Part shown: positions 1 to 64,000 of the stretch, piece by piece
How positions within the stretch are numbered: position 1 is the stretch's first letter
How the letters are laid out: every line of letters begins with the position of its first letter
Origin: Pseudomonadota bacterium
GTDB taxonomy: Bacteria > Myxococcota > JACRCW01 > JAFGSX01
Length of the DNA: 64,000 nt
Direction: 5' to 3'
NCBI GenBank assembly: GCA_043821645.1
Contig: JBDRCO010000087.1
Location: forward strand, 160,001-224,000
The notes under the pieces: model-generated
Databases searched by the model: none
Told to the model about the DNA's origin: nothing
What the model saw: only the letters and a program-made list of their open reading frames with translations
Translations under genes and position numbers: made by a program

Positions 1-75
1 GTGGACAGGCCCCCCCTTCCATCCACACCCTGGATTCCTCCCCTCATCTCGCACTATTGTCGTCGGAGCGGATGG

Positions 76-435
76 TCAGCGAAGGCCACGCACCTTGTCC
101 GTCAGAGTGGTCTGTCCGTCGACGGTGAGGTAGGGACGGAGCCGGTCCAGGGTCTTGCGGCCAATGCCCCGCACACTCAGGAGCTGTTCCTTGCGCGTGA
201 AGGGGGCGCGTTCCCGCTTCGCGATGATGGCCCGGGCCTTGGACTCCCCTATCCCGGGTAGCAGCATCAGTTGCTCCACCGTCGCTGTGTTGAGGTTGAC
301 CACTCCAGGCCCCCGCGGGGATTTGCTGGCCTCGACCAGTACCACCTGCGGTGGTGCGACCTCGCTGGCCCCGCCCGGCGACGCCGCCAGCAGCAGGCAA
401 AGGAGCAGCAGTCCGTGTAAATGTTCTCGCTGCAT
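76..435 (-). CDS. comEA: ComEA family helix-hairpin-helix DNA-binding protein
   Basis: Signal-like N-terminus then VNLNTATVEQLMLLPGIGESKARAII...LLSVRGIG (HhH); GGAGGT RBS upstream of ATG 435. Confidence 0.85.
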   Translation of the reverse strand: MQREHLHGLLLLCLLLAASPGGASEVAPPQVVLVEASKSPRGPGVVNLNTATVEQLMLLPGIGESKARAIIAKRERAPFTRKEQLLSVRGIGRKTLDRLRPYLTVDGQTTLTDKVRGLR

Positions 436-452
436 GATGGCACCTCCCGTCG

Positions 453-686
453 TCACGAGGCCTTGCGTTCGTCGCGCTCGCTGTACTCGCGGATGTGTAG
501 CCGGCCGTTGACCGGCAAGGCATCGAGCAGCACGGTGAGGGACTCGTCGCGATTGACGAAGGCAGCGCCGACTTGACGCCAGAAGCTTTTGCCCTCGCCG
601 GTCTCGATGATGGTGTAGACCACCTTGCGCTGCTTGTTGCCGTTGCCGTTACCGTTGCTGGTCGGGGTCCCATTCTGACTTGCCAT
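453..686 (-). CDS. small conserved hypothetical protein (77 aa)
   Basis: Protein-like composition, motif KSFWRQVGAAFVNRDESLTVLLDALPVNGRLHIRE; AGAGAGGT RBS. Confidence 0.75.
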   Translation of the reverse strand: MASQNGTPTSNGNGNGNKQRKVVYTIIETGEGKSFWRQVGAAFVNRDESLTVLLDALPVNGRLHIREYSERDERKAS

Positions 687-930
687 GACACACCTCTCTT
701 GTGACGGCGCCCCATCCTGGGTGCGCCGGGGTTAACGGTCTCGTCGCTGCTCTTGTGCGGAACTAGTTCAGGACCCGTGCCAGGCCGCAGGAGTCGCGAG
801 AATCCTGGTGGAATTCGTATCAAGCGGTGCGCCGAACCGAGGCCGCTGTCGCAGATCGCATCGCGGTGATGCAGACTGCAGCGCAGGGCACAGGGCGGGC
901 GTGGACAGGTTCAAAGATCCGAGGTGGTGC

Positions 931-2124
931 TCAGGCTGGCGCGGCGAGGAGCCAGGCTGCGCGCAGGTGGTGGAGCACGCCTCCTGGTTCGGTCCACGGG
1001 TGGTCCGCGCCCTGGTCACCGGGGCCCACCACGAGCACCGGCCGGGCGCAGCGCTGGCCTGCCTGCACGGCGGCCCGCTCGATGAAGTCGGGAGCCAGAC
1101 CCCGGGCATTGGCGCAGGCCAGCAGCACGCCATGCGCGGCCAGCAGCGGCAGGCACGCCTCCAGCAGGACCGGCAGATCGCGTTCCACGCGAAAGACCTG
1201 GCGGCCGCTCGCGAAGGCAGGCGGGTCGACGATGATCAGATCGTAGTGCTCGTGGCGGCGCAGCGCGCGAGCCACCCAGTCGCGCGCATCCTCGGCGAGA
1301 AAGCGGTGCCGGCGCGGGTCCTGCCCGTTGAGGACGAGGTTCTCGGCAGCCCAGCGCAGGCAGGCCTGGCTGAGATCGACGTGGTCGATGCGTGCGCAGC
1401 CACCCAGGGCCGCCGCGACGGTGAAGCCGCCGGCATGGGCGAACAGGTTGAGGACGCGCCGCCCCCGGGCCAGCTCGCGGACTCGACGCCGCTGCGCGCG
1501 CTGGTCCGCGAACAGCCCGGTGCCAAGCTGGGTGTCGTCGAGCCGTACCCGGAAGCGCATGCCTTCCTCGAGCACGATGACGTCGTGGCGAGGCGGGCCA
1601 AACCAGCGATCGAGGTCGCCGGCCCGTCCGCCGTGGCGCACCCGCTCGACCACCCGCACCGAGGGGCGCTGCCGCTGCACGGCCTGGCCCAGGGCCTCGG
1701 CATGACGGCGGTAGGCCGCGCCGTAGGTCTGCACCAGGGCGGTGTCACCGTACACGTCGACGGTCACACCCGGCAGGCCATCGGCGGCGTCGTGCACGGC
1801 GCGATACACGGTGGTATCGGGCGGCACCAGGGCGCGCCGGCGTTCAAAGGCACACTCGACCCGGGTCGCGAGAAGTTCCGGCAGGGCTCGGAGCTCGCCC
1901 ACCCCCAGATCCCAGGCCACGAGGTCCGCATCTCCCTCGACGAGGAGGAGGTGTGGCTGGTCGTCGACGGGAAAAGCGATCAGGTCGCCGGTGTGTGCAG
2001 ATCTCGGCAGGACGAGCGGGCCCAGGCGTCCCTCGCCGCGGGCGGCGGGCCGTGGCGGGCGCTGACGGGGTCCGGGGGTGCGCACGGGAGGAAGGGGCGT
2101 CGCAGGCGATCTGCGAGAGGTCAA
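931..2124 (-). CDS. class I SAM-dependent rRNA methyltransferase (RlmI/RlmK-like)
   Basis: TGLFADQR, VLNLFAHAGGF, HVDLS, IIVDPPAF motifs. Confidence 0.85.
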   Translation of the reverse strand: MTSRRSPATPLPPVRTPGPRQRPPRPAARGEGRLGPLVLPRSAHTGDLIAFPVDDQPHLLLVEGDADLVAWDLGVGELRALPELLATRVECAFERRRALVPPDTTVYRAVHDAADGLPGVTVDVYGDTALVQTYGAAYRRHAEALGQAVQRQRPSVRVVERVRHGGRAGDLDRWFGPPRHDVIVLEEGMRFRVRLDDTQLGTGLFADQRAQRRRVRELARGRRVLNLFAHAGGFTVAAALGGCARIDHVDLSQACLRWAAENLVLNGQDPRRHRFLAEDARDWVARALRRHEHYDLIIVDPPAFASGRQVFRVERDLPVLLEACLPLLAAHGVLLACANARGLAPDFIERAAVQAGQRCARPVLVVGPGDQGADHPWTEPGGVLHHLRAAWLLAAPA

Positions 2125-2693
2125 TGCGGCGCTCCTGTCCGACGCTGGGAGCGGACCCGCGACAGCAACAGCTCGAGCATGGCGACGGGATCCTCGGGCA
2201 GGCTGCCACGCCAGTCGACCACGGCGCTCAGGGCGTGCTGTGCGGCACTGGCCGCGGTCGCGACCACGTCGTCGAGGACCAGGTCCACCGGGGCGTCCGC
2301 CAGGGCGTCCCCGGGGAGCGAGGCCTCGAGCTCCTCGAGTCTCTCACGGGCCAGGGCGTTGGCAGGATCGGCAGCCGTGATCTGACGATAGATCTCCGCG
2401 GCGCCGACGAGGTCACCCGAGTTGGCCAGGACCTCGGCCCGGGCCTCGTTGGAGGGAGGCTCGAGCACCGGGCTCCGCGCCACCACTCGCAGGCTGTCCT
2501 CGTCGGGACCCTGCTCCTCGACCAGGACACGAATGCGCGCCAGCCGCGAGGAGGCCAGGGCGCTCTCGGTGGGGTCCAGCCCGGGAAGCCGGGACAGCGA
2601 GAGATAAACGACCAGGGCCTCGTCGTGACGGCCGGAGCGCGCGAGTTGATCGCCCTCGATCAGGGTCCGCGCGAAATCGAGCGTGATGTTCAT
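2121..2693 (-). CDS. TPR-like helical hypothetical protein
   Basis: Helical repeat-like segments (GDLVGAAEIYRQITAADPAN); stop overlaps next start; start chosen at MNITLD. Confidence 0.55.
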   Translation of the reverse strand: MNITLDFARTLIEGDQLARSGRHDEALVVYLSLSRLPGLDPTESALASSRLARIRVLVEEQGPDEDSLRVVARSPVLEPPSNEARAEVLANSGDLVGAAEIYRQITAADPANALARERLEELEASLPGDALADAPVDLVLDDVVATAASAAQHALSAVVDWRGSLPEDPVAMLELLLSRVRSQRRTGAPH

Positions 2694-2802
2694 GCTGGCC
2701 TCTTCTTCTGGGGACGGTTGGCCCGTCCCCTCGTCGGCGGGAGTGAATCCCACCGACTTCACCCCTGGCAGCACCTCGAGCTGTCGAAGGGCCGACAGTT
2801 CT

Positions 2803-3081
2803 TCAATAGAAGAATCTGGCCTTGTGGGTCAGCCGGGCTACGCCCTTGTCGTCGAGCTTGTAGACCATCACGGTCTGGCTGTCGCCGTGGTCCTTGATCG
2901 ACACCACCGTGTCCGGCGGCAGCGCCGCGACGCTGGCGGGCGGTGCCGGGGTCATCGGCGACGAGGTGGTGACACTGACCGCGGGTGCTGCTGGAACCTG
3001 GGCGTGTGCCAGGGTCCCTGCCGTAGCCAGGGCACCCAGGAGCACACCGGTCAGCACACCAAGCAGGGTCGAACGGGTCAT
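2803..3081 (-). CDS. small secreted hypothetical protein
   Basis: Signal peptide ending AHA-Q; ATGA overlap with jag stop. Confidence 0.65.
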   Translation of the reverse strand: MTRSTLLGVLTGVLLGALATAGTLAHAQVPAAPAVSVTTSSPMTPAPPASVAALPPDTVVSIKDHGDSQTVMVYKLDDKGVARLTHKARFFY

Positions 3082-4079
3082 GATGGCTCCTGGGTGTCCG
3101 GCGCCACGGGTGCCACGGGCTCCACCGGCGCGGCCTCGGGCAGCTTGGCACGCGGGACGACGAGCAACTTGCGCGCGCCACCCTCGCCCTCGCTCATGGT
3201 GACCACATCGGGATGGGTCTCCAGCGTGACGTGCACGATGCGGCGGGCGTCGGATTTCATGGGGGCCAGCGACAGCACCCGGTTGGCCTTCACGGCATGG
3301 TCGGCAAGCTTGAGGGCCATGCTGCGCAGGGCTTCTTCTTCGGGGCCAGCCAGGGTCGCGCTGCGGGGGCCACCGGCGGAGCTGCCGACGCCTGCAGCAT
3401 GCTGCACGTGCACGACCAGGCGGATGCGGTCATCGGGAAAGCGATTGACGACCTTGTTGGTCAGGAAGTTCAGAGCTGACAGGGCCGCCGAGTTCCGGGT
3501 GAACAGGGGCGCGTCCGACCCTTGCTCGCTCACCAGCACGACCACCTTGGGCTGGCCGCTCTCCTCGACCAGCTCGGCCTGGATGGTGGCCTCGCGCTGG
3601 CAGAGCTTCACGATCGCACGGCACACGTCCTCGGCACTGGCCCGCTTGACCTCGGGATCGCTCTTGAGGACGTAGTTGGTGCTGGGACCGTCGTCGTCAT
3701 CGTCGCGGCTGCGTGCGGGACGTGGCGCGCGCTCGGCGCCCGGCGCTTCGCTGCGGCCCTCAACCCGGCCGTCGCCCCGGCCGTCGCCCCGCCGCCGTCG
3801 CCGCCGTCGCCGCTTGCCCCCTGCCGGACCCTGGCCCTGGCTCGGACCCTGGCTCTGGCTCTGGCTCGGGCCTGGACGGCCACCGCCGCGGTGCTGCCGG
3901 TTGCCGATGTCATCGTCGATGTGCGGGCCCTCGTCCGTGGGGCGGCGCCGGTTGCCAATGTCATCAGCCAGGGCGTTCTCGTCGGCCTGCCTGACGCGGT
4001 TGCCGATGTTGTCGTCGGGTTCATCGTCGTGCGGGGGGCGCCGGGGTGACCCGTCATCGATGTTCTGGGCGTCGCTCAT
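3078..4079 (-). CDS. jag: Jag/KhpB-like RNA-binding protein (KH-like + R3H)
   Basis: C-terminal R3H-like PMKSDARRIVHVTLE...SEGEG; downstream of yidC as is typical. Confidence 0.8.
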   Translation of the reverse strand: MSDAQNIDDGSPRRPPHDDEPDDNIGNRVRQADENALADDIGNRRRPTDEGPHIDDDIGNRQHRGGGRPGPSQSQSQGPSQGQGPAGGKRRRRRRRRGDGRGDGRVEGRSEAPGAERAPRPARSRDDDDDGPSTNYVLKSDPEVKRASAEDVCRAIVKLCQREATIQAELVEESGQPKVVVLVSEQGSDAPLFTRNSAALSALNFLTNKVVNRFPDDRIRLVVHVQHAAGVGSSAGGPRSATLAGPEEEALRSMALKLADHAVKANRVLSLAPMKSDARRIVHVTLETHPDVVTMSEGEGGARKLLVVPRAKLPEAAPVEPVAPVAPDTQEPS

Positions 4080-4313
4080 GACTTGATGGCTCCTCGTCGG
4101 TCAGGTGTGCCCGGGGCCGGACCTCGACCGCTTGCGCGGGTCCACAATAGGTCCCCTCCCGGGATGGCGCTGGCGCGTCCAGGGTGCGATCGACGGCTGT
4201 TCCAGCAACCGGTGACGCGCTCGCTTGTCAGGCAGACCCGGCACCTGAAGCGCCGGACACCCGGTGGCTACGCCAATCCTGGTCTGATCTTTACTAGGGC
4301 CGTGGGCTCGGGG

Positions 4314-6029
4314 TCAACTCGCGCGCGCGGCAGGGGTGGCTGCGGGGCTCTTGGTTCCGAACTTGCGGCGGATGTAGGCCTGCTGGATGACCGTCAGCAC
4401 GCTGTTGATCAGGATGTAGATGCCAAGTCCCGCGGGGAGCTGCAGCATGATGAAGCCGAAGAAGATCGGCATGCCCCACATCATGTACTTCATGGACGGA
4501 TTGTCCTGGGGCAGGGGAGTGAAGAACTGCTGCACCAGCATGAACGCGGTCACGAGGATGGGCAGCACGTAGGTGGGGTCCTTGAACGCCAGGTTGTCGA
4601 TCCAGCCCTCGATGAAGGGTTGCTGGTACAGCTCCACCGAGGTGTAGAGCGTGCGGTACAGGGCGATCCAGATGGGCATCTGCAGCGCCATGGGTAGACA
4701 GCCGCCCAGGGGGCTGACCTTGTGCTCCTTGAACAGCTCCATCTGCTTCTGGCCCAGCATCATGCGATCGGACTTGTACTTGGCCTGCAGCTCCTTGATC
4801 AGGGGCTGCACCTTCTTCATGCGCTCCGCGCTCTCGAAGGCCTTCTGGGTCACCGGCAACAGCACCAGCTTGACCGAGAAGGTGAGCAGGATGATGGCGA
4901 GCCCGTAGTTATGCACCCAGCCGTAGAACATCACCAGCAGCCACAGCATGGGGCGGGCGATCACGCCGAACCAGCCGAAGTCGATGGCCTCGACCACGTT
5001 CGACTGCAGCTTCTCCAGCCGATCGACCTGCTTGGGGCCGAAGTAGCCGGTGCTGACCAGGCGCAGGCTCTGGCCCGGAGAGATGGTGACCGGCAGGTAG
5101 CTCACCACGACCTGCAAGCCATGCTCGCCCAGGCGGCGGGCGCTGCACGACGCGGTCTGCCCCTCACGCGGCACCATGGCTGCCAGGAAAAACTGCCGAT
5201 CGATACCGGCCCAGGACACGGTCCCGCTCCGGGTTTCGTCCTTTTCATGCTTGGCACTGAGGGTGCGGTGCGTCACGTCGGTGCGGCAGGCCCAGCTCAT
5301 CTGGTCGACCGCCGGCGTGAACATGCTGCCGCCCTCGCGCTCGCCGCTGCGCTCCTGTCCGGTCACCGAGAGCTCGAGCTGCGCCGAGTGCGCGGTCGAA
5401 CCCCGATTCTCGAAGCTGTCCTCGACCTCGAAGGAGTAGCGGCTGTCGTCGAAGCGGAAGCTGCGCGTGACCACCACCCCGGTGCCCGTATCGTGCCGCA
5501 GGATGACCTTCTCTGGAGCCTGCTCGACGACCTCGTAGGCGGCATCGGCCGGCAGGGCGAAGGTGCCAGCGGTCGATCGCAGGGCGAAGGATCTGTCTCC
5601 GGCTCCCTTGCCAGGCACCAGATCCACCGGGGGCGGTGTCTTGCCCTTCTCGCGCTTGACCTCGTCCTCGAATTCCACGAGCTGGAAGTCGACAAAGGCG
5701 GCACCCCAGGTCGACAGGCGTGCGTGCACCACGTCGCTGCGCACCTCGACGAAGGCCTCGTCCGGGCGGACCGGAGCAGAGGAGGGCGCATGCATGGCTG
5801 ACCCGCTGATCGGGGCGCCGGCCGCGGAAAGCGGCGTCGCCTGGGCGAGGATACCGCCGTCCTCGCTTGTGGGCTGCGAGGCGGCGACGGGCGGCGTGTC
5901 AGGAGGCGGCGGGGACGGGAATAGCAGCGGCCACAGCATCCACAGCCCGGCGATGAGAGCCACCGCGAGCATCAGACGCCAGGTATCGCTGCCCCGCTCC
6001 TCCCCCGGGTAGCCTGGAGGCATTGCCAT
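4314..6029 (-). CDS. yidC: membrane protein insertase YidC
   Basis: IDFGWFG, NYGLAIILLT, PLGGCLPMALQMPIWIALY, PAGLGIY; start at MAMPPG. Confidence 0.95.
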   Translation of the reverse strand: MAMPPGYPGEERGSDTWRLMLAVALIAGLWMLWPLLFPSPPPPDTPPVAASQPTSEDGGILAQATPLSAAGAPISGSAMHAPSSAPVRPDEAFVEVRSDVVHARLSTWGAAFVDFQLVEFEDEVKREKGKTPPPVDLVPGKGAGDRSFALRSTAGTFALPADAAYEVVEQAPEKVILRHDTGTGVVVTRSFRFDDSRYSFEVEDSFENRGSTAHSAQLELSVTGQERSGEREGGSMFTPAVDQMSWACRTDVTHRTLSAKHEKDETRSGTVSWAGIDRQFFLAAMVPREGQTASCSARRLGEHGLQVVVSYLPVTISPGQSLRLVSTGYFGPKQVDRLEKLQSNVVEAIDFGWFGVIARPMLWLLVMFYGWVHNYGLAIILLTFSVKLVLLPVTQKAFESAERMKKVQPLIKELQAKYKSDRMMLGQKQMELFKEHKVSPLGGCLPMALQMPIWIALYRTLYTSVELYQQPFIEGWIDNLAFKDPTYVLPILVTAFMLVQQFFTPLPQDNPSMKYMMWGMPIFFGFIMLQLPAGLGIYILINSVLTVIQQAYIRRKFGTKSPAATPAARAS

Positions 6030-6113
6030 GTTGATTCCATCACGAGGTCGTCGAAGGGACGCCTCGCGGTTGCATTGGCAGACCGCTCGCCGCTGGCAGG
6101 ACGAGGCGGGCGC

Positions 6114-6142
6114 ACCATAAGCACGGCCTCCGGGCCTGTCAA
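6114..6142 (-). promoter_or_regulatory. sigma70-type promoter for yidC-jag
   Basis: Minus strand TTGACA-17 nt-TATGGT. Confidence 0.65.
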
Positions 6143-6219
6143 CGTTGGCCCGGCACTGCGGCTGTGGGGGCGCTCGCGAGGCGGTTGCGCACTGGAGGCT
6201 CGCGTGAGAAGTGTCGCGC

Positions 6220-7440
6220 ATGCGCACCGCCGCCATCCTGGCCCAGGGCGAAGAGATCCTGGCCGGTACCACCCAGGACACCAACAGCAGCTGGCTGGCG
6301 CGGGAGCTGCGCGCCCGTGGTGTCGCGCCGGTGAGGCTCGCCGCCGCCGGTGACGACGCGCAGAGTCTTGCCGAGAGCCTGCGCTGGATCGCCCGCGACG
6401 TGGACCTGGTGGTGTGCAGCGGTGGTCTCGGCCCCACAGATGACGACTGCACGGCCGAGGCGGTGGCACAGGCCTTTGCCAGGCCCCTATCGCTCGATGC
6501 CACGGCGCTGGATCAGATCCAGGATCGCTTCGCGAGCTTCCATCGCCCCATGCCTCCCTCCAACCGCAAGCAGGCCCTGTTGCCGCAGGGGGCACGGCTG
6601 CTCGAGAACCTCGGCGGCACAGCCCCGGGCTTTGCCCTCGAACTCGGTTCCACCCGCCTGTTCTTCTTTCCCGGCGTCCCTCGCGAGCTGCGCGCCATGG
6701 CCCAGCAGCACCTGTTTAGCTGGCTCGAGGCCACCGGGGCCCGTCCCCTGCTGCGACACCGCATGCACGTGTGTGGCGTCGGGGAGAGCGCCCTGCAAGA
6801 CAGGCTCGCGCACCTGCGCCTGCCTCCTGGTGTGCTGTTGGGGTACCGAGCGTGGATTCCCTACAACAGCATCCTGCTCTACGCAGGGCCCGATGCTGCC
6901 GACGCCCTTGCCAGGGCGCGGTCACAGGTTCTCGAGGTGCTGGGCGAGGACTGCCTGGGAGAGGAGGAGGAGACTCTGTCCTCGGCAACCGGGGCGCGCT
7001 TGCAGGCCCGGGGCTGGCACCTGGCTGTCGCCGAGAGCTGCACGGCAGGTGGTCTGGGTGCGCTGGTGACCGAGGCGGCCGGGAGCTCGGCGTGGTTCGC
7101 GGGGGGAATCATCGCCTATGACAACAGGATCAAGCGCCAGTTGCTGCAGGTCGACGCTCGTCTTCTCGAGGTCCAGGGTGCGGTCAGCGAGGCCTGCGCT
7201 CTGGGCATGGCCGAGGGGGTGCGCACAGCCCTCGGTGTCGAGGTCGGGCTCTCCATCACCGGCGTGGCCGGGCCCGGAGGGGGCACAGCCGACAAGCCCG
7301 TGGGCACGGTCTGCCTGGGACTCACCACACCGGAGGGCCACAGCGCCCGCACGCTGCAGCTCGGTAATCGGGGGCGGGACCTGGTGCGAACCTTCAGTGC
7401 CGCCACTGCCCTGGAGTGGCTGCGCCGGCGCCTGGCCTGA
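6220..7440 (+). CDS. cinA: CinA family competence/damage-inducible protein (MoCF domain + PncC)
   Basis: GEEILAGTTQDTN, GGLGPTDDD, VAESCTAGGL, SITGVAGPGGG. Confidence 0.93.
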   Translation: MRTAAILAQGEEILAGTTQDTNSSWLARELRARGVAPVRLAAAGDDAQSLAESLRWIARDVDLVVCSGGLGPTDDDCTAEAVAQAFARPLSLDATALDQIQDRFASFHRPMPPSNRKQALLPQGARLLENLGGTAPGFALELGSTRLFFFPGVPRELRAMAQQHLFSWLEATGARPLLRHRMHVCGVGESALQDRLAHLRLPPGVLLGYRAWIPYNSILLYAGPDAADALARARSQVLEVLGEDCLGEEEETLSSATGARLQARGWHLAVAESCTAGGLGALVTEAAGSSAWFAGGIIAYDNRIKRQLLQVDARLLEVQGAVSEACALGMAEGVRTALGVEVGLSITGVAGPGGGTADKPVGTVCLGLTTPEGHSARTLQLGNRGRDLVRTFSAATALEWLRRRLA

Positions 7441-7443
7441 CGG

Positions 7444-8484
7444 TCAGTTGATGGCGCCGCCGGTCTCGCAACCGTAGACGAAGCGAAGCGCGGCAGAGCT
7501 CGAGTCCTCGAGGCGTGTGCACGTTGCAGGACACAGGCCGATGTTGCGCGGGTTGCGCGCGTTGTCAAAGTACCAGCCCTCGCCAGTGCCGCAGCTTGCG
7601 GCCGACGGCTTCGCAGCCAGCATCTTTTCTGGGGTGTTCAGATCGCTGTACATCACATTGACCAGATCGGGCTGCAGGACCTCGTCCCCGAGGTCAGGGA
7701 TCAGGAAGACGCAGCTTTCAACGCTGACCGAATCGCGGATCTCGGCCATGGCGGTGGTGAACTGCGAGACGTCACTGCTGACGTTGTAGGCCTGCCCGGT
7801 GCCGCCGGCCGCGGCGATCAGGTTGAGCTCGTACTCCGCAGAGGACGCCACCACGACCCCGTAGGTGGGGATTCCATGGGTGGAGTAGGCGTCGGCGGTC
7901 AGGGTGGCCACGACGTCGATGTCGCTGTAATCCTGGGGCTGGATCGGATCGTAATAGGTGTCGCACTCGCTTCCGGTTGGGGCGCCATCCCCGCTGATGA
8001 CCACCACCACCGTGTTCTCCGGAAAGCGCTGCTTGCGCTGGATGGCTGCCTGGTAGGTTCCGTCGAGGGCCCCGTACATCGGGGTGCCCCCTCCCACGGG
8101 TGTGTCGAGCTGGTCCTGCAGCCGCCGGATGTCGTAGGGCAACACGGCGAGGCGACTGCCGACGGCGCTCTGCGGAGGATCATACCAGTTGGGATCACAG
8201 GTATTGCCGATCGCTGCGGGCGCAGGGAAGAGGTTGAAGCCGACATTGATGCCCGCGGACTTGGAGTCGGAGAAGAAGGAGGTGAGGGCAGACTTGGTCG
8301 CAGCCCACAGGCTGCTCATGCTGCCCGAGCGATCCACCAGGAGGTAGATGTCAAAGGGCAGCACGTTGAGGATCTTGGCAGTTCTTGTGCAGTGCTGCGG
8401 TGGCAGGGGAGGTCGCTTGTCTTCGGGTTCGCACGCAGCGGATCCGAGGATCAAGGCGAGGAACACGATCGTCCTGGGCTTCAT
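7444..8484 (-). CDS. vWA domain lipoprotein
   Basis: Lipobox-like SAAC; MIDAS DRSGS, GGTP, DG; Cys-rich C-terminus. Confidence 0.8.
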   Translation of the reverse strand: MKPRTIVFLALILGSAACEPEDKRPPLPPQHCTRTAKILNVLPFDIYLLVDRSGSMSSLWAATKSALTSFFSDSKSAGINVGFNLFPAPAAIGNTCDPNWYDPPQSAVGSRLAVLPYDIRRLQDQLDTPVGGGTPMYGALDGTYQAAIQRKQRFPENTVVVVISGDGAPTGSECDTYYDPIQPQDYSDIDVVATLTADAYSTHGIPTYGVVVASSAEYELNLIAAAGGTGQAYNVSSDVSQFTTAMAEIRDSVSVESCVFLIPDLGDEVLQPDLVNVMYSDLNTPEKMLAAKPSAASCGTGEGWYFDNARNPRNIGLCPATCTRLEDSSSAALRFVYGCETGGAIN

Positions 8485-8587
8485 CGAACTCCCTCCGCCG
8501 CTCGAAGACTCATTCACACCAAGGTGCCATGACTGCGAGAGTATCGCAACGTCGGGAGGGGAGAACGAGGGACGGGCGCGTGAATGA

Positions 8588-9928
8588 TCAGGCGCGGATA
8601 TGGCCGAGGATCTCATCGCGCAGGGTTTCCAGGTGGGCCTGGCTATCGGCCTCGCAGTTGAGCCGGATCAGGGGCTCGGTGTTGGACTTGCGCACGTTGA
8701 ACCACCAGGTGTCCGCAAAGATCGAAAGGCCGTCGATCTCGATGATCTTGCCCTTGCTGCCGTACATCGTCTTGAGCTTGGTGAGCACCGCGTCCGGATC
8801 CCGGACCGTCGAGTTGACCTCGCCGGAGATGTGGTAGTTCGCAGTCTCCTTGAGCGCCTGGGCCAGGCTCATCTTCTTGTCGGTGAGGACCTGCAGGATG
8901 AGCAGCGCGGTGAGGTTGCCGGAGTCGAAGTAGGCGCCCTCGTGCTTGTAGTAATAGTGGCCAGACACCTCGCCACCAAACTCGGCGTCGTGCTCGCGCA
9001 TGTAGTTCTTGGCATACGCGTGGCCGACCTTCCACATGGCCGAGCGGCCGCCCAGCCTCTCGACGGTGTCGCGCACGTAGTTGGAGCAGCGCACGTCGTA
9101 GACGATGAGACCGCCTGGGTGTTTCTTCAGCACAGGCTGGGACAGCAGACCGACGATGAAGTCGCCCGAGCAGAACTCTCCGTTACCGTCGACGAAGAAG
9201 GCGCGATCCGTGTCGCCATCGAGGCCGATGCCGAGGTCCGCGCCGATCTCCTTCACCTTGGCGATGAGATCGCGACGGTTCTCCTCGAGCAGCGGGTTGG
9301 CCTCGTGGTTGGGAAAGCTGCCGTCGAGTTCGTAAAACAGAGGTGTCACCTGCACCGGTGAGCCTGCGAAGAGCTTGGGCAGGATCAGTCCGCCCATTCC
9401 ATTGCCGGCGTCGATCACGACCTTGAGCGGAGCCAGAGCCGAGGGATTGACGAAGGAGTGCATGAATCGGATGAAGGCATCGAGGATGTCGACCTCGGTG
9501 ACGGTGCCCGGGGCCGCGGCAAGGCCGCCCAGGTCTCCCTCGCGCACGCGGCGCTCGATCTTGTCGAGCCCGCTTTCGAGCCCCATGGGGATGGCGTGCT
9601 CGCGCACGCACTTGATGCCATTGTACTTGCCCGGGTTGTGCGAGGCCGTGACCATGAGCCCGCCCGAGGTGTGGCGGTCGAGCACGGCGAAGTACATCAT
9701 GTCGGTGCTGGAGAGCCCGATGCTGTCGACGGCGCAGCCCGCCTCGGTGAGGCCGCGGATCAGTTCCGCCGTCAGCGGCTTCGAGTGCACACGCATGTCG
9801 TGTCCCACCGCAACGCGGGTTGCGGCGGTCTCGGCCACGTAGGCGCGCCCGACCTTGTAGGCCAGGTCCTCGGTGATGTCCTCGCCGTACACGCCCCGCA
9901 CGTCATAGGCCTTGAACGGTCCAGCCAC
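8588..9928 (-). CDS. phosphomannomutase/phosphoglucomutase
   Basis: FKAYDVRG, TASHNP, DGDTDR, GEVSGH, RKSNTEP. Confidence 0.95.
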   Translation of the reverse strand: MAGPFKAYDVRGVYGEDITEDLAYKVGRAYVAETAATRVAVGHDMRVHSKPLTAELIRGLTEAGCAVDSIGLSSTDMMYFAVLDRHTSGGLMVTASHNPGKYNGIKCVREHAIPMGLESGLDKIERRVREGDLGGLAAAPGTVTEVDILDAFIRFMHSFVNPSALAPLKVVIDAGNGMGGLILPKLFAGSPVQVTPLFYELDGSFPNHEANPLLEENRRDLIAKVKEIGADLGIGLDGDTDRAFFVDGNGEFCSGDFIVGLLSQPVLKKHPGGLIVYDVRCSNYVRDTVERLGGRSAMWKVGHAYAKNYMREHDAEFGGEVSGHYYYKHEGAYFDSGNLTALLILQVLTDKKMSLAQALKETANYHISGEVNSTVRDPDAVLTKLKTMYGSKGKIIEIDGLSIFADTWWFNVRKSNTEPLIRLNCEADSQAHLETLRDEILGHIRA

Positions 9929-10107
9929 GTTGTCCTCCTGCGCTACTGTCGTCGGGAAAAGCGACCCATTACCTTGTCGCCAGGACGGCTCCTTGGCAAG
10001 GCCAGAGTGCAGGTCGATAGCACTTTGCAGTCGTGCGCGTCGTCGCCATACTCCGCTACAGTCACGTCGCTGTGTGCCGTCCCGGGGGCACGCTACAGGA
10101 GCCGACG

Positions 10108-11292
<1,185 letters not shown>

Positions 11293-11315
11293 CCGTCACC
11301 CCAGGGGGGTGCTTG

Positions 11316-12575
11316 ATGCCCGTTCGTCGTGCTGCCCTGCTCGGGCTGTTGCTGGCCCTGTGGTCCCCGCCGTCCCGCGCCGATGACGGTGAGGGGCCGC
11401 GTCCGCCGGCCCAGAAGCAGGGCTTTGACTGGGGGGCGGTGCCGGTGCTGGCCTACAACTCCGACGACGGGTTGGGCTTTGGCGCCCTGGGCAACCTGTT
11501 CTGGCACGAGGGCGGTCTCGATCCCTACAAGTACTCCCTGATGGCCCAGGCCTACGTCACCACCAACTGGGTGCACGCGCACAAGCTCAAGCTCGACGCC
11601 CTCGAGCTGTTTGGCTGGCCGCTGCGGGTGTGGGGTGAGCTGGGCTACTACTCGACGCTCAATCGCACCTACTGCGGCGAGGGCAACGCGGTGACCTGCG
11701 ACCCTGCACCCGCCTCGGCGGCGGCTCGCGCACTGCACCTCGAGGGCCCGGCGCGCGAGCAGTTCGAGCGACGTTACTACCAGTTTCGCTTCATCCAGCC
11801 CTACCTGGCGCTCAACGGGCGCTACCGTCTGACCGAGTTGCCGCACAAGCTCGAGATCATGGCCGGCTGGCGCGGTCACGGCTACCTCTCGGGGGAGCTG
11901 GGGGACCCGACGCCGTACACCGGCAGCCTGTACGCGCAGCGCTTTCCCGACGGCGAGAACGGCTTCGCCAGCGTGTTGCAGCTCGGCGTCATGCTCGACG
12001 GTCGCGACTTCGAGCCCGCGCCCACCAAGGGCTACTGGGTCGAGGCCAGCGTTCGTGGCGCCAGCTGGTTGTGGGGTTCGAGCTGGAACTTCGTGGGCGG
12101 CAACGTGATCCTGCGCGGCTACGTGCCGCTGACCGCGGATCGCCGCCTGGTGCTGGCCTCGCGCTTGACCCTGGACGCCGCTGCCGGGGACATGCCCATC
12201 GAGGAGATCGTGCGCGTGGGCGGCTCCATCGACTACACGGCCCTGGGTGGCGAGTACTTCGGCCGCGGCATTCGCCTGGATCGCTACATCGGTCGCATCA
12301 AGGTGCTGTGGCAGGAGGAGCTGCGCGCCATGGTGGGCGGGGCGGTGATCCTGAACCAGCGGTTCGTACTCATGCTGCTGGGCTTTCTCGACGCCGGCAG
12401 CGTGGGGCTCGACTGGGCAGACTGGGGCGGCGACCCCGCCCGCGTGCTGTGGAGCGCCGGCGGTGGTCTGCGCCTGATGTGGAACGAGAACTTCGTGGTG
12501 CGCATCGACGTCGCGGCCAGCCCCTTCGAACGTGAGGGGCCGGGGGTCTACATCAACCTGTCGAATATCTTCTGA
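11316..12575 (+). CDS. Omp85/BamA-TamA superfamily outer membrane beta-barrel without POTRA domains
   Basis: Signal peptide, PVLAYNSDDGLGFG, LGG..GRG..LDRY motif, GGGLR, terminal Phe. Confidence 0.75.
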   Translation: MPVRRAALLGLLLALWSPPSRADDGEGPRPPAQKQGFDWGAVPVLAYNSDDGLGFGALGNLFWHEGGLDPYKYSLMAQAYVTTNWVHAHKLKLDALELFGWPLRVWGELGYYSTLNRTYCGEGNAVTCDPAPASAAARALHLEGPAREQFERRYYQFRFIQPYLALNGRYRLTELPHKLEIMAGWRGHGYLSGELGDPTPYTGSLYAQRFPDGENGFASVLQLGVMLDGRDFEPAPTKGYWVEASVRGASWLWGSSWNFVGGNVILRGYVPLTADRRLVLASRLTLDAAAGDMPIEEIVRVGGSIDYTALGGEYFGRGIRLDRYIGRIKVLWQEELRAMVGGAVILNQRFVLMLLGFLDAGSVGLDWADWGGDPARVLWSAGGGLRLMWNENFVVRIDVAASPFEREGPGVYINLSNIF

Positions 12576-12719
12576 CGGATCGCTCGCGGCGGGCTCCCCT
12601 CGCACCCGTGACGAGGTCGTCTCTTTGCGTGCTGGCGCCGCACAGCGCACCTTGCTGGAGTCACCAGGCGCGTGCCACAATGCCCGGCAGAGCCGCCGAC
12701 CCAGCGACGAGAACGCCAC

Positions 12720-13995
12720 ATGGCCAAGATCATCAAGAAAGAGCACAGCGGGGTGACCCGTGCGCCGTCGAGCAGCGGCGGCTCGCGCGTGATCAAGGCC
12801 GAGCACACAGGTTCGCGGAGCGCCGTGATCAAGGCCGATACCTTGAGCGGAGAGCCGGGCAGCAAGGTCCTCAAGGTCCAGCCCCCCACCGCGCCCGTCG
12901 AGGGCGACACCGATGTGGCCGTGGAGGCCGTGGACGAGTCCAGCGCCGCAGCCCTCGAAGATACCGAGGCCCTGAGCGTGCCCGACCCGGGTACGGCGGA
13001 TGATCTGGCACCGGATGGCGGCGATGCCATCGACGAGGATGAAGACGGCACTGGAGCAGCGGGCGACGCGGACGAGGACAGTGACGACGAGGATGGCGAC
13101 GCGCTCGACGACATTCCCGGTGCCGAGGACGTCCCGGAGGAGGATGCCGCCCTGCCCCGGGACGTGTTGAGTGATGCGGTGCCGGAGCACACGCCACCGC
13201 CCACCGACCCCGCGGATCCCTTCGCCGAGCCCGCGACACCCTCGGCGCTGCCTCGCGAGGGCAGTGGCATGCATCGCAACGTGCTGCCCCGGGAGAATAG
13301 CTCGCTGCACTCCAACCCCTTCGCCGAGCCCGAGGGCACACCGGCACTGCCCCGGGAGGGCAGCGGGCTGCACCGGCATGGCACGCAGGACTCCGCCAGG
13401 GAGGCTGCGGATCGGCTGGCCCTGCGCCGGGCCACCCCGCGCAACGACGAGCAGGCCGAGGGCATGGCCCGGGCCTTCATCGCCCCGCGCCCAGAGCGAC
13501 GAGCGCGCCCTGCGCGAGATCGTGGAACACGAGATCGCCAGCGCCCTGGTCGAGGCCGAGAAGCACGGTCACAGCACAGGCATGGCTCAGACCAAGCAGC
13601 TGCTGGAGCGCGTCGAGCACCTGGCCGACGGGCTGCTCAAGGAGGTCGAGCCGCAGGCGGTCGAGGCGGCCATCGCTGTGGCACGGCAACTCATCGAGGC
13701 CGAACTCGCCGAGCACCCGCGGGCCATCGTGGCGGTGGTGCGGCAGGCCCTGCTCAGTGCCCGCCAGCAACGCGATGTGTTCGTGCGCGTGAACCCGGTG
13801 CATGTCGAGACCTTGCGCGAGCACCGGCGCGAGGTGGTGGACGTGCTGGGGCGCGCCAAGGACATCGATGTGCGCGAGGATCCGGATCTGGCGCCGGGGG
13901 GTTGCATGGTCGAGACCGAGATCGGAACCATCGACGCGCGCCTGGAGACCCAGTTCGAAGCCCTGGTCCGGCACCTCACCGGTGGAGGTCGCTAG
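12720..13995 (+). pseudogene. FliH/SctL family protein with long acidic N-terminal extension, interrupted by an apparent extra base at 13483-13486
   Basis: MAKIIKKE.. frame reads to ARAFIA; removing one C from the C4 run joins it to RAQSDER...VRVNP...GGCMVETEIGTIDARLETQ (FliH C-terminal domain). Confidence 0.7.
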
Positions 13996-14897
13996 TGGCG
14001 GTGCGCAAGGTCATCAAGGGCGAGGCCCCCGTCGATGCCGCCGCAGCCTCCAGCGCAGCGCTGAGTGATCGCAAGGTCATCGACCGCGAGGTCTTTCACG
14101 CCCAGCAGCGCGCCGAGCAGATCAAGCAAGAGTCGGAGGCCCAGGCCACGACCCGTCGAGCCGAGGGTCAGGCCCAGGCCGAGGAGGTTCATCAGCAGGC
14201 ATTTGCCCGGGGCAGCGCGGACGGCACCTGTCAGGCGGCGCAGCAGGTGATCGCGGGCTACCACAAGCGTGGCGAGACCCTGCGTCAGGCCGTGGACGAT
14301 TGCATCCTCCTGGCCCGGCGCATCTGTGCCAAGGTCATGGGAGCGGAGCTGAAACTCGACGACAGCGAGGTTCGGCGCATTGCCCAGCGAGAGCTGGAAC
14401 GCACCACCAGCCGGCGTCGCGTCACGGTGAGCTTTTCCCCAGATCGTCTGGCCATGCTCGAGGCGAGCGGGCCGCTGCTATGGCGCCGCATCACCTCGCT
14501 GCCGGAGTTTGCCCTGGCGGCAGACAGCGGCCTCCCCGAGGACGTGGCCCAGGTCACCAGCGACGCCGGGGAGATCTCCGTCGACGCCGATCGCGCCGAG
14601 CTCGCCCTGCGCGAGGTCCTCGAGGTCCCCGTGGACAGGGAGCCTGTGCCCGAAGCCGAGCCGGACACAGCGGATCCCCCTGGGGGCGAAGGCGAGGAGT
14701 CCTCGTCCGCCGAGGCATCCCCCGCTTTCGAAGCAAAGGCGACGCAGGAAGAAGACCTGGCCAGGTCCGGGATGCCGCTCGAGGAGCGTATCGCTGGCAG
14801 CGAAGAGGCAGACCCGCCGGAAGGGCTCGACGTCCCTCTGGCGCACGACATTGGGAACCTGGTCGCCGCCATCGACAGCGAAGAGGAGACCCCCTGA
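13995..14897 (+). CDS. second, divergent FliH/SctL-like protein
   Basis: GTG start overlapping upstream TAG with GGAGG RBS; RKVIKGE, EVFHAQQRAEQI, LARRICAKVMG, VTSDAGEISVD; acidic tail. Confidence 0.6.
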   Translation: MAVRKVIKGEAPVDAAAASSAALSDRKVIDREVFHAQQRAEQIKQESEAQATTRRAEGQAQAEEVHQQAFARGSADGTCQAAQQVIAGYHKRGETLRQAVDDCILLARRICAKVMGAELKLDDSEVRRIAQRELERTTSRRRVTVSFSPDRLAMLEASGPLLWRRITSLPEFALAADSGLPEDVAQVTSDAGEISVDADRAELALREVLEVPVDREPVPEAEPDTADPPGGEGEESSSAEASPAFEAKATQEEDLARSGMPLEERIAGSEEADPPEGLDVPLAHDIGNLVAAIDSEEETP

Positions 14898-15048
14898 GCC
14901 CGCGCCTGACCGCTGCCTTGTCGTCGACAAGGCGCTCGTGCTGGCGCGGCCTACGCGTTGACAATCTCCACGCACGCGTGCTAGCCAGACCGCTCGCATT
15001 CGACACAGGAGCCCGTGCCCGCTCCGAGTCCAGCGGGCCAAGAGCACC

Positions 15049-15813
15049 ATGAAAAGCATCCCCCCGCCCCCACCCCCGGTGCCCCGGCATGTGGCCATCA
15101 TCATGGACGGCAACGGGCGCTGGGCGCAGGCCCGCGGGCTGCCGCGACTGGCCGGCCACCGCGAAGGTGCCAAGACCGTCCGCCGCATCGTGACCTACGC
15201 CCGAGAGGCGGGCATCCGCTACCTGACCCTGTATGCCTTCTCGAGCGAGAACTGGAAGCGCCCGCCCACCGAGGTCGCAGGGTTGATGGACCTGCTGCGT
15301 GAGTACCTGCGCGGCGAGCTCAAGACCATGCTCCAGAACGGCATCCGGCTCGACGTCATCGGCGCGGTCGAGCGCTTGCCGGAGTTCGTACGCGAACCCC
15401 TCGAAGAGGCCTGTGAGCGTACCGCCTCCCTCGATGGCATGACCCTGACCCTGGCCCTGTCCTACGGTGGTCGCGACGAGCTGCTCCGCGCGGTCCGGCA
15501 GATCGCCACCGAGGTGCGGGACGGCGATCTCTCGCTCGAGGAGATTGATGATACCTGTCTGGCCAGCCGGCTGGACACCGCCGGACTGCCCGATCCCGAC
15601 CTGCTGATCCGCACGTCCGGCGAGAGCCGCCTGTCCAACTTCTTGCTGTGGCAGGTCGCCTACTCCGAGCTGCTGGTCCTGCCTCAGCCCTGGCCTGATT
15701 TCGATGAGCAGGCCCTGCACGACGCCATCATCGAATACCAGGGCCGGGAGCGTCGCTTTGGCTTGACCGGTGAGCAGGCACGGGTTGCGGCAAGCGCGGG
15801 TGATCGCGGATGA
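15049..15813 (+). CDS. uppS: undecaprenyl diphosphate synthase
   Basis: HVAIIMDGNGRWA, FSSENWKRP, IRTSGESRLSNFLLWQ. Confidence 0.97.
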   Translation: MKSIPPPPPPVPRHVAIIMDGNGRWAQARGLPRLAGHREGAKTVRRIVTYAREAGIRYLTLYAFSSENWKRPPTEVAGLMDLLREYLRGELKTMLQNGIRLDVIGAVERLPEFVREPLEEACERTASLDGMTLTLALSYGGRDELLRAVRQIATEVRDGDLSLEEIDDTCLASRLDTAGLPDPDLLIRTSGESRLSNFLLWQVAYSELLVLPQPWPDFDEQALHDAIIEYQGRERRFGLTGEQARVAASAGDRG

Positions 15814-16622
15814 ACCTTCTGCTGCGCGTCGTCACGGCCGTTGTACTGCTGCCGGGCGTGCTGTACCTGGTCTGGCTCGGTCACACACCTCTGCTGATCC
15901 TGGTGCTGGTGGCCACCACCATCGCCCTGTACGAGTACTTTCACATGTGGGCCAAGGGCGACCCGCCCATGATGGCCACCGGCATGGCCTTGGGGCTGGT
16001 CCCGGCCGCAGTGTCGCTGCTGCGCCCGACCCTGCTCGGCGAGGCCATCGTCGGCGCCATGCTGCTCACGGTGCTCGGCTTCACGCTCAACCCGGGCCCC
16101 TTCGAGACCACCTGGAAGCGCATGGCGACCACGGTGCTGGGCCTCGTCTACTGTGGGGTGACCCTCTCCTTCCTGTATCGCCTGCGCATGGAGCACCCCG
16201 ACGTCGAGGGCCGTGGCTGGGTCTACCTGGTGATGATGGTGACCTGGGCCAACGATACCTGCGCGTACTTCGCGGGCCGCGCTCTGGGCAAGCACAAGTT
16301 GTTTCCACTGCTCAGCCCCAAGAAGACCTGGGAGGGTGCCGTCGGTGGCCTCGCCGGCTCGGTGGTCGGCGCTCTGGTCGGGCATTTCTGGTTCGCCACC
16401 CACATCGGCCTGGTCGAGGCGCTGGTGCTGGGTGCGGTGGCCGGCGTGCTGGCGCCGGTGGGCGACCTGGCCGAGTCCCTGGCCAAGCGCTCCTTCGACA
16501 CCAAGGACTCCGGGGCCTTGCTGCCTGGTCACGGCGGTCTGCTCGATCGCATCGACGCGATCCTGATCACGGGTCCCTTCATCTACCTGTTCGCCGCCCT
16601 GCTTCACCCGCTGTTCCGCTGA
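15810..16622 (+). CDS. cdsA: phosphatidate cytidylyltransferase
   Basis: SPKKTWEG, KDSGALLPGHGGLLDRID. Confidence 0.96.
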   Translation: MNLLLRVVTAVVLLPGVLYLVWLGHTPLLILVLVATTIALYEYFHMWAKGDPPMMATGMALGLVPAAVSLLRPTLLGEAIVGAMLLTVLGFTLNPGPFETTWKRMATTVLGLVYCGVTLSFLYRLRMEHPDVEGRGWVYLVMMVTWANDTCAYFAGRALGKHKLFPLLSPKKTWEGAVGGLAGSVVGALVGHFWFATHIGLVEALVLGAVAGVLAPVGDLAESLAKRSFDTKDSGALLPGHGGLLDRIDAILITGPFIYLFAALLHPLFR

Positions 16623-16770
16623 TCCCTTTTTCTCTGAACGGCGCGAATCCGTGGGCGAAACGAAGCCCGCAGCGAGCGACGACCCCGCAAGTCCCCGCGG
16701 AAAAGTACAAGAAGACCCGCCCCGTCGCGGGGGGGGGCACACCACAAACGCCGGGGCTAGAAAAATCGGT

Positions 16771-17751
16771 TCAGTACTTCACCAGAGCTGCACTCCAGGC
16801 CATGCCCGCGCCGATGGCGAGCATGAGGAGCAGATCGCCGCGCTGGATGCGGCCATCGCGCACCGCCAGGTCCAGGCTGGTGGGCACCGAGGCCGCGCTG
16901 GTGTTGCCAGTCCATTCGATGGTGAGGATGAAGCGGTCGAGGGGCAGGCGCATGCGTGCGGGCAGGGCGTCCAGGATGCGCTGGTTGGCCTGGTGGGCCA
17001 CCACCCAGCGCACGTCGTCGATGGTGACGCCGCTTTGCGCGAGCAACTCCTCGGTGATCTCGCACAGGGCGCGCACCGCGAACTTGAACACCTCGCGACC
17101 CTGCATGTGGACCGTGAAGTCCTCGACACTGCCACCGCGCTTGGCCGGGTGTGCACTGCCTCCGCCCGGGACGTGAATCCACTCCCAGTGCCTGCCGTCC
17201 GTGTGTGTGGTCACGCCGAGCAATTGCGAGCCGCTGCCGTCGTCGGGCCCCACCACCATGGCGCCGGCCGCGTCGCCGAACAGTACGCAGGTGTTGCGGT
17301 CGTGCTCGTTGACGATGCGGGTCATGCTCTCGGCGCCAACGATCAGGGCGTGTTTCACCCGACCGCTGTGCATGAACTGCGACACCACGTCGAGGGCCAC
17401 CATCGATCCCGCGCAGGCCGCCGACAGGTCAAAGGCAAAGGCCCGGTGTGCTCCCAGCTTTTCCTGCACGCGCACGGCGCAGGACGGGACGAACATATCG
17501 GGCGTGACGGTGGCGATCACGATCAGGTCCAGGTCCTGGGCTGTCAGGCCAGCGGCCTCAAGGGCCTTCTGAGCAGCGGCAACGGCCATGTCGCTGGTGC
17601 CCAGCTTGTCGTCGAGCACGCGGCGTTCACGGATCCCGGTCCGCTCCACGATCCAGGCGTCGTTGGTGTCCACGCGCTGTTCGAGCTCCGCGTTGGTCAA
17701 CCGCCGCTCGGGAAAAAAGGACCCGGTACCGAGGATGCGCAAGGAGGTCAT
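16771..17751 (-). CDS. fabH: 3-oxoacyl-ACP synthase III
   Basis: AACAG, LFGDAAGA, HQANQRI, GNTSAAS. Confidence 0.95.
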   Translation of the reverse strand: MTSLRILGTGSFFPERRLTNAELEQRVDTNDAWIVERTGIRERRVLDDKLGTSDMAVAAAQKALEAAGLTAQDLDLIVIATVTPDMFVPSCAVRVQEKLGAHRAFAFDLSAACAGSMVALDVVSQFMHSGRVKHALIVGAESMTRIVNEHDRNTCVLFGDAAGAMVVGPDDGSGSQLLGVTTHTDGRHWEWIHVPGGGSAHPAKRGGSVEDFTVHMQGREVFKFAVRALCEITEELLAQSGVTIDDVRWVVAHQANQRILDALPARMRLPLDRFILTIEWTGNTSAASVPTSLDLAVRDGRIQRGDLLLMLAIGAGMAWSAALVKY

Positions 17752-17806
17752 GGGGAGGATACCTCTGATGCTGCCACGTCGTCGTCGACGCTCGGGCAGC
17801 CGCGCT

Positions 17807-17836
17807 TTGACAAGGCGTCGTGCGCCTGGATAACGT
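17807..17836 (+). promoter_or_regulatory. candidate sigma70 promoter for the Ser/Thr kinase gene
   Basis: TTGACA-18 nt-TAACGT. Confidence 0.45.
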
Positions 17837-17950
17837 CATCTCGACGCAAAAGAAAGTGCCGTCGCCGAAAATCGCGTGCCGCGCTGCGCCATGGATGACG
17901 CTCCGCGGCGACAGAGCGTTCACAGTACAAAGGCGGAGCAGGCTGCGATC

Positions 17951-19762
17951 ATGAGCGAGAAGAAGGTCGAGGACCCCATCCTGAACAGCGTGGTGGCGGG
18001 TCGCTACGAGGTCTACGCCAAGCTGGGAGAGGGCGGCATGGGCGCTGTGTATGCCGCCCGGCAGGCCCCCCTGGGCCGCACCGTCGCCCTCAAGGTACTG
18101 CTCAAGCAGCTGTCCAAGGACCCCATCGCCATCAAGCGTTTCGAGAAAGAGGCGCTGGCCATCAGCAGACTGGCCCACCCCAACACCGTCACCATCTTCG
18201 ACTTCGGCACCACCGATCAGGGCCTGATGTACATCGCCATGGAGTTCCTCGAGGGACGCTCCCTGCGCGACGTGATTGGCAACGAGGCACCGCTGCGCCC
18301 TCGGCGGGTCGTGCGCATCCTGGCGCAGATGGTGCGAGCGCTCAGCGAGGCGCACCAGCGCGGCGTGATTCACCGCGACCTCAAGCCCGACAACATCATG
18401 CTGGTACCTACCGCCGGCGAGCCCGACTTCGTCAAGGTGCTCGACTTTGGCGTGGCCAAGCTGCGCGCGCCCGAAGGTGGCCCCGCGGTCAAGACCCTGA
18501 CCCAGGGCGACGTCATCTTCGGCACGCCGCGCTACATGAGCCCCGAGCAGGTCAACGGCATCATGGACGACCCCCGCAGCGATCTGTATGCGGTGGGTGC
18601 CATCGCCTACGAGATGCTGGCCAGCGTGCCTGTGTTCGATGGCGATTCGGCCATGACCATTCTCATCAAGCAGGTCCAGGACCCGCCGCGGCCCTTTGCT
18701 CGCCTGCCCAGACCCATCGAGGTGCCCGAGGCGCTCGAGGCGCTGGTGCTGCGCTTGCTATGCAAGGATCGCGAGCAGCGAATCCAGAGCGCGGATGCAC
18801 TGCTCGAGGCCCTCGACGAGTTACCTGTGCTCGGTGGCGGTCTGCGCCCTGCCTCCGGGCGTACCGAGACCATGGTCAAGCCCATGTTGACTCCCGACGC
18901 CACGCCGCGGGTGGGTACGGAGCTGATGGGGAGCAACTTCGCCCGCCCGCCAGCCCCCCTGCCGGGCGGTTCCGGCGCGGAGACAGCGGCGCTGAGTCCG
19001 CCCGCCACGGCACCGTCACCGGGGGCGGCCGAGCTGGCCGCAACCATCCCACCGAGCGAGGGGACAGCTCCGGTGCGCCGTTCTCCTGTCGCGCCGGCAC
19101 CAGCCACTTCTACCGACGACGACGTGGAGCTGCCGCGCCGCCGCGGGGGGCTGTGGCTCGCCCTGGCGGGTGGCTTGGTGCTGGTTGCTGCGGTGACGGT
19201 GTGGGCCCTGTCCGGTGACAAGGCGGCGCCGTTTCCGGACGACACCTCGGTGGCTGCACCTGCCCAGGCAGCCCTCGCGATCGTGGTCGAACCCGAGGGT
19301 GCCCTGATCACCGTCGACGGCGAACTTCGTGGTCAGGCTCCGCAGACCGTGCAGGTGTCCACCGGGCGCAGCCACCTGATCGAGGCCACGCTGGCGGGAT
19401 ATCTCCCTCAATCGAAGCAGGTGGCTGTCGAGCAGGCCACCCGCGTGGTCTTGAGCCTGCAAGCGGAGTCCCGTGACGTCGGGCCAGCGCCGGGCGAACG
19501 CGATGCAGGAGCCACCTCGCCCGGTGTCCGTCCCGGGACCGGAGCCAGGCCTGTCCCCGGCGCCACGAAAGGCAAACCCGATGCGGCGCAGGCGACGGCT
19601 GAACCGCAGCCCCAGGTCACCCCCGAGCCGAAGCCGGAGCCAAACCCGGAACCCAAGCCCGAACCCAAGCCCAAGCCGGAGGCCAAGCCGAAACCCAAGC
19701 CGGGGTTCGAGATCGACGACAGCGACTTCGAGAAGTTCGACGAGTTCAAACCCATCGAGTGA
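17951..19762 (+). CDS. membrane Ser/Thr protein kinase with PEGA domain and PEPK-repeat tail
   Basis: GEGGMG, VALK, HRDLKPDN, DFG, GTPRYMSPE; TM helix; PEGALITVDG. Confidence 0.92.
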   Translation: MSEKKVEDPILNSVVAGRYEVYAKLGEGGMGAVYAARQAPLGRTVALKVLLKQLSKDPIAIKRFEKEALAISRLAHPNTVTIFDFGTTDQGLMYIAMEFLEGRSLRDVIGNEAPLRPRRVVRILAQMVRALSEAHQRGVIHRDLKPDNIMLVPTAGEPDFVKVLDFGVAKLRAPEGGPAVKTLTQGDVIFGTPRYMSPEQVNGIMDDPRSDLYAVGAIAYEMLASVPVFDGDSAMTILIKQVQDPPRPFARLPRPIEVPEALEALVLRLLCKDREQRIQSADALLEALDELPVLGGGLRPASGRTETMVKPMLTPDATPRVGTELMGSNFARPPAPLPGGSGAETAALSPPATAPSPGAAELAATIPPSEGTAPVRRSPVAPAPATSTDDDVELPRRRGGLWLALAGGLVLVAAVTVWALSGDKAAPFPDDTSVAAPAQAALAIVVEPEGALITVDGELRGQAPQTVQVSTGRSHLIEATLAGYLPQSKQVAVEQATRVVLSLQAESRDVGPAPGERDAGATSPGVRPGTGARPVPGATKGKPDAAQATAEPQPQVTPEPKPEPNPEPKPEPKPKPEAKPKPKPGFEIDDSDFEKFDEFKPIE

Positions 19763-19764
19763 TC

Positions 19765-20763
19765 ATGCGATCAGCACTGCATATCGGATTGACCGGGTGG
19801 ATGCTGCTATCGGTGGCGGGGTGTGGCCTTTTTGTCGATCGCCTGCCCGAGGGCGTGGTGCTCGATCGCACCGTGCAGGATCGCTTCGTGAACCTCGACG
19901 GCGTCAAGCATCACTACCGGGAGTGGCCAGGTCCGGGGCGCGATATCTTCCTGCAGCACGGCTTTGGCTCTTCGACCTACACTTGGGAGTGGCTGGCGCC
20001 GCAGCTCAACGCAGCGGGGTACCACGTCTGGGCCCTCGACCTGCGCGGCTTTGGCTGGTCCGACAAGCCCCAGGACGCCGCCTACGATCCCCGGGCCCTG
20101 CTCGCGGACATGCACCACTTTCTCGACGACAAGGGCCTGCGCGACCTCATCTTGATCGGGCATTCCCTGGGCGGTGGACTGGCCTGGATGACGGCCGTCG
20201 AGAGACCCGACCTGGTGCAGCGCCTGGTGCTCATCGACGCCGCTGGCTACACCGGCAGCGTGCCCGCGGTGATTCACCTGGCCAGCTGGCCTCTGGCCGA
20301 CCAGCAGATGGAGCTGGTGTTCGGACGCTGGGCTGTGCGCTGGGTGCTGGGCGAGGTCTACCAGCAGGACAGCTTGCTCACCGATGACCGCGTCGACGCC
20401 TACTACGATCGCCTGCGCACCCGGGGCATGCTGCACGCGCAGGCCGAGCTGTCTCGCAGCTTGCTCGACGAGACCATGCACCGGATGAGCCAGCGCATCC
20501 CCGAGGTGCAGCAGCCCACCTTGATCCTGTGGGGCGCTCACGACATCTGGCTCCCGCCTGAGCAGGGTCAGCGCTTTCATCAGGACATCGCGGGTTCGAG
20601 GCTGCAGGTGCTGGACTGCTGCGGTCACATGCCGCAGGAGGAATCGCCCGAGGAGGTGGCGCGACTGATCCTGGACTTCTTGCGCAGCACCGAGCCCGTC
20701 GAGGGACTGACGACGTCTGCCCCCGCTTCACAACCCTCAGGGGCCGAGGCCGAGCGTCCCTAG
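19765..20763 (+). CDS. alpha/beta hydrolase lipoprotein
   Basis: Lipobox VAGC; HGFG, DLRGFGWS, GHSLGG, CGHMPQEE. Confidence 0.88.
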   Translation: MRSALHIGLTGWMLLSVAGCGLFVDRLPEGVVLDRTVQDRFVNLDGVKHHYREWPGPGRDIFLQHGFGSSTYTWEWLAPQLNAAGYHVWALDLRGFGWSDKPQDAAYDPRALLADMHHFLDDKGLRDLILIGHSLGGGLAWMTAVERPDLVQRLVLIDAAGYTGSVPAVIHLASWPLADQQMELVFGRWAVRWVLGEVYQQDSLLTDDRVDAYYDRLRTRGMLHAQAELSRSLLDETMHRMSQRIPEVQQPTLILWGAHDIWLPPEQGQRFHQDIAGSRLQVLDCCGHMPQEESPEEVARLILDFLRSTEPVEGLTTSAPASQPSGAEAERP

Positions 20764-21393
20764 CGCGTTCTTCGTGGCGGGCGCCTGGACCTCACCGCGG
20801 TCGATGAGCGCGGCCAGCCGCACCAGATCCTTCAGCTCGTCCACGTCGAACCAGGGCGGCAGCAGCACGGGGCGCATGCCATTGTCGACCAGCCTGCGCT
20901 GCGTGGCCTGCGCGGTCGTGGGCGCGCTCCAGGGCAGATCCGCCAGCAGTCCCGCAGGGCATCGCCTCAGTGCCAGCAGGTAAAACCCCCCGTCGTCACT
21001 GGGTCCAAGCACGGCGTCGTGTCCGGCGACAAACTCGGCACGGCACTGCTTGAGAAACGCGACCGGGAGTCCCGGTGTGTCTGCACCCAGGGCGATGGCG
21101 ACGTCGGCATCCTGCAGGGCCCGTCGCAACACGCGCTCGATGCGTGCGCCCAGATCGCCTTCACCCTGTTCCCACTGCAGGTTCGCCGGGACGCCGTCGA
21201 CGGGTCCGGTGCACGCGAGCACGCGGCGGACCCAGCTCAGTTGCCGCAGGGCCGCCCAGCTGTCGTCGAGAAAGGCCTGCGCCAGGGTGACCGCTGCATC
21301 GTCACCCAGTGGGGCAGCCAGGCGTGTCTTGACCTGCCCGGCAACGGGGGGCTTGGCAAACAGGCAGCAGGTGATGCGCGGGTCAGCGGCCAC
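20737..21393 (-). CDS. DUF2064/TIGR04282-type glycosyltransferase-like protein
   Basis: FAKPPVAGQVKTRL, QGEGDLGAR, LGADTP, LGPSDDGGFYL, WFDVD. Confidence 0.85.
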   Translation of the reverse strand: MAADPRITCCLFAKPPVAGQVKTRLAAPLGDDAAVTLAQAFLDDSWAALRQLSWVRRVLACTGPVDGVPANLQWEQGEGDLGARIERVLRRALQDADVAIALGADTPGLPVAFLKQCRAEFVAGHDAVLGPSDDGGFYLLALRRCPAGLLADLPWSAPTTAQATQRRLVDNGMRPVLLPPWFDVDELKDLVRLAALIDRGEVQAPATKNALGTLGLGP

Positions 21394-21474
21394 GTGCGCT
21401 CCGCGAACGCACCGGCGAAGCCCGGTGGCGCCCGTCGAGGCAGAACCGCGTCGCGGCCTCTCGCTGCGTGCCCT

Positions 21475-21711
21475 TCACAGCTTGGTATGGCTGCCATCGC
21501 AGTACGGCCTGTTCGCCGAGTGCTTGCAACCACACCACGCGATCTTTTTCGGAGCGTCGAGCTTGACCTCGACGGGGGTGAACTCGGTGCCCTTGTGCGC
21601 ACCACTGCAAAAGGGCTGGGTGGTCGAGCGGCCGCAGGCGCACCACCAGTAGGTGCCAGCTTGCATATCGAGCAGGTATGGCGACTTCTGCGGGACCCTT
21701 GGTTCGCTCAC
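21475..21711 (-). CDS. CDGSH iron-sulfur domain protein (two NEET motifs)
   Basis: WCACGRS..QPFCSGAH and WCGCKHS..PYCDGSH; GGAGG RBS before GTG. Confidence 0.9.
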   Translation of the reverse strand: MSEPRVPQKSPYLLDMQAGTYWWCACGRSTTQPFCSGAHKGTEFTPVEVKLDAPKKIAWCGCKHSANRPYCDGSHTKL

Positions 21712-21935
21712 TGTGACCTCCAGTCGAAGGGACCATGTCGGCACCTGGCAAGCACCGAGAACGCACTGCCAGGGAGACCCATAAATACCCGGCTTTGGGA
21801 TGGGAATAGTGCACTGAGAGTGTTTTCATTGATGAAGTGCTCAACTATCGCAACCCGGACCTTGCACATGGCAGATTGACGAACCATCGTCTAAATTTGC
21901 TGCTGCTGGGTTCCGAGACCACCCACGAGAGGCGA

Positions 21936-22364
21936 ATGACCGCGTTCCCGCTCCACTGCCATTCCCCGAGCCTAGCATTCCGTGTCGAAGCGGAAAGCCC
22001 GCGTTTTCTTGCTCTTTGTGCGCGAGGCACCAGCATGGCCCCAGCATTGCGCAGCGGTGACTGGCTGCTGGTCGACGTGCAGGCCTCGGCGCCTCGCCCT
22101 GGCGAGATCTGGTGCTGCCACATCACAGGGCGTGTGGTTGCGCATCGGATTGTGTCCGTGGAAGAACGAGATGGCCGGACCTGGATTCGCTCTTGCAGCG
22201 ACGGCGGTCGGCTGGACCCCTGGACCGACAGCACCATTGGCCGGGTCGTCCTCGGGCTTCGCGAGGGCAAGCTATTCGATATCCCACGGAGGCCCCTGCG
22301 ACGCCGCCTCGCCTGGCTGAGGCGAACCGTCGCGGGCGCGCGCAGCCTGGGACGGGTGGCCTGA
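21936..22364 (+). CDS. S24/S26 family peptidase-like protein
   Basis: GTSMAPALRSGD (Ser), VVAHRIV (His), IGRVV; start uncertain. Confidence 0.75.
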   Translation: MTAFPLHCHSPSLAFRVEAESPRFLALCARGTSMAPALRSGDWLLVDVQASAPRPGEIWCCHITGRVVAHRIVSVEERDGRTWIRSCSDGGRLDPWTDSTIGRVVLGLREGKLFDIPRRPLRRRLAWLRRTVAGARSLGRVA

Positions 22365-22369
22365 CCACG

Positions 22370-22660
22370 ATGGCCAGGATCTCGCCACCTCGCCGCGCTG
22401 CCGACGTGTCGTGGCGCGAGATCGGTCAGGATGTGGTGGTCGTTCCCATCCGAACCTCGGTCGATCAACCTCTGTGCGTGCACACGCTCAACTCGGTGGG
22501 CGCGTTCATCTGGTTGCTGCTGGATGGAAACCTGACCGAGCACGAGATCGCCGCGCGCGTCGCCGAGCAGTTCGAGGTTGACGAGCAGCGGGCGTATGTC
22601 GACCTGCGGGACTATCTCGAGGAGCTGGCCGCCAGCGAGCTGCTGGAGTCGGACGGATGA
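22370..22660 (+). CDS. PqqD family RiPP recognition element (RRE)
   Basis: 96 aa; WREIGQDVVVVP, TLNSVGAFIWLLLDG, QFEVD...DLRDYLEEL. Confidence 0.9.
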   Translation: MARISPPRRAADVSWREIGQDVVVVPIRTSVDQPLCVHTLNSVGAFIWLLLDGNLTEHEIAARVAEQFEVDEQRAYVDLRDYLEELAASELLESDG

Positions 22661-23769
22661 GCAGCATGCTGCAGCAGCTTCCGGTTGAACCCACCTCGCC
22701 AGCCCCGGACGACGTCCTGGCTCGTGCGCTGCGGGGCACACGCGTCCCCTTCGCGGGGAACTTCGAGCTGACCCTGCGCTGCAACCTGAACTGTAGCCAC
22801 TGCTACCTTGGGCAGGACCGCGTCCGCGCCGAGCTTCCGACCGACGAGGTGCTGCGCATCCTCGACGAACTGGCCACGGCCGGTACCCTGGTGCTCGCGC
22901 TCACGGGGGGCGAGCCCCTGCTCAGGCCCGACTTCGAGATCATCTACCTGCACGCGCAGCGTCGGGGCTTCTTGCTCAGTGTGTTCAGCAACGGCATCGC
23001 CCTGACCCCACGACACGTCGAGATGTTCTGCGCTGCGCCACCGCGCGCCATCGAGATCTCCCTGTACGGGACCTCGGACGAGGACTATCTCCACGCCACG
23101 GGGTATCGCATCGCGTTCGGAAATCTTGACCGCACGCTGCGGTCCCTGCGCGACGCTCGGCTTCCGGTCCGACTCAAGACCATGGCCACGCGCACTCTCG
23201 GCCCACGCCTCGACGACATGCGCGCCTATGCCCGTGAGCTGGGCATCCCCCTGCAGTTCGGAACCGTCCTGTTCAGCGCGCGCGATGGCAGCCCGGGCGC
23301 TGATGGTGAGCGCCTCGACGCCGGGGCTGCGGTGGCCTTCGAGGCCCAGCCTGACGTCTTGTGTTACCTGGTCGAGCGCGATCGCGCCACCATGCCGACC
23401 CAGGACAGCCGGCGCGTCACCTGCGGAGCGGGGCGGGTCGCCTTCAGCATCGATCCCGCGGGGGTCATGCGCCGCTGCAGCGCCCTGCCCGTCAAGGCCA
23501 CCCCGGCTGCAAGTCTCAAGCACCTCAGCGTGCAGGAAGCCTGGCGAGCTCTCGGTGAGCAACTCGAGTGCGAGCTCCCGCGTGACCACCCGTGTCGAGG
23601 CTGCGTGCTGCGGCACCTCTGCAACCGATGCGAGGCCACGTTCTCGCCTTCCGTCCAGGTCGAGATGTGCGCGCATGCTCACGCGCGAGCGCGGCAGCTT
23701 GGCCACTGCGTGCCCGGAGACCCACCGCTACGCGCGTACCTGTCGCACGAGGAGTCTGCCGATGAGTGA
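22657..23769 (+). CDS. radical SAM/SPASM peptide maturase
   Basis: ELTLRCNLNCSHC, TGGEP, CGAG..SIDPAGVMRRC, CRGC..HLCNRC. Confidence 0.92.
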   Translation: MSSMLQQLPVEPTSPAPDDVLARALRGTRVPFAGNFELTLRCNLNCSHCYLGQDRVRAELPTDEVLRILDELATAGTLVLALTGGEPLLRPDFEIIYLHAQRRGFLLSVFSNGIALTPRHVEMFCAAPPRAIEISLYGTSDEDYLHATGYRIAFGNLDRTLRSLRDARLPVRLKTMATRTLGPRLDDMRAYARELGIPLQFGTVLFSARDGSPGADGERLDAGAAVAFEAQPDVLCYLVERDRATMPTQDSRRVTCGAGRVAFSIDPAGVMRRCSALPVKATPAASLKHLSVQEAWRALGEQLECELPRDHPCRGCVLRHLCNRCEATFSPSVQVEMCAHAHARARQLGHCVPGDPPLRAYLSHEESADE

Positions 23770-23938
23770 GAAGAAGAAGCAGCCAAAGCCGGCGCGGCGT
23801 CCATACCAGCGACCTCAGGTGCACAGGGTCCCCGTGTCGTCGGAAGAGGCCCTGCTGGCCGTGTGTCCTCTCAACGCGGGGGGCGGCACGCAGGGCTTCG
23901 AGGGCGCACCCTGTAGTGCCTGCTTCACGGCGAGCTAG
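23762..23938 (+). CDS. putative RiPP precursor peptide (58 aa)
   Basis: MSEKKKQPKPARRPYQRPQVHRVPVSSEEALLAVCPLNAGGGTQGFEGAPCSACFTAS; GAGGAG RBS; overlaps rSAM stop. Confidence 0.8.
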   Translation: MSEKKKQPKPARRPYQRPQVHRVPVSSEEALLAVCPLNAGGGTQGFEGAPCSACFTAS

Positions 23939-23946
23939 GTCGCGCG

Positions 23947-24840
23947 ATGAACAACCACGGCTTTACCTTGCGCCTGGGGCCATTGGGGCTGCACCTGCGG
24001 GGCGATCTCGACCCCGCCGAGCTGCCTCTGCCCGCTCGACCCTTTGTCGACGAGCCCCGCGAGGATGACCTGCTCGTCGAGACACAGCAGTTTCAGGATC
24101 GTGCGCGACAGTCCCCTAAGGGCTCCGATGCCCTGTCGTGGCGAGGTGAGCGTCGTGGCGATGAGCTGGCCTTCGCAGCCCACGCCTCGCCGGCCTCGCC
24201 GCCGCTGGCCTTGGCGACCCTGCGACCGGTGGGCGCGACCCTGCATCGTCGCCCCGAAGACAGCCGGCAGGTCGAGCCGGCCTGGTTCAACCCCCTGCTC
24301 CAGGTGCTGACGGCTCACGCTGCACCTCGCCGGCAGGGTCTTCTTCTTCACGCAGCCTGCGTCCAGCTGCGCGGTCGCGCCTGGCTGCTGGCAGGATCGT
24401 CGGGGTCGGGCAAGTCTACCCTGGCTTCGGCGCTGACCCGCCATGGCGGGCATATCCTCGCCGACGACCGCTCACTGGTCTTTGCGGGGCCACAGCCGGT
24501 CGCCTGCGGCACGCCCTGGGGTGGTGAGCCGGCTCTCAAGCGCGCCGGTACGATCGCGCTGGGGGGCATCCTCTTCGTGCAGCATGCGGATGAGGACGCT
24601 CTGCTCCCCCTCTCGCCAGTGGCGGCGAGCGCGCAGCTCCTGGCCGTGGTGCTCGGCCTGTTTTGGGACAGGACCCTGCTGGACCAGGCCATGGCCCTGG
24701 CGTGTGGGCTGGGTGGCGCGGGGCTGTGCTGGAGGTTCCGTGCTACAGTGTCCGGCCGTGCGCCTGAGTGCCTGCTCTCGCTGTGTGATCGCCTGGAGGA
24801 CCGACGAGTGCGCCAGGTCACGAACGAGGAGGCGGCATGA
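23947..24840 (+). CDS. HPr-kinase-related P-loop protein
   Basis: LLHAACV, GSSGSGKST, ILADDR, GTPW. Confidence 0.8.
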   Translation: MNNHGFTLRLGPLGLHLRGDLDPAELPLPARPFVDEPREDDLLVETQQFQDRARQSPKGSDALSWRGERRGDELAFAAHASPASPPLALATLRPVGATLHRRPEDSRQVEPAWFNPLLQVLTAHAAPRRQGLLLHAACVQLRGRAWLLAGSSGSGKSTLASALTRHGGHILADDRSLVFAGPQPVACGTPWGGEPALKRAGTIALGGILFVQHADEDALLPLSPVAASAQLLAVVLGLFWDRTLLDQAMALACGLGGAGLCWRFRATVSGRAPECLLSLCDRLEDRRVRQVTNEEAA

Positions 24841-27800
24841 CCGCTACAGCTTCTCGCGCACGTCGGACAGTTCACCTCTGGTGGCTCGGCGTGGTCCTGG
24901 CTGCGTGGCCGGCAGGAGCGCACGCCCAGGTCTTCTTCACGCCGACCATCGACGGCAGCAACGCCGAGTGGGGGAGTCAGTTCCACTACCTTGACGGCAA
25001 TGAGGCCGACACGCTGATCCCGGACAATCGCGACATCCGTGTGACCTACGTCGCCAACGACGCCACCTATCTGTACTTTGGCATCGAGACCTACGCCAGC
25101 ATGGGCAACATCGATAGCTTCAACCTGTACATCGACCGCGACAACGACGGTGGGGGGTTTGACTCTAATGACCGCGTCATTGGCGTCGACGTGAACACCA
25201 CCCTCAGCTGCACGGGTCTTCGGGTGTACACGGTCGACGGCAGCGGCACCCCGACTGGAAACGGCACCAATGTTGGCTGCAACAACAACTATGCTCGAGT
25301 TGGCTCCTTTGTCGAGGTCCGGGTCCTCCTCGCCAGGATAGGCATCGGCAGTTCCCCGACCGTCGGCGTGATCTCGGCCATCCGGCCGGTGACGGGCAGC
25401 TACTTCAACGTCTCGCCCAGCCCGCCCTTTCCGACATGGATGCTGTACAACAACACCGGCACCATCACCCCGACCCTGATCCGCGTTACCGCGCTGCAAG
25501 CCAGCGCCAAGGTCGCAGGTGTGGACGTCGAGTGGAGCACATCCGGCGAGCTGCTCAGCCTCGGCACCTGGGTACTCCGGCAGACCGCGCAGGGCGAGTG
25601 GCAGCCCGTGGGCGGCGGTCCGAGCCCCACCGGAATGGCCGTGGCCGGCGCGCGCTACAGGCTGGTGGACCCAGGAGGGCAGGCCGGCGACCGCTATGCC
25701 CTGGCCGAGGTCGACGCCAGGCAGCAGGTCCTGTTCTTTGGCCCCGTCGTCGCCAGCGCGGAGGACAGCCCCGGCAGGCCCATCCGCCAGCAACAGCAGC
25801 TCTGGCGAGGCGTGCCGCACCTCGGCACCACCCGGGGCGCCCTGCGCTCTGTCGAGCCTATCGGGAGCGCGGGCCCCAGAGTCCTGAGCGCGCCGCTGCC
25901 GCCGCTCGCCATGCAATGGCCGCCGCAACGCCGGTCCGTGCCTGAATCTGTGCTGCGCGTACGCGTGTTCGAGCCCGGTCTGCATGTGGTGTGTGATGAC
26001 GACCTGTGGCGATCGGGCTGGCAAAGGGCGGTTCCCGTCGTCACCCTGCAAGACCGCCCCTTGCCGGTGTGGCGCGTACCTGCCCGGCTCGCGGGCTGCC
26101 CTGGTCACGCGTTCTATGCGGCCCAACCGGCTTCGCCCCACGCACCTTTTGAGGCGTACCAGCTCAGGCCCGCGCGCCGCGGCACCCGCTATCCTGCGCT
26201 GCCCGAACCCGGGCGACGTGCGAACGCACCAGCGCGATCCCACTCTGTGGAGCAGCGCTCGCTGCGCCTGGCAAGTCCCACCTTCATCGACATGGGCGAT
26301 GGTTCGCCCAACCGCTTCTTCAGGCAGTGGGTCGCAGGCTTTGCCCCGCTGGACCTGGCTGCCCATCTCCCCGGCGCAGTGGCTGGCGCCGACGTCGTCA
26401 TGAAGGTGGACCTAAGACCGAGTCTCGTCGAGCCCGGCAGTGTGCACGAGCTGGTCGTCACCCACGGAGGCGGCCAGGTGAGCTCCCTGGCCGAGGGACC
26501 GGGTTGGCGCACGGTCGAGCTCACCCTGCCAGGTGCGGCGAGCGAGGAGCTGGCCCTGCAGCTCACCAGTGTCGACAACGGGCTGCTGTACGGAGGCGTG
26601 CTGGTCGGCGATACCGTGCTCGAGTACCCGGGCCGGCTGGCGCTGGAGCAGGGGCGCCTGAGCTTCGAAGCGACCGGTCCTGGCTGGGCCCTGGTCGGGG
26701 ACCGCACCAGTGATCAGGTGCTGGCCCTCGACGTCAGTGACCCGCTCACGCCGCTGCCGCTGCAGGTGAACCTGGTGGGCACGGCGCAGGTCGCGGTTCA
26801 ACTGGCACCCACGCGAGGGGTGCCGAGACGGGTGCTGGTGCTGGAGTGCTCGACGCTGCCCACGGCTGTGCTCGAGCGGGTCGAGACCGATCCTGCTATC
26901 GACGCTGCTAGCACCCACGGCGAGTATCTGGTGCTCGGACACGGAGCCTTGTTGCCGTCGCTGCAGCCCCTGGTCGAGCTGCGGCGCCAGCAGGGTCTGT
27001 CGGTTCAGGTGCTGTCACTGCAGGCGGTGTACGATCGCTTCAGCTTCTCGCAGACCGATCCGCGCGCCATTGCTGCGCTGCTGGCGTGGGCGCGGGAGCA
27101 CTGGGCCGCGCCGCCGCGCTTCATGCTGCTGGTGGGCTCGACCTCCTATGACCCCTGGGGCTACCAGGTGGGCTCGCCGGCTGCCGACGCGCCCATCCAG
27201 ACGCACTGGCTTGACAGCCTCGATCACCGCGCGTGGAGCGACTCGCTGCTGGTGGCCGACGCGGCAGGTCTGCCTCGCGTGGCCGTGGGGCGTTTGCCCA
27301 GCTCGGACCCCGTGGCCCTCGCGCGCTACGTGGCCAAGGTCGTGGACTACGAGGCCAGTCTAGCCACCTTGGGGCGCACCGGGGATGTGCTGGCGCTAGC
27401 AGGCCGCTCGCAGTTTGCGGCGGACCCGGACTTTGCGGTCCTGGCCTCGGCGCTGGCGGAAACCACGGGACTGGCAGCCGTCCCCATCGCGACCGGCGCA
27501 CCTGGCGCCGCTGAACAACTGAGTGCTACATGGCCGCTAGCCGAGCTGGTGCTGTACGTGGGACACGGCGACGCACAGGGCTGGGCCGACGACGCGCTCG
27601 ACCTGCAGAGCCCGGCCACGCTGTCTTCGCAGCGTCCTCCCGTGGTGATCAGCGCCACCTGCATGGATGGCATGTTCATGCGCCCGACGGGGAGCCTGGC
27701 CTGGGCGCTGCTGGACACGGCGAGCGACACGGGCGCCTCCCTGGCCATTAGCGCGACCAGCTTGCTTGATCCCAACGTGGCCTCTGGTTTTACTCAGCGC

Positions 27801-27944
27801 TTGCTGCAAGAAGCCCAGGGTGCCACCTGGGGCGAGGCATGGCTCGCGGCCCAGCTCGCTTCCGGTGACGAGATGGCGCACAGCATGGTTCTCATCGGCG
27901 ATCCCGCGCTGACCGCGCGCCTGCCCGCACCCCAGCACCCCTGA
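24837..27944 (+). CDS. secreted C25 family (gingipain-like) cysteine peptidase with N-terminal beta-rich domains
   Basis: Signal AHA-Q; PRFMLLVG, VAVGRLP, YVGHG (His), ISATC (Cys), LIGDP. Confidence 0.85.
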   Translation: MTATASRARRTVHLWWLGVVLAAWPAGAHAQVFFTPTIDGSNAEWGSQFHYLDGNEADTLIPDNRDIRVTYVANDATYLYFGIETYASMGNIDSFNLYIDRDNDGGGFDSNDRVIGVDVNTTLSCTGLRVYTVDGSGTPTGNGTNVGCNNNYARVGSFVEVRVLLARIGIGSSPTVGVISAIRPVTGSYFNVSPSPPFPTWMLYNNTGTITPTLIRVTALQASAKVAGVDVEWSTSGELLSLGTWVLRQTAQGEWQPVGGGPSPTGMAVAGARYRLVDPGGQAGDRYALAEVDARQQVLFFGPVVASAEDSPGRPIRQQQQLWRGVPHLGTTRGALRSVEPIGSAGPRVLSAPLPPLAMQWPPQRRSVPESVLRVRVFEPGLHVVCDDDLWRSGWQRAVPVVTLQDRPLPVWRVPARLAGCPGHAFYAAQPASPHAPFEAYQLRPARRGTRYPALPEPGRRANAPARSHSVEQRSLRLASPTFIDMGDGSPNRFFRQWVAGFAPLDLAAHLPGAVAGADVVMKVDLRPSLVEPGSVHELVVTHGGGQVSSLAEGPGWRTVELTLPGAASEELALQLTSVDNGLLYGGVLVGDTVLEYPGRLALEQGRLSFEATGPGWALVGDRTSDQVLALDVSDPLTPLPLQVNLVGTAQVAVQLAPTRGVPRRVLVLECSTLPTAVLERVETDPAIDAASTHGEYLVLGHGALLPSLQPLVELRRQQGLSVQVLSLQAVYDRFSFSQTDPRAIAALLAWAREHWAAPPRFMLLVGSTSYDPWGYQVGSPAADAPIQTHWLDSLDHRAWSDSLLVADAAGLPRVAVGRLPSSDPVALARYVAKVVDYEASLATLGRTGDVLALAGRSQFAADPDFAVLASALAETTGLAAVPIATGAPGAAEQLSATWPLAELVLYVGHGDAQGWADDALDLQSPATLSSQRPPVVISATCMDGMFMRPTGSLAWALLDTASDTGASLAISATSLLDPNVASGFTQRLLQEAQGATWGEAWLAAQLASGDEMAHSMVLIGDPALTARLPAPQHP

Positions 27945-27992
27945 TCCCTCGCAGCGGCGGTCCAAGGCTCCAGCTTGCGGCCCGCACCCTGT

Positions 27993-28913
27993 TCAGATCC
28001 GCGGCCTGAGCCTTTCGACCAGCGCGGTCACGTCCTTGGCGCTGCGCTGCCAGCCGCGCGCCACCACCAGATTCTCCAGATCAAAGGCCAGGGCCTCGCA
28101 GCTGTCGTGGCGCTTGCGGCTCTTGCGCTGCAGGGCCTGGCGCAGGATGGCGTCGAGCTCGGACGGCACCTCGTCGTAGATCTTGCTGGCCGCCGGGATG
28201 TCGGCGTCGCGCACGCGCAGCGCCTGCTCCAGGTCGCTCTCTCCATCGCGCAGGGCGTAGGGCCTCAGCCCGGTGACCATCTCGTAAAGGATCAGGGCCA
28301 GGGCGAACAGGTCGGCGCGGCCGTCCAGGTGCTCGCCGCGGATCTGCTCGGGCGCCATGTAGGCGATCTTGCCCTTGACCCCGCCCAGCACCGAGGTCAC
28401 GGACTCCAGCTTGCCCAGCTTGGCGATGCCGAAGTCGGCCACCTTCACCTGGCCAGCGCGGGTCAAGAAGATGTTGTCGGGGGAGACGTCGCGGTGCACC
28501 AGCTCGAAGTGGCGCCCCGACGGGCTGCAGGCCTCATGCAGGTAGTGCAGGCCGCGACAGGCCTCGATGGCGATGTGCAGGGCCAGGGGCGTGTCGATGA
28601 TCCCGTCCTGCTCCGGACCCTCGCGCAGGGCGTGAGCCAGGTCCAGCCCGTCGATGAGCTCCATGGCAATGTAGTAGTGCCCCTGCACCTCGTCGGATTC
28701 CAGGGTGTTGACCAGGTTGGGGTGATGCAGCAGCACGCTGATGTCGGCTTCGGTCAAAAACAGGTCCAGGGCCTTGGACTGCGCTTCCATCTCTGGACGC
28801 AGGCGCTTGAGCGCCACGTCTTCGCGGTGGCCGTCCTTGCGCGCGCGGTACACGTCGCACATGCCACCCGAGCCAATGCGCTCGATCAGGTTGTAGCGGC
28901 CAAGGCGTTCCAT
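27993..28913 (-). CDS. cytoplasmic Ser/Thr protein kinase
   Basis: GSGGM, VALK, HRDVSPDN, DFG, KGKIAYMAPE. Confidence 0.92.
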   Translation of the reverse strand: MERLGRYNLIERIGSGGMCDVYRARKDGHREDVALKRLRPEMEAQSKALDLFLTEADISVLLHHPNLVNTLESDEVQGHYYIAMELIDGLDLAHALREGPEQDGIIDTPLALHIAIEACRGLHYLHEACSPSGRHFELVHRDVSPDNIFLTRAGQVKVADFGIAKLGKLESVTSVLGGVKGKIAYMAPEQIRGEHLDGRADLFALALILYEMVTGLRPYALRDGESDLEQALRVRDADIPAASKIYDEVPSELDAILRQALQRKSRKRHDSCEALAFDLENLVVARGWQRSAKDVTALVERLRPRI

Positions 28914-29119
28914 GAGGCCGCCATGCTACCGCGAAAACCTTCAGGGAACAGGCTCAACTGAGGTGCTGTCAGATCCCCTGGAGGCCGCGTCCGTTGGCAG
29001 GGTGTAGGATCTGGCCAGGGGCCGGAAATGCCATCTCGCCCGGCTGCGGTTGTAGGTGAGACAGCCGACGTGCAAGCTCAAAGGGGAGGGACCCGGTCCC
29101 CCCGGGTGGAGGAAGAAAC

Positions 29120-30862
29120 ATGAAGCGCCACGCGATGCCGCTCCTGCTTGGCTCGACCCTGCTCTCCGCGGCCGCCCTGGCCGAACCCGGGGGCTTCTTC
29201 GACATGGGGGCCGACGACCAGCCTACCCAGGTGCTGGTGGATTTCACCGAGGTCGACGCCCAGGGCCTGAGCGAGCTGGCCAAGTCCATGGGCGTCAACC
29301 TGCGCTTCAACTCCGAGTTCAGCGACGCCGACGAGAACTTCGCGGTGGTCGAGGCCGACAGCCCCGGCATGGTGCAGCGCCTGATCTCCCTGTTCCAGGG
29401 CCGCGCCGACGTCGAGTCGGTGGAGCCCAACTACGTCTACCACGGCCTGTTCACGCCCGATGACCCCATGCTCAAGCACCAGTGGCACATGGACATGATC
29501 CACATGGCCGACGCCTGGGCCAAGGCCCGGGGCCGCGGCGTGGTGGTGGCGGTGATCGATACCGGCGTGTCCGACGGCAAGGGCAAGCTCAAGCCTGTCG
29601 AGGATCTGGACCCGGACCGCTTCGTGCCCGGCTACAACTTCGTCAGCGACAGCCCCGACGCCAGCGACGACCACGCCCACGGCACACATGTGGCTGGCAC
29701 CGTGGCCCAGAGCACGGACAACGGCAAGGGCGTGGCCGGCGTGGCCTTCGAGGCGCGCATCATGCCCATCAAGGTGCTCAGTGCCCGGGGCGGCGGCACC
29801 GTGTCCGACATCGCCGAGGGCATACGCTGGGCCGTGCGCCACGGCGCCGACGTCATCAACATGTCGCTCGGCGGACCCTTTCCGTCGCTGGCCCTGGCCC
29901 GCGCCGTGGCCTACGCGCGCTCGCACGGTGTGGTGGTGGTGTGCGCGGCCGGCAACAGCGGGCGCAAGGGTGTGGGCTATCCCGCGGCCCATTCCGGCTC
30001 CATTGCGGTCAGCGCCCTGGGGCCCGACAAGACGCTCAGCTTCTACTCGTCCTGGGGCAAGCAGGTGGCCATCGCCGCGCCCGGTGGCGATACCCGCGTG
30101 GACCTGAACAACGATGGCATTCCCGACGGCGTGCTACAGAACACGATCGTCCCGGGCGACCCCTCGCGCCAGGGCTACTTCCCCTTCCAGGGCACGTCCA
30201 TGGCCTCGCCCCACGTCGCTGGCGTGGCGGCGCTGATCATCGGCCAGGGCATCACCAGCCCCGACAAGGTGCAGGACATCCTCGAGGGCAGCGCCGAGAG
30301 CCTGGGCGACGGTGAGAAGTACGGTGCCGGCATGGTCGACGCGGCGGCCGCGGTATCGCGCGCCATCTGGCGACCTGGTCTGCTGCGTGCCCTGCTCATG
30401 GTCATCCTGGCCTGGCTACTGGCGCGCATCATCCGTACCAGCGACCGCATGTCGTCGTCGGTGGTGACGCCGGGCTTCGTGCTGGCCCTGGTTGTGGGCG
30501 CCTGCGGCCTGTTCTTCCTGCGTGGCTTCGAGACCACGCTGTGGCCGCTGTTCGTGGTCACCAGGCCCGCCCTCGAGTGGCCGGCTGCCCTGCTGGGCTG
30601 GAACTGGCACCTGAACGCTGTGGTGGGTTCGGCCTTGCCCGCCTTCGTGGTTGGTCTGCTGCTGTACGGCATCAAGCCGCTGCGGCCGCTCGCCGCGGGC
30701 TTCGCCGTAGGCGTGAGCGCCTACCTGCTGGCCTGTGCCGTCGACGGCAGTGTCAACGTGCGCTGGGTGCCGGGCGCCGGCGGTCTCTTCGATCGCGCGT
30801 GGCTGGCGGGCAATGCCCTGCTCACCTTCGGCATGGCGCGCATGATGGTTCCCCGACGCTGA
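29120..30862 (+). CDS. S8 subtilase with C-terminal multi-TM region
   Basis: IDTG, HGTHVAG, AAGN, GTSMASPH; several hydrophobic helices at C-terminus. Confidence 0.92.
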   Translation: MKRHAMPLLLGSTLLSAAALAEPGGFFDMGADDQPTQVLVDFTEVDAQGLSELAKSMGVNLRFNSEFSDADENFAVVEADSPGMVQRLISLFQGRADVESVEPNYVYHGLFTPDDPMLKHQWHMDMIHMADAWAKARGRGVVVAVIDTGVSDGKGKLKPVEDLDPDRFVPGYNFVSDSPDASDDHAHGTHVAGTVAQSTDNGKGVAGVAFEARIMPIKVLSARGGGTVSDIAEGIRWAVRHGADVINMSLGGPFPSLALARAVAYARSHGVVVVCAAGNSGRKGVGYPAAHSGSIAVSALGPDKTLSFYSSWGKQVAIAAPGGDTRVDLNNDGIPDGVLQNTIVPGDPSRQGYFPFQGTSMASPHVAGVAALIIGQGITSPDKVQDILEGSAESLGDGEKYGAGMVDAAAAVSRAIWRPGLLRALLMVILAWLLARIIRTSDRMSSSVVTPGFVLALVVGACGLFFLRGFETTLWPLFVVTRPALEWPAALLGWNWHLNAVVGSALPAFVVGLLLYGIKPLRPLAAGFAVGVSAYLLACAVDGSVNVRWVPGAGGLFDRAWLAGNALLTFGMARMMVPRR

Positions 30863-30887
30863 GGCTTCGAGCTGCTACAATCTCGTC

Positions 30888-32027
30888 ATGCAAGAAACCC
30901 AGAAATGGATGCGCGCGCTCCAGGCGAGGCCTTGCGTGGCTGGAGTGCTTCACGCGGGTGTGGCGGGTCTGCTGATCGCGCTGGGCGGCTGTCCCGAGCA
31001 AGTGCCCTCGGATCAGCAGTGCACGAGCGATGAGGCCTGTCCTACCGGCTACCGCTGCGTGGCCAGGGTCTGCGTCCAACCCCGGGACGCGAGCCAGGCC
31101 CCGGTGGATGCGGGGACTGGCGATGGCGTGGTACTGGACGTCGGTACCAGGCCGGACGCCATGCCCGACGCTGCCCAGGACGCGAACCTGCCGGATACCA
31201 TTCAGCTCGACACCACGGTGAGGGATCAGCAGTCGGCGGCAGATTCTGTCGCCCCCGGGCCAGATTCCTCGACCGGCGACGCTGTGCGCGCGGACCTGGC
31301 CACCGGCGATCTTGGACCAGCGGACCAGGGCTTGACCGACATGTCTGTCGTCGTGGATTCCATGGCAGAGGTGGATTCGCGCATGGACGGCGAAGCCGGG
31401 ATCGCCGAGGCGGGCTGTGCGACACGCGAGCTTGAACTTTCTCCCGCGGCCGACACCCAGCTGTGCCAGGGCGCGGGCGCCACCATCACCTACGGCGCGA
31501 GCCCCATCTTCAACCTGGGTGTGTGTCGCCCCGCACTGCGCTTCACCGTCGACGCCAGCTCCGCCCAGGCCCTGCGCCAGGGCCGCGTCACCCGGCTCAG
31601 GCTGGTGCTCTACCGCGTGCAGAATCACACCGACTGCGCCGGTGCCTGTCCCGCGGCCACGGGCTGGGCCTTCTTTTACCCGATGCGCAATGACTGGGTT
31701 GAGGGCACCGGACTTGCGGGCCAGGGAGCCAACTGGTTCCAGCGCGATCAGGGCGCGCCCTGGGGAGACGATGGTGCATCGGCGGATGGGACAGACCAGG
31801 ATCGCGCCCATGGTGTCTCTGCGCTGGTCAACGCCTCGGACTCCGTGCTGCAGGTGGATCTGCCGCCCGAGGGTTTTGCCGCCTCGCCATGGCTTGGGGA
31901 TGTCCCGAACCAGAGTTCGGCACAGCTCTCCGTCCTCGCCACGCCCGATACAGGATTGGTCTTCGTGATGGCATCCAAAGAGATGGGTGTCGCCCCGCCG
32001 ACGCTCACCGTGACGTATTGCCAGTAG
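30888..32027 (+). CDS. Cys-rich lipoprotein with Asp-rich linker and C-terminal beta domain
   Basis: Lipobox LGGC; CTSDEACPTGYRC; DA-rich linker; start uncertain. Confidence 0.6.
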   Translation: MQETQKWMRALQARPCVAGVLHAGVAGLLIALGGCPEQVPSDQQCTSDEACPTGYRCVARVCVQPRDASQAPVDAGTGDGVVLDVGTRPDAMPDAAQDANLPDTIQLDTTVRDQQSAADSVAPGPDSSTGDAVRADLATGDLGPADQGLTDMSVVVDSMAEVDSRMDGEAGIAEAGCATRELELSPAADTQLCQGAGATITYGASPIFNLGVCRPALRFTVDASSAQALRQGRVTRLRLVLYRVQNHTDCAGACPAATGWAFFYPMRNDWVEGTGLAGQGANWFQRDQGAPWGDDGASADGTDQDRAHGVSALVNASDSVLQVDLPPEGFAASPWLGDVPNQSSAQLSVLATPDTGLVFVMASKEMGVAPPTLTVTYCQ

Positions 32028-32044
32028 GCACGCCGGGCCGGCGG

Positions 32045-34369
32045 TCAGCTCGTCTGGGGCAGAGCGTCGAGCGCCGCGAGTACGGCCTCGGGCGTGAAGG
32101 GGGTCTTGCGCAGGCGGATGCCGCAGGCGTCGAAGATGGCGTTGCTGATGGCCGGGCAGGCGCCGTTGATGTTGATCTCGCTGACGCTCTTGGCGCCGTA
32201 GGGGCCCGTGGGCTCGACCGTGGGCACCAGGATGGTGACCAGCTCGGGCATGTCGTTGGCGGCCATGATGCGGTAGCCATCGAAGGTGCCGTTGAGCACC
32301 TTGCCCTTGTCGTTGAAGATGAAGCGCTCGGTCAGGGCATAGCTGATGCCGTTGGCGACGGAGCCCTCGATCTGGCCCTCGGCCAGCTGCGGGTGCAGCG
32401 CGCGGCCGCAGTCACAGGCCGCCACGTACTTCTTCACCCGCACCACGCCGGTTTCGGTATCCACATCGACTTCGGCGAAGTGGGCGGCAAAGGGCGGCGG
32501 CGACTGGTGCGAGATGGCGCTCTCGGTGGCCGCGATCTGAAACTGGTCCGCCTCGTACAGGGTGCGGCTGCCGATGTCGCGCAGGCTGACCTGCTTGCCG
32601 TCGGGACCGTGGCAGGCGCTGTCGGCCAGGGTGATCTGGCCCGGCTTGCAGCCCAGCACCTGGGCTGCCACCTGCTTGATCTGGGTCGCCACCTTGAGCG
32701 CGGCGCGGCGCGCGGCCTCACCGGACAGGTAGGTGGTCGACGAGGCATAGGCGCCCACGTCGAAGGGCGTGACGTCGGTGTCGCTGGATAGCACGACGAA
32801 GTGGCCGACGTCGGTGCCCAGAACCTCGGCGGCGATCTGCGCCAGCACCGTGTCCGAGCCTGTGCCCAGGTCGGTGGCGCCGGCCAGCAGGTTAAAGGAT
32901 CCGTCCTCGTTCATCTTCAGTGAGACCGAGGCCATGTCGATCTCGGGGATGGACGAGCCCTGCATCAGTGCCGCCATGCCGATGCCGCGTTTGATGGGCC
33001 CCTTGCCTGGCTTTCCGCGCTTCTTCCAACCAATGGCCTTGGCGCCGAGCCTGATGCATTTGGTGAGCCCGCAGGAGCGGATGATCTGCTCGACGCCGGC
33101 CTTGCCCTCGCCCAGCATGGCGAACACCGGCGAGCCCTCGCCCTTATTGATGTGGTGCTTCAGGCGCCACTCGAGAGGATCGATGCCGAGGTGCTGGCAG
33201 ATCTCGTCAACCTGAACCTCCTGGGCAAAAGAGGCCTGGGTGCCGCCGTAGCCGCGGTAGGCACCGCCCACGGGAAGGTTGGTGTAGACGGTGGTTCCGC
33301 GAAAAGCCACGGTGTCGCGGTGGTACAGGGGCAAGGTCTTGGAGCCGCAGTTGGTCAGCACCGTGAGCCCGTGCGAGCCGTAGGCGCCGGTGTTGGACAG
33401 CACGGTCATGCGGGTGGCGACGAGCCGGCCATCATCCATGTAACCCTGCTCCAGGCGCACCGCCTGGGGATGACGCGTGCGTGAGCACACGGTCTCCTCG
33501 TAGCGGTTGAGCTCCAGCAGCACAGGGCGCCGGGCGGCCAGGGCCAGGGCCGCGACCATGGGCTCGAGCAGCACCTCCTGCTTGGCGCCGAAGCCGCCGC
33601 CGATGCGCGGCTTGATCACGCGAATTTGCCGCACGTCCAGGTTCAGCGCGCGCGCCGTGATGCGGCGGGCGTGAAAGGGCACCTGGGTCGAGGTGCGGAT
33701 GATGATGCGCCCCATGGGATCGACCCAGGCTGCGCACACGTGCGGCTCCAGCGGCGCGTGCTGGCCGTAGTGCACCTCGTACTCGTGATCGATGCGCTGA
33801 TCGGCCCGGGCCAGGGCCGCGTCCACGTCTCCGGCGCTGACGTCGACGTGGGCGCACAGGTTGTGCTCGGGGTCGTATTCCACCGGGATGGGGATGGTGG
33901 CCTCGGGCTCGTCGTGGATGACGGGCGCGCCGGCGGCCTGGGCCTGGCGCATGTCGAGCACCGCAGGCAGGATCTCGTAGTCGACCTCGATCAGAGACAG
34001 TGCCCTGTCCGCGATGGCTGCAGTCTCCGCCGCCACCAGGGCCACGTGGTCACCCACGAAGCGAACCTTGCTGTCGAGGATGAAGGTGTCGTAGGGCGAG
34101 GGCTCGGGCGCGCCCTGGCCCGCGGTGGTGAAGGGGATGCGCGGGACGTCGTGATGGGTGAGCACGGCGTGCACGCCAGCCAGGGCCCGTGCCTTGGTGG
34201 CGTCGATGCGTCGGATGCGCGCGTGGGCGTGGGGGGAGCGCAGCACCTTGCCGATCAGGGTGCCCGCGGGCAGCTCGTCGGCGACGAACATGGGCGCGCC
34301 GCAGGCCAGGGCCATGGCGTCGAGCTTGGTGACCGAATGACCGATGACCTTGAGGGTGTTCGTGCTCAT
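32045..34369 (-). CDS. xanthine dehydrogenase family molybdopterin-binding subunit (XdhD-like)
   Basis: RSPHAHARI, GQGAPEPSPYD, IGGGFGAKQ, GAYRGYG, GPYGAKSVSE. Confidence 0.93.
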   Translation of the reverse strand: MSTNTLKVIGHSVTKLDAMALACGAPMFVADELPAGTLIGKVLRSPHAHARIRRIDATKARALAGVHAVLTHHDVPRIPFTTAGQGAPEPSPYDTFILDSKVRFVGDHVALVAAETAAIADRALSLIEVDYEILPAVLDMRQAQAAGAPVIHDEPEATIPIPVEYDPEHNLCAHVDVSAGDVDAALARADQRIDHEYEVHYGQHAPLEPHVCAAWVDPMGRIIIRTSTQVPFHARRITARALNLDVRQIRVIKPRIGGGFGAKQEVLLEPMVAALALAARRPVLLELNRYEETVCSRTRHPQAVRLEQGYMDDGRLVATRMTVLSNTGAYGSHGLTVLTNCGSKTLPLYHRDTVAFRGTTVYTNLPVGGAYRGYGGTQASFAQEVQVDEICQHLGIDPLEWRLKHHINKGEGSPVFAMLGEGKAGVEQIIRSCGLTKCIRLGAKAIGWKKRGKPGKGPIKRGIGMAALMQGSSIPEIDMASVSLKMNEDGSFNLLAGATDLGTGSDTVLAQIAAEVLGTDVGHFVVLSSDTDVTPFDVGAYASSTTYLSGEAARRAALKVATQIKQVAAQVLGCKPGQITLADSACHGPDGKQVSLRDIGSRTLYEADQFQIAATESAISHQSPPPFAAHFAEVDVDTETGVVRVKKYVAACDCGRALHPQLAEGQIEGSVANGISYALTERFIFNDKGKVLNGTFDGYRIMAANDMPELVTILVPTVEPTGPYGAKSVSEININGACPAISNAIFDACGIRLRKTPFTPEAVLAALDALPQTS

Positions 34370-34830
34370 CGGGAACCTCCGCCGGTCACGACCTTCTCGA
34401 CCGCCTCGAACATCTTCACGTAGCCCGTGCAGCGGCACAGGTTGCCGTCCATGGCCTGGGCGATGTCGCCCCGCGTGGGCTTGTGGCTGCGGTCGAGCAG
34501 GGCCTTGGCCGACAGGATCGCCCCGGGTGTGCAGAAGCCACACTGTACGGCGCCGGCGTCGACGAAGGCTTGCTGCAGCGGGTGCGGCCTGTCCAGCGAC
34601 CCCAGACCCTCGATGGTGGTGATGTGACGTCCCTGCACCTGACCGGCCATGGTCATGCAGGCGTACACGGCCTGGCCGTCGACGAGCACGGTGCAGGCAC
34701 CGCACACACCCTCGTGGCAACCGGCCTTGACGCCCTGGTAGCCCTGGGCGCGCAGCACGTCGAGCAGGCAGGCATCCGCCGCGCAGTCCAGGCTGTGCGC
34801 CTGGCCGTTGATGGTGACATCGAGGATCAC
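34366..34830 (-). CDS. (2Fe-2S) subunit of molybdenum hydroxylase
   Basis: GCHEGVCGACTV, QCGFCTPG, GNLCRCTGY. Confidence 0.95.
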   Translation of the reverse strand: MILDVTINGQAHSLDCAADACLLDVLRAQGYQGVKAGCHEGVCGACTVLVDGQAVYACMTMAGQVQGRHITTIEGLGSLDRPHPLQQAFVDAGAVQCGFCTPGAILSAKALLDRSHKPTRGDIAQAMDGNLCRCTGYVKMFEAVEKVVTGGGSR

Positions 34831-35693
34831 TGGGCACCTCCGGCGGCAAGGCGGGCTCTGGCCACGGCGTCTTCGAGGGCACGCCGGATCTCGACCTGCA
34901 TCAGGCGCGCGCGCAGCGCGGGCGCCATTCGGATGTCGGGTGTGACGTGGACACCGGCCGCGGCGAGGGCGGCAGCCTCCTGGAGCAACGTGGGGGTCGG
35001 CTTGTGACCCTCGACGGTCTGCTCGGCGGCGGTCAACCGAAGCGGCCGCGGGCACACCGCACCGACGGCGATGCGTGCGCGCTTGCAGCGGTCGCCCTCG
35101 AGCTCGACGCAGGCTGCCACCGCGACCAGCGCATAGTCGACCTGGCTCTCGCGCAGGCGTCGGTACACGCCCCCGCACTGGCCGCCGTTGTAGGGCACGC
35201 TGACCCCGGTGATCAGGGCGCCCTGGGGCAGCACGCGCGTCGGATGCTCCTCGACCAGCGCGCGCATGGGCAGATCGCGCGGACCCGAGGGCGTCTCGAC
35301 GTGCACCAGGGCGTCGAGGGCGAGCAAGGCCACGGGCAGGTCGGCCCAGGACACGAGCTGCACCAGGTTGCCCCCCACGGTGATGGCGTTGCGCAGGGGT
35401 TCGGTGGCGATGCCGGCCGCGGCCTCAGAGAGCAGTCTGCCCTCGGCACCGGGCAGGTTGGCGCGGGCCAGCTCGGCCACGCGCGCTGCAGCGCCGATCA
35501 CGATGCGGTCCTCGCTGGCGCCGATCTGGCTCATGCCGCAGCGGGTCACATCGACCAGCAGGGTCGCTCCCCGGCGATTGCCGCGGATCAGTGCGGTGCC
35601 GCCACCGACGGGAATGGCCGGTCGCGACGGATCGCCAAGCAAGCCCACGGCTTCCTTGACGCTGCTGGGGTAGGCAAAGGACGCGATGGACAT
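34827..35693 (-). CDS. FAD-binding subunit of molybdenum hydroxylase
   Basis: GGGT, RNAITVGGN, ADLPVALLALDA. Confidence 0.9.
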   Translation of the reverse strand: MSIASFAYPSSVKEAVGLLGDPSRPAIPVGGGTALIRGNRRGATLLVDVTRCGMSQIGASEDRIVIGAAARVAELARANLPGAEGRLLSEAAAGIATEPLRNAITVGGNLVQLVSWADLPVALLALDALVHVETPSGPRDLPMRALVEEHPTRVLPQGALITGVSVPYNGGQCGGVYRRLRESQVDYALVAVAACVELEGDRCKRARIAVGAVCPRPLRLTAAEQTVEGHKPTPTLLQEAAALAAAGVHVTPDIRMAPALRARLMQVEIRRALEDAVARARLAAGGAQ

Positions 35694-35863
35694 GTCGTTC
35701 ACCTCGCAGGAACAAACGCCTTGCAGGATGCAGTGGCACACAGTTTTTCGAGGAGGAACGCGTCCTTGTCAACTGTCGGGGCACAGGAGCGATTCAGCCA
35801 GGCGAAGCCGGGCTCTCCACGACGCCCCGCGCGAGCTCGTGGGGTGCTGAGGTCGGCGCCCAG

Positions 35864-37252
35864 CTACGGCAGAGTGCGCACCGGACGGAACCCGAGATCG
35901 CTGAAGTGGTTCCCGGGCGCGCGGTGATTGCGGAACGCTGCGCGCGCGTACTGCGCCGCCTGAAGGGCCGAGCCGCCGCGGGTCAAACGCCCGGTGCCCG
36001 TACCGTCGGTGGGCGGTCCCCAGGGATCGAGGGATATTTGAGGGTCGATGGCTCCCCACCAGTCCTGACACCACTCGAACACACTGCCCAGCATGTCGTG
36101 CAGACCGAAGCCATTGGGTAGAAGCTGCCCCGCCGGGTGCAGGCTCAAGCCGCTGTTGCCGCAGACCCAGGCCACGGGATCGAGCACGGGGTTCGGAAAC
36201 TCACAGTCCAGCAGCGTGGCGTCGAGGTCACCATTGTAAGTGGCGGTGGTGGTTCCGGCCCGTGCGGCGTACTCCCACTCGGCCTCGGTGGGCAATCTGT
36301 AGCCCGTGCAGACGTAGGGGCTCGACCACATCGGATCGAGGTCGCACACCACGGTGGCCCCGGTACTGCCGCAGGCGTAGCACGGCGCCCTTTCCTGGGA
36401 CGTGGACAGGGCGTTGCAGTAGGCCGCGGCTTGGTGCCAGGTGACGTGGTTGACCGGGCAGCTTGCGCAGCTGGTGATGCCTGCAGGGCTGTAGTGCATC
36501 AGGCCCTCGAACTCGCCCCGGGTCAGCTCGGTGCTGCGCATCACGAAGCTGTGGCTCAAGGTCACGCTGTGCAGGACCTCGCCACCGGGTGCCCAGCGCC
36601 CCGCCTCGGAATCATCGGATCCCATCGTGAACTGGCCAGCAGGCACGGTGACCCAAGTGGGTCGCGCGGCGTCCTCTGCCGTTGCAGCGTCGAGAACCGG
36701 GCCGGAATCGATCGGTGGACCGGTGTCGGGTGCGGGGGCTGAATCGATCGCCAGACCCGCATCGAGAATCAGCGCCGCGTCCTCCACGGCCACAGCGTCC
36801 GCACGTACGTTGCCATCCTGGGCCTCCAGCACATCCCACGCTCCGTTGGCGGCATCGGTCAGGTCCCGGCCATCTTCATCGGAAATCCATCCATCCCGAA
36901 GGGTGCTGTCCGGTGTCTCGACGTCGTGGCGCAGACCCGCGTCCTCGGGCGGCAGGGCCACGTCCACCACCGTCAGATCTCCGGGACCGGCATCGGACGC
37001 AGCATCGGTGCTCGTGCCATCGAGGCTTCCACCCTCGACCGCGCCAGGCCAGGTGCAGTAGCCATGGGGTTGTGCACAGAACAGGCCCTCGGGACAGTCC
37101 GCCTGGCGACCACAAGGAGTCACGGTGAGGGGAGGACGGCAGGACGTCGCCGCGATGGTCAGAACGACCAGGTGCAGGCAGGCGCGTGCCCGCACCGTGG
37201 ACGGCCCGCCAAGCACCCCAGGCTGGATGCGCCGGTTCAACATGGACGCCAC
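35864..37252 (-). CDS. lipoprotein with C-terminal FGE-sulfatase (SUMF1) domain
   Basis: FTMGS, RLPTEAEWEYAARAG, PNGFGLHDMLG..EW, RGGS, GFR; start uncertain. Confidence 0.88.
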   Translation of the reverse strand: MASMLNRRIQPGVLGGPSTVRARACLHLVVLTIAATSCRPPLTVTPCGRQADCPEGLFCAQPHGYCTWPGAVEGGSLDGTSTDAASDAGPGDLTVVDVALPPEDAGLRHDVETPDSTLRDGWISDEDGRDLTDAANGAWDVLEAQDGNVRADAVAVEDAALILDAGLAIDSAPAPDTGPPIDSGPVLDAATAEDAARPTWVTVPAGQFTMGSDDSEAGRWAPGGEVLHSVTLSHSFVMRSTELTRGEFEGLMHYSPAGITSCASCPVNHVTWHQAAAYCNALSTSQERAPCYACGSTGATVVCDLDPMWSSPYVCTGYRLPTEAEWEYAARAGTTTATYNGDLDATLLDCEFPNPVLDPVAWVCGNSGLSLHPAGQLLPNGFGLHDMLGSVFEWCQDWWGAIDPQISLDPWGPPTDGTGTGRLTRGGSALQAAQYARAAFRNHRAPGNHFSDLGFRPVRTLP

Positions 37253-37318
37253 GAGTGTAGCAGACTTCGCGCTGGAGAGCGGGCCGGGGTCTCGCTGCGG
37301 CGAGGGGCGGACAGGCTG

Positions 37319-38500
37319 CTAGAACCGATACGCCAGTCCCGCGTAAAAAGCCGAGGCCTTGACCAGATCGGCTATGGCGACCTTCTCGTTGGGGGCGTGC
37401 GCCAGCACCTCGTTGCCCGGGCCGAAGCCGATGCAGGGGATGTCGTACACGCCGCGAATGGTCACGCCGTTGGTCGAGAAGGTCCACTTGTCGACGACAG
37501 GCGGCTCTCCGAACAGCTCGAGGTAGGCACCGACGGCAGCCTGCACCGCCGGGTGGTCTTGTTCGAGTTTCCAGGTCGGGTAGTACTTCTCCATGCCGTA
37601 GCGGCGGCCGGTGTAGGCGGTCTCCTCGTACTGCAGCACCTCGACGGTGGCGGGCAGGTCCTTCACGATGGCCTGGATCTCGGCCACGGCGCTGTCCTTG
37701 GTCTCGCCCCAGGTGAGGCGGCGGTCCAGGTGGATGCGCGCGCTGTCGGCGACGGCACACAGCGACGGCGAGCCCGACACGATCTCGCTCACGGTGACGC
37801 TGCCCTTGCCCAGGAAGTCGTCATGCGCCAGGCGCTCGTTGAGCTTCTCGATCTCGAGGCACGCCCGGGAGGCCATGTAGATGGCGTTCTTGCCGCGCTC
37901 CGGAGCGCTGCCGTGCGACGACACGCCCGAGAAGTGGACCCGGATCTCCATGCGCCCGCGGTGGCCGCGGTAGATCTGGCAGCGCGTGGGCTCGGTGCTG
38001 ACCACGAGGTCGGGCTTCAGGCCTTCTTCCTCGACGATGTACTTCCAGCACAGACCGTCGCAGTCCTCCTCCATCACGCTGCCCACGAAGTAGACGCTGA
38101 GGTCGCGGTCCAGACCCAGCTCCTTGAGTACCCGCCCCGTCGTCACGAAGGCTGCCGGGCCGCCCTCCTGGTCCACCGTGCCTCGGCCGTGCACCCAGCC
38201 GTCCTCGATGGCTCCCGAGAAGGGGTCGCGCTCCCAGTTGGCGCGGTTGCCCACGTCCACGGTGTCCATGTGCCCGTCGAAGGCGAGGATGCGCTTGCCC
38301 TGGCCGACGCGGCCGATGACGTTGCCGAGGCCGTCGATGCGCACCTCGTCAAAGCCCACGTCGCGCATCTGCCTGGCCAGCTCGGCCTGCACATCTTTTT
38401 CCTGGCACGACAGGGACTTGATCTGCACCAGCTTCGACAGCTGGCGGGCGGTGTCGTCACGGTACTTCTCGCACAGTTCCAGGATGCGCTTGGGGTCCAT
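37319..38500 (-). CDS. ygeY: YgeY family M20 hydrolase
   Basis: DGHMDTV, GRGTVDQEGG, VMEEDCDG, RGHRGRME, KWTFSTNG, AHAPNE. Confidence 0.9.
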   Translation of the reverse strand: MDPKRILELCEKYRDDTARQLSKLVQIKSLSCQEKDVQAELARQMRDVGFDEVRIDGLGNVIGRVGQGKRILAFDGHMDTVDVGNRANWERDPFSGAIEDGWVHGRGTVDQEGGPAAFVTTGRVLKELGLDRDLSVYFVGSVMEEDCDGLCWKYIVEEEGLKPDLVVSTEPTRCQIYRGHRGRMEIRVHFSGVSSHGSAPERGKNAIYMASRACLEIEKLNERLAHDDFLGKGSVTVSEIVSGSPSLCAVADSARIHLDRRLTWGETKDSAVAEIQAIVKDLPATVEVLQYEETAYTGRRYGMEKYYPTWKLEQDHPAVQAAVGAYLELFGEPPVVDKWTFSTNGVTIRGVYDIPCIGFGPGNEVLAHAPNEKVAIADLVKASAFYAGLAYRF

Positions 38501-38518
38501 GCTGTCCTCGTTCGTTGC

Positions 38519-39757
38519 TCAGTCGTTGCGAAACAGGTCCTCGACCCGTGCCGGGTCCGGTGACACCGCGCGCAGCTCGTCCATGCGGCCGAGCACGGCG
38601 TTCACGTCCTTGAGCCCGCTGCCCGTGACCAGCACCACCACCTCGCTGTCGGGCGAGATCAGACCCTCGGCCACTGCTTTCTTGAGCCCGGCCCAAGGTG
38701 TCGCGCCCGCGGGCTCGGCGAACACTCCGGAGCCCCGGGCCAGCTCGGGGATGGCGTCCAGGATGGCCTCGTCGTCGACGGTGATGGCCAGGCCCTGACT
38801 GTCGCGGATCGCCTGCACCGCGGCCTCGCCGTCGCGCGGCAGGCTGACCGAGATGGAGTCGGCCACGGTCTGTCCCGACACCGGCTGCAGGGGCTGCCCG
38901 GAGCGAAAGCTGTCGACGATGGCGGCGCTGCCCGTGGCCTGCACCGCGAGCAGCCGCGGCACGCGCTCGATGAGACCGAGCTGCCGCAGGTCGTCAAAGC
39001 CCTTGGCCACGCCGGACAGGATGTTGCCATCGCCCACGGCCACGGCCACCACGTCGGGGACGCTCCAGCCACGCTGCTCGGCGATCTCGTAGCTCACGGT
39101 CTTCTTGCCCTCGCGGGTGAAGGGGTTGAAGCCGGTGTTGCGGTTGTACCAGCCAAAGCGATCGCAGGCTGCCAGGCACAGGTCAAAGGCCTGGTCGTAG
39201 GTGCCGTCGACGGCGATGACCTCGGCGCCAAAGGCCACCAGCTGGGCGATCTTCGCCCGCGGAGCCGCCGCCGGGATGAAGATGCGTGCGCGCAGGCCGT
39301 TGACCGCGGCCAGGGTGGCGGTCGACGAGGCCGCGTTGCCAGTGGAGGCGCCGACGACGAGATCGTGACCCGTTTCCCGCGCCCGCTGCAGAGCCACGGC
39401 GCTGGCGCGATCCTTGAGCGAGGCCGAGGGGTTCTTGCCGTCGTCCTTGATCTGCACCCGGCGCAGGCTCAGCTCCGAGGCCAGGCGCGGCGCCTCGACC
39501 AGGGGCGTCCAGCCCACGGGTGGGCCCTGCAATCTGTCCTGCAGCGGCAACATGGCCGCGTAGCGCCAGATGCTGCGCTCGGGGTTGCGGGCCAGGGTCT
39601 CTCGCGTCAGCACGCGCGCGGCGCGGGCGTGGTCATAGCGCAGCTGCAGGTTGCCCCCGCAGGCTGCGCACACGGGCACGTCGCGGCGCAGCTCGCAGTG
39701 CTCGCCGCAGCGCACGCAGCTCAGATCCACGACGTGGTCGAGGCCGCTCACCGTCAC
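38519..39757 (-). CDS. threonine synthase-like fold-type II PLP enzyme
   Basis: N-terminal CxxC..CxxC, NPSASLKDR, ASTGNAA, EGKKT, VTGSGLKD. Confidence 0.88.
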   Translation of the reverse strand: MTVSGLDHVVDLSCVRCGEHCELRRDVPVCAACGGNLQLRYDHARAARVLTRETLARNPERSIWRYAAMLPLQDRLQGPPVGWTPLVEAPRLASELSLRRVQIKDDGKNPSASLKDRASAVALQRARETGHDLVVGASTGNAASSTATLAAVNGLRARIFIPAAAPRAKIAQLVAFGAEVIAVDGTYDQAFDLCLAACDRFGWYNRNTGFNPFTREGKKTVSYEIAEQRGWSVPDVVAVAVGDGNILSGVAKGFDDLRQLGLIERVPRLLAVQATGSAAIVDSFRSGQPLQPVSGQTVADSISVSLPRDGEAAVQAIRDSQGLAITVDDEAILDAIPELARGSGVFAEPAGATPWAGLKKAVAEGLISPDSEVVVLVTGSGLKDVNAVLGRMDELRAVSPDPARVEDLFRND

Positions 39758-40704
39758 GGCACGATCCAGGTGCCGGTCTCGCCGGCCATGGCGCGCTCGA
39801 GGTTGGGGGGATCGGTGAGCAGGGCCTGCTTGCCGCTGGCCTCGACGAACTCGATCATGGCCTGGATCTTGGGCAGCATGCTACCGGGCTTGAAATGGCC
39901 CTCGGTGATGTATTGCCTCGCCTCGGCCAGGGTCATGCGGTCCACGGCGCGTTGCTGTGGCGTTCCAAAGTTCACGAAGACCTGCTCGACGGCGGTGGAG
40001 ATGACCAGCAGGTCCGCACCGAGCTGCTGCGCCAGCAGGCCGGTCGCAAAATCCTTGTCGATGACGGCGTCGACTCCGTGCAGGTGTGATTGCCTGTCCA
40101 GGGTCACGGGAATGCCGCCACCCCCCACCGCCACCACCACGAAGCCCGCCTCGATGAGCGTGCGGATGGCGTCGAGTTCCATGATCTCGACAGGCCGCGG
40201 CGAGGCCACCACGCGGCGGTAACCGCGGCCCGCGTCCTCGACCACGTTCCAGCCTTCTTGCGTGCGACGCTTCTCCGCGGTGGCCGCGTCCATGAAGGTG
40301 CCAATGGGCTTGCTGGGCTTGGCAAAGGCCGGGTCTGCGCTGTCGACGCGCACCTGGGTGACCACCGTGACGACGCGAGGTGGCACGGGCCAGCCGTGAC
40401 ACTCGTTGTGAAAGGCCTGCTGGATCTGGTAGCCGATGGCGCCCTGGGTATCGGCGCCGCAGGAATCCAGGGGTACCAGGTGCAGCTCGTGGGCGGCCAG
40501 CTCGCTGCGCCGAAGGATGAAGCCGACCTGGGGACCGTTGCCGTGGGTGATGACCACGCGGTGGCCCTCGCGGATCAGGGGCGCGATGTGCTCGCAGGTC
40601 TCGTGCACGGCCTGGTACTGGTCGGGCACCGTGCGATGTGCCTCGTCCTTGATCAGGGAATTGCCGCCAATGGCCAGGATGATGAGCTTCTTGTCAGCCG
40701 GCAC
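39754..40704 (-). CDS. arcC: carbamate kinase
   Basis: AIGGNSL, THGNGPQVG, RRVVASP, GGGGIPV, VIDKD, GSMLPK. Confidence 0.95.
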   Translation of the reverse strand: MPADKKLIILAIGGNSLIKDEAHRTVPDQYQAVHETCEHIAPLIREGHRVVITHGNGPQVGFILRRSELAAHELHLVPLDSCGADTQGAIGYQIQQAFHNECHGWPVPPRVVTVVTQVRVDSADPAFAKPSKPIGTFMDAATAEKRRTQEGWNVVEDAGRGYRRVVASPRPVEIMELDAIRTLIEAGFVVVAVGGGGIPVTLDRQSHLHGVDAVIDKDFATGLLAQQLGADLLVISTAVEQVFVNFGTPQQRAVDRMTLAEARQYITEGHFKPGSMLPKIQAMIEFVEASGKQALLTDPPNLERAMAGETGTWIVP

Positions 40705-40838
40705 GCGTCCTCCTCGCCCCCCGCACCTGGCAGCGTCGCACGTCCGGGGCCACCCGCCGCGCACCGGGGTGGGGGAGGGTGCGGTGCGACGTCACCGCGC
40801 CGCGCAGCCTAGCAGAAACAGGTTGACGACAGGAACTA

Positions 40839-41702
40839 TCAGCGCAGCAGGAAGCCACGCATGGCGCTGCCGAAGAGGCCGCCGTGGGTTGGCGTCTGCA
40901 TGCGCTGGCCGGTGGCTCCAGCTTCGGCCATGCGCGTCGCTCGCAGCTCGGCCTGGATGCGTTCTTTTTCCCGCGCCATGACGTCGTCGTGGCGGGCGCC
41001 ACCCTTGGTGAAGAACTCCAGGATTTTGTTCAGCTCGTCGGCGTCGAACCACACCCCGTGCTGGCGGCAGATGTCGACGATCACGCCGCTCTTGCGGGCG
41101 TAGTTGACGGGATTCATCATCGTCCCGCAGCTCGGGCAGGGGATGTAGGCGGCGGCGTTCTGGCCCAGGCGCTCGCGCATCTCCTCGGGCTTGGCCACCT
41201 GCACGTCGCGGGTGAGGGCGGGTTCCAGCCGGCGCGGCACGTCGTGGTAGATCTGCTCCAGCACGTCGTGAACGATCCACATGCCCAGGCACTCGGCGCA
41301 GACCTCCACCGGGTACTGGGCGCAGGTCTGGGCGAACAGGGGTACCTTGCAGCGCGGGCAGTCATGGGCCGTGGCGCTGGCCATCTCGGTGCTCATGGGC
41401 CGCAGCGTCTCGCCGCACTGGTCGCAGAACTTGGCCTCCTCGCGCACCGCAGCGGCGCAGCGTGGGCACGCCCGGCGCGACAGCATGGTGTGGCAAAAGT
41501 TGCAGCGTCCGAGGCGTGGATCCGCGGTGCCGCCACAGGACGGGCAGCGCACGGCCTCGATCACGTGGGCCGGCACGGTCAGCAGGTTGTGGCAGCGGCA
41601 CTGCACGCGGGTTCCCTCGGGGTAGGAGCGCACGTCGTACTGCAGCTTGCACTTCTCACAGGCGATGATCATGGCCGACCTCGTGAAGCAGTCCGAGGTC
41701 AT
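40839..41702 (-). CDS. multi zinc-ribbon protein (double zinc ribbon + two zf-TFIIB-like units)
   Basis: Many CxxC pairs; CAECLGMW and CRQHGVWFDADEL. Confidence 0.75.
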   Translation of the reverse strand: MTSDCFTRSAMIIACEKCKLQYDVRSYPEGTRVQCRCHNLLTVPAHVIEAVRCPSCGGTADPRLGRCNFCHTMLSRRACPRCAAAVREEAKFCDQCGETLRPMSTEMASATAHDCPRCKVPLFAQTCAQYPVEVCAECLGMWIVHDVLEQIYHDVPRRLEPALTRDVQVAKPEEMRERLGQNAAAYIPCPSCGTMMNPVNYARKSGVIVDICRQHGVWFDADELNKILEFFTKGGARHDDVMAREKERIQAELRATRMAEAGATGQRMQTPTHGGLFGSAMRGFLLR

Positions 41703-41806
41703 GGTACCCGGTCCACGCTCTCACCTTCAATGCATTGGCCGTGAAAGCCCTATCCCCCGGCCTATCGAGGCGGCAAGGTTCCTGGTTCACGGACAGCGCT
41801 CTTTCA

Positions 41807-41835
41807 TTGACAGGTGAGGTGCCGCCGCGTAGGAA
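41807..41835 (+). promoter_or_regulatory. candidate sigma70 promoter for rpsU
   Basis: TTGACA-17 nt-TAGGAA (imperfect -10). Confidence 0.35.
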
Positions 41836-41891
41836 GGGCGCTTCGTTTTCATCCCGGATGCAGATCCGCGATGTGCAAGGAGGGTCTGATC

Positions 41892-42104
41892 TTGACCAAG
41901 GTGACGGTTCGCGAAGGCGAGTCCGTGGAGCGCGCCATCAAGCGCTTCAAGCGGAAGGTGGAGCAGGCGGGAATCCTGAAGGAGGTCCGCAAGCGTGAGC
42001 ACTACCTCAAGCCGTCGGTGAAGTCGAAGCTGAAGCAGCGGGCTGCCGAGGCGCGCGCGCGCAAGCGCGAGAAGCGTCTGGCTCAGGCCACGGGACGCCT
42101 GTAG
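41892..42104 (+). CDS. rpsU: 30S ribosomal protein S21
   Basis: [31 protein letters not shown] with TTG start. Confidence 0.95.
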
Positions 42105-42210
42105 TGCGTCCGCGCCACTGCTGATCCAGCATCGCTCTCCACGGTCTCGTTATCGCAGCATGCGACGTGCGTCGGTTGTGACGCGATCTGTGAGCCTGGT
42201 GGCGCCGGGA

Positions 42211-43908
42211 ATGCGTCGCCATGCATGGCTGTGCGTCCTCCCGCTGCTGTGTGTCATCCCCCTGCCAGTCCACGCCCAGGACGACGACATCATCCAGATC
42301 CTGGACGAGGATGAGCCCCTGCCCGGGGCCTCCAGCGGCGAGGACCTGATCATCATCGAGGACGACGGGGACGGGCTTGCAGCCGCGAGCGCGACCTCGC
42401 AGCACATGCCTGCCCTTGCGATGCGCGGGATATTGCCCCTGGCCGCGGAGTACATCGCCGTGTCTGGCCTGGTGGTGGGACGTGGCGCCGCCCAGCTCAC
42501 CCTGAGCAGCGCTGGCGATCCCTGGCGTGGACTGGCCGAGGGGCGCTTTGGCGTGGACCTCAAGCCACGCAATCCGTGGCGCGCCCACGTCGATGCCTGG
42601 CTGCGCGGACAAGGCCGTGCCGCCCTGCCTGCTCGCGATGCCCTCGATGGAGTGACCCCTCGATTCGACGACCAGACCTTTGGCAGTGCCGCCCGGGCTG
42701 AGCTGGGCGAGGCCTACCTGGGCCTGCGCGTACCCAAGGGTTCGCTCACCGTGGGACGGCAGGTCTTCGCCTGGAGCCGCAGCGAGCTGGCTCGCCTGGG
42801 GGACGTGTTCAATCCACCGGATCAGCGGGCCGGACTGCTGTTCCCTGCGGCGGACGACGGTCGGTTGCCGGTGATGGCCGTCAGCGGCCGGGTGATCATC
42901 GACCGCATTGCTCTTAGCGCGGCCCTGGCGCCCTGGCTCGAGCTGCCGAGAGTGCCGTTTTTTGCCAGTGATGTCGCTGCCTTGCTTCCAACTCAGGGGG
43001 GCCTGGCCCTGGCCCCGGCGCCCGAGCTGCTGGGCTTGCCCCAGCTGGGGCGGGTGTACATGGATCAGCGCGAGGCCGTGATCGGACCGCGCCGCGACCT
43101 GTCGACGGCAGAGCTGGCCCTGCGCGTCACCGGATCCGCAGGTGGCGTGGATCTCGGGGCCCAGATCTTCGTGGGCTACGACCGCATGCCCGTGCTGCTT
43201 CTCGATCCGGGCATGGCGCGGGCCCTGGGTGTGGCCAATGACGGCGTGATCAACCAGGGGTTGCGGACCGCGCTTGGCGAGCTGTGTGCCCAGCCAAACC
43301 GGGCCGGTGGCTGCCTGGGGCTGGGGAGCCTGCTGGCTCTGGAGTACCAGCGCACGGTCGTGGGACAGATCGACGGCGCCACCACGGTGGGACCTGCGGT
43401 GCTCAAGATCGAGCTGGCCGCCGCTCCGCAGGGCGATCCCCTGCCGGGATCGGTGGTCCACGTGATCGACGAGCGCACCCGTGCCCTGTCGAGCACGCGT
43501 CTGACCCGCCTCGCCCTCGCCGTGGCCCTCGAGTCTGGCTATGGCGAGTGGGTGCAGGGTGGGCTCGAGCTCGTCGACACGGCCTATCTCAACGTGCCAC
43601 CGCAGGTGCGCGTGGCGCGGGTCGAGCCGGTGGACACCTCGGTGGACTACGAGCGCACCGTGCATCGCCTGGCCCTGGGGCTGGCCGTGCACGGCGCCCT
43701 GTTCGACCGCGATCTCCTGTGGCGGCTCAGCGCCCTCGCCTCACCCCTGCAGCGCGATTTCGCGGTGGCGCCGCGGGTGAGCTACAGCTGGCTGCTGGGC
43801 CAGCAACTGGCCCTGGGGGCCGAGCTGCTGGGGGGGCCGCCTGGAAGTCTCGGGGGTTTCTCTCATCGAGCCAGCCGGCTGTACGCGGAGTGGCGGCTGG
43901 AGTTCTAG
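42211..43908 (+). CDS. secreted/outer-membrane beta-barrel-like protein (DUF1302-like)
   Basis: Signal VHA-Q; EAYL..VGRQVFAW..D..NP.D; terminal YAEWRLEF. Confidence 0.6.
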   Translation: MRRHAWLCVLPLLCVIPLPVHAQDDDIIQILDEDEPLPGASSGEDLIIIEDDGDGLAAASATSQHMPALAMRGILPLAAEYIAVSGLVVGRGAAQLTLSSAGDPWRGLAEGRFGVDLKPRNPWRAHVDAWLRGQGRAALPARDALDGVTPRFDDQTFGSAARAELGEAYLGLRVPKGSLTVGRQVFAWSRSELARLGDVFNPPDQRAGLLFPAADDGRLPVMAVSGRVIIDRIALSAALAPWLELPRVPFFASDVAALLPTQGGLALAPAPELLGLPQLGRVYMDQREAVIGPRRDLSTAELALRVTGSAGGVDLGAQIFVGYDRMPVLLLDPGMARALGVANDGVINQGLRTALGELCAQPNRAGGCLGLGSLLALEYQRTVVGQIDGATTVGPAVLKIELAAAPQGDPLPGSVVHVIDERTRALSSTRLTRLALAVALESGYGEWVQGGLELVDTAYLNVPPQVRVARVEPVDTSVDYERTVHRLALGLAVHGALFDRDLLWRLSALASPLQRDFAVAPRVSYSWLLGQQLALGAELLGGPPGSLGGFSHRASRLYAEWRLEF

Positions 43909-44958
43909 CTACTGAACCACCAGCCGACCTGCGGGATCGGCGACCACCTCACCGACCACGGCGGCGACAGTCACGCCCGCGGCGTGCAAGGCGTCGAGGG
44001 CGCGCGGTGCGTCGGAGGCAGACACAGCGGCGAGAAGGCCGCCCGAGGTCTGCGGGTCGTACAGCAGCGTCAGCCGGTGCGGGTCCACGCCATCGCGAAC
44101 GTCGACCATGCTCTCGCGATGGCGCCGGTTGCGGCCGAGACCGCCCGGCACCACCCCGGCGCGCGCACAGTCCAGGGCTCCGGGCAACAGCGGGATCGCG
44201 CCGCTGTCGAGGACAAAGCCCATGCTCTGCCCCTCGATCATCTCCGCCGCGTGACCGAGCAAGCCGAAGCCGGTGATGTCGGTCATGGCGTGCACGGCGT
44301 GGGTCGCCAGGACCTCGGCCGCGCTACGGTTGAGGGTGGCCATGGAGGCGACCGCCGCCGCGATGACCTCGGCACTGGTGGTCTGGCGTTTGAGGCCGGT
44401 GGTCACGACGCCAGTCCCCAGCGCCTTGGTCAGGAGCAGCAGGTCGCCCGGTCGCGCACCCTCCTTGCGCAGGATGTGCTGCGGGTGCACCCGCCCCGTC
44501 ACCGACAGGCCGAACTTGAGTTCCTTGTCGTTGACACTGTGGCCGCCGATCACCGCCACACCGGCTTCGACACAGACCTCGCCAGCACCGTGAAGGATCT
44601 CGCGCAGCACCTCCATGGGCAGGTCGTCGCGAGGGAAGCACACGATGTTGAGGGCGCACAGGGGCACTCCCCCCATGGCGTAGACGTCCGACAGGGCGTT
44701 GACCGCGGCGATGCGCCCGAACAAGGCGGGGTCGTCGACGATGGGCGTGAAGAAATCCAGGGTCTGCACCAGGGCCAGATCGTCGCTCAGACGATACACG
44801 CCCGCATCGTCGGCCCGGTTGAGGCCAACCAGCACGTCGGGGTGCGCGAGCGGCGAGAGGCCGCTCAGGGCCTGGGCCAGGTCCCCTGGCCCGAGCTTGG
44901 ACGCTCAACCCGCTCCGCAGACGGTCTCGGTCAAACGCTTTATGTGCTTCTCGGTCAT
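43909..44958 (-). CDS. selD: selenide, water dikinase, selenocysteine-containing (UGA codon 18)
   Basis: MTEKHIKRLTETVCGAG-U-ASKLGPG in frame with DDAGVY, DFFTPIVDD, NALSDVYAMGG, TDITGFGLLGH, DPQTSGGLL. Confidence 0.93.
44863..44896 (-). promoter_or_regulatory. bacterial SECIS element in selD
   Basis: 12 nt after UGA: perfect stem GGGCCAGG-GGA-CCUGGCCC, flanked by GCUC/GAGC. Confidence 0.8.
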
Positions 44959-45084
44959 CACGACTCCTGAGCGAGCTTTACCCCCCTCGTCGTCGCGGCG
45001 CAAGAGACCCGCACGGTGCGTTCGGCGGGGGGCAGGTCACGGAGCATGGTCAAGCAGCCGAGGTCCAGCTTATGATGGCTGCGC

Positions 45085-46857
45085 ATGTCCTCGCCGCCTG
45101 CGCCAGAACGCTTCGGGCGCTTCCACCTGCTGCATCGCATCGCGGTGGGTGGCATGGCCGAGGTCCACCTCGCGCACGATACTGCCGATCTCGATCCGCA
45201 CAGTCTGGTCGTGATCAAGAGACTGCGCAGCGAGCTGGAGAAGGACGAGGACTTCGTCCGCATGTTCCTCGACGAGAGCAGCGTGATCAGCCGCCTCGAT
45301 CATGTCGGCATCATCCAGGTGCTCGAGTACGGTGCCGTCGACGGTCACCACTTCATCGCCTTGGAGCATGTCTGGGGCGAGTCCCTGGCCACGCTCACCA
45401 CGTTGTGCACTCGCCAGCGTATCCGCTTCCCGCTGGGGGCGGCGCTGTACATCGGCGCCGAGACCGCCGAGGCCCTGCATCACGCTCACAACCTGTGTGA
45501 CGAGTTTGGCCTGTCGTCGCCGGTCATTCATCGCGACGTGACCCTGGGAAACGTCATGGTGGCCTACGACGGCACGGTCAAGGTGCTGGATTTTGGCATC
45601 GCCAAGGCCGACGAGCGGCTGGCACACACGCGGGTCGGGCAGATCAAGGGAACCCTGGTGTACCTGGCCCCGGAGCAGGTGCGTGGCGCGCCGGTGTCGC
45701 CTGCCACCGACGTGTACCAGCTGGGTGTGCTGCTGTACAAAACACTGGTCGGGTGTGAGCCCTTCACGGGGCGTAGTGAGATCGAGGTGATGGAGGCCAT
45801 CATCGCCGGCCATGTGCTGCGCCCCACGCAGGTGATCAAGGGCTTCCCGCCAGCCATCGAGGCCCTCGTGCTCAAGGCCATGGCGCGTCGGGAGAGCCAG
45901 CGCTTTGGTTCCATGGCTCAGCTCTCGCAGATCCTGCGCTCGCTGCTGGGCTCCGCCTTCGAGGATGGGAGCCAGCGCCTGTCGCGCATCGTCGCGCGCA
46001 TCACCGGCGATCGGGCCGAGCGCCAGCTCGGATATATCCGGGGGCGTCTCGATGGCCTCGACGTGGACCACCTCGACGGCGAGATGATTCGCTGGGGAAA
46101 TATCGACGAGGAGCCGCGGACCCTGGCCGTGGAACTCTCTGCCATCCTCGAGGTCGGCGACGCGTCGGAGCCGGGAGACGGCGACACCCAGGTCACGGAG
46201 CGCGACAGCCTGGGGCTGGACGCGGTCGACGACGACGAAGAGCGGGACGGTCGGACCCTGGCCGAGGCCCTGCGCACCGAGGTGGTGCAGCGCGCGGACG
46301 TGCTGGACGTGCTCGCGTCAGGCCCTTCCACCCTGGCCACCGTTCTTCCCCGGGACGAGGGACAGTCGGCGCTGGCTGACGACGTGTTCGTAAGAGCCCT
46401 GGACCGCGAGGCACCGTCGCTGAGTGACGTGTTTCGCTCGGATGCGCTGCTGGTGCACGTGACCCGGCCCGATCTTCCGGACTTCTTTCGTCTCCTCGAG
46501 GCCGAGGGCCAGATGGCCGATGCCGGGCTGTTCGAGGACGAGCCTCCACCGACCGTGCCGCTGAGTGACCTGCTGCCCGGCGCGTTGCCGACCGCCAGTG
46601 TCGGGACGACCCGTGCGGACAAGCCCGTTGCCCTGGACCAGGATGCCGTACCGGCGGGCAACCCAAGCCTCGGCGGGATCTCTCACGAGACCGAGCGGGA
46701 GACCCGGGTTGACCTTGCCACGCCCAGACCGCAGGCCACACCTCTGGTCGCGCAGGCCGCGCCCTTGGCTGCGCCGGCCGCAGCGGATGAGGATGACGTG
46801 TTCCAGCCCACGGATGATCTCGACTTCGACATCGACGTCGCCGACGACGAGGACTGA
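45085..46857 (+). CDS. Ser/Thr protein kinase with acidic C-terminal extension
   Basis: AVGGMAEV, VVIK, HRDVTLGN, DFG, YLAPE. Confidence 0.88.
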   Translation: MSSPPAPERFGRFHLLHRIAVGGMAEVHLAHDTADLDPHSLVVIKRLRSELEKDEDFVRMFLDESSVISRLDHVGIIQVLEYGAVDGHHFIALEHVWGESLATLTTLCTRQRIRFPLGAALYIGAETAEALHHAHNLCDEFGLSSPVIHRDVTLGNVMVAYDGTVKVLDFGIAKADERLAHTRVGQIKGTLVYLAPEQVRGAPVSPATDVYQLGVLLYKTLVGCEPFTGRSEIEVMEAIIAGHVLRPTQVIKGFPPAIEALVLKAMARRESQRFGSMAQLSQILRSLLGSAFEDGSQRLSRIVARITGDRAERQLGYIRGRLDGLDVDHLDGEMIRWGNIDEEPRTLAVELSAILEVGDASEPGDGDTQVTERDSLGLDAVDDDEERDGRTLAEALRTEVVQRADVLDVLASGPSTLATVLPRDEGQSALADDVFVRALDREAPSLSDVFRSDALLVHVTRPDLPDFFRLLEAEGQMADAGLFEDEPPPTVPLSDLLPGALPTASVGTTRADKPVALDQDAVPAGNPSLGGISHETERETRVDLATPRPQATPLVAQAAPLAAPAAADEDDVFQPTDDLDFDIDVADDED

Positions 46858-46946
46858 GGAGGCCGGGCGCTCGCACGCAGGCCTTTTCAGCAGCGGGGCG
46901 GCCGTGTAGGCTGGGCCACCATCGAAGCAGACACAGGGGAGGAACC

Positions 46947-47339
46947 GTGGCGACGAGCGATACGATCGAAGGCTTTCTCGCGGACCTGGGTCTGACCTAC
47001 AAGCGGATCCAGCCCAACATGTGGATGGTCGAGGACGCGTCCCGCAGCGTCCGCAACATCGTGGTGCACCTCGATGATCCCGTGGTGGTGTTCCGGGTCA
47101 AGCTGCTGGACCTGCCCCCCCAGGGCCGTCACGAGAGCTTGTTTCGCGAGCTGCTGCAGCTCAATGCCACCGAGATGGTCCAGGGTGCCTACGGCCTCGA
47201 AGGAACGTCGGTGGTGGTGGTCGACTCGCTGCAGGCCGAGAATCTGGACCAGAACGAGCTGCAGGGCTCGATCGACGCGCTGGCGCTGGCAGTGACCACG
47301 CACCTGCCGCGCCTGGCTCGCCACCTCGAATCCCACTAG
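46947..47339 (+). CDS. CesT/YbjN-like secretion chaperone-fold protein
   Basis: 130 aa acidic; LFRELLQLNA..GAYGL..VVVDSL..LD..EL pattern. Confidence 0.7.
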   Translation: MATSDTIEGFLADLGLTYKRIQPNMWMVEDASRSVRNIVVHLDDPVVVFRVKLLDLPPQGRHESLFRELLQLNATEMVQGAYGLEGTSVVVVDSLQAENLDQNELQGSIDALALAVTTHLPRLARHLESH

Positions 47340-47360
47340 GATCGTCGCCGGAGGCCCCGC

Positions 47361-48143
47361 ATGACCATCTTCAACCGCATCGGCACCGTCGTGAAGTCCA
47401 ACGTCAACTCCATGATCACGGATCTGGAGGAACCCGAGAAGATGCTCACCCAGGCGCTGCTCGACATGCAGCAGCAACTGGTCGAGTCCAAGAAGCAGGT
47501 GGCCCTGGCCATCGCTGACGAGAAGAGGCTGGCGAAGCAGCTCGAGAACGAGAGGGCACAGTCGGCCGAGTGGGAGCGCAAGGCCATGCTGGCGGTCAAG
47601 GCGGGCAACGACGAGCTGGCCAAGGAAGCGCTCATGCGCAAGCAGGAGCACGACAAGCTGACCGCCGGCTTCCAGGAGCAGTGGACGGGCCAGAAGGCCG
47701 CGGTGGATCAGCTCAAGAGCTCGCTGACCCAGCTCAACAACAAGATCGAGGACGCCAAGCGCAAGAAGAACCTGCTCATCGCCCGCGCCAAGCGTGCCGA
47801 GGCCCAGAAGACCATCGCCAACACCATGTCGGGCATGCAGGAGAACTCGGCCTTCGACAACATGCAGCGGATGGAGGAGAAGATCGACAAGCTCGAGGCC
47901 GAGGCCAAGGCCACCTTCGAGCTGGCCAGCGATTTCTCCGGCGACACCCTCGACAAGAAATTTGCTGCCCTCGAGACGGTGGAGGCCGACGATGCCCTTG
48001 CCGCCCTCAAGGCCAAGATGGGCATGCAGACCGCAGCCGCCATTCCCGAGGCCACGGCCCAGGCCAGCCAGAGCACGGTCCAGTCCGAGGTGCAGTCCGA
48101 GGTCGAGGCCACGGTGGGCAGCAAGGGCAGCGCCGAGGGCTGA
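47361..48143 (+). CDS. pspA: PspA/IM30 family protein
   Basis: MTIFNRI..SNVN..EEPEKML, WERKAMLA..DELAKEAL; coiled coil. Confidence 0.92.
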   Translation: MTIFNRIGTVVKSNVNSMITDLEEPEKMLTQALLDMQQQLVESKKQVALAIADEKRLAKQLENERAQSAEWERKAMLAVKAGNDELAKEALMRKQEHDKLTAGFQEQWTGQKAAVDQLKSSLTQLNNKIEDAKRKKNLLIARAKRAEAQKTIANTMSGMQENSAFDNMQRMEEKIDKLEAEAKATFELASDFSGDTLDKKFAALETVEADDALAALKAKMGMQTAAAIPEATAQASQSTVQSEVQSEVEATVGSKGSAEG

Positions 48144-48167
48144 ATCCGCCTGATGCCCCAGGGGCTT

Positions 48168-48476
48168 TCAATTCAGCGAGACCGGTGGATCCCCGCTGCC
48201 GGCCGCCACCTCGATCGCGCCGAACCTCGCCTCGTACTTCTCGACGTTGTCCTTGAGCGCCATGAGCAGGCGCTTGGTGTGGCGCGGGCTGGTGATGAGG
48301 CGCGTCCGCACCTTGGCGCGCGGTTGTTGCGGCTGCACGTAGATGAAGTCGAGCACGAACTCGGTCTCGGTGTGGTTGACCATGGCCAGGTTGGTGTAGA
48401 TGCCCTGGGCCACATCGTCGTCGAGCTGGATGTGCAGCTGGTTGTCTGGCTTGCGCTTGGGATCGGGGTCGGCCAT
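48168..48476 (-). CDS. DUF3467 family protein
   Basis: QGIYTNLAMVNHTETEFVLDF, SPRHTKRL..YEARFG. Confidence 0.85.
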   Translation of the reverse strand: MADPDPKRKPDNQLHIQLDDDVAQGIYTNLAMVNHTETEFVLDFIYVQPQQPRAKVRTRLITSPRHTKRLLMALKDNVEKYEARFGAIEVAAGSGDPPVSLN

Positions 48477-48556
48477 GCGAATCTCCTCCGTCAGGAATGC
48501 CTGGGACCGGTTGCGCACACCATAGCAAGTCCCTGGCCGGGAGGCAGCCGCGCGTA

Positions 48557-48585
48557 TTGACGACGGTTTTGCGGCTCTGTAGGGT
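48557..48585 (+). promoter_or_regulatory. candidate sigma70 promoter
   Basis: TTGACG-17 nt-TAGGGT. Confidence 0.45.
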
Positions 48586-48593
48586 CCGCGTCC

Positions 48594-49172
48594 GTGCGTG
48601 GAACTGGACCCAATGCCGAGCGCTCATCGCGAGGACGCGCGCTGTTGCTGCTCGATCTCACCTGCGACCGCCTGCATACCGACGGCGCGTGGCCCGTGCC
48701 ATCGGCGGTGGCCATGCGTCGATATGTCCTGGGCGAGCTGGGCTATTTCCGACAACGGGGACGTCCGGTCTTTCATGTCCTCACCCGTGGCGCGGCCGGC
48801 GAGGGTGGCGTGAACGCCGAGGTGCCGCCGCACCACCTCGCGGGGACCCCGGGCGCAGAGTTCGACGAGGCCTTCGCGCCCCGGGCCGGAGAGCAGGTCA
48901 TCGAGAAGCAGCTCGACAGCGCCTTCGCCGGGACCGATCTCGCCGCCCAGCTCGCGGCCCTGGACGTGGCACAACTGACCCTGGTCGGCGTCGAGACTCA
49001 CGCTGGCATCCTGGCCACCTTCGTCGATGCCGCGGGCCAAGGCTTTCACGTCATCGTGCCCGATACCTGCGTGGCCTCGTCGCAGCCGGCCCTGCACGAA
49101 TCTGCGCTGCGCCTCATCCGGGAGACGCGCTGGCTGCGTGGCCGCAGCGAGCCTCCCGGTACCGGACACTGA
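48594..49172 (+). CDS. isochorismatase-like protein, catalytic Cys apparently absent
   Basis: ALLLLD, GTPGAE, VIEK..SAFAGT, LVGVETHAGI. Confidence 0.78.
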   Translation: MRGTGPNAERSSRGRALLLLDLTCDRLHTDGAWPVPSAVAMRRYVLGELGYFRQRGRPVFHVLTRGAAGEGGVNAEVPPHHLAGTPGAEFDEAFAPRAGEQVIEKQLDSAFAGTDLAAQLAALDVAQLTLVGVETHAGILATFVDAAGQGFHVIVPDTCVASSQPALHESALRLIRETRWLRGRSEPPGTGH

Positions 49173-49306
49173 CCCGAGCACGGACGCCAGGTCTTCACCC
49201 GGGGGCGTTTCGCCGGTGACACGTCCCGGGTGCGACGGTATATAGGCGCCGCAGTGTGCCGCCGAGCCTGCAAAGGGTGCGCGGCGCGAGAGCAGCGAGG
49301 CGATTC

Positions 49307-49846
49307 ATGAGCCAGCAGCAGGATCCTTCCAGCGGCGTCCTCCCTGCCGCCTACCAGCATGATCCCGGCGACAATGCGGGCATCCTGTTGACGCGGGTCG
49401 AGGATTTCATCAACTGGACGCGCAAGAACTCGATCTGGTACCTGCTCTTCGCCACGGCCTGCTGTGGCATCGAGCTGATGCAGACTGGCGGACCCCGCGC
49501 CGATGTGGATCGCTTCGGAATGATCCCGCGCTCGACGCCACGCCAGGCTGACCTGATGATCGTGGCGGGAACCATCACCTACAAGATGGCAGAGCGGACA
49601 CGCCTGCTGTACGACCAGATGCCCGAGCCCAAGTACGTCGTCAGCATGGGCTCCTGTGCCAACTGCGGCGGCCTGTTCGCCCATGGCTACTCGGTGCTCA
49701 AGGGCATCGACCAGGTCCTTCCCGTCGACGTTTACATCCCTGGTTGTCCCCCGCGCCCCGAAGCCCTGACCGAGGGCATGATGCAGATCCAGCGCAAGAT
49801 GGAGCGCGAGCGCTGGTTTGGTGGTCGCCTGCAGCACGCGGACTGA
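49307..49846 (+). CDS. nuoB: NADH-quinone oxidoreductase subunit B
   Basis: ACCGIE, PRQADLMIVAGT, MGSCA..GG, PGCPPRPE. Confidence 0.95.
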   Translation: MSQQQDPSSGVLPAAYQHDPGDNAGILLTRVEDFINWTRKNSIWYLLFATACCGIELMQTGGPRADVDRFGMIPRSTPRQADLMIVAGTITYKMAERTRLLYDQMPEPKYVVSMGSCANCGGLFAHGYSVLKGIDQVLPVDVYIPGCPPRPEALTEGMMQIQRKMERERWFGGRLQHAD

Positions 49847-49850
49847 GGGT

Positions 49851-51092
49851 GTGACCGGCACCCCGCCGCTCGGCCTCTACGTCCACGTCCCGTATTGCCG
49901 CAGCCTGTGTCCCTACTGCGATTTCTACTCGCTGGCGCGAGATCCCGACGCGGGCTTCGCGGAAGCTCTGACCGTGGAACTCTCGGCGCGCCTTGACGAG
50001 GTGCAGGGCCTGCGCCCGGCCGCAACCGTCTACCACGGCGGCGGCACACCCAGCCTGCTGGCTCCCCGGGAGCTTGGCCGCTGGCTCGAATCTGTGGCGC
50101 GTCACCCTGGCCTGGTTGGCGATGCCGAGATCACCCTCGAGGCCAACCCCGGCGACCTCGACGAGGCGACAGCACGTGCTCTGGTGTCGGCGGGCATCAA
50201 CCGGCTCTCCCTCGGCGTACAGTCCCTGGACGATCGCTGGCTGCGTGTCCTGGGCCGGCGACACGATGCGGCCACGGTGCAGCAGGCGGTGCTGGCGGCG
50301 CGCAGGGCTGGAATCAGCAACCTGGGTGTCGACGTCATCCTCGCCGTGCCAGGTCAGCAGATCGACGACAGCGCCCGCGACGTCGAGGCGGTGATCGGAC
50401 TCGGTGCCGAGCACGTGTCTGCCTACCTGTTGACCATCGAGCCAGAGACGCCGTTGGGGCAGCAGGTGGCCCAGGGCACGACGCAGCCCGTCGACGAGGA
50501 TCTGGCAGCGGATATGCTCGAGCTGGCCTGCGCCAGGCTGCAGGCCGCGGGCTACCAGCGCTACGAGATCTCAAACCACGCGCGTTCGGGGCGCGCCTCG
50601 CGACACAACCGGCTGTACTGGTCCGGAGGCGAGATCCTGGGCTTGGGACCCGGAGCGCACAGCTACCTGTGGCCTGGCCCCGGCGCACGGCGTCGCAGCA
50701 ACCCCGATGCCCTGGAAGCCTGGCTGCGGCGCTGGCGAGACGGCGATCCAGCCGCGTTATCGGGCCTCGCGTGCGTGGACGAGGTGCTGGGGCCTGCCGA
50801 GGGCCTGCTCGAACGCCTGTTCCTGGGACTGCGCGACCTCGAGCGCGGTGTGGACCTGGAGGCCTTGCAGCGCGTGTACGGGATCCTGTCCTGGCCCACG
50901 CTGCACGCGACCTTAGAACACTTGCGCGAGGACACCCTGCTGCTTTGCGACCGCACCGGCCGCTGGATTCTGAGTGCGCGCGGGCAGGCTCTCGCCGACG
51001 CTGTGGCGCGATCCGTCCTCGCCATCGAGACAGGCGACAGCGTCTTGTCAGGTGTGCGGAGCTGTGAAATGGTCAGCCCTGGCGACGAGTGA
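49851..51092 (+). CDS. hemW: radical SAM heme chaperone HemW
   Basis: LYVHVPYCRSLCPYCDF, GGGTPS, YEISN, HNRLYW, GPGAH. Confidence 0.9.
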   Translation: MTGTPPLGLYVHVPYCRSLCPYCDFYSLARDPDAGFAEALTVELSARLDEVQGLRPAATVYHGGGTPSLLAPRELGRWLESVARHPGLVGDAEITLEANPGDLDEATARALVSAGINRLSLGVQSLDDRWLRVLGRRHDAATVQQAVLAARRAGISNLGVDVILAVPGQQIDDSARDVEAVIGLGAEHVSAYLLTIEPETPLGQQVAQGTTQPVDEDLAADMLELACARLQAAGYQRYEISNHARSGRASRHNRLYWSGGEILGLGPGAHSYLWPGPGARRRSNPDALEAWLRRWRDGDPAALSGLACVDEVLGPAEGLLERLFLGLRDLERGVDLEALQRVYGILSWPTLHATLEHLREDTLLLCDRTGRWILSARGQALADAVARSVLAIETGDSVLSGVRSCEMVSPGDE

Positions 51093-51196
51093 CAAGACAC
51101 ACGTGCCTGGGTGAGACCCTGTCTGGGGCGTGTCCCTGGCTCCGTGAGACATGATCGTGGCGATGAGTAGCCGCAACCAGGAGGGCAGCGCACGCT

Positions 51197-52027
51197 ATGA
51201 CGCCGGATGACAAGAGCCTCGAGGCCCTGTTCAACGCCGCCGTGGCAGGCCAGGAGCGCCTGGAGAGCCCGGACAACGAAGACGCCGGCGCCGCCGAGAT
51301 TGCCTTCGACTCCGACGCGGAGGGCCCCGATGGCGTCGAGGAGATTGTGGTGCCTGCGGCCGACCAGGACCTCGGCGCTGGAGCTGCCGAGGACGGGCCG
51401 CCGGCGGCCGCGGAGACCTCTTCGAAGAAAAGCGCTGCGGACGCCATCACCGAGGCACTGATCAAGGCCAAGCAGGAGGCGGTGGAGGCTCTGCTGCAGA
51501 CCCAGGCCGAGGCCAAGAGTCTGCGCGACAGGTTGCTGCGCGTTTCTGCTGACTTCGAGAACTTCCGCAAGCGGACCCGCAAGCAACAGGACGAGATGCG
51601 CCAGTTTGCCGTCGAGGGCATGCTGCGCGAGCTGTTGCCCGTCCTCGATAACTTCGAGCGCGCGATCGAGCATGTACCCGCCGACAGTGAGGATCCTGTG
51701 GTGCAGGGCGTACGCATGGTCCAGCAGCAGCTGGTCGCCGTGATCGCCAAGGCCGGTGCCACGGGCTTCTCCGCACTCCAGCAAGGCTTCGATCCGGCAC
51801 GGCACGAGGCCGTGGAGCAGCTCGTCACCGACGAGCATCCTGCGGGCATGGTGGTGCGCGAGTATCAGAAGGGATACATGCTCCACGATCGCCTGTTGCG
51901 CCCTGCCATGGTCGTCGTGGCCATGCCTGCGACCCTGGCTCCGGCACCCGTGGCGAGCGCGGGCGATGCGGGCGACCCTGACGCAGATGGAGGCAATGGT
52001 TCCCGTGGCCCGGAGGGCGACGGTTGA
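51197..52027 (+). CDS. grpE: nucleotide exchange factor GrpE
   Basis: ADFENFRKR, LLPVLDNFERA, FDP..HEA, KGYMLHDRLLRPAMV. Confidence 0.96.
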   Translation: MTPDDKSLEALFNAAVAGQERLESPDNEDAGAAEIAFDSDAEGPDGVEEIVVPAADQDLGAGAAEDGPPAAAETSSKKSAADAITEALIKAKQEAVEALLQTQAEAKSLRDRLLRVSADFENFRKRTRKQQDEMRQFAVEGMLRELLPVLDNFERAIEHVPADSEDPVVQGVRMVQQQLVAVIAKAGATGFSALQQGFDPARHEAVEQLVTDEHPAGMVVREYQKGYMLHDRLLRPAMVVVAMPATLAPAPVASAGDAGDPDADGGNGSRGPEGDG

Positions 52028-52068
52028 GCGCGCGCCCGTGATACGAGCGCCGCGACGAGGTTGAATTC

Positions 52069-53901
52069 ATGGGGCGGATCATCGGGATCGATCTGGGAAC
52101 GACCAACTCCTGCGTCGCCATCCTCGAGGGTGGTGAGCCGGTCGTGATCCCCAACGCCGAGGGCGCGCGCACCACGCCGTCCATTGTCGCCATCACCGAC
52201 AGCGGCGAGCGCCTGGTCGGGCAGATCGCCAAGCGCCAGGCCATCACCAACCCCGACAACACCATCTACGCGGTCAAGCGCCTGATGGGCCGCAAGTTCG
52301 ACAGCAAGGAAGTCGACAAGTTCCGCAAGACGGCGCCCTACAAGATCATCGGCGCGGACAACGGCGACGCCTGGGTCGAGCTGCACGGCAAGAAGATGAG
52401 CCCGCCCGAGGTCAGCGCGATGATCCTGGGCAAGATGAAGCAGACCGCCGAGGACTACCTGGGAGAGGACATCACCCAGGCCGTGGTCACGGTGCCCGCC
52501 TACTTCAATGACAGCCAGCGCCAGGCGACCAAGGACGCGAGCAAGATCGCTGGCCTCGACGTGCAGCGCATCATCAACGAGCCCACCGCAGCCGCGCTGG
52601 CCTACGGTCTGGACGAGAAAGAGGCGCGCGTCGTCGCGGTCTACGACCTGGGCGGCGGCACCTTCGATATCTCCATCCTCGAGCTCAGCGAGGGCGTGTT
52701 CGAGGTCAAGGCCACCAATGGCGACACCTTCCTCGGTGGCGAGGATTTCGACCAGGCCATCATCAATCACCTGGCCGACGAGTTCCTGAGCACCCAGAAC
52801 ATCGACCTGCGGCGGGACAAGATGGAGCTACAGCGCCTCAAGGAAGCCGCCGAGAAGGCCAAGCACGAGCTGAGTTCGTCGCTGGAGACCGACATCAACC
52901 TGCCCTTCATCTGCGCCGATCAGACTGGCCCCAAGCACCTGACCCAAACCCTGACCCGCGCCAAGCTCGAGGAGCTCACGGAGCCACTCATCGAGCGCAC
53001 CATCGGCCCCTGCGAGATCGCCATCAAGGACGGCGGCGTCAAGCTCGGCGACATCGGTGAGGTCATCCTCGTGGGCGGCATGACGCGAATGCCGAGGGTG
53101 CAGGAACGGGTCAAGGAGTTCTTTGGCCGCGAGTCCCACAAGGGCGTCAACCCCGATGAGGTGGTGGCGGTGGGCGCCGCGGTGCAGGGAGCCGTGCTCA
53201 CCGGCGCCGTCAAGAATGTGCTCCTGCTGGACGTCACGCCGCTGAGCCTGGGTGTCGAGACCATGGGCGGCGTGATGACCAAGATCATCGAGAAAAACAC
53301 CACCATTCCTGGCAAGAAATCGATGGTGTTCTCCACTGCCGCGGACAACCAGCCGGCGGTGAGCGTGCACGTGCTGCAAGGTGAGCGCGAGATGGCTGCT
53401 GACAACAAAACCTTGGGCCGCTTCGAGCTGGTCGGCATCCCGCCGGCACCGCGCGGAGTGCCGCAGATCGAGGTCAGCTTCGACATCGACGCCAACGGTA
53501 TCGTGCACGTGTCCGCCAAGGACCTGGGCACCGGAAAGCAGCAGTCCATACGTATCGTGTCGTCGTCAGGTCTGAGCAAGGACGAGATCGATCGCATGAT
53601 CCGCGAGGCCGACAGCGCCAAGGACGTCGACAAGAAGAAGCGCCAGCTCGCGGATATCAAGAACAACGCCGAAGGTCTGATCTACACCACCGAGCGCAGC
53701 CTCGACGAGTACTCTCACGTGCTCACCGAGGACGACATCACCGAGATCCGCGAGGACCTGGAAAAGCTCAAGGCTGTGGTCGAGGGGCCTGACGGCGAGG
53801 CCATCAAGTCGGGGATCCTTCGACTCGAGCAAAGCTCGCACAAGATCGCCGAGGCCATGTACGCCGAGGCCGCGTCCGCACTCGACGAAGAGGATCTGTA
53901 A
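52069..53901 (+). CDS. dnaK: chaperone DnaK
   Basis: [32 protein letters not shown]. Confidence 0.98.
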
Positions 53902-53904
53902 GCC

Positions 53905-54603
53905 GTGCTCGGCCTGCCACTTCTCCTCGTCGCCGGCCAGCTGCTGGTGCCTCCCTCGGACCCACCGAGTAGCATGCCTGCGCCGCAGAGCGTCGGCAGT
54001 GCCCAGCCCGAGGAGGGTGCGCGTCCTGCCGCCGTAGAACAGCCTGCCGCGGCGGACTCCGTCGAGGAGAACGGTCCCACGTCGCTGCAAGCGGATCCTG
54101 CTGTGGCGTCTGAGCCGGAGACTCCTGATGCGGAAAACTCGCCATCCGTTTCCGGAATGGAAGAGGAGACCGGCATCGACCCCTTGACGGAGCCTCCCGC
54201 GGCGAGCAGCGGAGATCCGGCAGGGACCGACCCGTCCCCGGCCCTGGTTCTCCGCAGCCCCTGCGAAGCCACCGAGACTGCCCGGGCGCTGCGCTATGGA
54301 GGGCTGGGTGTCGGTGCCGTCAGCCTGCTCGGAGCCGTCGCCTTTGCCGGGATCTCGCTGTACGAGCGGTTCCAGGCCCAGGAACTGCTCGATCATTCCC
54401 CTGCCTTTGGCAAGATTGGCGACCGCTATGTGCAGCGGGATCCCGCTCATCCGGACGTGGCGGCCTACGACGGCCACAGGGCAACGTCGAGCATCCTGTC
54501 GCAACTGTCCTGGTTTGCCCTGGGTTTGAGCCTGGCCGGCGCCGGGGTCACGGGGGCCGCGTTTCTTCTGGGTGAACAGGCCGACGCCTGCCACGCGAGC
54601 TGA
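53905..54603 (+). CDS. hypothetical membrane protein between dnaK and dnaJ
   Basis: Acidic Pro-rich N-half followed by two hydrophobic helices. Confidence 0.55.
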   Translation: MLGLPLLLVAGQLLVPPSDPPSSMPAPQSVGSAQPEEGARPAAVEQPAAADSVEENGPTSLQADPAVASEPETPDAENSPSVSGMEEETGIDPLTEPPAASSGDPAGTDPSPALVLRSPCEATETARALRYGGLGVGAVSLLGAVAFAGISLYERFQAQELLDHSPAFGKIGDRYVQRDPAHPDVAAYDGHRATSSILSQLSWFALGLSLAGAGVTGAAFLLGEQADACHAS

Positions 54604-54740
54604 GCCGGATGACGCGCCGTCACCGGTTTGAGCGACCTGGGCTTGTCGGCAGCGACCTGCGTGGCTACCTTGAGCGCGCGGCGCGAGCGGTGTGCTGTGC
54701 CCGCCCACTCATCGCCTGAGCGCACATCGAGTCTGCTGAC

Positions 54741-55871
54741 ATGAGCCAAGACAAGCGTGACTACTACGAGGTTCTCGGTGTCGATCGCGGCGCCGACGAC
54801 AAGACGATCAAGAGTGCCTACCGCAAGCTGGCGCTGCAGCATCACCCGGACAAGAATCCTGGTGACAAGGACGCCGAGGAGAAGTTCAAGGAGGCCAGCG
54901 AGGCCTACGCCGTGCTCTCCGACGCCGAAAAGCGCGCGACCTTCGACCGCTTTGGCCACCAGGGCCTGGGGGGGCAGGGTTTTGACCCCTTCGCCGGCTT
55001 CGGTTTCGGCGCCGGGGGGATAGGTGATCTGTTCAGCGAGGTGTTTGGCGAGTTTCTTGGCGGCGGACGTGGCCGGGGGCGGCGCGGGCGAGGGTCCCGC
55101 GGTTCTGACCTGCGCTACAACCTGAGCTTGAGCTTCGAGGAGGCGGCCTTTGGCGTCACCAAGGAGATCCGCTATCCACGCCAGGAGCCCTGCGAGACCT
55201 GCGCCGGCAGTGGTGCGAAGCCCGGGACCGGTCCCACCACATGCCGCTCCTGCGGCGGTGCGGGCGAGGTCAGGCTGACCCAGGGATTCTTCACGGTGGC
55301 GAGACCGTGCACGAGTTGCAGTGGCAGAGGTCAGGTCATCCAGGATCCCTGCACGAGCTGCGCGGGCCGCGGTCTGGTCGACCACGAACACGAGGTCTCC
55401 ATCGAGGTTCCCGCCGGGGTCGACGAGGGAAACCGTATCCGCCACCCCGGCGAGGGCGAGCCGGGCATGCACGGCGGTCCTCCGGGAGACCTCTACGTCG
55501 TCCTGCACATCGAGGCCCATCCTCTGTTTGTGCGTGACGAGGTGGATGTCATCTGCGAGCTGCCCCTGAGCATCACCCAGGCCGCCCTGGGCGCCAGGCT
55601 CCAGGTGCCTACCCTCGATGGCAAGGTCGAGCTCAAGATCCCCGAGGGGACACAGACGGGCAAGGTGTTCCGGCTCCGCGGCAAGGGCATTCCGGTGCTG
55701 CAGCGCCAGGGCCGTGGGGACCAGCTGGTGCGCGTGGTGGTGGAGACCCCCACCAACCTCAGCGACGAGCAGCGCGAGTTGCTCGGGCGCTTCGCGGAGC
55801 TCGCAGGCGAGAACAGCGCGCCCCGCAGCAAGGGCTTCTTCGACAAGGTGCGCGAACTGTTTGACGCGTAG
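54741..55871 (+). CDS. dnaJ: chaperone DnaJ
   Basis: HPD, G/F region, four CxxCxGxG repeats. Confidence 0.97.
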
Positions 55872-55992
55872 AGCGGTACTCCGGACCGAGCCGAGGTCGC
55901 CCCTTCCAGCGCCGAGCGCTGCTTCGCCTGACCGCGGCCACGTTGCATAGATCTCGCAGGGTCCCTTAAGATGCGCCCATTCGTCGACGACG

Positions 55993-56433
55993 ATGTCGCA
56001 GGAGGACTTCGTGAACGCGCGCGAATTTGAGTCTGCCTACAAGGACCTGCTCCGCGATTACGAGCACGCCGGCGAGAACCCCATGAGTTACGGGGTCACC
56101 GACTGCAAGCACTGCGCATCCTGTCACTTTTGCCGCGACTGTGAGGCCTGCTACCGGTGCACCCACTGTGTGAGCCTGCTCGGCTGCTCCCACTGCACGC
56201 GGTGCCAGGGGTGTCAGAACTGCCACGGCAGCGCCTACTGCATCGACTCCACCAACTGCAGTGGATCGAAATATCTGATTCGCTGCGAGGCCTGCTCGGA
56301 CTGCACCTATTGCTTCGGCAGCGTCGGGTTGACCAAGAAGGACTTTCACATCCTCAACCAGCCCTACGCCCGCTCGGCCTACTTCGAACTCACTGGTGCG
56401 CTGCAGAAGGCCCTGGGAATCAAGGCTCTGTAG
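55993..56433 (+). CDS. Cys-rich repeat protein
   Basis: Long run of Cys every third residue; C-terminal HILNQPY. Confidence 0.75.
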   Translation: MSQEDFVNAREFESAYKDLLRDYEHAGENPMSYGVTDCKHCASCHFCRDCEACYRCTHCVSLLGCSHCTRCQGCQNCHGSAYCIDSTNCSGSKYLIRCEACSDCTYCFGSVGLTKKDFHILNQPYARSAYFELTGALQKALGIKAL

Positions 56434-56503
56434 TCCACAAGCGGCGGTCCTGTCCCGCTGTGCTAGGATCCCTCGCATGTCATGCATGCACGAGGAGATG
56501 ACC

Positions 56504-57130
56504 ATGAGAATCATGACCGCGCTGTTGATGGGCTGCCTGTCCCTTGGCCTGCTCGCGTGCCCGGTGGGGCCCACCGGACCTGGCGATGCCAGCACCCTCG
56601 ATGGCGGTAGCCCGCGCGATGGCTCCAGCGCCGATTCTACCGGCCGCGACACCACGGCCCGGGACAGCTCGGTCCGGGATTCCAACAGTACCGATGGTCG
56701 CCTGAACTTCGATGCCAGCGGCTTCGACCTGGCCGCTTTTGACATCGTGGACTACGACGTGGGCTTGATGGAGTACGACGGCATCGAGGAGCCCGGCGTG
56801 ATGTGCGCGTCCGCGGCCTGTGCCGTGGGAGTCAACTGCTGTGCAGGGCTGGGCACGACCTGCGATCCAGGGACCGGTTGCGGCATGCTGACCATCCCCG
56901 TGCCCTGCGATGGACCGGAGGATTGCGATGCCAACCAGGTGTGCTGCGTCAACGGCACGAGCATGTCGGACTACAGCATCACCTGCGTCGCCGAAGGGGC
57001 CTGTGGCGGGACGCGGGTGTGCACCACTTCCGCCGAGTGCGGCGCCGGCAGCCTGTGCTGCAGCGCGCAACTGCTGATCACGCTCGGGCTCGACCTGGGC
57101 TGGTGCGAGGCGGATCACTGCGGCAACTGA
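56504..57130 (+). CDS. Cys-rich lipoprotein
   Basis: Lipobox LLAC; D/S linker; CDGPEDC..VCC modules; GAGGAG RBS. Confidence 0.7.
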   Translation: MRIMTALLMGCLSLGLLACPVGPTGPGDASTLDGGSPRDGSSADSTGRDTTARDSSVRDSNSTDGRLNFDASGFDLAAFDIVDYDVGLMEYDGIEEPGVMCASAACAVGVNCCAGLGTTCDPGTGCGMLTIPVPCDGPEDCDANQVCCVNGTSMSDYSITCVAEGACGGTRVCTTSAECGAGSLCCSAQLLITLGLDLGWCEADHCGN

Positions 57131-57161
57131 CGGCCGTCGCAGCCCTGCCGGGCCTGCGCGC

Positions 57162-57395
57162 TCAAGGCTCCTTGCGAACCGGCGGCAGTGGCACCGGGTC
57201 AAAACCCCCTTCGTGAAACGGATGGCAGCGCAGCAGGCGCTTCAGGGCAAGCCAGCCGCCACGTACAGGTCCGTGTCTCTGCAGGGCTTCGATGGCGTAG
57301 GCGCTGCAGGTCGGTGTGTAGCGGCACGAGGGCGGCAGCCAGGGTGAGATCGCCACCTGGTACAGACGCACCAGCCCGATGAGAAGTGTGCGCAC
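57162..57395 (-). CDS. yidD: membrane protein insertion efficiency factor YidD
   Basis: [32 protein letters not shown]. Confidence 0.93.
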
Positions 57396-57556
57396 AGCTC
57401 TCCTGTAGCGCGGGGATGCGCACCTGTGCAACGGACGGCCGTTTTTTTGCCATGTCCCTTCGCACACCTTAAGGTGGGAGCGGGTGCTCGCATCACGCAG
57501 GCCGGCCACGGCTGGCGGCAATCTGCAGCGAAGTGCGACACCGTGCGAGGCTCGGT

Positions 57557-57898
57557 ATGAAGTGGCTGCTCATGGGCATCGTCGCCGCGGGGGTGGTGGT
57601 GGGTGCGGGCCTGGCCGGGGGCCTGGATGGAGTCGCCGATCGCGCGGGCGATCGCGCCGTGGAGCTGTATCGCAGGCTGGCCGCGAGCTCGCTGCTGGCA
57701 CCCTCGCCCCCGGAGCGCACTCCGCCTCCCGCACGCCCTGTGCCTGCACGCGCCGTGGTTTCAGCGGCCGAGACAGCCCCGCAGGCGACCCCGACCCCGC
57801 GGATCGCCCGCCGTCCCGACGGTGCACCCGGCGAGACCCTCACCGAGGCAGACCGCGACCGCCTCAACCAGATCATCGAGGCCCGGCTCAAGCGCTGA
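57557..57898 (+). CDS. hypothetical membrane-anchored protein
   Basis: N-terminal TM, Pro-rich linker, [15 protein letters not shown]. Confidence 0.55.
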
Positions 57899-57957
57899 CC
57901 TGGCCACCTCGCGGGGTCGTGGTTTGCGGCCGCGCCCAAAACGAATAACATCGCCGC

Positions 57958-58611
57958 ATGCCGTCTCGTTTCGTGCCCCCGCAATCGCTTCGCTTCGTGG
58001 CCGAGGAGGTCCCCTCCTTCATCAAGGCCCGCACGCATCATCGCAAGGCCGACGACCTGGGTGCGCCCCACGAGGTCTTTCTCGAGCGCTGGAAGGGTTT
58101 CGAATTTCTGTACAGCGACGTCGCACCCATGACTCGGAAGCACGATGCCGCCGTGTTCGCGCGCGACGCCGGTGCGGTCGAGGTGATGACAGCGTGCCTG
58201 GCTCAACTCTCGAGACCGCGTCTCGACCAGATCTTGTCGTCGGCAGACATCCCCGAGCTCAACGTGGTGCTGTCGCGCAAGAACAAGAACGCGCTCATCG
58301 GCCAGAACGGTCTGCTCAAGGAGCTGGGTGTCGACCTGCCACACTGGCTCACGGCGCAGAAGGACCTGCGCTTCGCCCTCAAGGCCAATACCCAGAAGGG
58401 GCTGCATGCGATCTGCACGCTGCTGCTGGTCGTGCGCGCCGCCTGTGACCCCAAGGTGCCCAAGACCGACAACCTGGTCAAGGACGCCGCGGCCCTGGCA
58501 CCGGCCAATCGTCTGCTCAAGGACTGCGTGGTGCACCTCGTCGAACACTTTCAAAAAGAAGCTGATCGCTTTCACGAGCCCGCCTTTCGCGGACCCCCCC
58601 GCAAGGTCTGA
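57958..58611 (+). CDS. hypothetical protein
   Basis: Protein-like composition and codon usage; no recognised motif. Confidence 0.65.
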   Translation: MPSRFVPPQSLRFVAEEVPSFIKARTHHRKADDLGAPHEVFLERWKGFEFLYSDVAPMTRKHDAAVFARDAGAVEVMTACLAQLSRPRLDQILSSADIPELNVVLSRKNKNALIGQNGLLKELGVDLPHWLTAQKDLRFALKANTQKGLHAICTLLLVVRAACDPKVPKTDNLVKDAAALAPANRLLKDCVVHLVEHFQKEADRFHEPAFRGPPRKV

Positions 58612-58637
58612 GCGACGGTCAGCTTCGAGGACCTGCC

Positions 58638-59138
58638 ATGACAATGGACAAAGCCTTGCACAGTGCGGCCACCAGCCTGGCGGACCAGATGGCCGAGATC
58701 ATCGATGCGCACACCTTCGAGCCCGAGCTGGGCCGCGTGTGGGCGGTGCTGCTGCTGACGGAGAAGGGGCAGACCGCCGACGAGGTGGCGACCATCCTCG
58801 GCGAGGACCCGGACACCGTGGACCAGGCCATGGAGCAGCTCGTCGAGCTGGGTGCGGCTCGCGGCAAGGGCGAGCGCTACAGTGCGGTGATCGATCCGCT
58901 GCAGGTGGCCGCCAGCTTCGTCAAGGCCAAGGAGTTGCCCCTGATCGGGCAGGTCGAGGACGCCTTGCTCTTTGCGCGCGATCGCCTGGCCAAGAGTTCC
59001 GACGCGCAGGCGGCGCTGGCCCGGACACGGGTCGAGGATCTGGCGCGCCAGGTGACCCTGATCAAGCGGCTCCTGCAGGCTGTGGCGTCGAGCGGTAGCC
59101 TCGAGCTGGACAAGCTGCTGCGGGCCCTGGGCAGCTGA
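58638..59138 (+). CDS. GbsR/MarR-like winged-helix regulator
   Basis: GRVWAVLLL..QTADEVATILG..VDQAMEQLVELG. Confidence 0.65.
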   Translation: MTMDKALHSAATSLADQMAEIIDAHTFEPELGRVWAVLLLTEKGQTADEVATILGEDPDTVDQAMEQLVELGAARGKGERYSAVIDPLQVAASFVKAKELPLIGQVEDALLFARDRLAKSSDAQAALARTRVEDLARQVTLIKRLLQAVASSGSLELDKLLRALGS

Positions 59139-59197
59139 CACGGACCTCCCCGGGGTCCGGGGCGGCACCTCGAATCGCGACCGGCGAGCGGGTGTGT

Positions 59198-59977
59198 TCA
59201 GGACGCCTCAGGGCTGGCGTGGCGACGAAGGAAGTCGAGCACCTGCGCCACGGCCAGGTCGCGCTCCACATCGAGCAAGATCAGGTGGCGGCTACGTGGC
59301 AACAGGTAGCGCTCGACCACGCGTGCACCCAGCGCCGAGGCCACGCGCGCGCCGACCCGGGCCGGGATCGTGCGGTCACGGGCTCCGTGCATGACCAGCG
59401 TCGGCATGCGCACCCTGCCTTGTGCTCGACGGAAGCGTCGGGCCAGCTGGTCCAGGGCGAGCAGTCCGCGCGTCGGGTGCACGCCGTAGCACGGATTGCG
59501 GCGGCGTCCCTCGGGATCTCCGCAGTCACCGCCCTTTGCCACCTTCGGCAGCATGGGCAGGGCGCGCCACAGCCCTGCGCGCACCGCCACAAGACCGGCC
59601 TCGCCCCAGGGAGCCAGGCGTGCTGCGGGCGAGAGCAAGACCAGGGCCCGCACGCGCACAGCCTGCTCCTCGGCAAGCAGGCCTGCGACCAGCGAACCCA
59701 TGGAGAAACCGACCAGCACCAGGGGCCCCGTGATGGTGTCCAGGACGCGGCGGGCGCCGTCGAGCACCTGGTCGGCACTGGCTGCCGCCAGATCCTCGGG
59801 TCGAGCCCCGTGGCCTGCGAGCACAGGCCCGATGGCACGCCAACCGCCAGCGGCCAGCGCCAGGCCCAGGGGGCGGACCTCGTAGGGGGAACCCGTGAAG
59901 CCGTGAAAGAGCACCACGGTGGGAGAGCCCGTGCCCAGGTCAAAGGGCGCCGGCGTGCTGGGGGGGAGGGGCATCAT
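59198..59977 (-). CDS. carboxylesterase (alpha/beta hydrolase)
   Basis: HGFTGSP, GHG, GFSMG, HGARD, SRH. Confidence 0.88.
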   Translation of the reverse strand: MMPLPPSTPAPFDLGTGSPTVVLFHGFTGSPYEVRPLGLALAAGGWRAIGPVLAGHGARPEDLAAASADQVLDGARRVLDTITGPLVLVGFSMGSLVAGLLAEEQAVRVRALVLLSPAARLAPWGEAGLVAVRAGLWRALPMLPKVAKGGDCGDPEGRRRNPCYGVHPTRGLLALDQLARRFRRAQGRVRMPTLVMHGARDRTIPARVGARVASALGARVVERYLLPRSRHLILLDVERDLAVAQVLDFLRRHASPEAS

Positions 59978-60100
59978 GGTTGCAGCATAGCGCCGGTGTC
60001 GTCCGGGACAAGTCACGGCGCGTCGGGTTGCACCGTCGGTGGGTCTTGCCGGAGGGCGCGGCAGGGGGTAGCTTTCGCAGGTGAAACGGGAGCACGCGCC

Positions 60101-60718
60101 ATGAGCCATGCATCGACTTCTCTCCACTCTACCGCTTACGTCTCGCCCCTGCCCGTGCACGGAGCACGCAGTGTCAAGCAGCTCCATCACGATATGACGC
60201 CCGCAGACAGGGCGTACCTGCTCGAGGCTCTGCGCGGCCTGGGGATCACCTTCAAGCACTTCTTCGTGAATCTTGGCCGCCTGCTGGCGCGTCAGCCCAT
60301 CGAGACCGTGTCCTATCCCGACGTCAAGCGAGCCTATCCCGAGCGCTTCCGTGGCCAGCACCGCTTGCTCAAGCGCGAGGATGGATCGCCGCGCTGCGTG
60401 GCCTGCTTCATGTGTGCTACGGCCTGCCCGGCCTATGCCATCCGCATCGTCGCCACCGAGCGCGAGGGCTCGACCGAGAAGATGCCCGACGTGTTCGAGA
60501 TCGACGAGCTGCGCTGTGTCGACTGTGGCCTCTGCGTCGACGCGTGCCCCTGTGACGCCATCCGCATGGACACCGGCATACACCCGGCGCCCTCCCTCTC
60601 GCGCGAGGCCACCCTGATCACCAAGACGGATCTGCTGAAGTACCGCGGTCTCGACGACGGCACGCTACCCAGGACCGCGCGCACGGGCGAGCGGACCGCC
60701 GCGGGGCATCACGCATGA
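60101..60718 (+). CDS. nuoI: NADH-quinone oxidoreductase subunit I
   Basis: SYPD..RFRGQH, CVACFMCATACP, CVDCGLCVDACP. Confidence 0.9.
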   Translation: MSHASTSLHSTAYVSPLPVHGARSVKQLHHDMTPADRAYLLEALRGLGITFKHFFVNLGRLLARQPIETVSYPDVKRAYPERFRGQHRLLKREDGSPRCVACFMCATACPAYAIRIVATEREGSTEKMPDVFEIDELRCVDCGLCVDACPCDAIRMDTGIHPAPSLSREATLITKTDLLKYRGLDDGTLPRTARTGERTAAGHHA

Positions 60719-61344
60719 ACGCGCGACAGCTCGTCACGCTTGTAGGTCTGCTGGCGCTTGGGTCCTGTCAGTGCGCCAAGAAGGACGCGGCCCCAGAGCC
60801 TGCGACCGCGTCAGCGCCGTCGGTGGACCCGCGTGAACGCGCGCGCCGCGATGCGCCCGTCGACGCTCCCGGCATCAAGCTGGCCCCTATCCCTGACGCT
60901 CCCTTGACCGCGGAGGATACCGCCACGTGCCTGGTGGACCCGGATCCCATGGCCCAGGCCTCCTGCCTGGGAGCGCTGGCCCAGCGCCATCGCGATCCGC
61001 GCTACTGTGGTGCCATCGTCGAGCTGACCCGGAAGACGGGGGAGAGTGCCCCCCCCCTGCTCAAGAGCGGCGCCGCAGGCAACGCCTGTCGCCGCACCAT
61101 CGCCTTCATGCGCGATGACGCGGCGCTCTGCGCCAGCATCGAACAGGCGGCGATGGCGGGGAGCTGCCTGTCCTACTTTGCGATGAAGCGCCGGGATCCG
61201 GCGGTATGCGATCTGGGCCCGGGCGAGGCGGGCATGACCTGCTACCTCAACGAGGCGGCCCGCACCCGCGACGCGGCGCTGTGCGACAAGACCGGCCAGT
61301 TCAAGGAGGACTGCCACAAGCGCCTGGGGCCGGCCACGCCCTGA
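60715..61344 (+). CDS. Cys-repeat lipoprotein
   Basis: Lipobox LGSC; repeated C..(A)..RD..LC units. Confidence 0.7.
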   Translation: MNARQLVTLVGLLALGSCQCAKKDAAPEPATASAPSVDPRERARRDAPVDAPGIKLAPIPDAPLTAEDTATCLVDPDPMAQASCLGALAQRHRDPRYCGAIVELTRKTGESAPPLLKSGAAGNACRRTIAFMRDDAALCASIEQAAMAGSCLSYFAMKRRDPAVCDLGPGEAGMTCYLNEAARTRDAALCDKTGQFKEDCHKRLGPATP

Positions 61345-61447
61345 GCGCGCGCGTCGTCGAACTAAAGATCGTGCGTCGACGGCACCACAAGCGTTTTCTC
61401 GTTGACGCCGCAGTGCGGCTTTGACACAAGGCGGGGTCCACGGACTA

Positions 61448-61522
61448 CGGGGTGTAGCTCAGTCTGGTTAGAGCGCATGGTTCGGGACCATGAGGCCGGA
61501 GGTTCGAATCCTCTCACCCCGA
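61448..61522 (+). tRNA. tRNA-Pro (anticodon CGG), CCA not encoded
   Basis: Acceptor CGGGGTG/CACCCCG, D arm AGCTCAGTCTGGTTAGAGC, anticodon arm CATGG-TTCGGGA-CCATG, T loop GGTTCGAATCC. Confidence 0.96.
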
Positions 61523-61538
61523 TCGTTTTTTATCTGAG

Positions 61539-61717
61539 GGGGCGTCGGGCGCCCCCTCCCCGTCGAGAGTGAATCTCGACGGGACCCCACCCTGCCAGCA
61601 CCGTCACGTCATCTCGCTCCTTGCGTCGCTCGATGCTGTTGGTTTTTTTGTCAGGGGCGTCGGGCGCCCCCTCCCCGTCGAGAGTGAATCTCGACGGGAC
61701 CCCACCCTGCCAGCACC
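61539..61717. repeat. two identical 64-bp direct repeats (61539-61602, 61654-61717), each with two hairpins
   Basis: GGGGCG-TCGGG-CGCCCC and CCCGTCGAGA-GTGAA-TCTCGACGGG in both copies. Confidence 0.9.
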
Positions 61718-61850
61718 ATCCCGGTCATCTCGCTCCGACCTTGCACGGTTCTCGCCGAGGCCACGAGCTTGTCTTGGATCTTGGCCCCCCCCGCACAGAG
61801 GGAGGGTCGACGCGCTGGCAGCGTTGCGCCGCTTCGGCGATACTGCGCAC

Positions 61851-63635
61851 GTGAGCGCGACCCACATCGGCCCCTACCAGATCGTGCGTCCGCTGGCTCG
61901 TGGCGGCATGGGCGAGACCCTGATTGCCCGGGCGCCGGACGGCACCTTGGTGGTGCTCAAGCGTCTGCTCGAGCACCTGGCAGAGGATCTCGAGGCCGTG
62001 CGCTGCTTCCGCGAGGAGATCCGCATCGCGGGCCGTCTCGCGCACACCAACATCGTGCGCTTCATCGAGGTCATCGAGGACGCCGGGCAGCTGGTGCTGG
62101 TGCTCGAGTACGTCGACGGATGCTCGGCGCGGGACCTGGTGCTGGACGGACGCCGTCGCGGCGAGCCCATCCGTGTGGCCGAAGCCTGTGCCATCGTCGA
62201 AGGCGCGGCGCGCGGGCTGCACTTCGCGCATAGCCTGACCGACGACGCTGCCAATCCCATGGGTATGATCCATCGCGATGTCAGCCTGGCCAACCTCCTG
62301 ATCAGTCGCAGTGGCGAGGTCAAGGTCATCGACTTCGGCGTGGCCAAGGCCTGGGATGCCGAGGGGCGCACCGCCACCGGTATCGTCAAGGGCAAGGTCG
62401 GCTACATGTCGCCCGAGCACACGCGCTGCGAGCCTCTCGACGCACGCTCCGACGTGTTCTCGCTCGGTATCGTGCTGTGGGAACTGCTGGTCTGCGATCG
62501 CCTGTTCGTGGCCGATGGCCCGGTGGCGACGGCCTACCTGGTGCTCGAGTCCTCCATCGCCAAGCCTTCGGGGCGGCGGCCGGAGATCCCGGCGCGCATC
62601 GATGCGATCTGCATGCACGCCCTCGAGCGCGACCTCGAGAAACGCACCGGCAGCGCCCAGGAGCTGGCGCGCTCGCTGGCTCGGTGGCGCGAGGAGACCG
62701 ACGCCGAACTCGATCTCGGTGCGCTGGTCAGGCAGCGGTTTCCTGTGGGTCTTCCCGAGGCCAACGACGGTGCACCGACCCAGGTTGCGCGCGGGCGCGC
62801 CATCACCCACAGCAGCACCGATCTGGTCGGTTCCCGCGCGGTGGCGATGCCGCCGCCGCCGCCGGTTCCGGCCATGAGCCTGCCCATTGCGAACGAGCTG
62901 GACAACCCGGACCTGTCCCGCACCTTCTTCGATCAGCGAATCTCCTCGAGCATGCGCGGCGTGCGGCAGCGCAGCGCCGTGTGGCGGGTGATTCTGGCCG
63001 TGCTGGCCGTGGCCGTGATCGGGGCTGCCGTGTACGTGCAGTGGCTGGCGCCGCCACGGCGCGCTGGCCACGACGCCGCGGTGGCGGTGTTTTACTCGTA
63101 CCAGGACAGCACCGGAACCCAGGTCATCGTCGGCTCCCTGGCGCAGGTGCCACCCGAGCGTCGACCCTTTGCGCAACGCCTCGACCTCGGAGATGCGGCC
63201 TTGCACATCGAGCCTGGCGCCGGGCGAGACCCCGCAGAGATCAGGCGGGAACTCTCGAGGCTGTCCCGGAAACTCGGTGCCGGCTCGAGCTCGACCGCGG
63301 GCAGTGCGCGCGAGGTCCTGCTCGGTCTGGCGATACCGGTGGGTCTCATGCTGCTCCTGGCCGCCGTGCTGTTCGGGCTGGCATCGCGAGTCCGCGACGG
63401 CTTCGTGCGCTGGACCCTGCGGCTGCTGGTGTTGTTCGTGCTCGTGGTGGGGATGATAAGAAGCTTCAGCGACGGGATCCTGGGGCGTCCGGGTTTTCGT
63501 GCACTGCAGCGCGAGACCGCGTCCTTGCCCGTGGACAGGCTCGCCCCGGCCTTGCGTGAGGTGATACGACAGATGACGACCCGGCCGCCACCGGGTACGC
63601 TGGGTACGGTTCCGCCTGGTGTGGACCTTGACTAG
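61851..63635 (+). CDS. membrane Ser/Thr protein kinase
   Basis: ARGGMG, VVLK, HRDVSLAN, DFG, KGKVGYMSPE; three hydrophobic segments. Confidence 0.88.
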   Translation: MSATHIGPYQIVRPLARGGMGETLIARAPDGTLVVLKRLLEHLAEDLEAVRCFREEIRIAGRLAHTNIVRFIEVIEDAGQLVLVLEYVDGCSARDLVLDGRRRGEPIRVAEACAIVEGAARGLHFAHSLTDDAANPMGMIHRDVSLANLLISRSGEVKVIDFGVAKAWDAEGRTATGIVKGKVGYMSPEHTRCEPLDARSDVFSLGIVLWELLVCDRLFVADGPVATAYLVLESSIAKPSGRRPEIPARIDAICMHALERDLEKRTGSAQELARSLARWREETDAELDLGALVRQRFPVGLPEANDGAPTQVARGRAITHSSTDLVGSRAVAMPPPPPVPAMSLPIANELDNPDLSRTFFDQRISSSMRGVRQRSAVWRVILAVLAVAVIGAAVYVQWLAPPRRAGHDAAVAVFYSYQDSTGTQVIVGSLAQVPPERRPFAQRLDLGDAALHIEPGAGRDPAEIRRELSRLSRKLGAGSSSTAGSAREVLLGLAIPVGLMLLLAAVLFGLASRVRDGFVRWTLRLLVLFVLVVGMIRSFSDGILGRPGFRALQRETASLPVDRLAPALREVIRQMTTRPPPGTLGTVPPGVDLD

Positions 63636-63737
63636 GTACGGTTGCGAGGTCCGGCGAAAGAGGGCGGGGGAACCGGCGGCTGCACGGGTGCGAGTGCGGC
63701 GCAACAGCCGCTCACCGTCGAGGATCGGAGGCCTGGC

Positions 63738-63989
63738 ATGCGTGTCCTGATGTGTTCGGTGGTGCTCGGGGTGGTACTGGCGACAGGTTGCAGCTTCCAG
63801 GCGCAGCAGTGCTGTGACTGCATGGCGACCAAGAGCACGGTGTTCGGCGAATGCATGAAGGACACCATGGACAGCTGCGTCGACGAGCTCTCCAAGTCGC
63901 CGCCCAACGTCGATGCCATCTCGCCCCTGTGCCGGGACGAGGAGAACTTCTGCCCGGATTCCTGTGCTGACGTGCTGTACAAGAAATGA
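63738..63989 (+). CDS. small Cys-rich lipoprotein
   Basis: Lipobox ATGC; GGAGG RBS; multiple Cys. Confidence 0.65.
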   Translation: MRVLMCSVVLGVVLATGCSFQAQQCCDCMATKSTVFGECMKDTMDSCVDELSKSPPNVDAISPLCRDEENFCPDSCADVLYKK

Positions 63990-64000
63990 CCGCGTGGCCG

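Follow-up and report, generated by a model that had tools for sequence, protein, structure and literature searches.

Six tightly packed plus-strand genes at positions 21936 to 27944 of the window, the 64,000-nucleotide stretch of DNA analyzed here, make up an operon that is real and is for making a small modified peptide. Taken as a whole, the explanation we favor and consider probable is that all six genes form one operon maturing a ribosomal peptide, in a superfamily that also contains the linear polyphosphorylated peptide (LPP) clusters of Bacillota, LppA/B/K/S/N/D (Popov et al., Nat Commun 2026, PMC13381572), and the SynChlorMet-type cassettes. The analysis shows the gene set and its conservation in four phyla, the catalytic residues, and a resemblance of RRE and leader to complexes already solved.

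Organization of the gene cassette

An earlier note on this DNA had described six same-strand genes with ATGA overlaps and opposite-strand flanks, and all of this was confirmed in the sequence and its ORFs (Table 1). Reading of the junctions confirmed one ATGA overlap at 22657 and another at 24837; the radical SAM gene runs 8 nt into the precursor gene (ATGAGTGA), and the two remaining gaps in the run are 5 and 8 nt. A Pfam scan of the 59 window ORFs found no cyclase, B2, LanC, YcaO or ABC exporter, in agreement with the note's view that the locus is neither of the lasso nor of the lanthipeptide type.

Table 1. Features of the cassette and its flanks (window positions)
Feature	Position	Strand	Product or remark
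zf-CDGSH gene, flank	21475-21744	-	
S24/S26-like peptidase gene	21936-22364	+	142 aa
PqqD gene	22370-22660	+	96 aa
Radical SAM gene	22657-23769	+	370 aa
Shine-Dalgarno-like AGGAG	23750-23754	+	7 nt 5' of precursor ATG, read directly
Precursor gene	23762-23938	+	58 aa
HprK-like kinase gene	23947-24840	+	297 aa
C25 peptidase gene	24837-27944	+	1035 aa
Ser/Thr kinase gene, other flank	27993-28913	-	

From a search with the radical SAM protein that gave 102 relatives, 80 loci were retained. Its three best relatives (29-35% identity) come from Nitrospinota (L001), Desulfobacteraceae (L002) and a Methanosarcina barkeri MAG (L003), and each locus carries PqqD, radical SAM, small ORF, HprK-like and S26-like genes. 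Recurrence of the set in three loci of three other phyla is more than chance. The note's reading of a RiPP-type maturation cassette, having a stand-alone RRE and a radical SAM enzyme whose Cys pattern is SPASM-like, is supported. HMMs for the kinase and peptidase, built from the four clade loci and searched against 24,939 ORFs from 81 sources, each found 11 ORFs; all four proteins occur in 8 of the 81 sources (the window, L001-L003, L031, L054, L055 and L065). In a FastTree phylogeny of 84 rows, the single-radical-SAM enzymes of the window and L001-L003 form one clade (SH-like support 100), separate from the ScmE-like and ScmF-like clades. In the SynChlorMet-like loci fetched (L031, L054, L055, L065 and L074), the genes include one for an S26-like peptidase and one for a precursor of 83-86 aa that has 5 Cys and a YxxP leader. 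Locus L024 has a 75-aa YxxP-leader precursor with 5 Cys, and no peptidase was found there.

Precursor peptide and its recognition by the RRE

The 58-aa precursor, MSEKKKQPKPARRPYQRPQVHRVPVSSEEALLAVCPLNAGGGTQGFEGAPCSACFTAS, matched no Pfam or NCBIfam family. A small ORF lies between the radical SAM and kinase genes in all four clade loci. Across these precursors Y, P, E and C are invariant, and the leader motif, Tyr15-x-x-Pro18-x-Val20 in the window, conforms to Y-x-[KR]-P-x-[VL] in 4/4. In LPP precursors, position -2 is Glu and position -1 is Thr (PMC13381572). When the LPP spacing (Tyr at -16) is applied, all four precursors carry Glu at position -2, either Ala or Val at -1 and a Cys at +4 or +5, and the predicted cut in the window precursor falls after Ala30, leaving a predicted core with Cys35, Cys51, Cys54 and the C-terminal Ser58. 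The cores otherwise diverge widely, and only one Cys can be aligned across all four. Ser3 of the core, the phosphosite in LPPs, is not kept; the window precursor has Ala at +3.

The 96-aa PqqD-family protein (Pfam PqqD, 6.8e-15) is a discrete RRE of the lasso-B1/LppB kind, whose members bind leaders with a YxxP motif. A profile of five homologs matched TbiB1 at 2e-14, PbaB1 (9x90) at 5.2e-9, LppB (9x8z) at 8.7e-8 and PqqD at 4e-4, making lasso B1 proteins and LppB the closest solved relatives. Asn41 and Asp78 are invariant and align with LppB Asn33 and Asp70, of which the Asn holds the Pro kink and the Asp the Tyr hydroxyl. A model of the RRE-leader complex, built on custom alignments, scored 0.63 (median of three runs) against 0.02 for the best control, a score that expresses likeness to solved complexes rather than binding and that may reflect memory of 5v1u, 6jx3, 9x8z and 9x90. 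Of 80 solved complexes, 58 reached the mark set for this score, and of 110 mismatched pairs 2 did so. Contacts agreed between runs by at least 87%, with partner pLDDT of at least 61; the modeled RRE contacts are precursor residues 11-25, with Pro18 facing Val43 and Tyr82.

A probable leader peptidase

The 142-aa protein is an archaeal/eukaryotic-type signal-peptidase-I-like serine peptidase (S26B, clan SF) without a membrane segment. It matches Pfam Peptidase_S24 at 3.2e-6 and receives only 19 bits from NCBIfam sigpep_I_arch (cut-off 51.85), and a six-homolog profile matches SEC11C at 2.4e-10 and SEC11A at 2.7e-9. Ser33, in a GTSM motif, and His70-Arg71 are conserved. Because the highest hydropathy over 19 residues is 0.81, no transmembrane helix is assigned. 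Its AF2 model, weak at pLDDT 62.5, matched LexA, lambda cI and SEC11 folds at TM <0.5. In the LPP family, published in May 2026 and combining a signal peptidase I of the archaeal type, a stand-alone RRE, an HprK-like kinase and a YxxP leader, LppS cuts the leader only with LppB, LppK polyphosphorylates a Ser, and precursor lacking phosphorylation is poorly cut (PMC13381572). Since the LPP peptidase has been shown to be an RRE-dependent leader peptidase, the S26-like gene, one of the two proteases that the note had called unrelated, is no odd addition but by analogy probably the leader peptidase of the cassette, a counterpart of LppS.

Radical SAM enzyme and the chemistry of the core

The 370-aa radical SAM protein (Pfam Radical_SAM, 5.5e-22) has its CX3CX2C motif at C42/C46/C49 and is probably the core-modifying enzyme, with a SPASM-like auxiliary-cluster domain. 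The Pfam SPASM model gave no match, and the SPASM-like call is made because seven further Cys (256, 274, 313, 316, 322, 325 and 338) are kept in 4/4 homologs. The NCBIfam/TIGRFAM search that the note had called for, Scm families included, brought no curated model to its cut-off. The top PDB sequence match is the thioether-forming SkfB (2.7e-12), which together with the Cys-rich cores of the two-radical-SAM relatives (5 Cys each) supports thioether formation.

The same cassette and leader logic could serve a different radical SAM chemistry, which might be mycofactocin-like oxidative decarboxylation or C-C bond formation at the C-terminus, epimerization or Cys oxidation. We regard this as rather unlikely. 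Among curated models the best match is to MftC (7.1e-22, over positions 6-284 of a 339-position profile), the mycofactocin maturase, which makes no thioethers, and its 78 bits are far under the cut-off of 265. A discrete PqqD partner is typical of PqqE/PqqD and MftC/MftB, unlike most sactisynthases. Semi-conserved precursor C-termini ([TVI]-[AG]-S in 3/4, Tyr at the end of the archaeal one) and the single alignable Cys also fit such chemistry, but a Cys-bearing core is present in every precursor found (4/4 in the clade, 6/6 in two-radical-SAM relatives), and the C-terminal Ser is by analogy the expected kinase site. Thioether formation is the reading we prefer.

HprK-like kinase

The 297-aa protein is, on its sequence and modeled structure, most plausibly an HprK-like P-loop peptide kinase. 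Pfam Hpr_kinase_C gives 23.8 bits, below the gathering score of 33.3, and NCBIfam HprK_rel_A (4.1e-10), HprK_rel_B (2.8e-8) and ScmC (4.3e-8) all fall far under their cut-offs. The AF2 model (pLDDT 75.1) finds HprK/P 1kkl, 1jb1 and 1kkm as its top PDB folds (E 1.8e-5 to 5e-5, with TM by target reaching 0.50 at most), followed by PEP carboxykinases. His135, Lys156 and Asp173 are invariant among 10 homologs and Asp174 nearly so, which corresponds to the common His-Lys-Asp-Asp motif described for lasso kinases (PMC9266682). Fold and motif thus back the sub-threshold call and the note's assignment, and phosphorylation of the peptide is plausible.

C25 peptidase

The last gene encodes what its sequence suggests is a secreted PorU-like C25 cysteine peptidase, with an N-terminal signal peptide, an N-terminal region of ~560 residues carrying no domain assignment, and a C25 domain at 697-1026 (Pfam Peptidase_C25, 6e-38). 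His910 (GHG) and Cys942 line up with the corresponding His and Cys of PorU (6za2), the type IX secretion sortase, which also shares the signal peptide; the protein differs from PorU in its unassigned N-terminal region and its NCBIfam PorU score (2.1e-19, or 68.7 bits where the cut-off is 420), and no T9SS genes were found among the window ORFs scanned.

It is a real but doubtful possibility that this peptidase is a passenger, co-transcribed or merely adjacent, and that the functional unit comprises five genes. Neither L001 nor L003 nor any of the two-radical-SAM, SynChlorMet-like loci has C25; it alone carries a signal peptide, the other five products having no signal or transmembrane segment; the window ORFs offer no exporter to bridge the two compartments; and its placement varies, downstream in the window and upstream in L002. 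Against this, its gene shares a 4-bp ATGA overlap with the kinase gene, and a C25 domain with intact GHG and Cys also adjoins the cassette of L002, in another phylum. The two C25 loci are moreover exactly the two of four lacking the PF14907 nucleotidyltransferase, which L001 and L003 carry, though in a clade of only four members this pattern may be a single split in the tree.

Proposed pathway

From these data we infer every chemical step, the cleavage and phosphorylation sites and any role of C25. In the six-gene scheme, the stand-alone PqqD-type RRE would bind the 58-aa precursor through its Tyr-x-x-Pro-x-Val motif and hand the bound peptide on to the radical SAM enzyme; this enzyme would most likely convert Cys35, Cys51 and Cys54 to thioether crosslinks. 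The HprK-like kinase would add at least one phosphate to a Ser, the best guess being Ser58, because lasso kinases are described as phosphorylating the conserved C-terminal Ser of their precursor (PMC9266682). The soluble signal-peptidase-I-like Ser/His protease, with the RRE, would then cut the leader after Glu29-Ala30 to give a 28-residue core, and the co-transcribed secreted C25 peptidase would act later outside the cytoplasm or be only loosely connected. Counting against this scheme are the Ala at +3 in place of the LPP phosphosite Ser, the Tyr that ends the archaeal precursor (Ser in the other 3/4), and the lack in the window of an exporter and of the PF14907 nucleotidyltransferase, part of the LPP core (PMC13381572). 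Further points against it are the missing Pfam SPASM match of the radical SAM enzyme and its top curated match to a maturase that makes no thioethers, the poor model and low sigpep_I_arch score of the peptidase, and the absence of C25 from 2 of the 4 clade loci and from every two-radical-SAM locus.

An exporter is present in L031 (an ABC exporter) and polysaccharide export genes adjoin L001, which argues against an intracellular peptide-derived cofactor or signal, like PQQ or mycofactocin, in place of a secreted natural product. The mycofactocin layout does resemble a discrete RRE with a SPASM-type radical SAM enzyme and a peptidase, and the cassette, lacking an exporter of its own, is surrounded by housekeeping genes (YidC, DnaK/DnaJ/GrpE, acetate kinase and UppS). 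Cofactor precursors are not, however, known to show the core divergence seen among the four loci, and the operon includes a secreted peptidase; we therefore hold an intracellular product to be very unlikely.

Comparison with known systems

Thioether-forming systems, namely sactipeptides (SkfB, AlbA), ranthipeptides (PapB, CteB) and QhpD/QhpC, share auxiliary-cluster Cys and a Cys-bearing core with the window cassette, which differs in its discrete rather than fused RRE, its kinase and its S26-type peptidase; the curated sactipeptide and ranthipeptide models all lie far under cut-off (AlbA 46.7 against 850, StsB 54.7 against 625). The L002 precursor gave a non-significant match to QhpC (E 0.062). 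Paeninodin-type phosphorylated lasso peptides (PadeK, ThcoK, PsmK) resemble the window cassette in features described for them, namely an HprK-like kinase with His-Lys-Asp-Asp that acts on the conserved C-terminal Ser of the precursor, an RRE of the B1 type and a [Y/W]xxP leader; the window has a radical SAM enzyme and a serine peptidase instead of lasso cyclase or B2 protease.

SynChlorMet (TIGR04248 ScmD, TIGR04249 ScmC, TIGR04250 ScmE, TIGR04251 ScmF) is bioinformatically defined and uncharacterized, and literature searches found no paper on it. It shares PqqD, radical SAM/SPASM and HprK-like proteins and, in the fetched loci, the S26-like peptidase and YxxP precursor. The link drawn by the earlier note is real, but only at the superfamily level: SynChlorMet has two radical SAM enzymes (ScmE, ScmF) against one in the window, in a separate clade, and the bit scores of the window proteins are 22.6, 32.8, 50.4 and 42.9, where the cut-offs stand at 100, 125, 400 and 400.

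The note's claim of an undescribed system does not stand, as peptidase, RRE, kinase and YxxP leader constitute the LPP core set out in the main text of PMC13381572. The window cassette and the LPP clusters have in common a discrete RRE of lasso-like kind, in which the Tyr-binding Asp and the Pro-kink Asn are the same, as well as an HprK-like kinase and a YxxPxV leader that places Glu at -2 under the same spacing; the nucleotidyltransferase of L001 and L003 and the export genes by L001 add to the likeness. The window differs by a radical SAM enzyme that bears a SPASM-like domain (the words radical, rSAM and SPASM have 0 occurrences in that main text), a Cys-rich core without Ser at +3, a C25 peptidase, and the lack of a nucleotidyltransferase and an MsbA-like exporter. 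The hosts also lie outside Bacillota, to which LPPs are described as restricted (PMC13381572). Literature searches, covering the LPP paper in its main text, found no report of an LPP-like module joined to a single radical SAM enzyme outside Bacillota or of a C25 neighbor, and both are apparently unreported so far. The cassette is a radical SAM-bearing relative of the phosphorylated-peptide (LPP) family, and so not wholly undescribed.

Organization of the cassette

The cassette comprises six same-strand genes between opposite-strand neighbours, as the earlier note had described, and the ATGA overlaps that it reported at 22657 and 24837 are real. At the first of these the 5' end of the radical SAM (rSAM) gene overlaps the stop codon of the PqqD gene, and the 3' end of the rSAM gene is in turn overlapped by 8 nt by the small precursor ORF, which has an AGGAG 7 nt 5' of its ATG. 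The remaining two intergenic gaps are 5 and 8 nt. A promoter and terminator scan of 21300-28300 returned one promoter-like and one terminator-like site, a number not above that in shuffled sequences, and neither site lies at an end of the operon.

Genes of the cassette and of its surroundings in the window
Feature	Position	Strand	Length	Remark
S24/S26-like peptidase	21936-22364	+	142 aa	cassette
PqqD protein	22370-22660	+	96 aa	cassette
Radical SAM enzyme	22657-23769	+	370 aa	cassette
Small ORF (precursor)	23762-23938	+	58 aa	cassette
HprK-like P-loop protein	23947-24840	+	297 aa	cassette
C25 peptidase	24837-27944	+	1035 aa	cassette
zf-CDGSH gene	21475-21744	-		flank of cassette
Ser/Thr kinase gene	27993-28913	-		flank of cassette
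DUF2064 and zf-CDGSH proteins	20737-21744	-		upstream of cassette
S8 subtilase	29120-30862			two genes 3' of cassette
Ser/Thr kinase gene	17876-19762
Ser/Thr kinase gene	45085-46857
Ser/Thr kinase gene	61569-63635

The rest of the window is ordinary chromosome of ~68% G+C with genes for YidC, acetate kinase, UppS, CdsA, FabH and GrpE-DnaK-DnaJ. Cassette GC3 (0.73-0.83) lies within or just below that of the neighbouring genes (0.78-0.92) and does not clearly signal recent transfer. Gene content and G+C of the window suggest a Myxococcota-like organism, and the four Ser/Thr protein kinases encoded within these 64 kb, of the eukaryotic type, would fit such a genome. Upstream of the cassette, the DUF2064 protein has a weak MobA-like NTP-transferase match (E 7.1e-4) and its neighbour is a two-repeat zf-CDGSH iron-sulfur protein; neither is the PF14907 nucleotidyltransferase of the relatives described below. 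The subtilase downstream (Pfam S8, 2.2e-56) carries a C-terminal DUF5942 (4.2e-12).

Relatives of the cassette

A scan of genome contigs that used the rSAM as query gave 102 relatives, of which 80 loci were retained; it matches exact 8-residue words, and relatives at 40-70% identity may be missed. The best three were L001 (Nitrospinota MAG), L002 (Desulfobacteraceae MAG) and L003 (Methanosarcina barkeri MAG), whose rSAMs are 29-35% identical to that of the window and each of which carries PqqD, rSAM, small ORF, HprK-like and S26-like genes. In a FastTree of 84 rSAM ORFs, from which 29 of 113 rSAM-positive ORFs were omitted as partial, all four single-rSAM enzymes fall into a single clade (SH-like support 100), and the ScmE-like and ScmF-like enzymes into clades of their own. 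The window lies on a long branch of skewed composition. The conserved adjacent peptide on which the earlier note had made its reading depend is present, as a small ORF lies between the rSAM and kinase genes in all four clade loci.

A tblastn search with the window peptidase gave zero matches, L001-L003 included, and HMMs were needed to find its relatives. Models built from the four clade loci were run on 24,939 ORFs (80 loci plus the window), the source loci matching by construction. Beyond these, the kinase model matched in L024, L031, L054, L055, L060, L065 and L074, and the peptidase model in L008, L031, L054, L055, L065, L074 and L080. Five of the loci (L031, L054, L055, L065 and L074) resemble the SynChlorMet cassette, with a ScmD-like PqqD, ScmE-like and ScmF-like rSAMs, a small ORF of 83-86 aa, the kinase and the peptidase; on the 3-kb contig of L074 no PqqD was seen, and in L031 the two rSAMs reach 351 and 372 bits, where the cut-offs are 400. 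L024 is also SynChlorMet-like: besides a ScmD-like PqqD and the kinase it has three rSAMs and a small ORF of 75 aa; the peptidase was not found there.

Several loci depart from this arrangement. L001 (6710-12540) has two PqqD genes, an S26-like peptidase fused to a GNAT acetyltransferase domain and a TPR protein, with toxin-antitoxin-like small genes between rSAM and precursor and upstream of the cassette, and ambiguous bases near 11230. L060 (1-7700, Sandaracinaceae MAG) encodes a formyltransferase-like protein, a 288-aa protein with a C-terminal lasso-type PqqD domain, an rSAM, an HprK-like kinase 57% identical to that of the window over 54 residues, and a 65-aa YxxP small ORF whose Gly/Thr/Ala-rich core has no Cys; no S26-like gene was found in it. 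L080 (2817-5341, Bacillota MAG) joins the peptidase and RRE pair to an rSAM in another combination: the rSAM is StsB-like (257 bits, cut-off 625), the genes with it encode a PqqD-like protein and an S26-like one of 306 aa, and a kinase is absent.

Precursor peptides and probable leader recognition

The four clade precursors share a basic N-terminus, the motif Y-x-[KR]-P-x-[VL], one invariant Glu and one invariant Cys. Their cores contain 3, 3, 3 and 2 Cys, and three end in Ser, the archaeal one in Tyr. The small ORFs of the SynChlorMet-like loci have the YxxP motif at their start and five Cys. The clade and SynChlorMet-like small ORFs have no match in Pfam or NCBIfam. A regular expression for YxxP small ORFs flagged nine in eight loci, of which those at 6016 in L024 and 456 in L080 were judged to be chance. 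QhpC, which is the small subunit of quinohemoprotein amine dehydrogenase and carries thioether crosslinks, is matched by the Desulfobacteraceae precursor (L002:11026-11205) only weakly and without significance (E 0.062; 13.2 bits, cut-off 50).

The linear polyphosphorylated peptides (LPPs) of Bacillota, whose gene clusters encode LppA/B/K/S/N/D, have the leader motif YxxPxVLxHQxIxFETxxS (Popov et al. 2026, PMC13381572). The window precursor has no more of it than Y, P, V and Glu-2. When the LPP spacing (Tyr at -16) is applied, all four clade precursors place the invariant Glu at -2, followed by Ala or Val at -1, with the first Cys at +4 or +5; on this spacing, leader cleavage is predicted after Ala30 in the window precursor.

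The window PqqD protein (Pfam PqqD, 6.8e-15) is a discrete RiPP recognition element (RRE), with profile matches to TbiB1 (2e-14), PbaB1 (5.2e-9) and LppB (9x8z, 8.7e-8). Two invariant residues, Asn41 and Asp78, correspond in the alignment to Asn33 and Asp70 of LppB, which are reported to hold the leader's Pro kink and Tyr hydroxyl (PMC13381572), and by alignment and modelling it would bind the YxxP leader through the same Asp and Asn pair. When the RRE was modelled together with residues 1-36 of the precursor, three runs gave a median score of 0.63, and the best control reached 0.02; similar complexes are already solved, and this score therefore measures likeness rather than binding. Of 80 solved complexes 58 attained the mark used for such scores, as did 2 of 110 mismatched pairs, counts that are only rough because our own alignments were supplied. 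Across runs, contact agreement was at least 87% and partner pLDDT at least 61. The modelled contacts fall on precursor residues 11-25, where Pro18 is predicted to pack against Val43 and Tyr82, mirroring Pro-13 of LppA between Val35 and Phe74.

Proposed maturation enzymes

The rSAM (Pfam Radical_SAM, 5.5e-22) has the CX3CX2C motif at C42/C46/C49. SPASM domains canonically follow the pattern CX9-15GX4C ... CX2CX5CX3C ... C. Pfam SPASM gives no match to the window enzyme; seven further Cys are present in all four clade members (C256-x12-G-x4-C274, C313-x2-C316-x5-C322-x2-C325 and C338), with the spacing CX2CX5CX2C differing from the canonical one. Protein-atlas look-ups placed the enzyme in generic rSAM clusters only. 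In sactipeptides and ranthipeptides, rSAM enzymes install thioethers that join Cys sulfur to carbon, and the features here that bear on such chemistry are the Cys-bearing cores and the similarity of the rSAM to SkfB. The rSAM may instead perform another reaction, in keeping with its top curated match, MftC (78 bits against a cut-off of 265). Mycofactocin itself was rejected at this score: its precursor ends in Gly-Val-Tyr, that of the window in Thr-Ala-Ser. Thioether formation is the chemistry that we consider most likely.

The Pfam Hpr_kinase_C score of the window kinase is under the gathering score. Among ten kinase homologues His135, Lys156 and Asp173 are invariant and Asp174 nearly so, the same His-Lys-Asp-Asp motif as is reported for lasso-peptide kinases, which act on a conserved C-terminal Ser (PMC9266682). 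The top fold matches of its AF2 model (pLDDT 75.1) were HprK/P (E 1.8e-5, TM by target up to 0.50), with PEP carboxykinases ranking after them. Motif and fold point to an HprK-like kinase, as in the LPP family.

The window peptidase (Pfam Peptidase_S24, 3.2e-6) was compared by means of a six-sequence profile, in which human SEC11C (2.4e-10) and SEC11A (2.7e-9) ranked above bacterial signal peptidases and LexA. Given these matches, the conservation of Ser33 and His70-Arg71 among homologues and the lack of a hydrophobic segment (maximum 19-residue hydropathy 0.81), the protein is, on sequence grounds, a soluble relative of archaeal/eukaryotic-type signal peptidase I. With a pLDDT of 62.5 the AF2 model of the peptidase is poor, and fold matches with TM by query <0.5 place it only to clan SF. 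By homology it would correspond to the archaeal-type signal peptidase I (SipW/SEC11-like, Ser-His-Asp) that serves as LPP leader peptidase. The Methanosarcina enzyme (L003:3080-3676) has Cys at the nucleophile Ser position (GMCM vs G-x-S-M) and, alone among five relatives scanned, a C-terminal hydrophobic segment (hydropathy 2.39).

We propose that the RRE would bind the YxxP leader, after which the rSAM would crosslink core Cys, most likely as thioethers, and the kinase would phosphorylate a Ser. Ser58 is the best guess for this residue by analogy with the action of lasso kinases on a C-terminal Ser. The soluble signal-peptidase-like enzyme, acting with the RRE, would then cut the leader off after Glu29-Ala30. 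For the LPPs, LppK is reported to polyphosphorylate core Ser3, and LppS to cleave after Thr-1 only with LppB and to cut unphosphorylated precursor poorly (PMC13381572).

The C25 peptidase and possible fates of the product

The last cassette protein (Pfam Peptidase_C25, 6e-38) has a signal peptide, and its His910 and Cys942 align with the His/Cys dyad of PorU (6za2); look-ups with its N-terminal region returned nothing. Membership among PorU-type sortases of the type IX secretion system (T9SS) was rejected, the PorU model scoring 68.7 bits against a cut-off of 420 and no T9SS genes being present among the window ORFs scanned. A C25 domain was found only in the window and L002. In L002 it is the C-terminal part of a secreted repeat protein of 2725 aa that is encoded immediately upstream of PqqD, and its dyad is intact. 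L001 and L003 carry the PF14907 transferase. C25 and PF14907 are thus complementary across the clade, at two loci each, a split that may reflect one event and not two since L001 and L003 are sisters in the tree.

Possible alternatives to the maturation scheme above are that the C25 peptidase is a passenger of the cassette and that the product is intracellular and cofactor-like. The window contains neither a PF14907 transferase nor an exporter, two parts of the LPP core set, in which the exporter is MsbA-like. As a long shot, we suggest that the phosphorylated, rSAM-crosslinked peptide of the clade is not glycosylated through PF14907 as in the relatives but passed to an extracytoplasmic, PorU-like C25 transpeptidase, which would either trim it or attach it covalently to a protein or polymer of the cell surface. 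If this were true, it would give a RiPP a sortase-like fate, the C25 and PF14907 enzymes would represent two different finishes for one phosphopeptide, and Bacteria and Archaea would have an ancient module in common. The main text of the LPP report leaves the post-maturation fate of those peptides undetermined (PMC13381572), and a C25 neighbour alternating with a nucleotidyltransferase offers a new lead on it. No paper linking C25 or PorU to RiPPs was found in our literature search, which had most subscription journals outside its range.

In the SynChlorMet-like locus of a Fermentibacteria MAG, the gene just upstream of PqqD (L031:9099-9662) encodes a small 4Fe-4S ferredoxin-domain protein with a Por_Secre_tail match (1e-7; 32.5 bits, above the cut-off of 27), a type IX secretion C-terminal sorting signal of the kind cleaved by PorU-type C25 enzymes.

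Comparison with known families

Lasso systems combine an ATP-dependent macrolactam cyclase (C) with a B2 cysteine protease. Pfam detected neither domain in the 59 window ORFs scanned, in agreement with the earlier note's view that this is not a lasso locus; lanthipeptide membership was considered and likewise rejected. The earlier note had also pointed to the TIGRFAM Scm families. None of the six cassette proteins reaches the curated cut-off of any NCBIfam model, among them those for SynChlorMet, GeoRSP, HprK-related A and B, mycofactocin, sactipeptide and PorU. Strict SynChlorMet membership was rejected on scores of 32.8 vs 125 (ScmC), 22.6 vs 100 (ScmD), 50.4 vs 400 (ScmE) and 42.9 vs 400 bits (ScmF); that cassette has two rSAM/SPASM paralogues, whereas the window cassette has one rSAM, of a separate clade. 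The Crp thioether system was set aside as a different one with a fused RRE (PMC13692751).

Within the same search range, no publication came up in which an rSAM RiPP enzyme is combined with either an HprK-type kinase or a leader peptidase of the signal-peptidase type, and nothing on the SynChlorMet cassette, also when searched by TIGR accessions. The main text of an rSAM compendium mentions neither kinases nor signal peptidases (PMC10288494).

The wholly undescribed class proposed in the earlier note does not hold, as the combination of peptidase, RRE, kinase and YxxP leader is known from the LPP family. It was the report of that family that first presented enzymes resembling signal peptidase I in the role of RiPP leader peptidase, and it describes the LPPs as confined to Bacillota and linear, with no further enzyme that crosslinks backbone or side chains (PMC13381572). 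Judged by its sequences, the window module is of the same kind. Further likenesses are the PF14907 transferases of L001 and L003 and the polysaccharide export genes that adjoin L001, as they do LPP clusters. The differences are that the window operon contains an rSAM with a putative SPASM-like domain, an enzyme type with no occurrence in the LPP main text (PMC13381572); that its core is Cys-rich, with Ala at +3, where Ser is not conserved in the clade; that PF14907 and the exporter are missing from the window; and that the hosts of the single-rSAM clade lie outside Bacillota.

Across the window locus and its relatives, the LPP-type module is joined to one or two rSAM enzymes, in the high-GC bacterium of the window (probably a member of Myxococcota), Desulfobacteraceae, Nitrospinota, Fermentibacteria-like lineages and a Methanosarcina MAG, which extends its range to Archaea. 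This predicts a peptide class both radical-crosslinked and phosphorylated, for which the short precursor with its predicted cleavage site is a compact test system of interest to RiPP specialists. The locus also links three sets that have been treated apart: the LPPs, the phosphorylated lasso peptides and the uncharacterised SynChlorMet cassettes.

Follow-up and report, generated by a model that had tools for sequence, protein, structure and literature searches.

A conserved 58-residue peptide gene as the probable RiPP precursor of a six-gene operon with radical SAM, HprK-like and signal-peptidase-like proteins

A short open reading frame lying between a radical SAM gene and an HprK-like gene raises two questions: whether it encodes a genuine RiPP precursor and, if so, what the neighbouring enzymes would do to the peptide. 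The window analysed here is a stretch of 64,000 nucleotides of contig JBDRCO010000087.1. Within it, six closely packed genes form an operon at 21936-27944, in the order protease, RiPP recognition element (RRE), radical SAM, precursor, HprK-like and C25 peptidase, with an overlap or a gap of 5-8 nt in the case of four of the six. We consider it likely that the frame at 23762-23938 is the precursor of this RiPP operon, with the modification pathway proposed below. The features of the operon are as follows.

21936..22364, + strand: archaeal/ER-type signal-peptidase-I-like (S24/S26) protease, 142 aa (Pfam Peptidase_S24 and motif alignment)
22370..22660, + strand: discrete PqqD-type RRE, 96 aa (Pfam PqqD 55.6 bits, cut-off 23.4)
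22657..23769, + strand: radical SAM enzyme with a SPASM-type C-terminal domain, 370 aa (Pfam Radical_SAM 79.1 bits)
23749..23754, + strand: Shine-Dalgarno-like GAGGAG with a 7-nt spacer to the precursor ATG (read from the sequence)
23762..23938, + strand: precursor peptide gene, 58 aa plus stop (coordinates and translation checked, homologous small ORFs, profile search)
23947..24840, + strand: HprK/ScmC-like P-loop protein, 297 aa, candidate peptide kinase (fold match, weak sequence matches)
24837..27944, + strand: secreted C25 (gingipain/PorU-type) cysteine peptidase, 1035 aa (Pfam Peptidase_C25 131.5 bits, residues 697-1026)

The precursor gene starts with the ATG at 23762-23764 and stops with the TAG at 23936-23938, and its translation is MSEKKKQPKPARRPYQRPQVHRVPVSSEEALLAVCPLNAGGGTQGFEGAPCSACFTAS. 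The radical SAM stop codon (TGA, 23767-23769) gives an 8-nt overlap with this frame, and the ATG of the HprK-like gene at 23947 lies 8 nt beyond its stop. Elsewhere in the operon, 5 nt separate the signal-peptidase-like gene from the RRE gene, the RRE stop and the radical SAM start share 4 nt, and the ATG of the C25 gene overlaps the HprK-like stop (ATGA). The G+C content of the precursor by codon position was 0.64/0.56/0.80, and the neighbouring genes were alike (0.78-0.83 at the third position). A preliminary description of the locus had claimed this 58-aa frame at the same coordinates, with its own GAGGAG ribosome-binding site, an overlap with the radical SAM stop and an end 8 nt before the kinase gene; re-reading the sequence reproduced each of these points, together with Y15 and P18, the EEALLAVC segment (28-35), C35, C51, C54 and the terminal FTAS. 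As it had also stated, the gene has no entry of its own in the mechanical ORF list, where it is swallowed by a 270-aa open frame (23126-23938) that is out of frame with the radical SAM gene. A letter-for-letter copy of the peptide is, however, already present in the ESM Atlas, so the word "hidden" holds only for that first-stage ORF track. The peptide matched no Pfam or NCBIfam family. A scan for promoters and terminators over 21400-28300 gave nothing exceeding shuffled sequences. The mechanical ORF at 21019-21879 (+) was rejected as a gene: it had no family match and runs antisense to a DUF2064 gene and to a CDGSH gene.

21475-21744, antisense to ORF 21019-21879: CDGSH protein gene (67.3 bits)

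To place the peptide among its relatives, 80 related loci were fetched by a search with the radical SAM protein of the window. The search relied on six exact patterns of 8 residues each, and most matches probably came from the generic one, CNLNCSHC; the best identities among the radical SAM relatives were 35, 32 and 29%, and none above 35% was found with these patterns, whose exactness may have let relatives of 40-60% identity escape. An HprK-like gene was present in 10 of the 80 loci, and a YxxP-bearing small ORF stood beside it in nine of these ten, L060 being left out. Three distant cassettes (L001, L002 and L003; Desulfobacteraceae, Nitrospinota, Methanosarcina) carry a small ORF with the same leader pattern in the same place, on the same strand and between or beside the radical SAM and HprK-like genes. 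Their common pattern is Y-x-x-P-x-[VL]-x2-[VI]-x-[VL]-x2-[EA]-E-[AV], followed 4-5 residues on by a Cys. The compact, uncharacterised operon (chaperone, radical SAM, kinase-like and signal-peptidase-like proteins) recurs in distant bacteria and in an archaeon.

Profile searches were run over the 19,928 stop-to-stop translated segments of the window plus the 80 loci. With a profile built only from the L001-L003 peptides, the window peptide was the best non-training match (E 0.0086, 16.4 bits), and in the leave-one-out series each omitted peptide was the top non-training match (L002 3.2e-8, L001 3.6e-6, L003 4.1e-5); within this group, defined by four sequences only, the window peptide scores weakest. 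Conservation of the ORF in homologous clusters, the lack of which the preliminary description had named among the outcomes that would refute it, was found in the three cassettes and in the profile score. The tBLASTn search for related short ORFs that it had suggested fared less evenly: among the 80 loci it recovered L002 (E 0.009) and no other, and the rest were located by position and motif. The Tyr and Pro of the YxxP motif were invariant in all six aligned precursors, and at least two Cys residues occurred in every precursor examined. All four closest precursors have a Cys 4-5 residues past the inferred leader/core junction. The C-terminal residue is Ser in three of these four and Tyr in the Methanosarcina precursor, while the precursors of the two-radical-SAM group end in T, H or G, which demonstrates that a C-terminal Ser is not universal. 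Given the ribosome-binding site, the gene overlaps, the codon-position G+C, the conserved small ORFs and the leave-one-out profiles, the small gene is a genuine, conserved precursor and not a chance ORF.

The precursor divides into two parts, and the end of the leader after Ala30 is placed by its register with the leader of the linear polyphosphorylated peptides (LPP), as given in the available portion of the LPP report (PMC13381572).

23762..23851, + strand: inferred leader, residues 1-30 (motif conserved in L001, L002 and L003; end by register with the LPP leader)
23852..23935, + strand: inferred core, residues 31-58 (Cys35, Cys51, Cys54 and C-terminal Ser58)

The leader has a Lys/Arg-rich N-terminus, followed by Y15-Q-R-P18-Q-V20 and closing with E28-E29-A30. 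The Y15-V20 segment agrees with [Y/W]xxPx[L/V/I/F/A], which the available text of the LPP report gives as the sequence that discrete lasso RREs recognise (PMC13381572). In searches of solved structures, the profile of the RRE alignment (A2) matched TbiB1 (5v1u, 4.7e-15), PbaB1 (9x90, 1.3e-9) and LppB (9x8z, 3.6e-8), and these best solved relatives are all RREs that read YxxP or WxxP. The earlier claim of a YxxP leader motif of the lasso type read by an RRE is in keeping with the conserved motif, the lasso TbiB1 as best profile match and the motif statement in PMC13381572. A model of the leader-RRE complex scored 0.65 and reached the mark, while the best of three controls, in which the RRE was replaced and the peptide kept, scored 0.40; as similar complexes have been solved (5v1v, 9x8z, 9x90, 6jx3), the score may reflect likeness to them. 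Of the solved complexes, 58 of 80 reached this mark, as did 2 of 110 mismatched pairs; these counts apply here only approximately, since alignments of our own were used. The runs agreed in at least 94% of contacts, with partner pLDDT of at least 62. The modelled interface comprised peptide residues 12-26, including YQRPQV, with the YxxPxV motif docked as a strand on the β3/α3 cleft of the RRE; Y15 contacted RRE residues 68-70, and P18 contacted 43-47 and 78-82. Taken with the conservation of the ORF, the likeness to TbiB1 and the published motif statement, the complex model supports a genuine RiPP precursor whose YxxPxV leader would be read by the adjacent PqqD-type RRE.

The first gene of the operon encodes the signal-peptidase-like protein, whose start was moved to the ATG at 21936 on sequence grounds. 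Scored from the longer 21837 start, it reached 27.2 bits with Pfam Peptidase_S24 (cut-off 23.3) and 19.0 with NCBIfam sigpep_I_arch, under the 51.85 cut-off. The protein contains GTSMAP with Ser33 and a His70-Arg71 pair; in the peptidase alignment (A3), Ser33 corresponds to Ser in L001 and L002 and to Cys in L003, His70-Arg71 is invariant, and the third catalytic residue is ambiguous, with SCSD in the window protein where the others have TKGD. The A3 profile matched SEC11C (8.1e-9) and SEC11A (3.9e-8) over the SM-P, HR and TKGD blocks. A tblastn search with the window protein against the 80 loci gave nothing at E 1e-2, and the peptidases of the loci gave no match against the window at 1e-3; the assignment is based on Pfam and the motif alignment. 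By analogy with LppS, this protein is the likely leader peptidase.

The radical SAM enzyme has the CxxxCxxC motif as C42/C46/C49 (CNLNCSHC), and seven C-terminal Cys residues (C256, C274, C313, C316, C322, C325 and C338) are kept in its four closest homologues. No NCBIfam model was matched at its cut-off; MftC was best (78 against 265), followed by AhbD, NirJ and PqqE. The best solved match was SkfB, both by sequence (2.7e-12) and by fold (2.8e-12). Its relatives SkfB, PqqE, SuiB, MoaA, viperin and MftC span thioether formation, C-C cross-linking and non-peptide chemistries, and the fold search (model mean pLDDT 65.6) did not discriminate between them.

The HprK-like protein scored below the cut-offs of Hpr_kinase_C (23.8; 33.3), HprK_rel_A (39.2; 200) and ScmC (32.8; 125), while the top PDB folds for its AF2 model (mean pLDDT 62.9) were HprK/P and then PEP carboxykinases. 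The HprK/P match to 1kkl had an E value of 2.1e-5, a probability of 1.00 and a TM-score by target of 0.39-0.51. Its conserved residues are H135, GSGKST at 153-158 (K156) and D173-D174; H135, K156, D173 and D174 are the candidates for the His-Lys-Asp-Asp motif that the available part of a review describes as essential in lasso-tailoring kinases (PMC9266682). Pfam PF27840 ScmC occurs in 16-27% of the members of its nearest Atlas clusters, and its structural neighbours there include clusters in which ScmC is fused to radical SAM (584 members) or to Peptidase_S24 (69), which links the three activities. Phosphorylation of Ser58 by this protein is plausible by analogy with lasso precursors, and the HprK fold, the motif candidates and the Ser that ends three of the four closest precursors speak for it indirectly.

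The C25 peptidase has an N-terminus that by eye resembles a signal peptide, and it aligns with PorU (6za2) in its GHG and ATC blocks. Just upstream of the L002 cassette, a protein of 2108 aa likewise terminates in a C25 domain. The role of the C25 peptidase in the pathway is uncertain, and a scan of 56 window ORFs turned up no exporter.

In the pathway that we propose, the RRE would present the precursor to the radical SAM/SPASM enzyme, which would modify the Cys-containing core, most likely through Cys-to-carbon thioether cross-links. The HprK/ScmC-like protein would phosphorylate a hydroxyl residue, the best candidate being Ser58 at the C-terminus, by analogy with lasso precursors of the paeninodin type; in those precursors, according to the review sections available, it is the C-terminal Ser that HprK-like kinases phosphorylate (PMC9266682). 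The signal-peptidase-like Ser/His protease would then cut off the RRE-presented leader after E-E-A30, much as LppS does in the LPPs, where cleavage after F-E-T is described as requiring the RRE (PMC13381572, available portion). The secreted C25 peptidase may act on the exported product or have another functional link. Thioether formation, Ser58 phosphorylation and cleavage after Ala30 are each steps that we infer.

Several other explanations were weighed against this pathway. The precursor could be real and its chemistry different, with a radical SAM enzyme that forms no thioethers (epimerisation, C-C or C-O cross-links, or a C-terminal action as in MftC) or an HprK/ScmC-like protein that is not a Ser58 kinase (another residue, polyphosphorylation, or an ATP-dependent scaffold). 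We regard this as possible, though rather unlikely. The NCBIfam ranking led by the mycofactocin maturase, the C-C cross-linkers SuiB and PqqE among the fold neighbours and Cys35 as the only conserved core Cys fit a different radical chemistry, but SkfB, the best solved match by both sequence and fold, is a thioether maturase, and no precursor examined had fewer than two Cys. Similarly for the kinase-like protein, the Tyr that ends the Methanosarcina homologue and the LPP kinase target, which in the available text is core Ser3 and not the C-terminus (PMC13381572), speak for another site; against this, positions 1-4 of the inferred core hold neither Ser nor Thr, which leaves no LPP-type Ser3 site, and most of the closest precursors end in Ser. 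A precursor of a peptide-derived redox cofactor of the PQQ/mycofactocin kind, rather than of a secreted natural product, would account for the discrete PqqD-like chaperone with its PqqE/MftC-like radical SAM enzyme, for MftC as best NCBIfam match and for an operon that has no exporter. It is nevertheless very unlikely, as the core sequences vary strongly between homologues, unlike those of cofactor precursors, cofactor-using dehydrogenases are absent nearby, the kinase-like protein and two peptidases are foreign to known cofactor pathways, and all scores fall far under the family cut-offs.

Many long spurious ORFs arise in high-GC DNA, the precursor frame is open from 23006 and the peptide belongs to no recognised family; a chance open frame in a genome of 68% G+C, with another substrate for the radical SAM operon, is yet highly improbable, considering the correctly spaced ribosome-binding site, a pattern and position kept in three cassettes distant at phylum level, the significant leave-one-out profile and a docking model that uses exactly the conserved motif. 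A lasso precursor accompanied by tailoring enzymes is barely conceivable. The YxxPxV in the leader, an RRE closest to lasso B1 proteins and the HprK-like kinases known as lasso tailoring enzymes (PMC9266682, available sections) all recall such systems, but neither an asparagine-synthetase-like cyclase nor a transglutaminase-like B2 peptidase was found among the 56 Pfam-scanned window ORFs, core positions 7-9 as inferred carry no Asp or Glu, and the operon peptidase is of the signal-peptidase type. Judged by its gene content, with no cyclase and no B2 peptidase, the operon appears not to be a lasso system; the first reading overlooked this non-lasso nature, as well as the signal-peptidase-like gene and the SynChlorMet/ScmC link.

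The pathway proposed here, with a cross-linked and phosphorylated product, yields testable predictions: docking through Y15/P18, cleavage after E-E-A30, Ser58 as the candidate phosphosite and Cys35 as the cross-link donor. An operon of ~3 kb with a 58-aa substrate should be easy to express and makes a good genome-mining lead. If the dual modification holds, it would represent a new type of scaffold and would extend to other bacterial phyla and to archaea a toolkit that the available literature restricts to Bacillota. Our literature searches found no paper joining radical SAM, HPr kinase, PqqD and a precursor peptide, none linking HprK with SPASM, and none joining signal peptidase, radical SAM, RiPP recognition element and kinase. 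More tentatively, the window cassette and its Desulfobacterota, Nitrospinota and Methanosarcina relatives might constitute a new RiPP class of cross-linked, (poly)phosphorylated peptides released by an RRE-guided signal-peptidase homologue. Were this so, the large, so far product-less ScmC/SynChlorMet superfamily, whose Atlas clusters reach 2,844 members and include the fusions of ScmC with radical SAM and with S24, would code for peptides that are both cross-linked and phosphorylated; the LPP toolkit would be ancient and not confined to Bacillota; and the coupled secreted C25 peptidase may be the partner or target of the product.

Among known systems, the SynChlorMet (SCM) cassettes defined by the NCBIfam/TIGRFAMs models ScmA (TIGR04252), ScmC (TIGR04249), ScmD (TIGR04248) and ScmE/ScmF (TIGR04250/04251) have the same components as the window operon, namely a small precursor that contains Cys, a protein resembling PqqD, an HprK-like ScmC and one or more radical SAM/SPASM enzymes. 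ScmC is the name given to the Atlas clusters nearest to the HprK-like protein, and the precursors of the SCM-like locus L024 carry a related K-K-x-Y-x-P-P-x-V leader. The scores are, however, weak (ScmC 32.8 against 125, ScmD 22.6 against 100, ScmE 50.4 against 400, ScmF 42.9 against 400), and the window peptide gave no match to the ScmA model at E up to 0.01. The window operon also has one radical SAM gene where SCM has two, and adds a signal-peptidase-like gene. A literature search found no paper on a SynChlorMet product. To our knowledge, the ScmC-type cassettes, though annotated for years, have been assigned neither a product nor a precursor logic; the window operon offers a compact ScmC parts list, tied to the leader removal of LPPs and to the HprK-type phosphorylation of lasso precursors.

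Compared with the paeninodin-family lasso systems, the window operon lacks a macrolactam synthetase and a B2 cysteine peptidase, its leader peptidase is a serine-type signal-peptidase homologue, and it contains a radical SAM enzyme. With the sacti- and ranthipeptides (SkfB, CteB) it shares a radical SAM enzyme with auxiliary-cluster Cys residues and a Cys-bearing core. The window RRE is a separate protein and not an N-terminal maturase domain, its leader motif is lasso-like, kinase-like and signal-peptidase-like tailoring is added, and its thioethers are putative.

The LPP system (lppA-K-B-S-D-N) was described from Bacillota by Popov et al., Nat Commun 2026 (PMC13381572), and the comparison here follows the available portion of that report. 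Both have a signal-peptidase-I-like peptidase of the archaeal type adjoining a discrete RRE, and an HprK-like kinase, present in the window by fold and conserved residues, with sub-cut-off sequence scores. LppB (9x8z) is significantly related to the window RRE family (3.6e-8), and the two leaders keep the same register, in which positions -16 and -2 are Tyr and Glu, position -11 is hydrophobic and position -1 is small. Of the LPP leader consensus YxxPxVLxHQxIxFET, which directly precedes the core, the window leader has in common only YxxPxV and Glu -2, without the HQxIxFET part, and its inferred core begins L-L-A-V-C with no Ser at position 3. The NTP transferase and MsbA-like exporter of the LPP core set were absent from the operon and from the 56 window ORFs scanned, as were, from the window, homologues of the neighbour genes in L001/L003 (suspected nucleotidyltransferases with no family match). 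LPPs are described as Bacillota-only, whereas the window genome has 68% G+C and is rich in Hanks-type kinases. Finally, the window operon adds a C25 peptidase and a radical SAM/SPASM enzyme, and the term "radical SAM" does not occur in the text of PMC13381572. The window cassette combines the LPP toolkit with a SynChlorMet-like radical SAM system, but its sequences reach the curated cut-offs of neither.

The precursor peptide gene is real and conserved, and it lies among six tightly packed genes (overlaps of 4–8 nt or gaps of 5–8 nt, with starts corrected from the sequence).

Genes of the cassette and the adjoining gene
21475–21744, −, CDGSH iron-sulfur protein (Pfam zf-CDGSH, 67.3 bits)
21936–22364, +, signal-peptidase-like protease (Pfam Peptidase_S24, 27.2 bits; cut-off 23.3)
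22370–22660, +, discrete PqqD-type RRE (Pfam PqqD, 55.6 bits)
22657–23769, +, radical SAM enzyme (Pfam Radical_SAM, 79.1 bits)
23762–23938, +, precursor peptide (ATG-to-TAG frame of 58 codons)
23947–24840, +, HprK-like P-loop protein (weak sequence scores, fold match to HprK/P)
24837–27944, +, C25 peptidase of 1035 aa (Pfam Peptidase_C25, 131.5 bits; N-terminus signal-peptide-like)

The precursor ORF is translated as MSEKKKQPKPARRPYQRPQVHRVPVSSEEALLAVCPLNAGGGTQGFEGAPCSACFTAS, and its GC at codon positions 1/2/3 (0.64/0.56/0.80; window G+C 68%) resembled that of the flanking genes. A GAGGAG ribosome-binding site is located at 23749–23754, 7 nt before the ATG; the start overlaps the radical SAM ORF (TGA at 23767–23769) by 8 nt, and a gap of 8 nt separates the stop from the HprK-like gene start at 23947. 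This arrangement, given in the preliminary description, was read back from the sequence, and the residues named there (the YxxP leader, EEALLAVC, Cys35, Cys51, Cys54 and the FTAS end) were all in place. The gene also lacked its own entry in the mechanical ORF list, as had been remarked, being masked by a 270-aa open frame (23126–23938) that crosses the radical SAM gene out of frame.

Upstream of 21936, a spacer of lower GC is followed by the CDGSH gene on the opposite strand. An ORF at 21019–21879 (+), antisense to the CDGSH gene and with no family match, is probably spurious. Elsewhere the window carries ordinary chromosomal genes (YidC, acetate kinase, UppS, CdsA, FabH, GrpE-DnaK-DnaJ), among them four for Hanks-type Ser/Thr kinases (17876–19762, 27993–28913, 45085–46857 and 61569–63635; a PEGA domain in one of them) and one for an S8 subtilase with DUF5942 (29120–30862). 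Taken with the G+C of 68%, this kinase and subtilase content within 64 kb is suggestive of a Myxococcota-like genome.

A collection scan with the window radical SAM protein as query gave 80 loci, with the top identities in L002 from Desulfobacteraceae (35%), L001 from Nitrospinota (32%) and L003 from Methanosarcina barkeri (29%). By tblastn with the window proteins across the 80 loci, PqqD-like and HprK-like genes flanked the radical SAM gene only in these three, each of which carries a same-strand small ORF.

Small ORFs of the three closest cassettes
L002, 8026–8205, 59 aa, overlapping the stop of the radical SAM gene and followed after 12 nt by the HprK-like gene
L001, 8603–8770, 55 aa
L003, about 1632–1745, 37 aa

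The four aligned precursors share a Lys/Arg-rich start, the motif Y-x-x-P-x-[VL]-x2-[VI]-x-[VL]-x2-[EA]-E-[AV] and a Cys 4–5 residues past it, followed by a variable Gly/Ala/Ser/Thr-rich tail with one or two further Cys. The C-terminal residue is Ser in three of the four; the Methanosarcina precursor ends in Tyr. A non-circular leave-one-out search was performed, in which a profile from three of the four peptides was run against the window plus the 80 loci, cut into 19,928 stop-to-stop segments. For all four profiles, the top non-training match was the omitted peptide (E-values of 3.2e-8 for L002, 3.6e-6 for L001, 4.1e-5 for L003 and 0.0086 for the window), and the next-ranked segment had an E-value of 0.14 or worse. 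Conservation in homologous clusters, on which the preliminary description had staked the ORF, was thus borne out in L001–L003. In L001, small unrelated ORFs (8090–8572 and 8914–9400) separate the radical SAM, precursor and HprK-like genes, and two PqqD-like genes are present.

When HprK-like proteins from the loci themselves served as queries, an HprK-like gene was detected in 10 of the 80 loci, and a YxxP small ORF adjoins it in all nine examined for a precursor (L001–L003, L024, L055, L065, L031, L054 and L074). L024 holds a SynChlorMet-like cassette in which radical SAM and precursor genes each occur twice. A second cassette type, found in L055, L065, L031, L054 and L074, combines PqqD, two radical SAM genes, an HprK-like gene, a signal-peptidase-like gene and a precursor of 83–86 aa with YxxP and 5–6 Cys; neither the L055 nor the L065 precursor matched ScmA. 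It spans 6616–11040 in L055, and its hosts include Fermentibacteria and Aegiribacteria MAGs. The tenth HprK-like gene, in L060 (3032–4018, +; Sandaracinaceae MAG), encodes the P-loop region closest to that of the window protein (57% identity over 54 aa) and has a PqqD-like ORF alongside in a different gene context.

Exact copies of the window peptide and of its HprK-like neighbour are in the ESM Atlas. The closest peptide clusters (unnamed, 58–61 aa, 52–110 members, scores 0.93–0.94) serve as leads only. The closest HprK-like clusters, commonest in Myxococcota, Acidobacteriota and Nitrospirota, are named ScmC or HPr kinase, with Pfam PF27840 in 16–27% of members. Structural neighbours included a ScmC cluster (2,844 members, mostly Bacteroidota), a 584-member cluster of radical SAM+ScmC fusions (commonest in Aminicenantota) and a 69-member cluster of Peptidase_S24+ScmC fusions; by Rosetta-stone reasoning, these natural fusions hint that radical SAM, S24 peptidase and ScmC work jointly.

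The RRE profile, built from six homologues, matched TbiB1 (4.7e-15), PbaB1 (1.3e-9) and LppB (3.6e-8), all solved with YxxP or WxxP leaders. Judged by sequence, the leader bears a lasso/LPP-type recognition motif and the RRE is of the matching kind. The suggestion that the adjacent RRE reads this leader was followed up by modelling the complex from the RRE alignment and a peptide alignment of residues 1–36. The score was 0.65 (three runs, 0.64–0.67) vs 0.40 for the best control, and since similar complexes are already solved, it indicates likeness to those, not binding. Among 80 solved complexes, 58 reach the mark for such scores, as do 2 among 110 mismatched pairs; both counts apply only approximately here, since custom alignments were the input. 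The runs had at least 94% contact agreement and partner pLDDT of at least 62. The modelled interface joins peptide residues 12–26 to RRE residues 34–47, 64–70 and 75–91, with Tyr15 contacting Phe68-Glu69-Val70, Pro18 contacting 43–47 and 78–82, and residues 19–22 pairing with strand 38–41.

The radical SAM cofactor motifs and the HprK-like catalytic motifs are intact in the translated proteins. The radical SAM enzyme carries CNLNCSHC and seven C-terminal Cys in SPASM spacing, kept in the four closest homologues. None of the NCBIfam models reached its cut-off (top MftC, 78 vs 265, then AhbD, NirJ and PqqE). The thioether maturase SkfB was the best solved relative by both sequence and fold; MoaA, SuiB, PqqE, viperin, anSME and CteB scored just behind, so these relatives fix no single chemistry.

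The HprK-like protein stayed below the cut-offs of Hpr_kinase_C (23.8 vs 33.3) and ScmC (32.8 vs 125). Its AF2 model (mean pLDDT 62.9; about 80 across residues 120–290) matched HprK/P chains on top in the PDB, followed by PEP carboxykinases. The conserved His135, Lys156 of GSGKST and Asp173-Asp174 fit the His-Lys-Asp-Asp motif reported as essential in lasso-tailoring kinases in a review (PMC9266682).

Across the S-M-x-P, H-R and T-K-G-D blocks, the signal-peptidase-like profile matched SEC11C and SEC11A. Ser33 and His70-Arg71 are present in the window protein, with S-C-S-D replacing T-K-G-D. Signal-peptidase-like genes of the other loci scored 59.3 (L001), 43.8 (L002), 50.1 (L003) and 41.4 bits (L055) for sigpep_I_arch (NCBIfam, cut-off 51.85), and tblastn added such genes in L065, L054, L031, L074 and L080. 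The Methanosarcina protein (L003, 3080–3676, +) has Cys (G-M-C-M-Y-P) at the presumed nucleophile Ser of the bacterial homologues, and in L001 (4882–5724) the domain is fused to a GNAT acetyltransferase domain. The gingipain/PorU-type C25 peptidase is predicted to be secreted, is translationally coupled to the HprK-like gene via ATGA, and aligned to PorU over the G-H-G and A-T-C blocks, which presumably hold the catalytic His and Cys. This neighbour is present in two of the four closest cassettes (window and L002) and absent from those of L001 and L003. In L002, a 2108-aa protein (119–6445, +) has a C25 domain at its end, with 24% identity across 401 aa, and its gene finishes 143 nt upstream of the PqqD gene.

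In the proposed pathway, the RRE would present the precursor to the modifying enzymes, and the radical SAM/SPASM enzyme would cross-link the core, with Cys35 as the likeliest donor because it is the sole conserved core residue. Ser58 may be phosphorylated by the HprK-like candidate kinase. The signal-peptidase homologue would cleave the leader after Glu28-Glu29-Ala30, a cut placed by the register with LPP (linear polyphosphorylated peptide) leaders, which, as given in PMC13381572, share with the window peptide Tyr at −16 and Glu at −2 from the junction and a small last residue.

That paper describes the LPP family as restricted to Bacillota, with no mention there of radical SAM enzymes. Combined-term searches, with most subscription journals and supplements outside coverage, found no literature on such a combination, and the window cassette is a good experimental lead. 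From the LPP/phospho-lasso toolkit it has the RRE, the HprK-like kinase and the signal-peptidase-like leader peptidase, whereas the LPP NTP transferase, exporter and FET/Ser3 leader-core signature, as well as the lasso cyclase, are missing. It shares the type of radical SAM system with SynChlorMet, but stays below all Scm cut-offs. By their defining features, the cassette is outside both groups, and it works like a merger of the LPP/phospho-lasso toolkit with a SynChlorMet-type radical SAM system.
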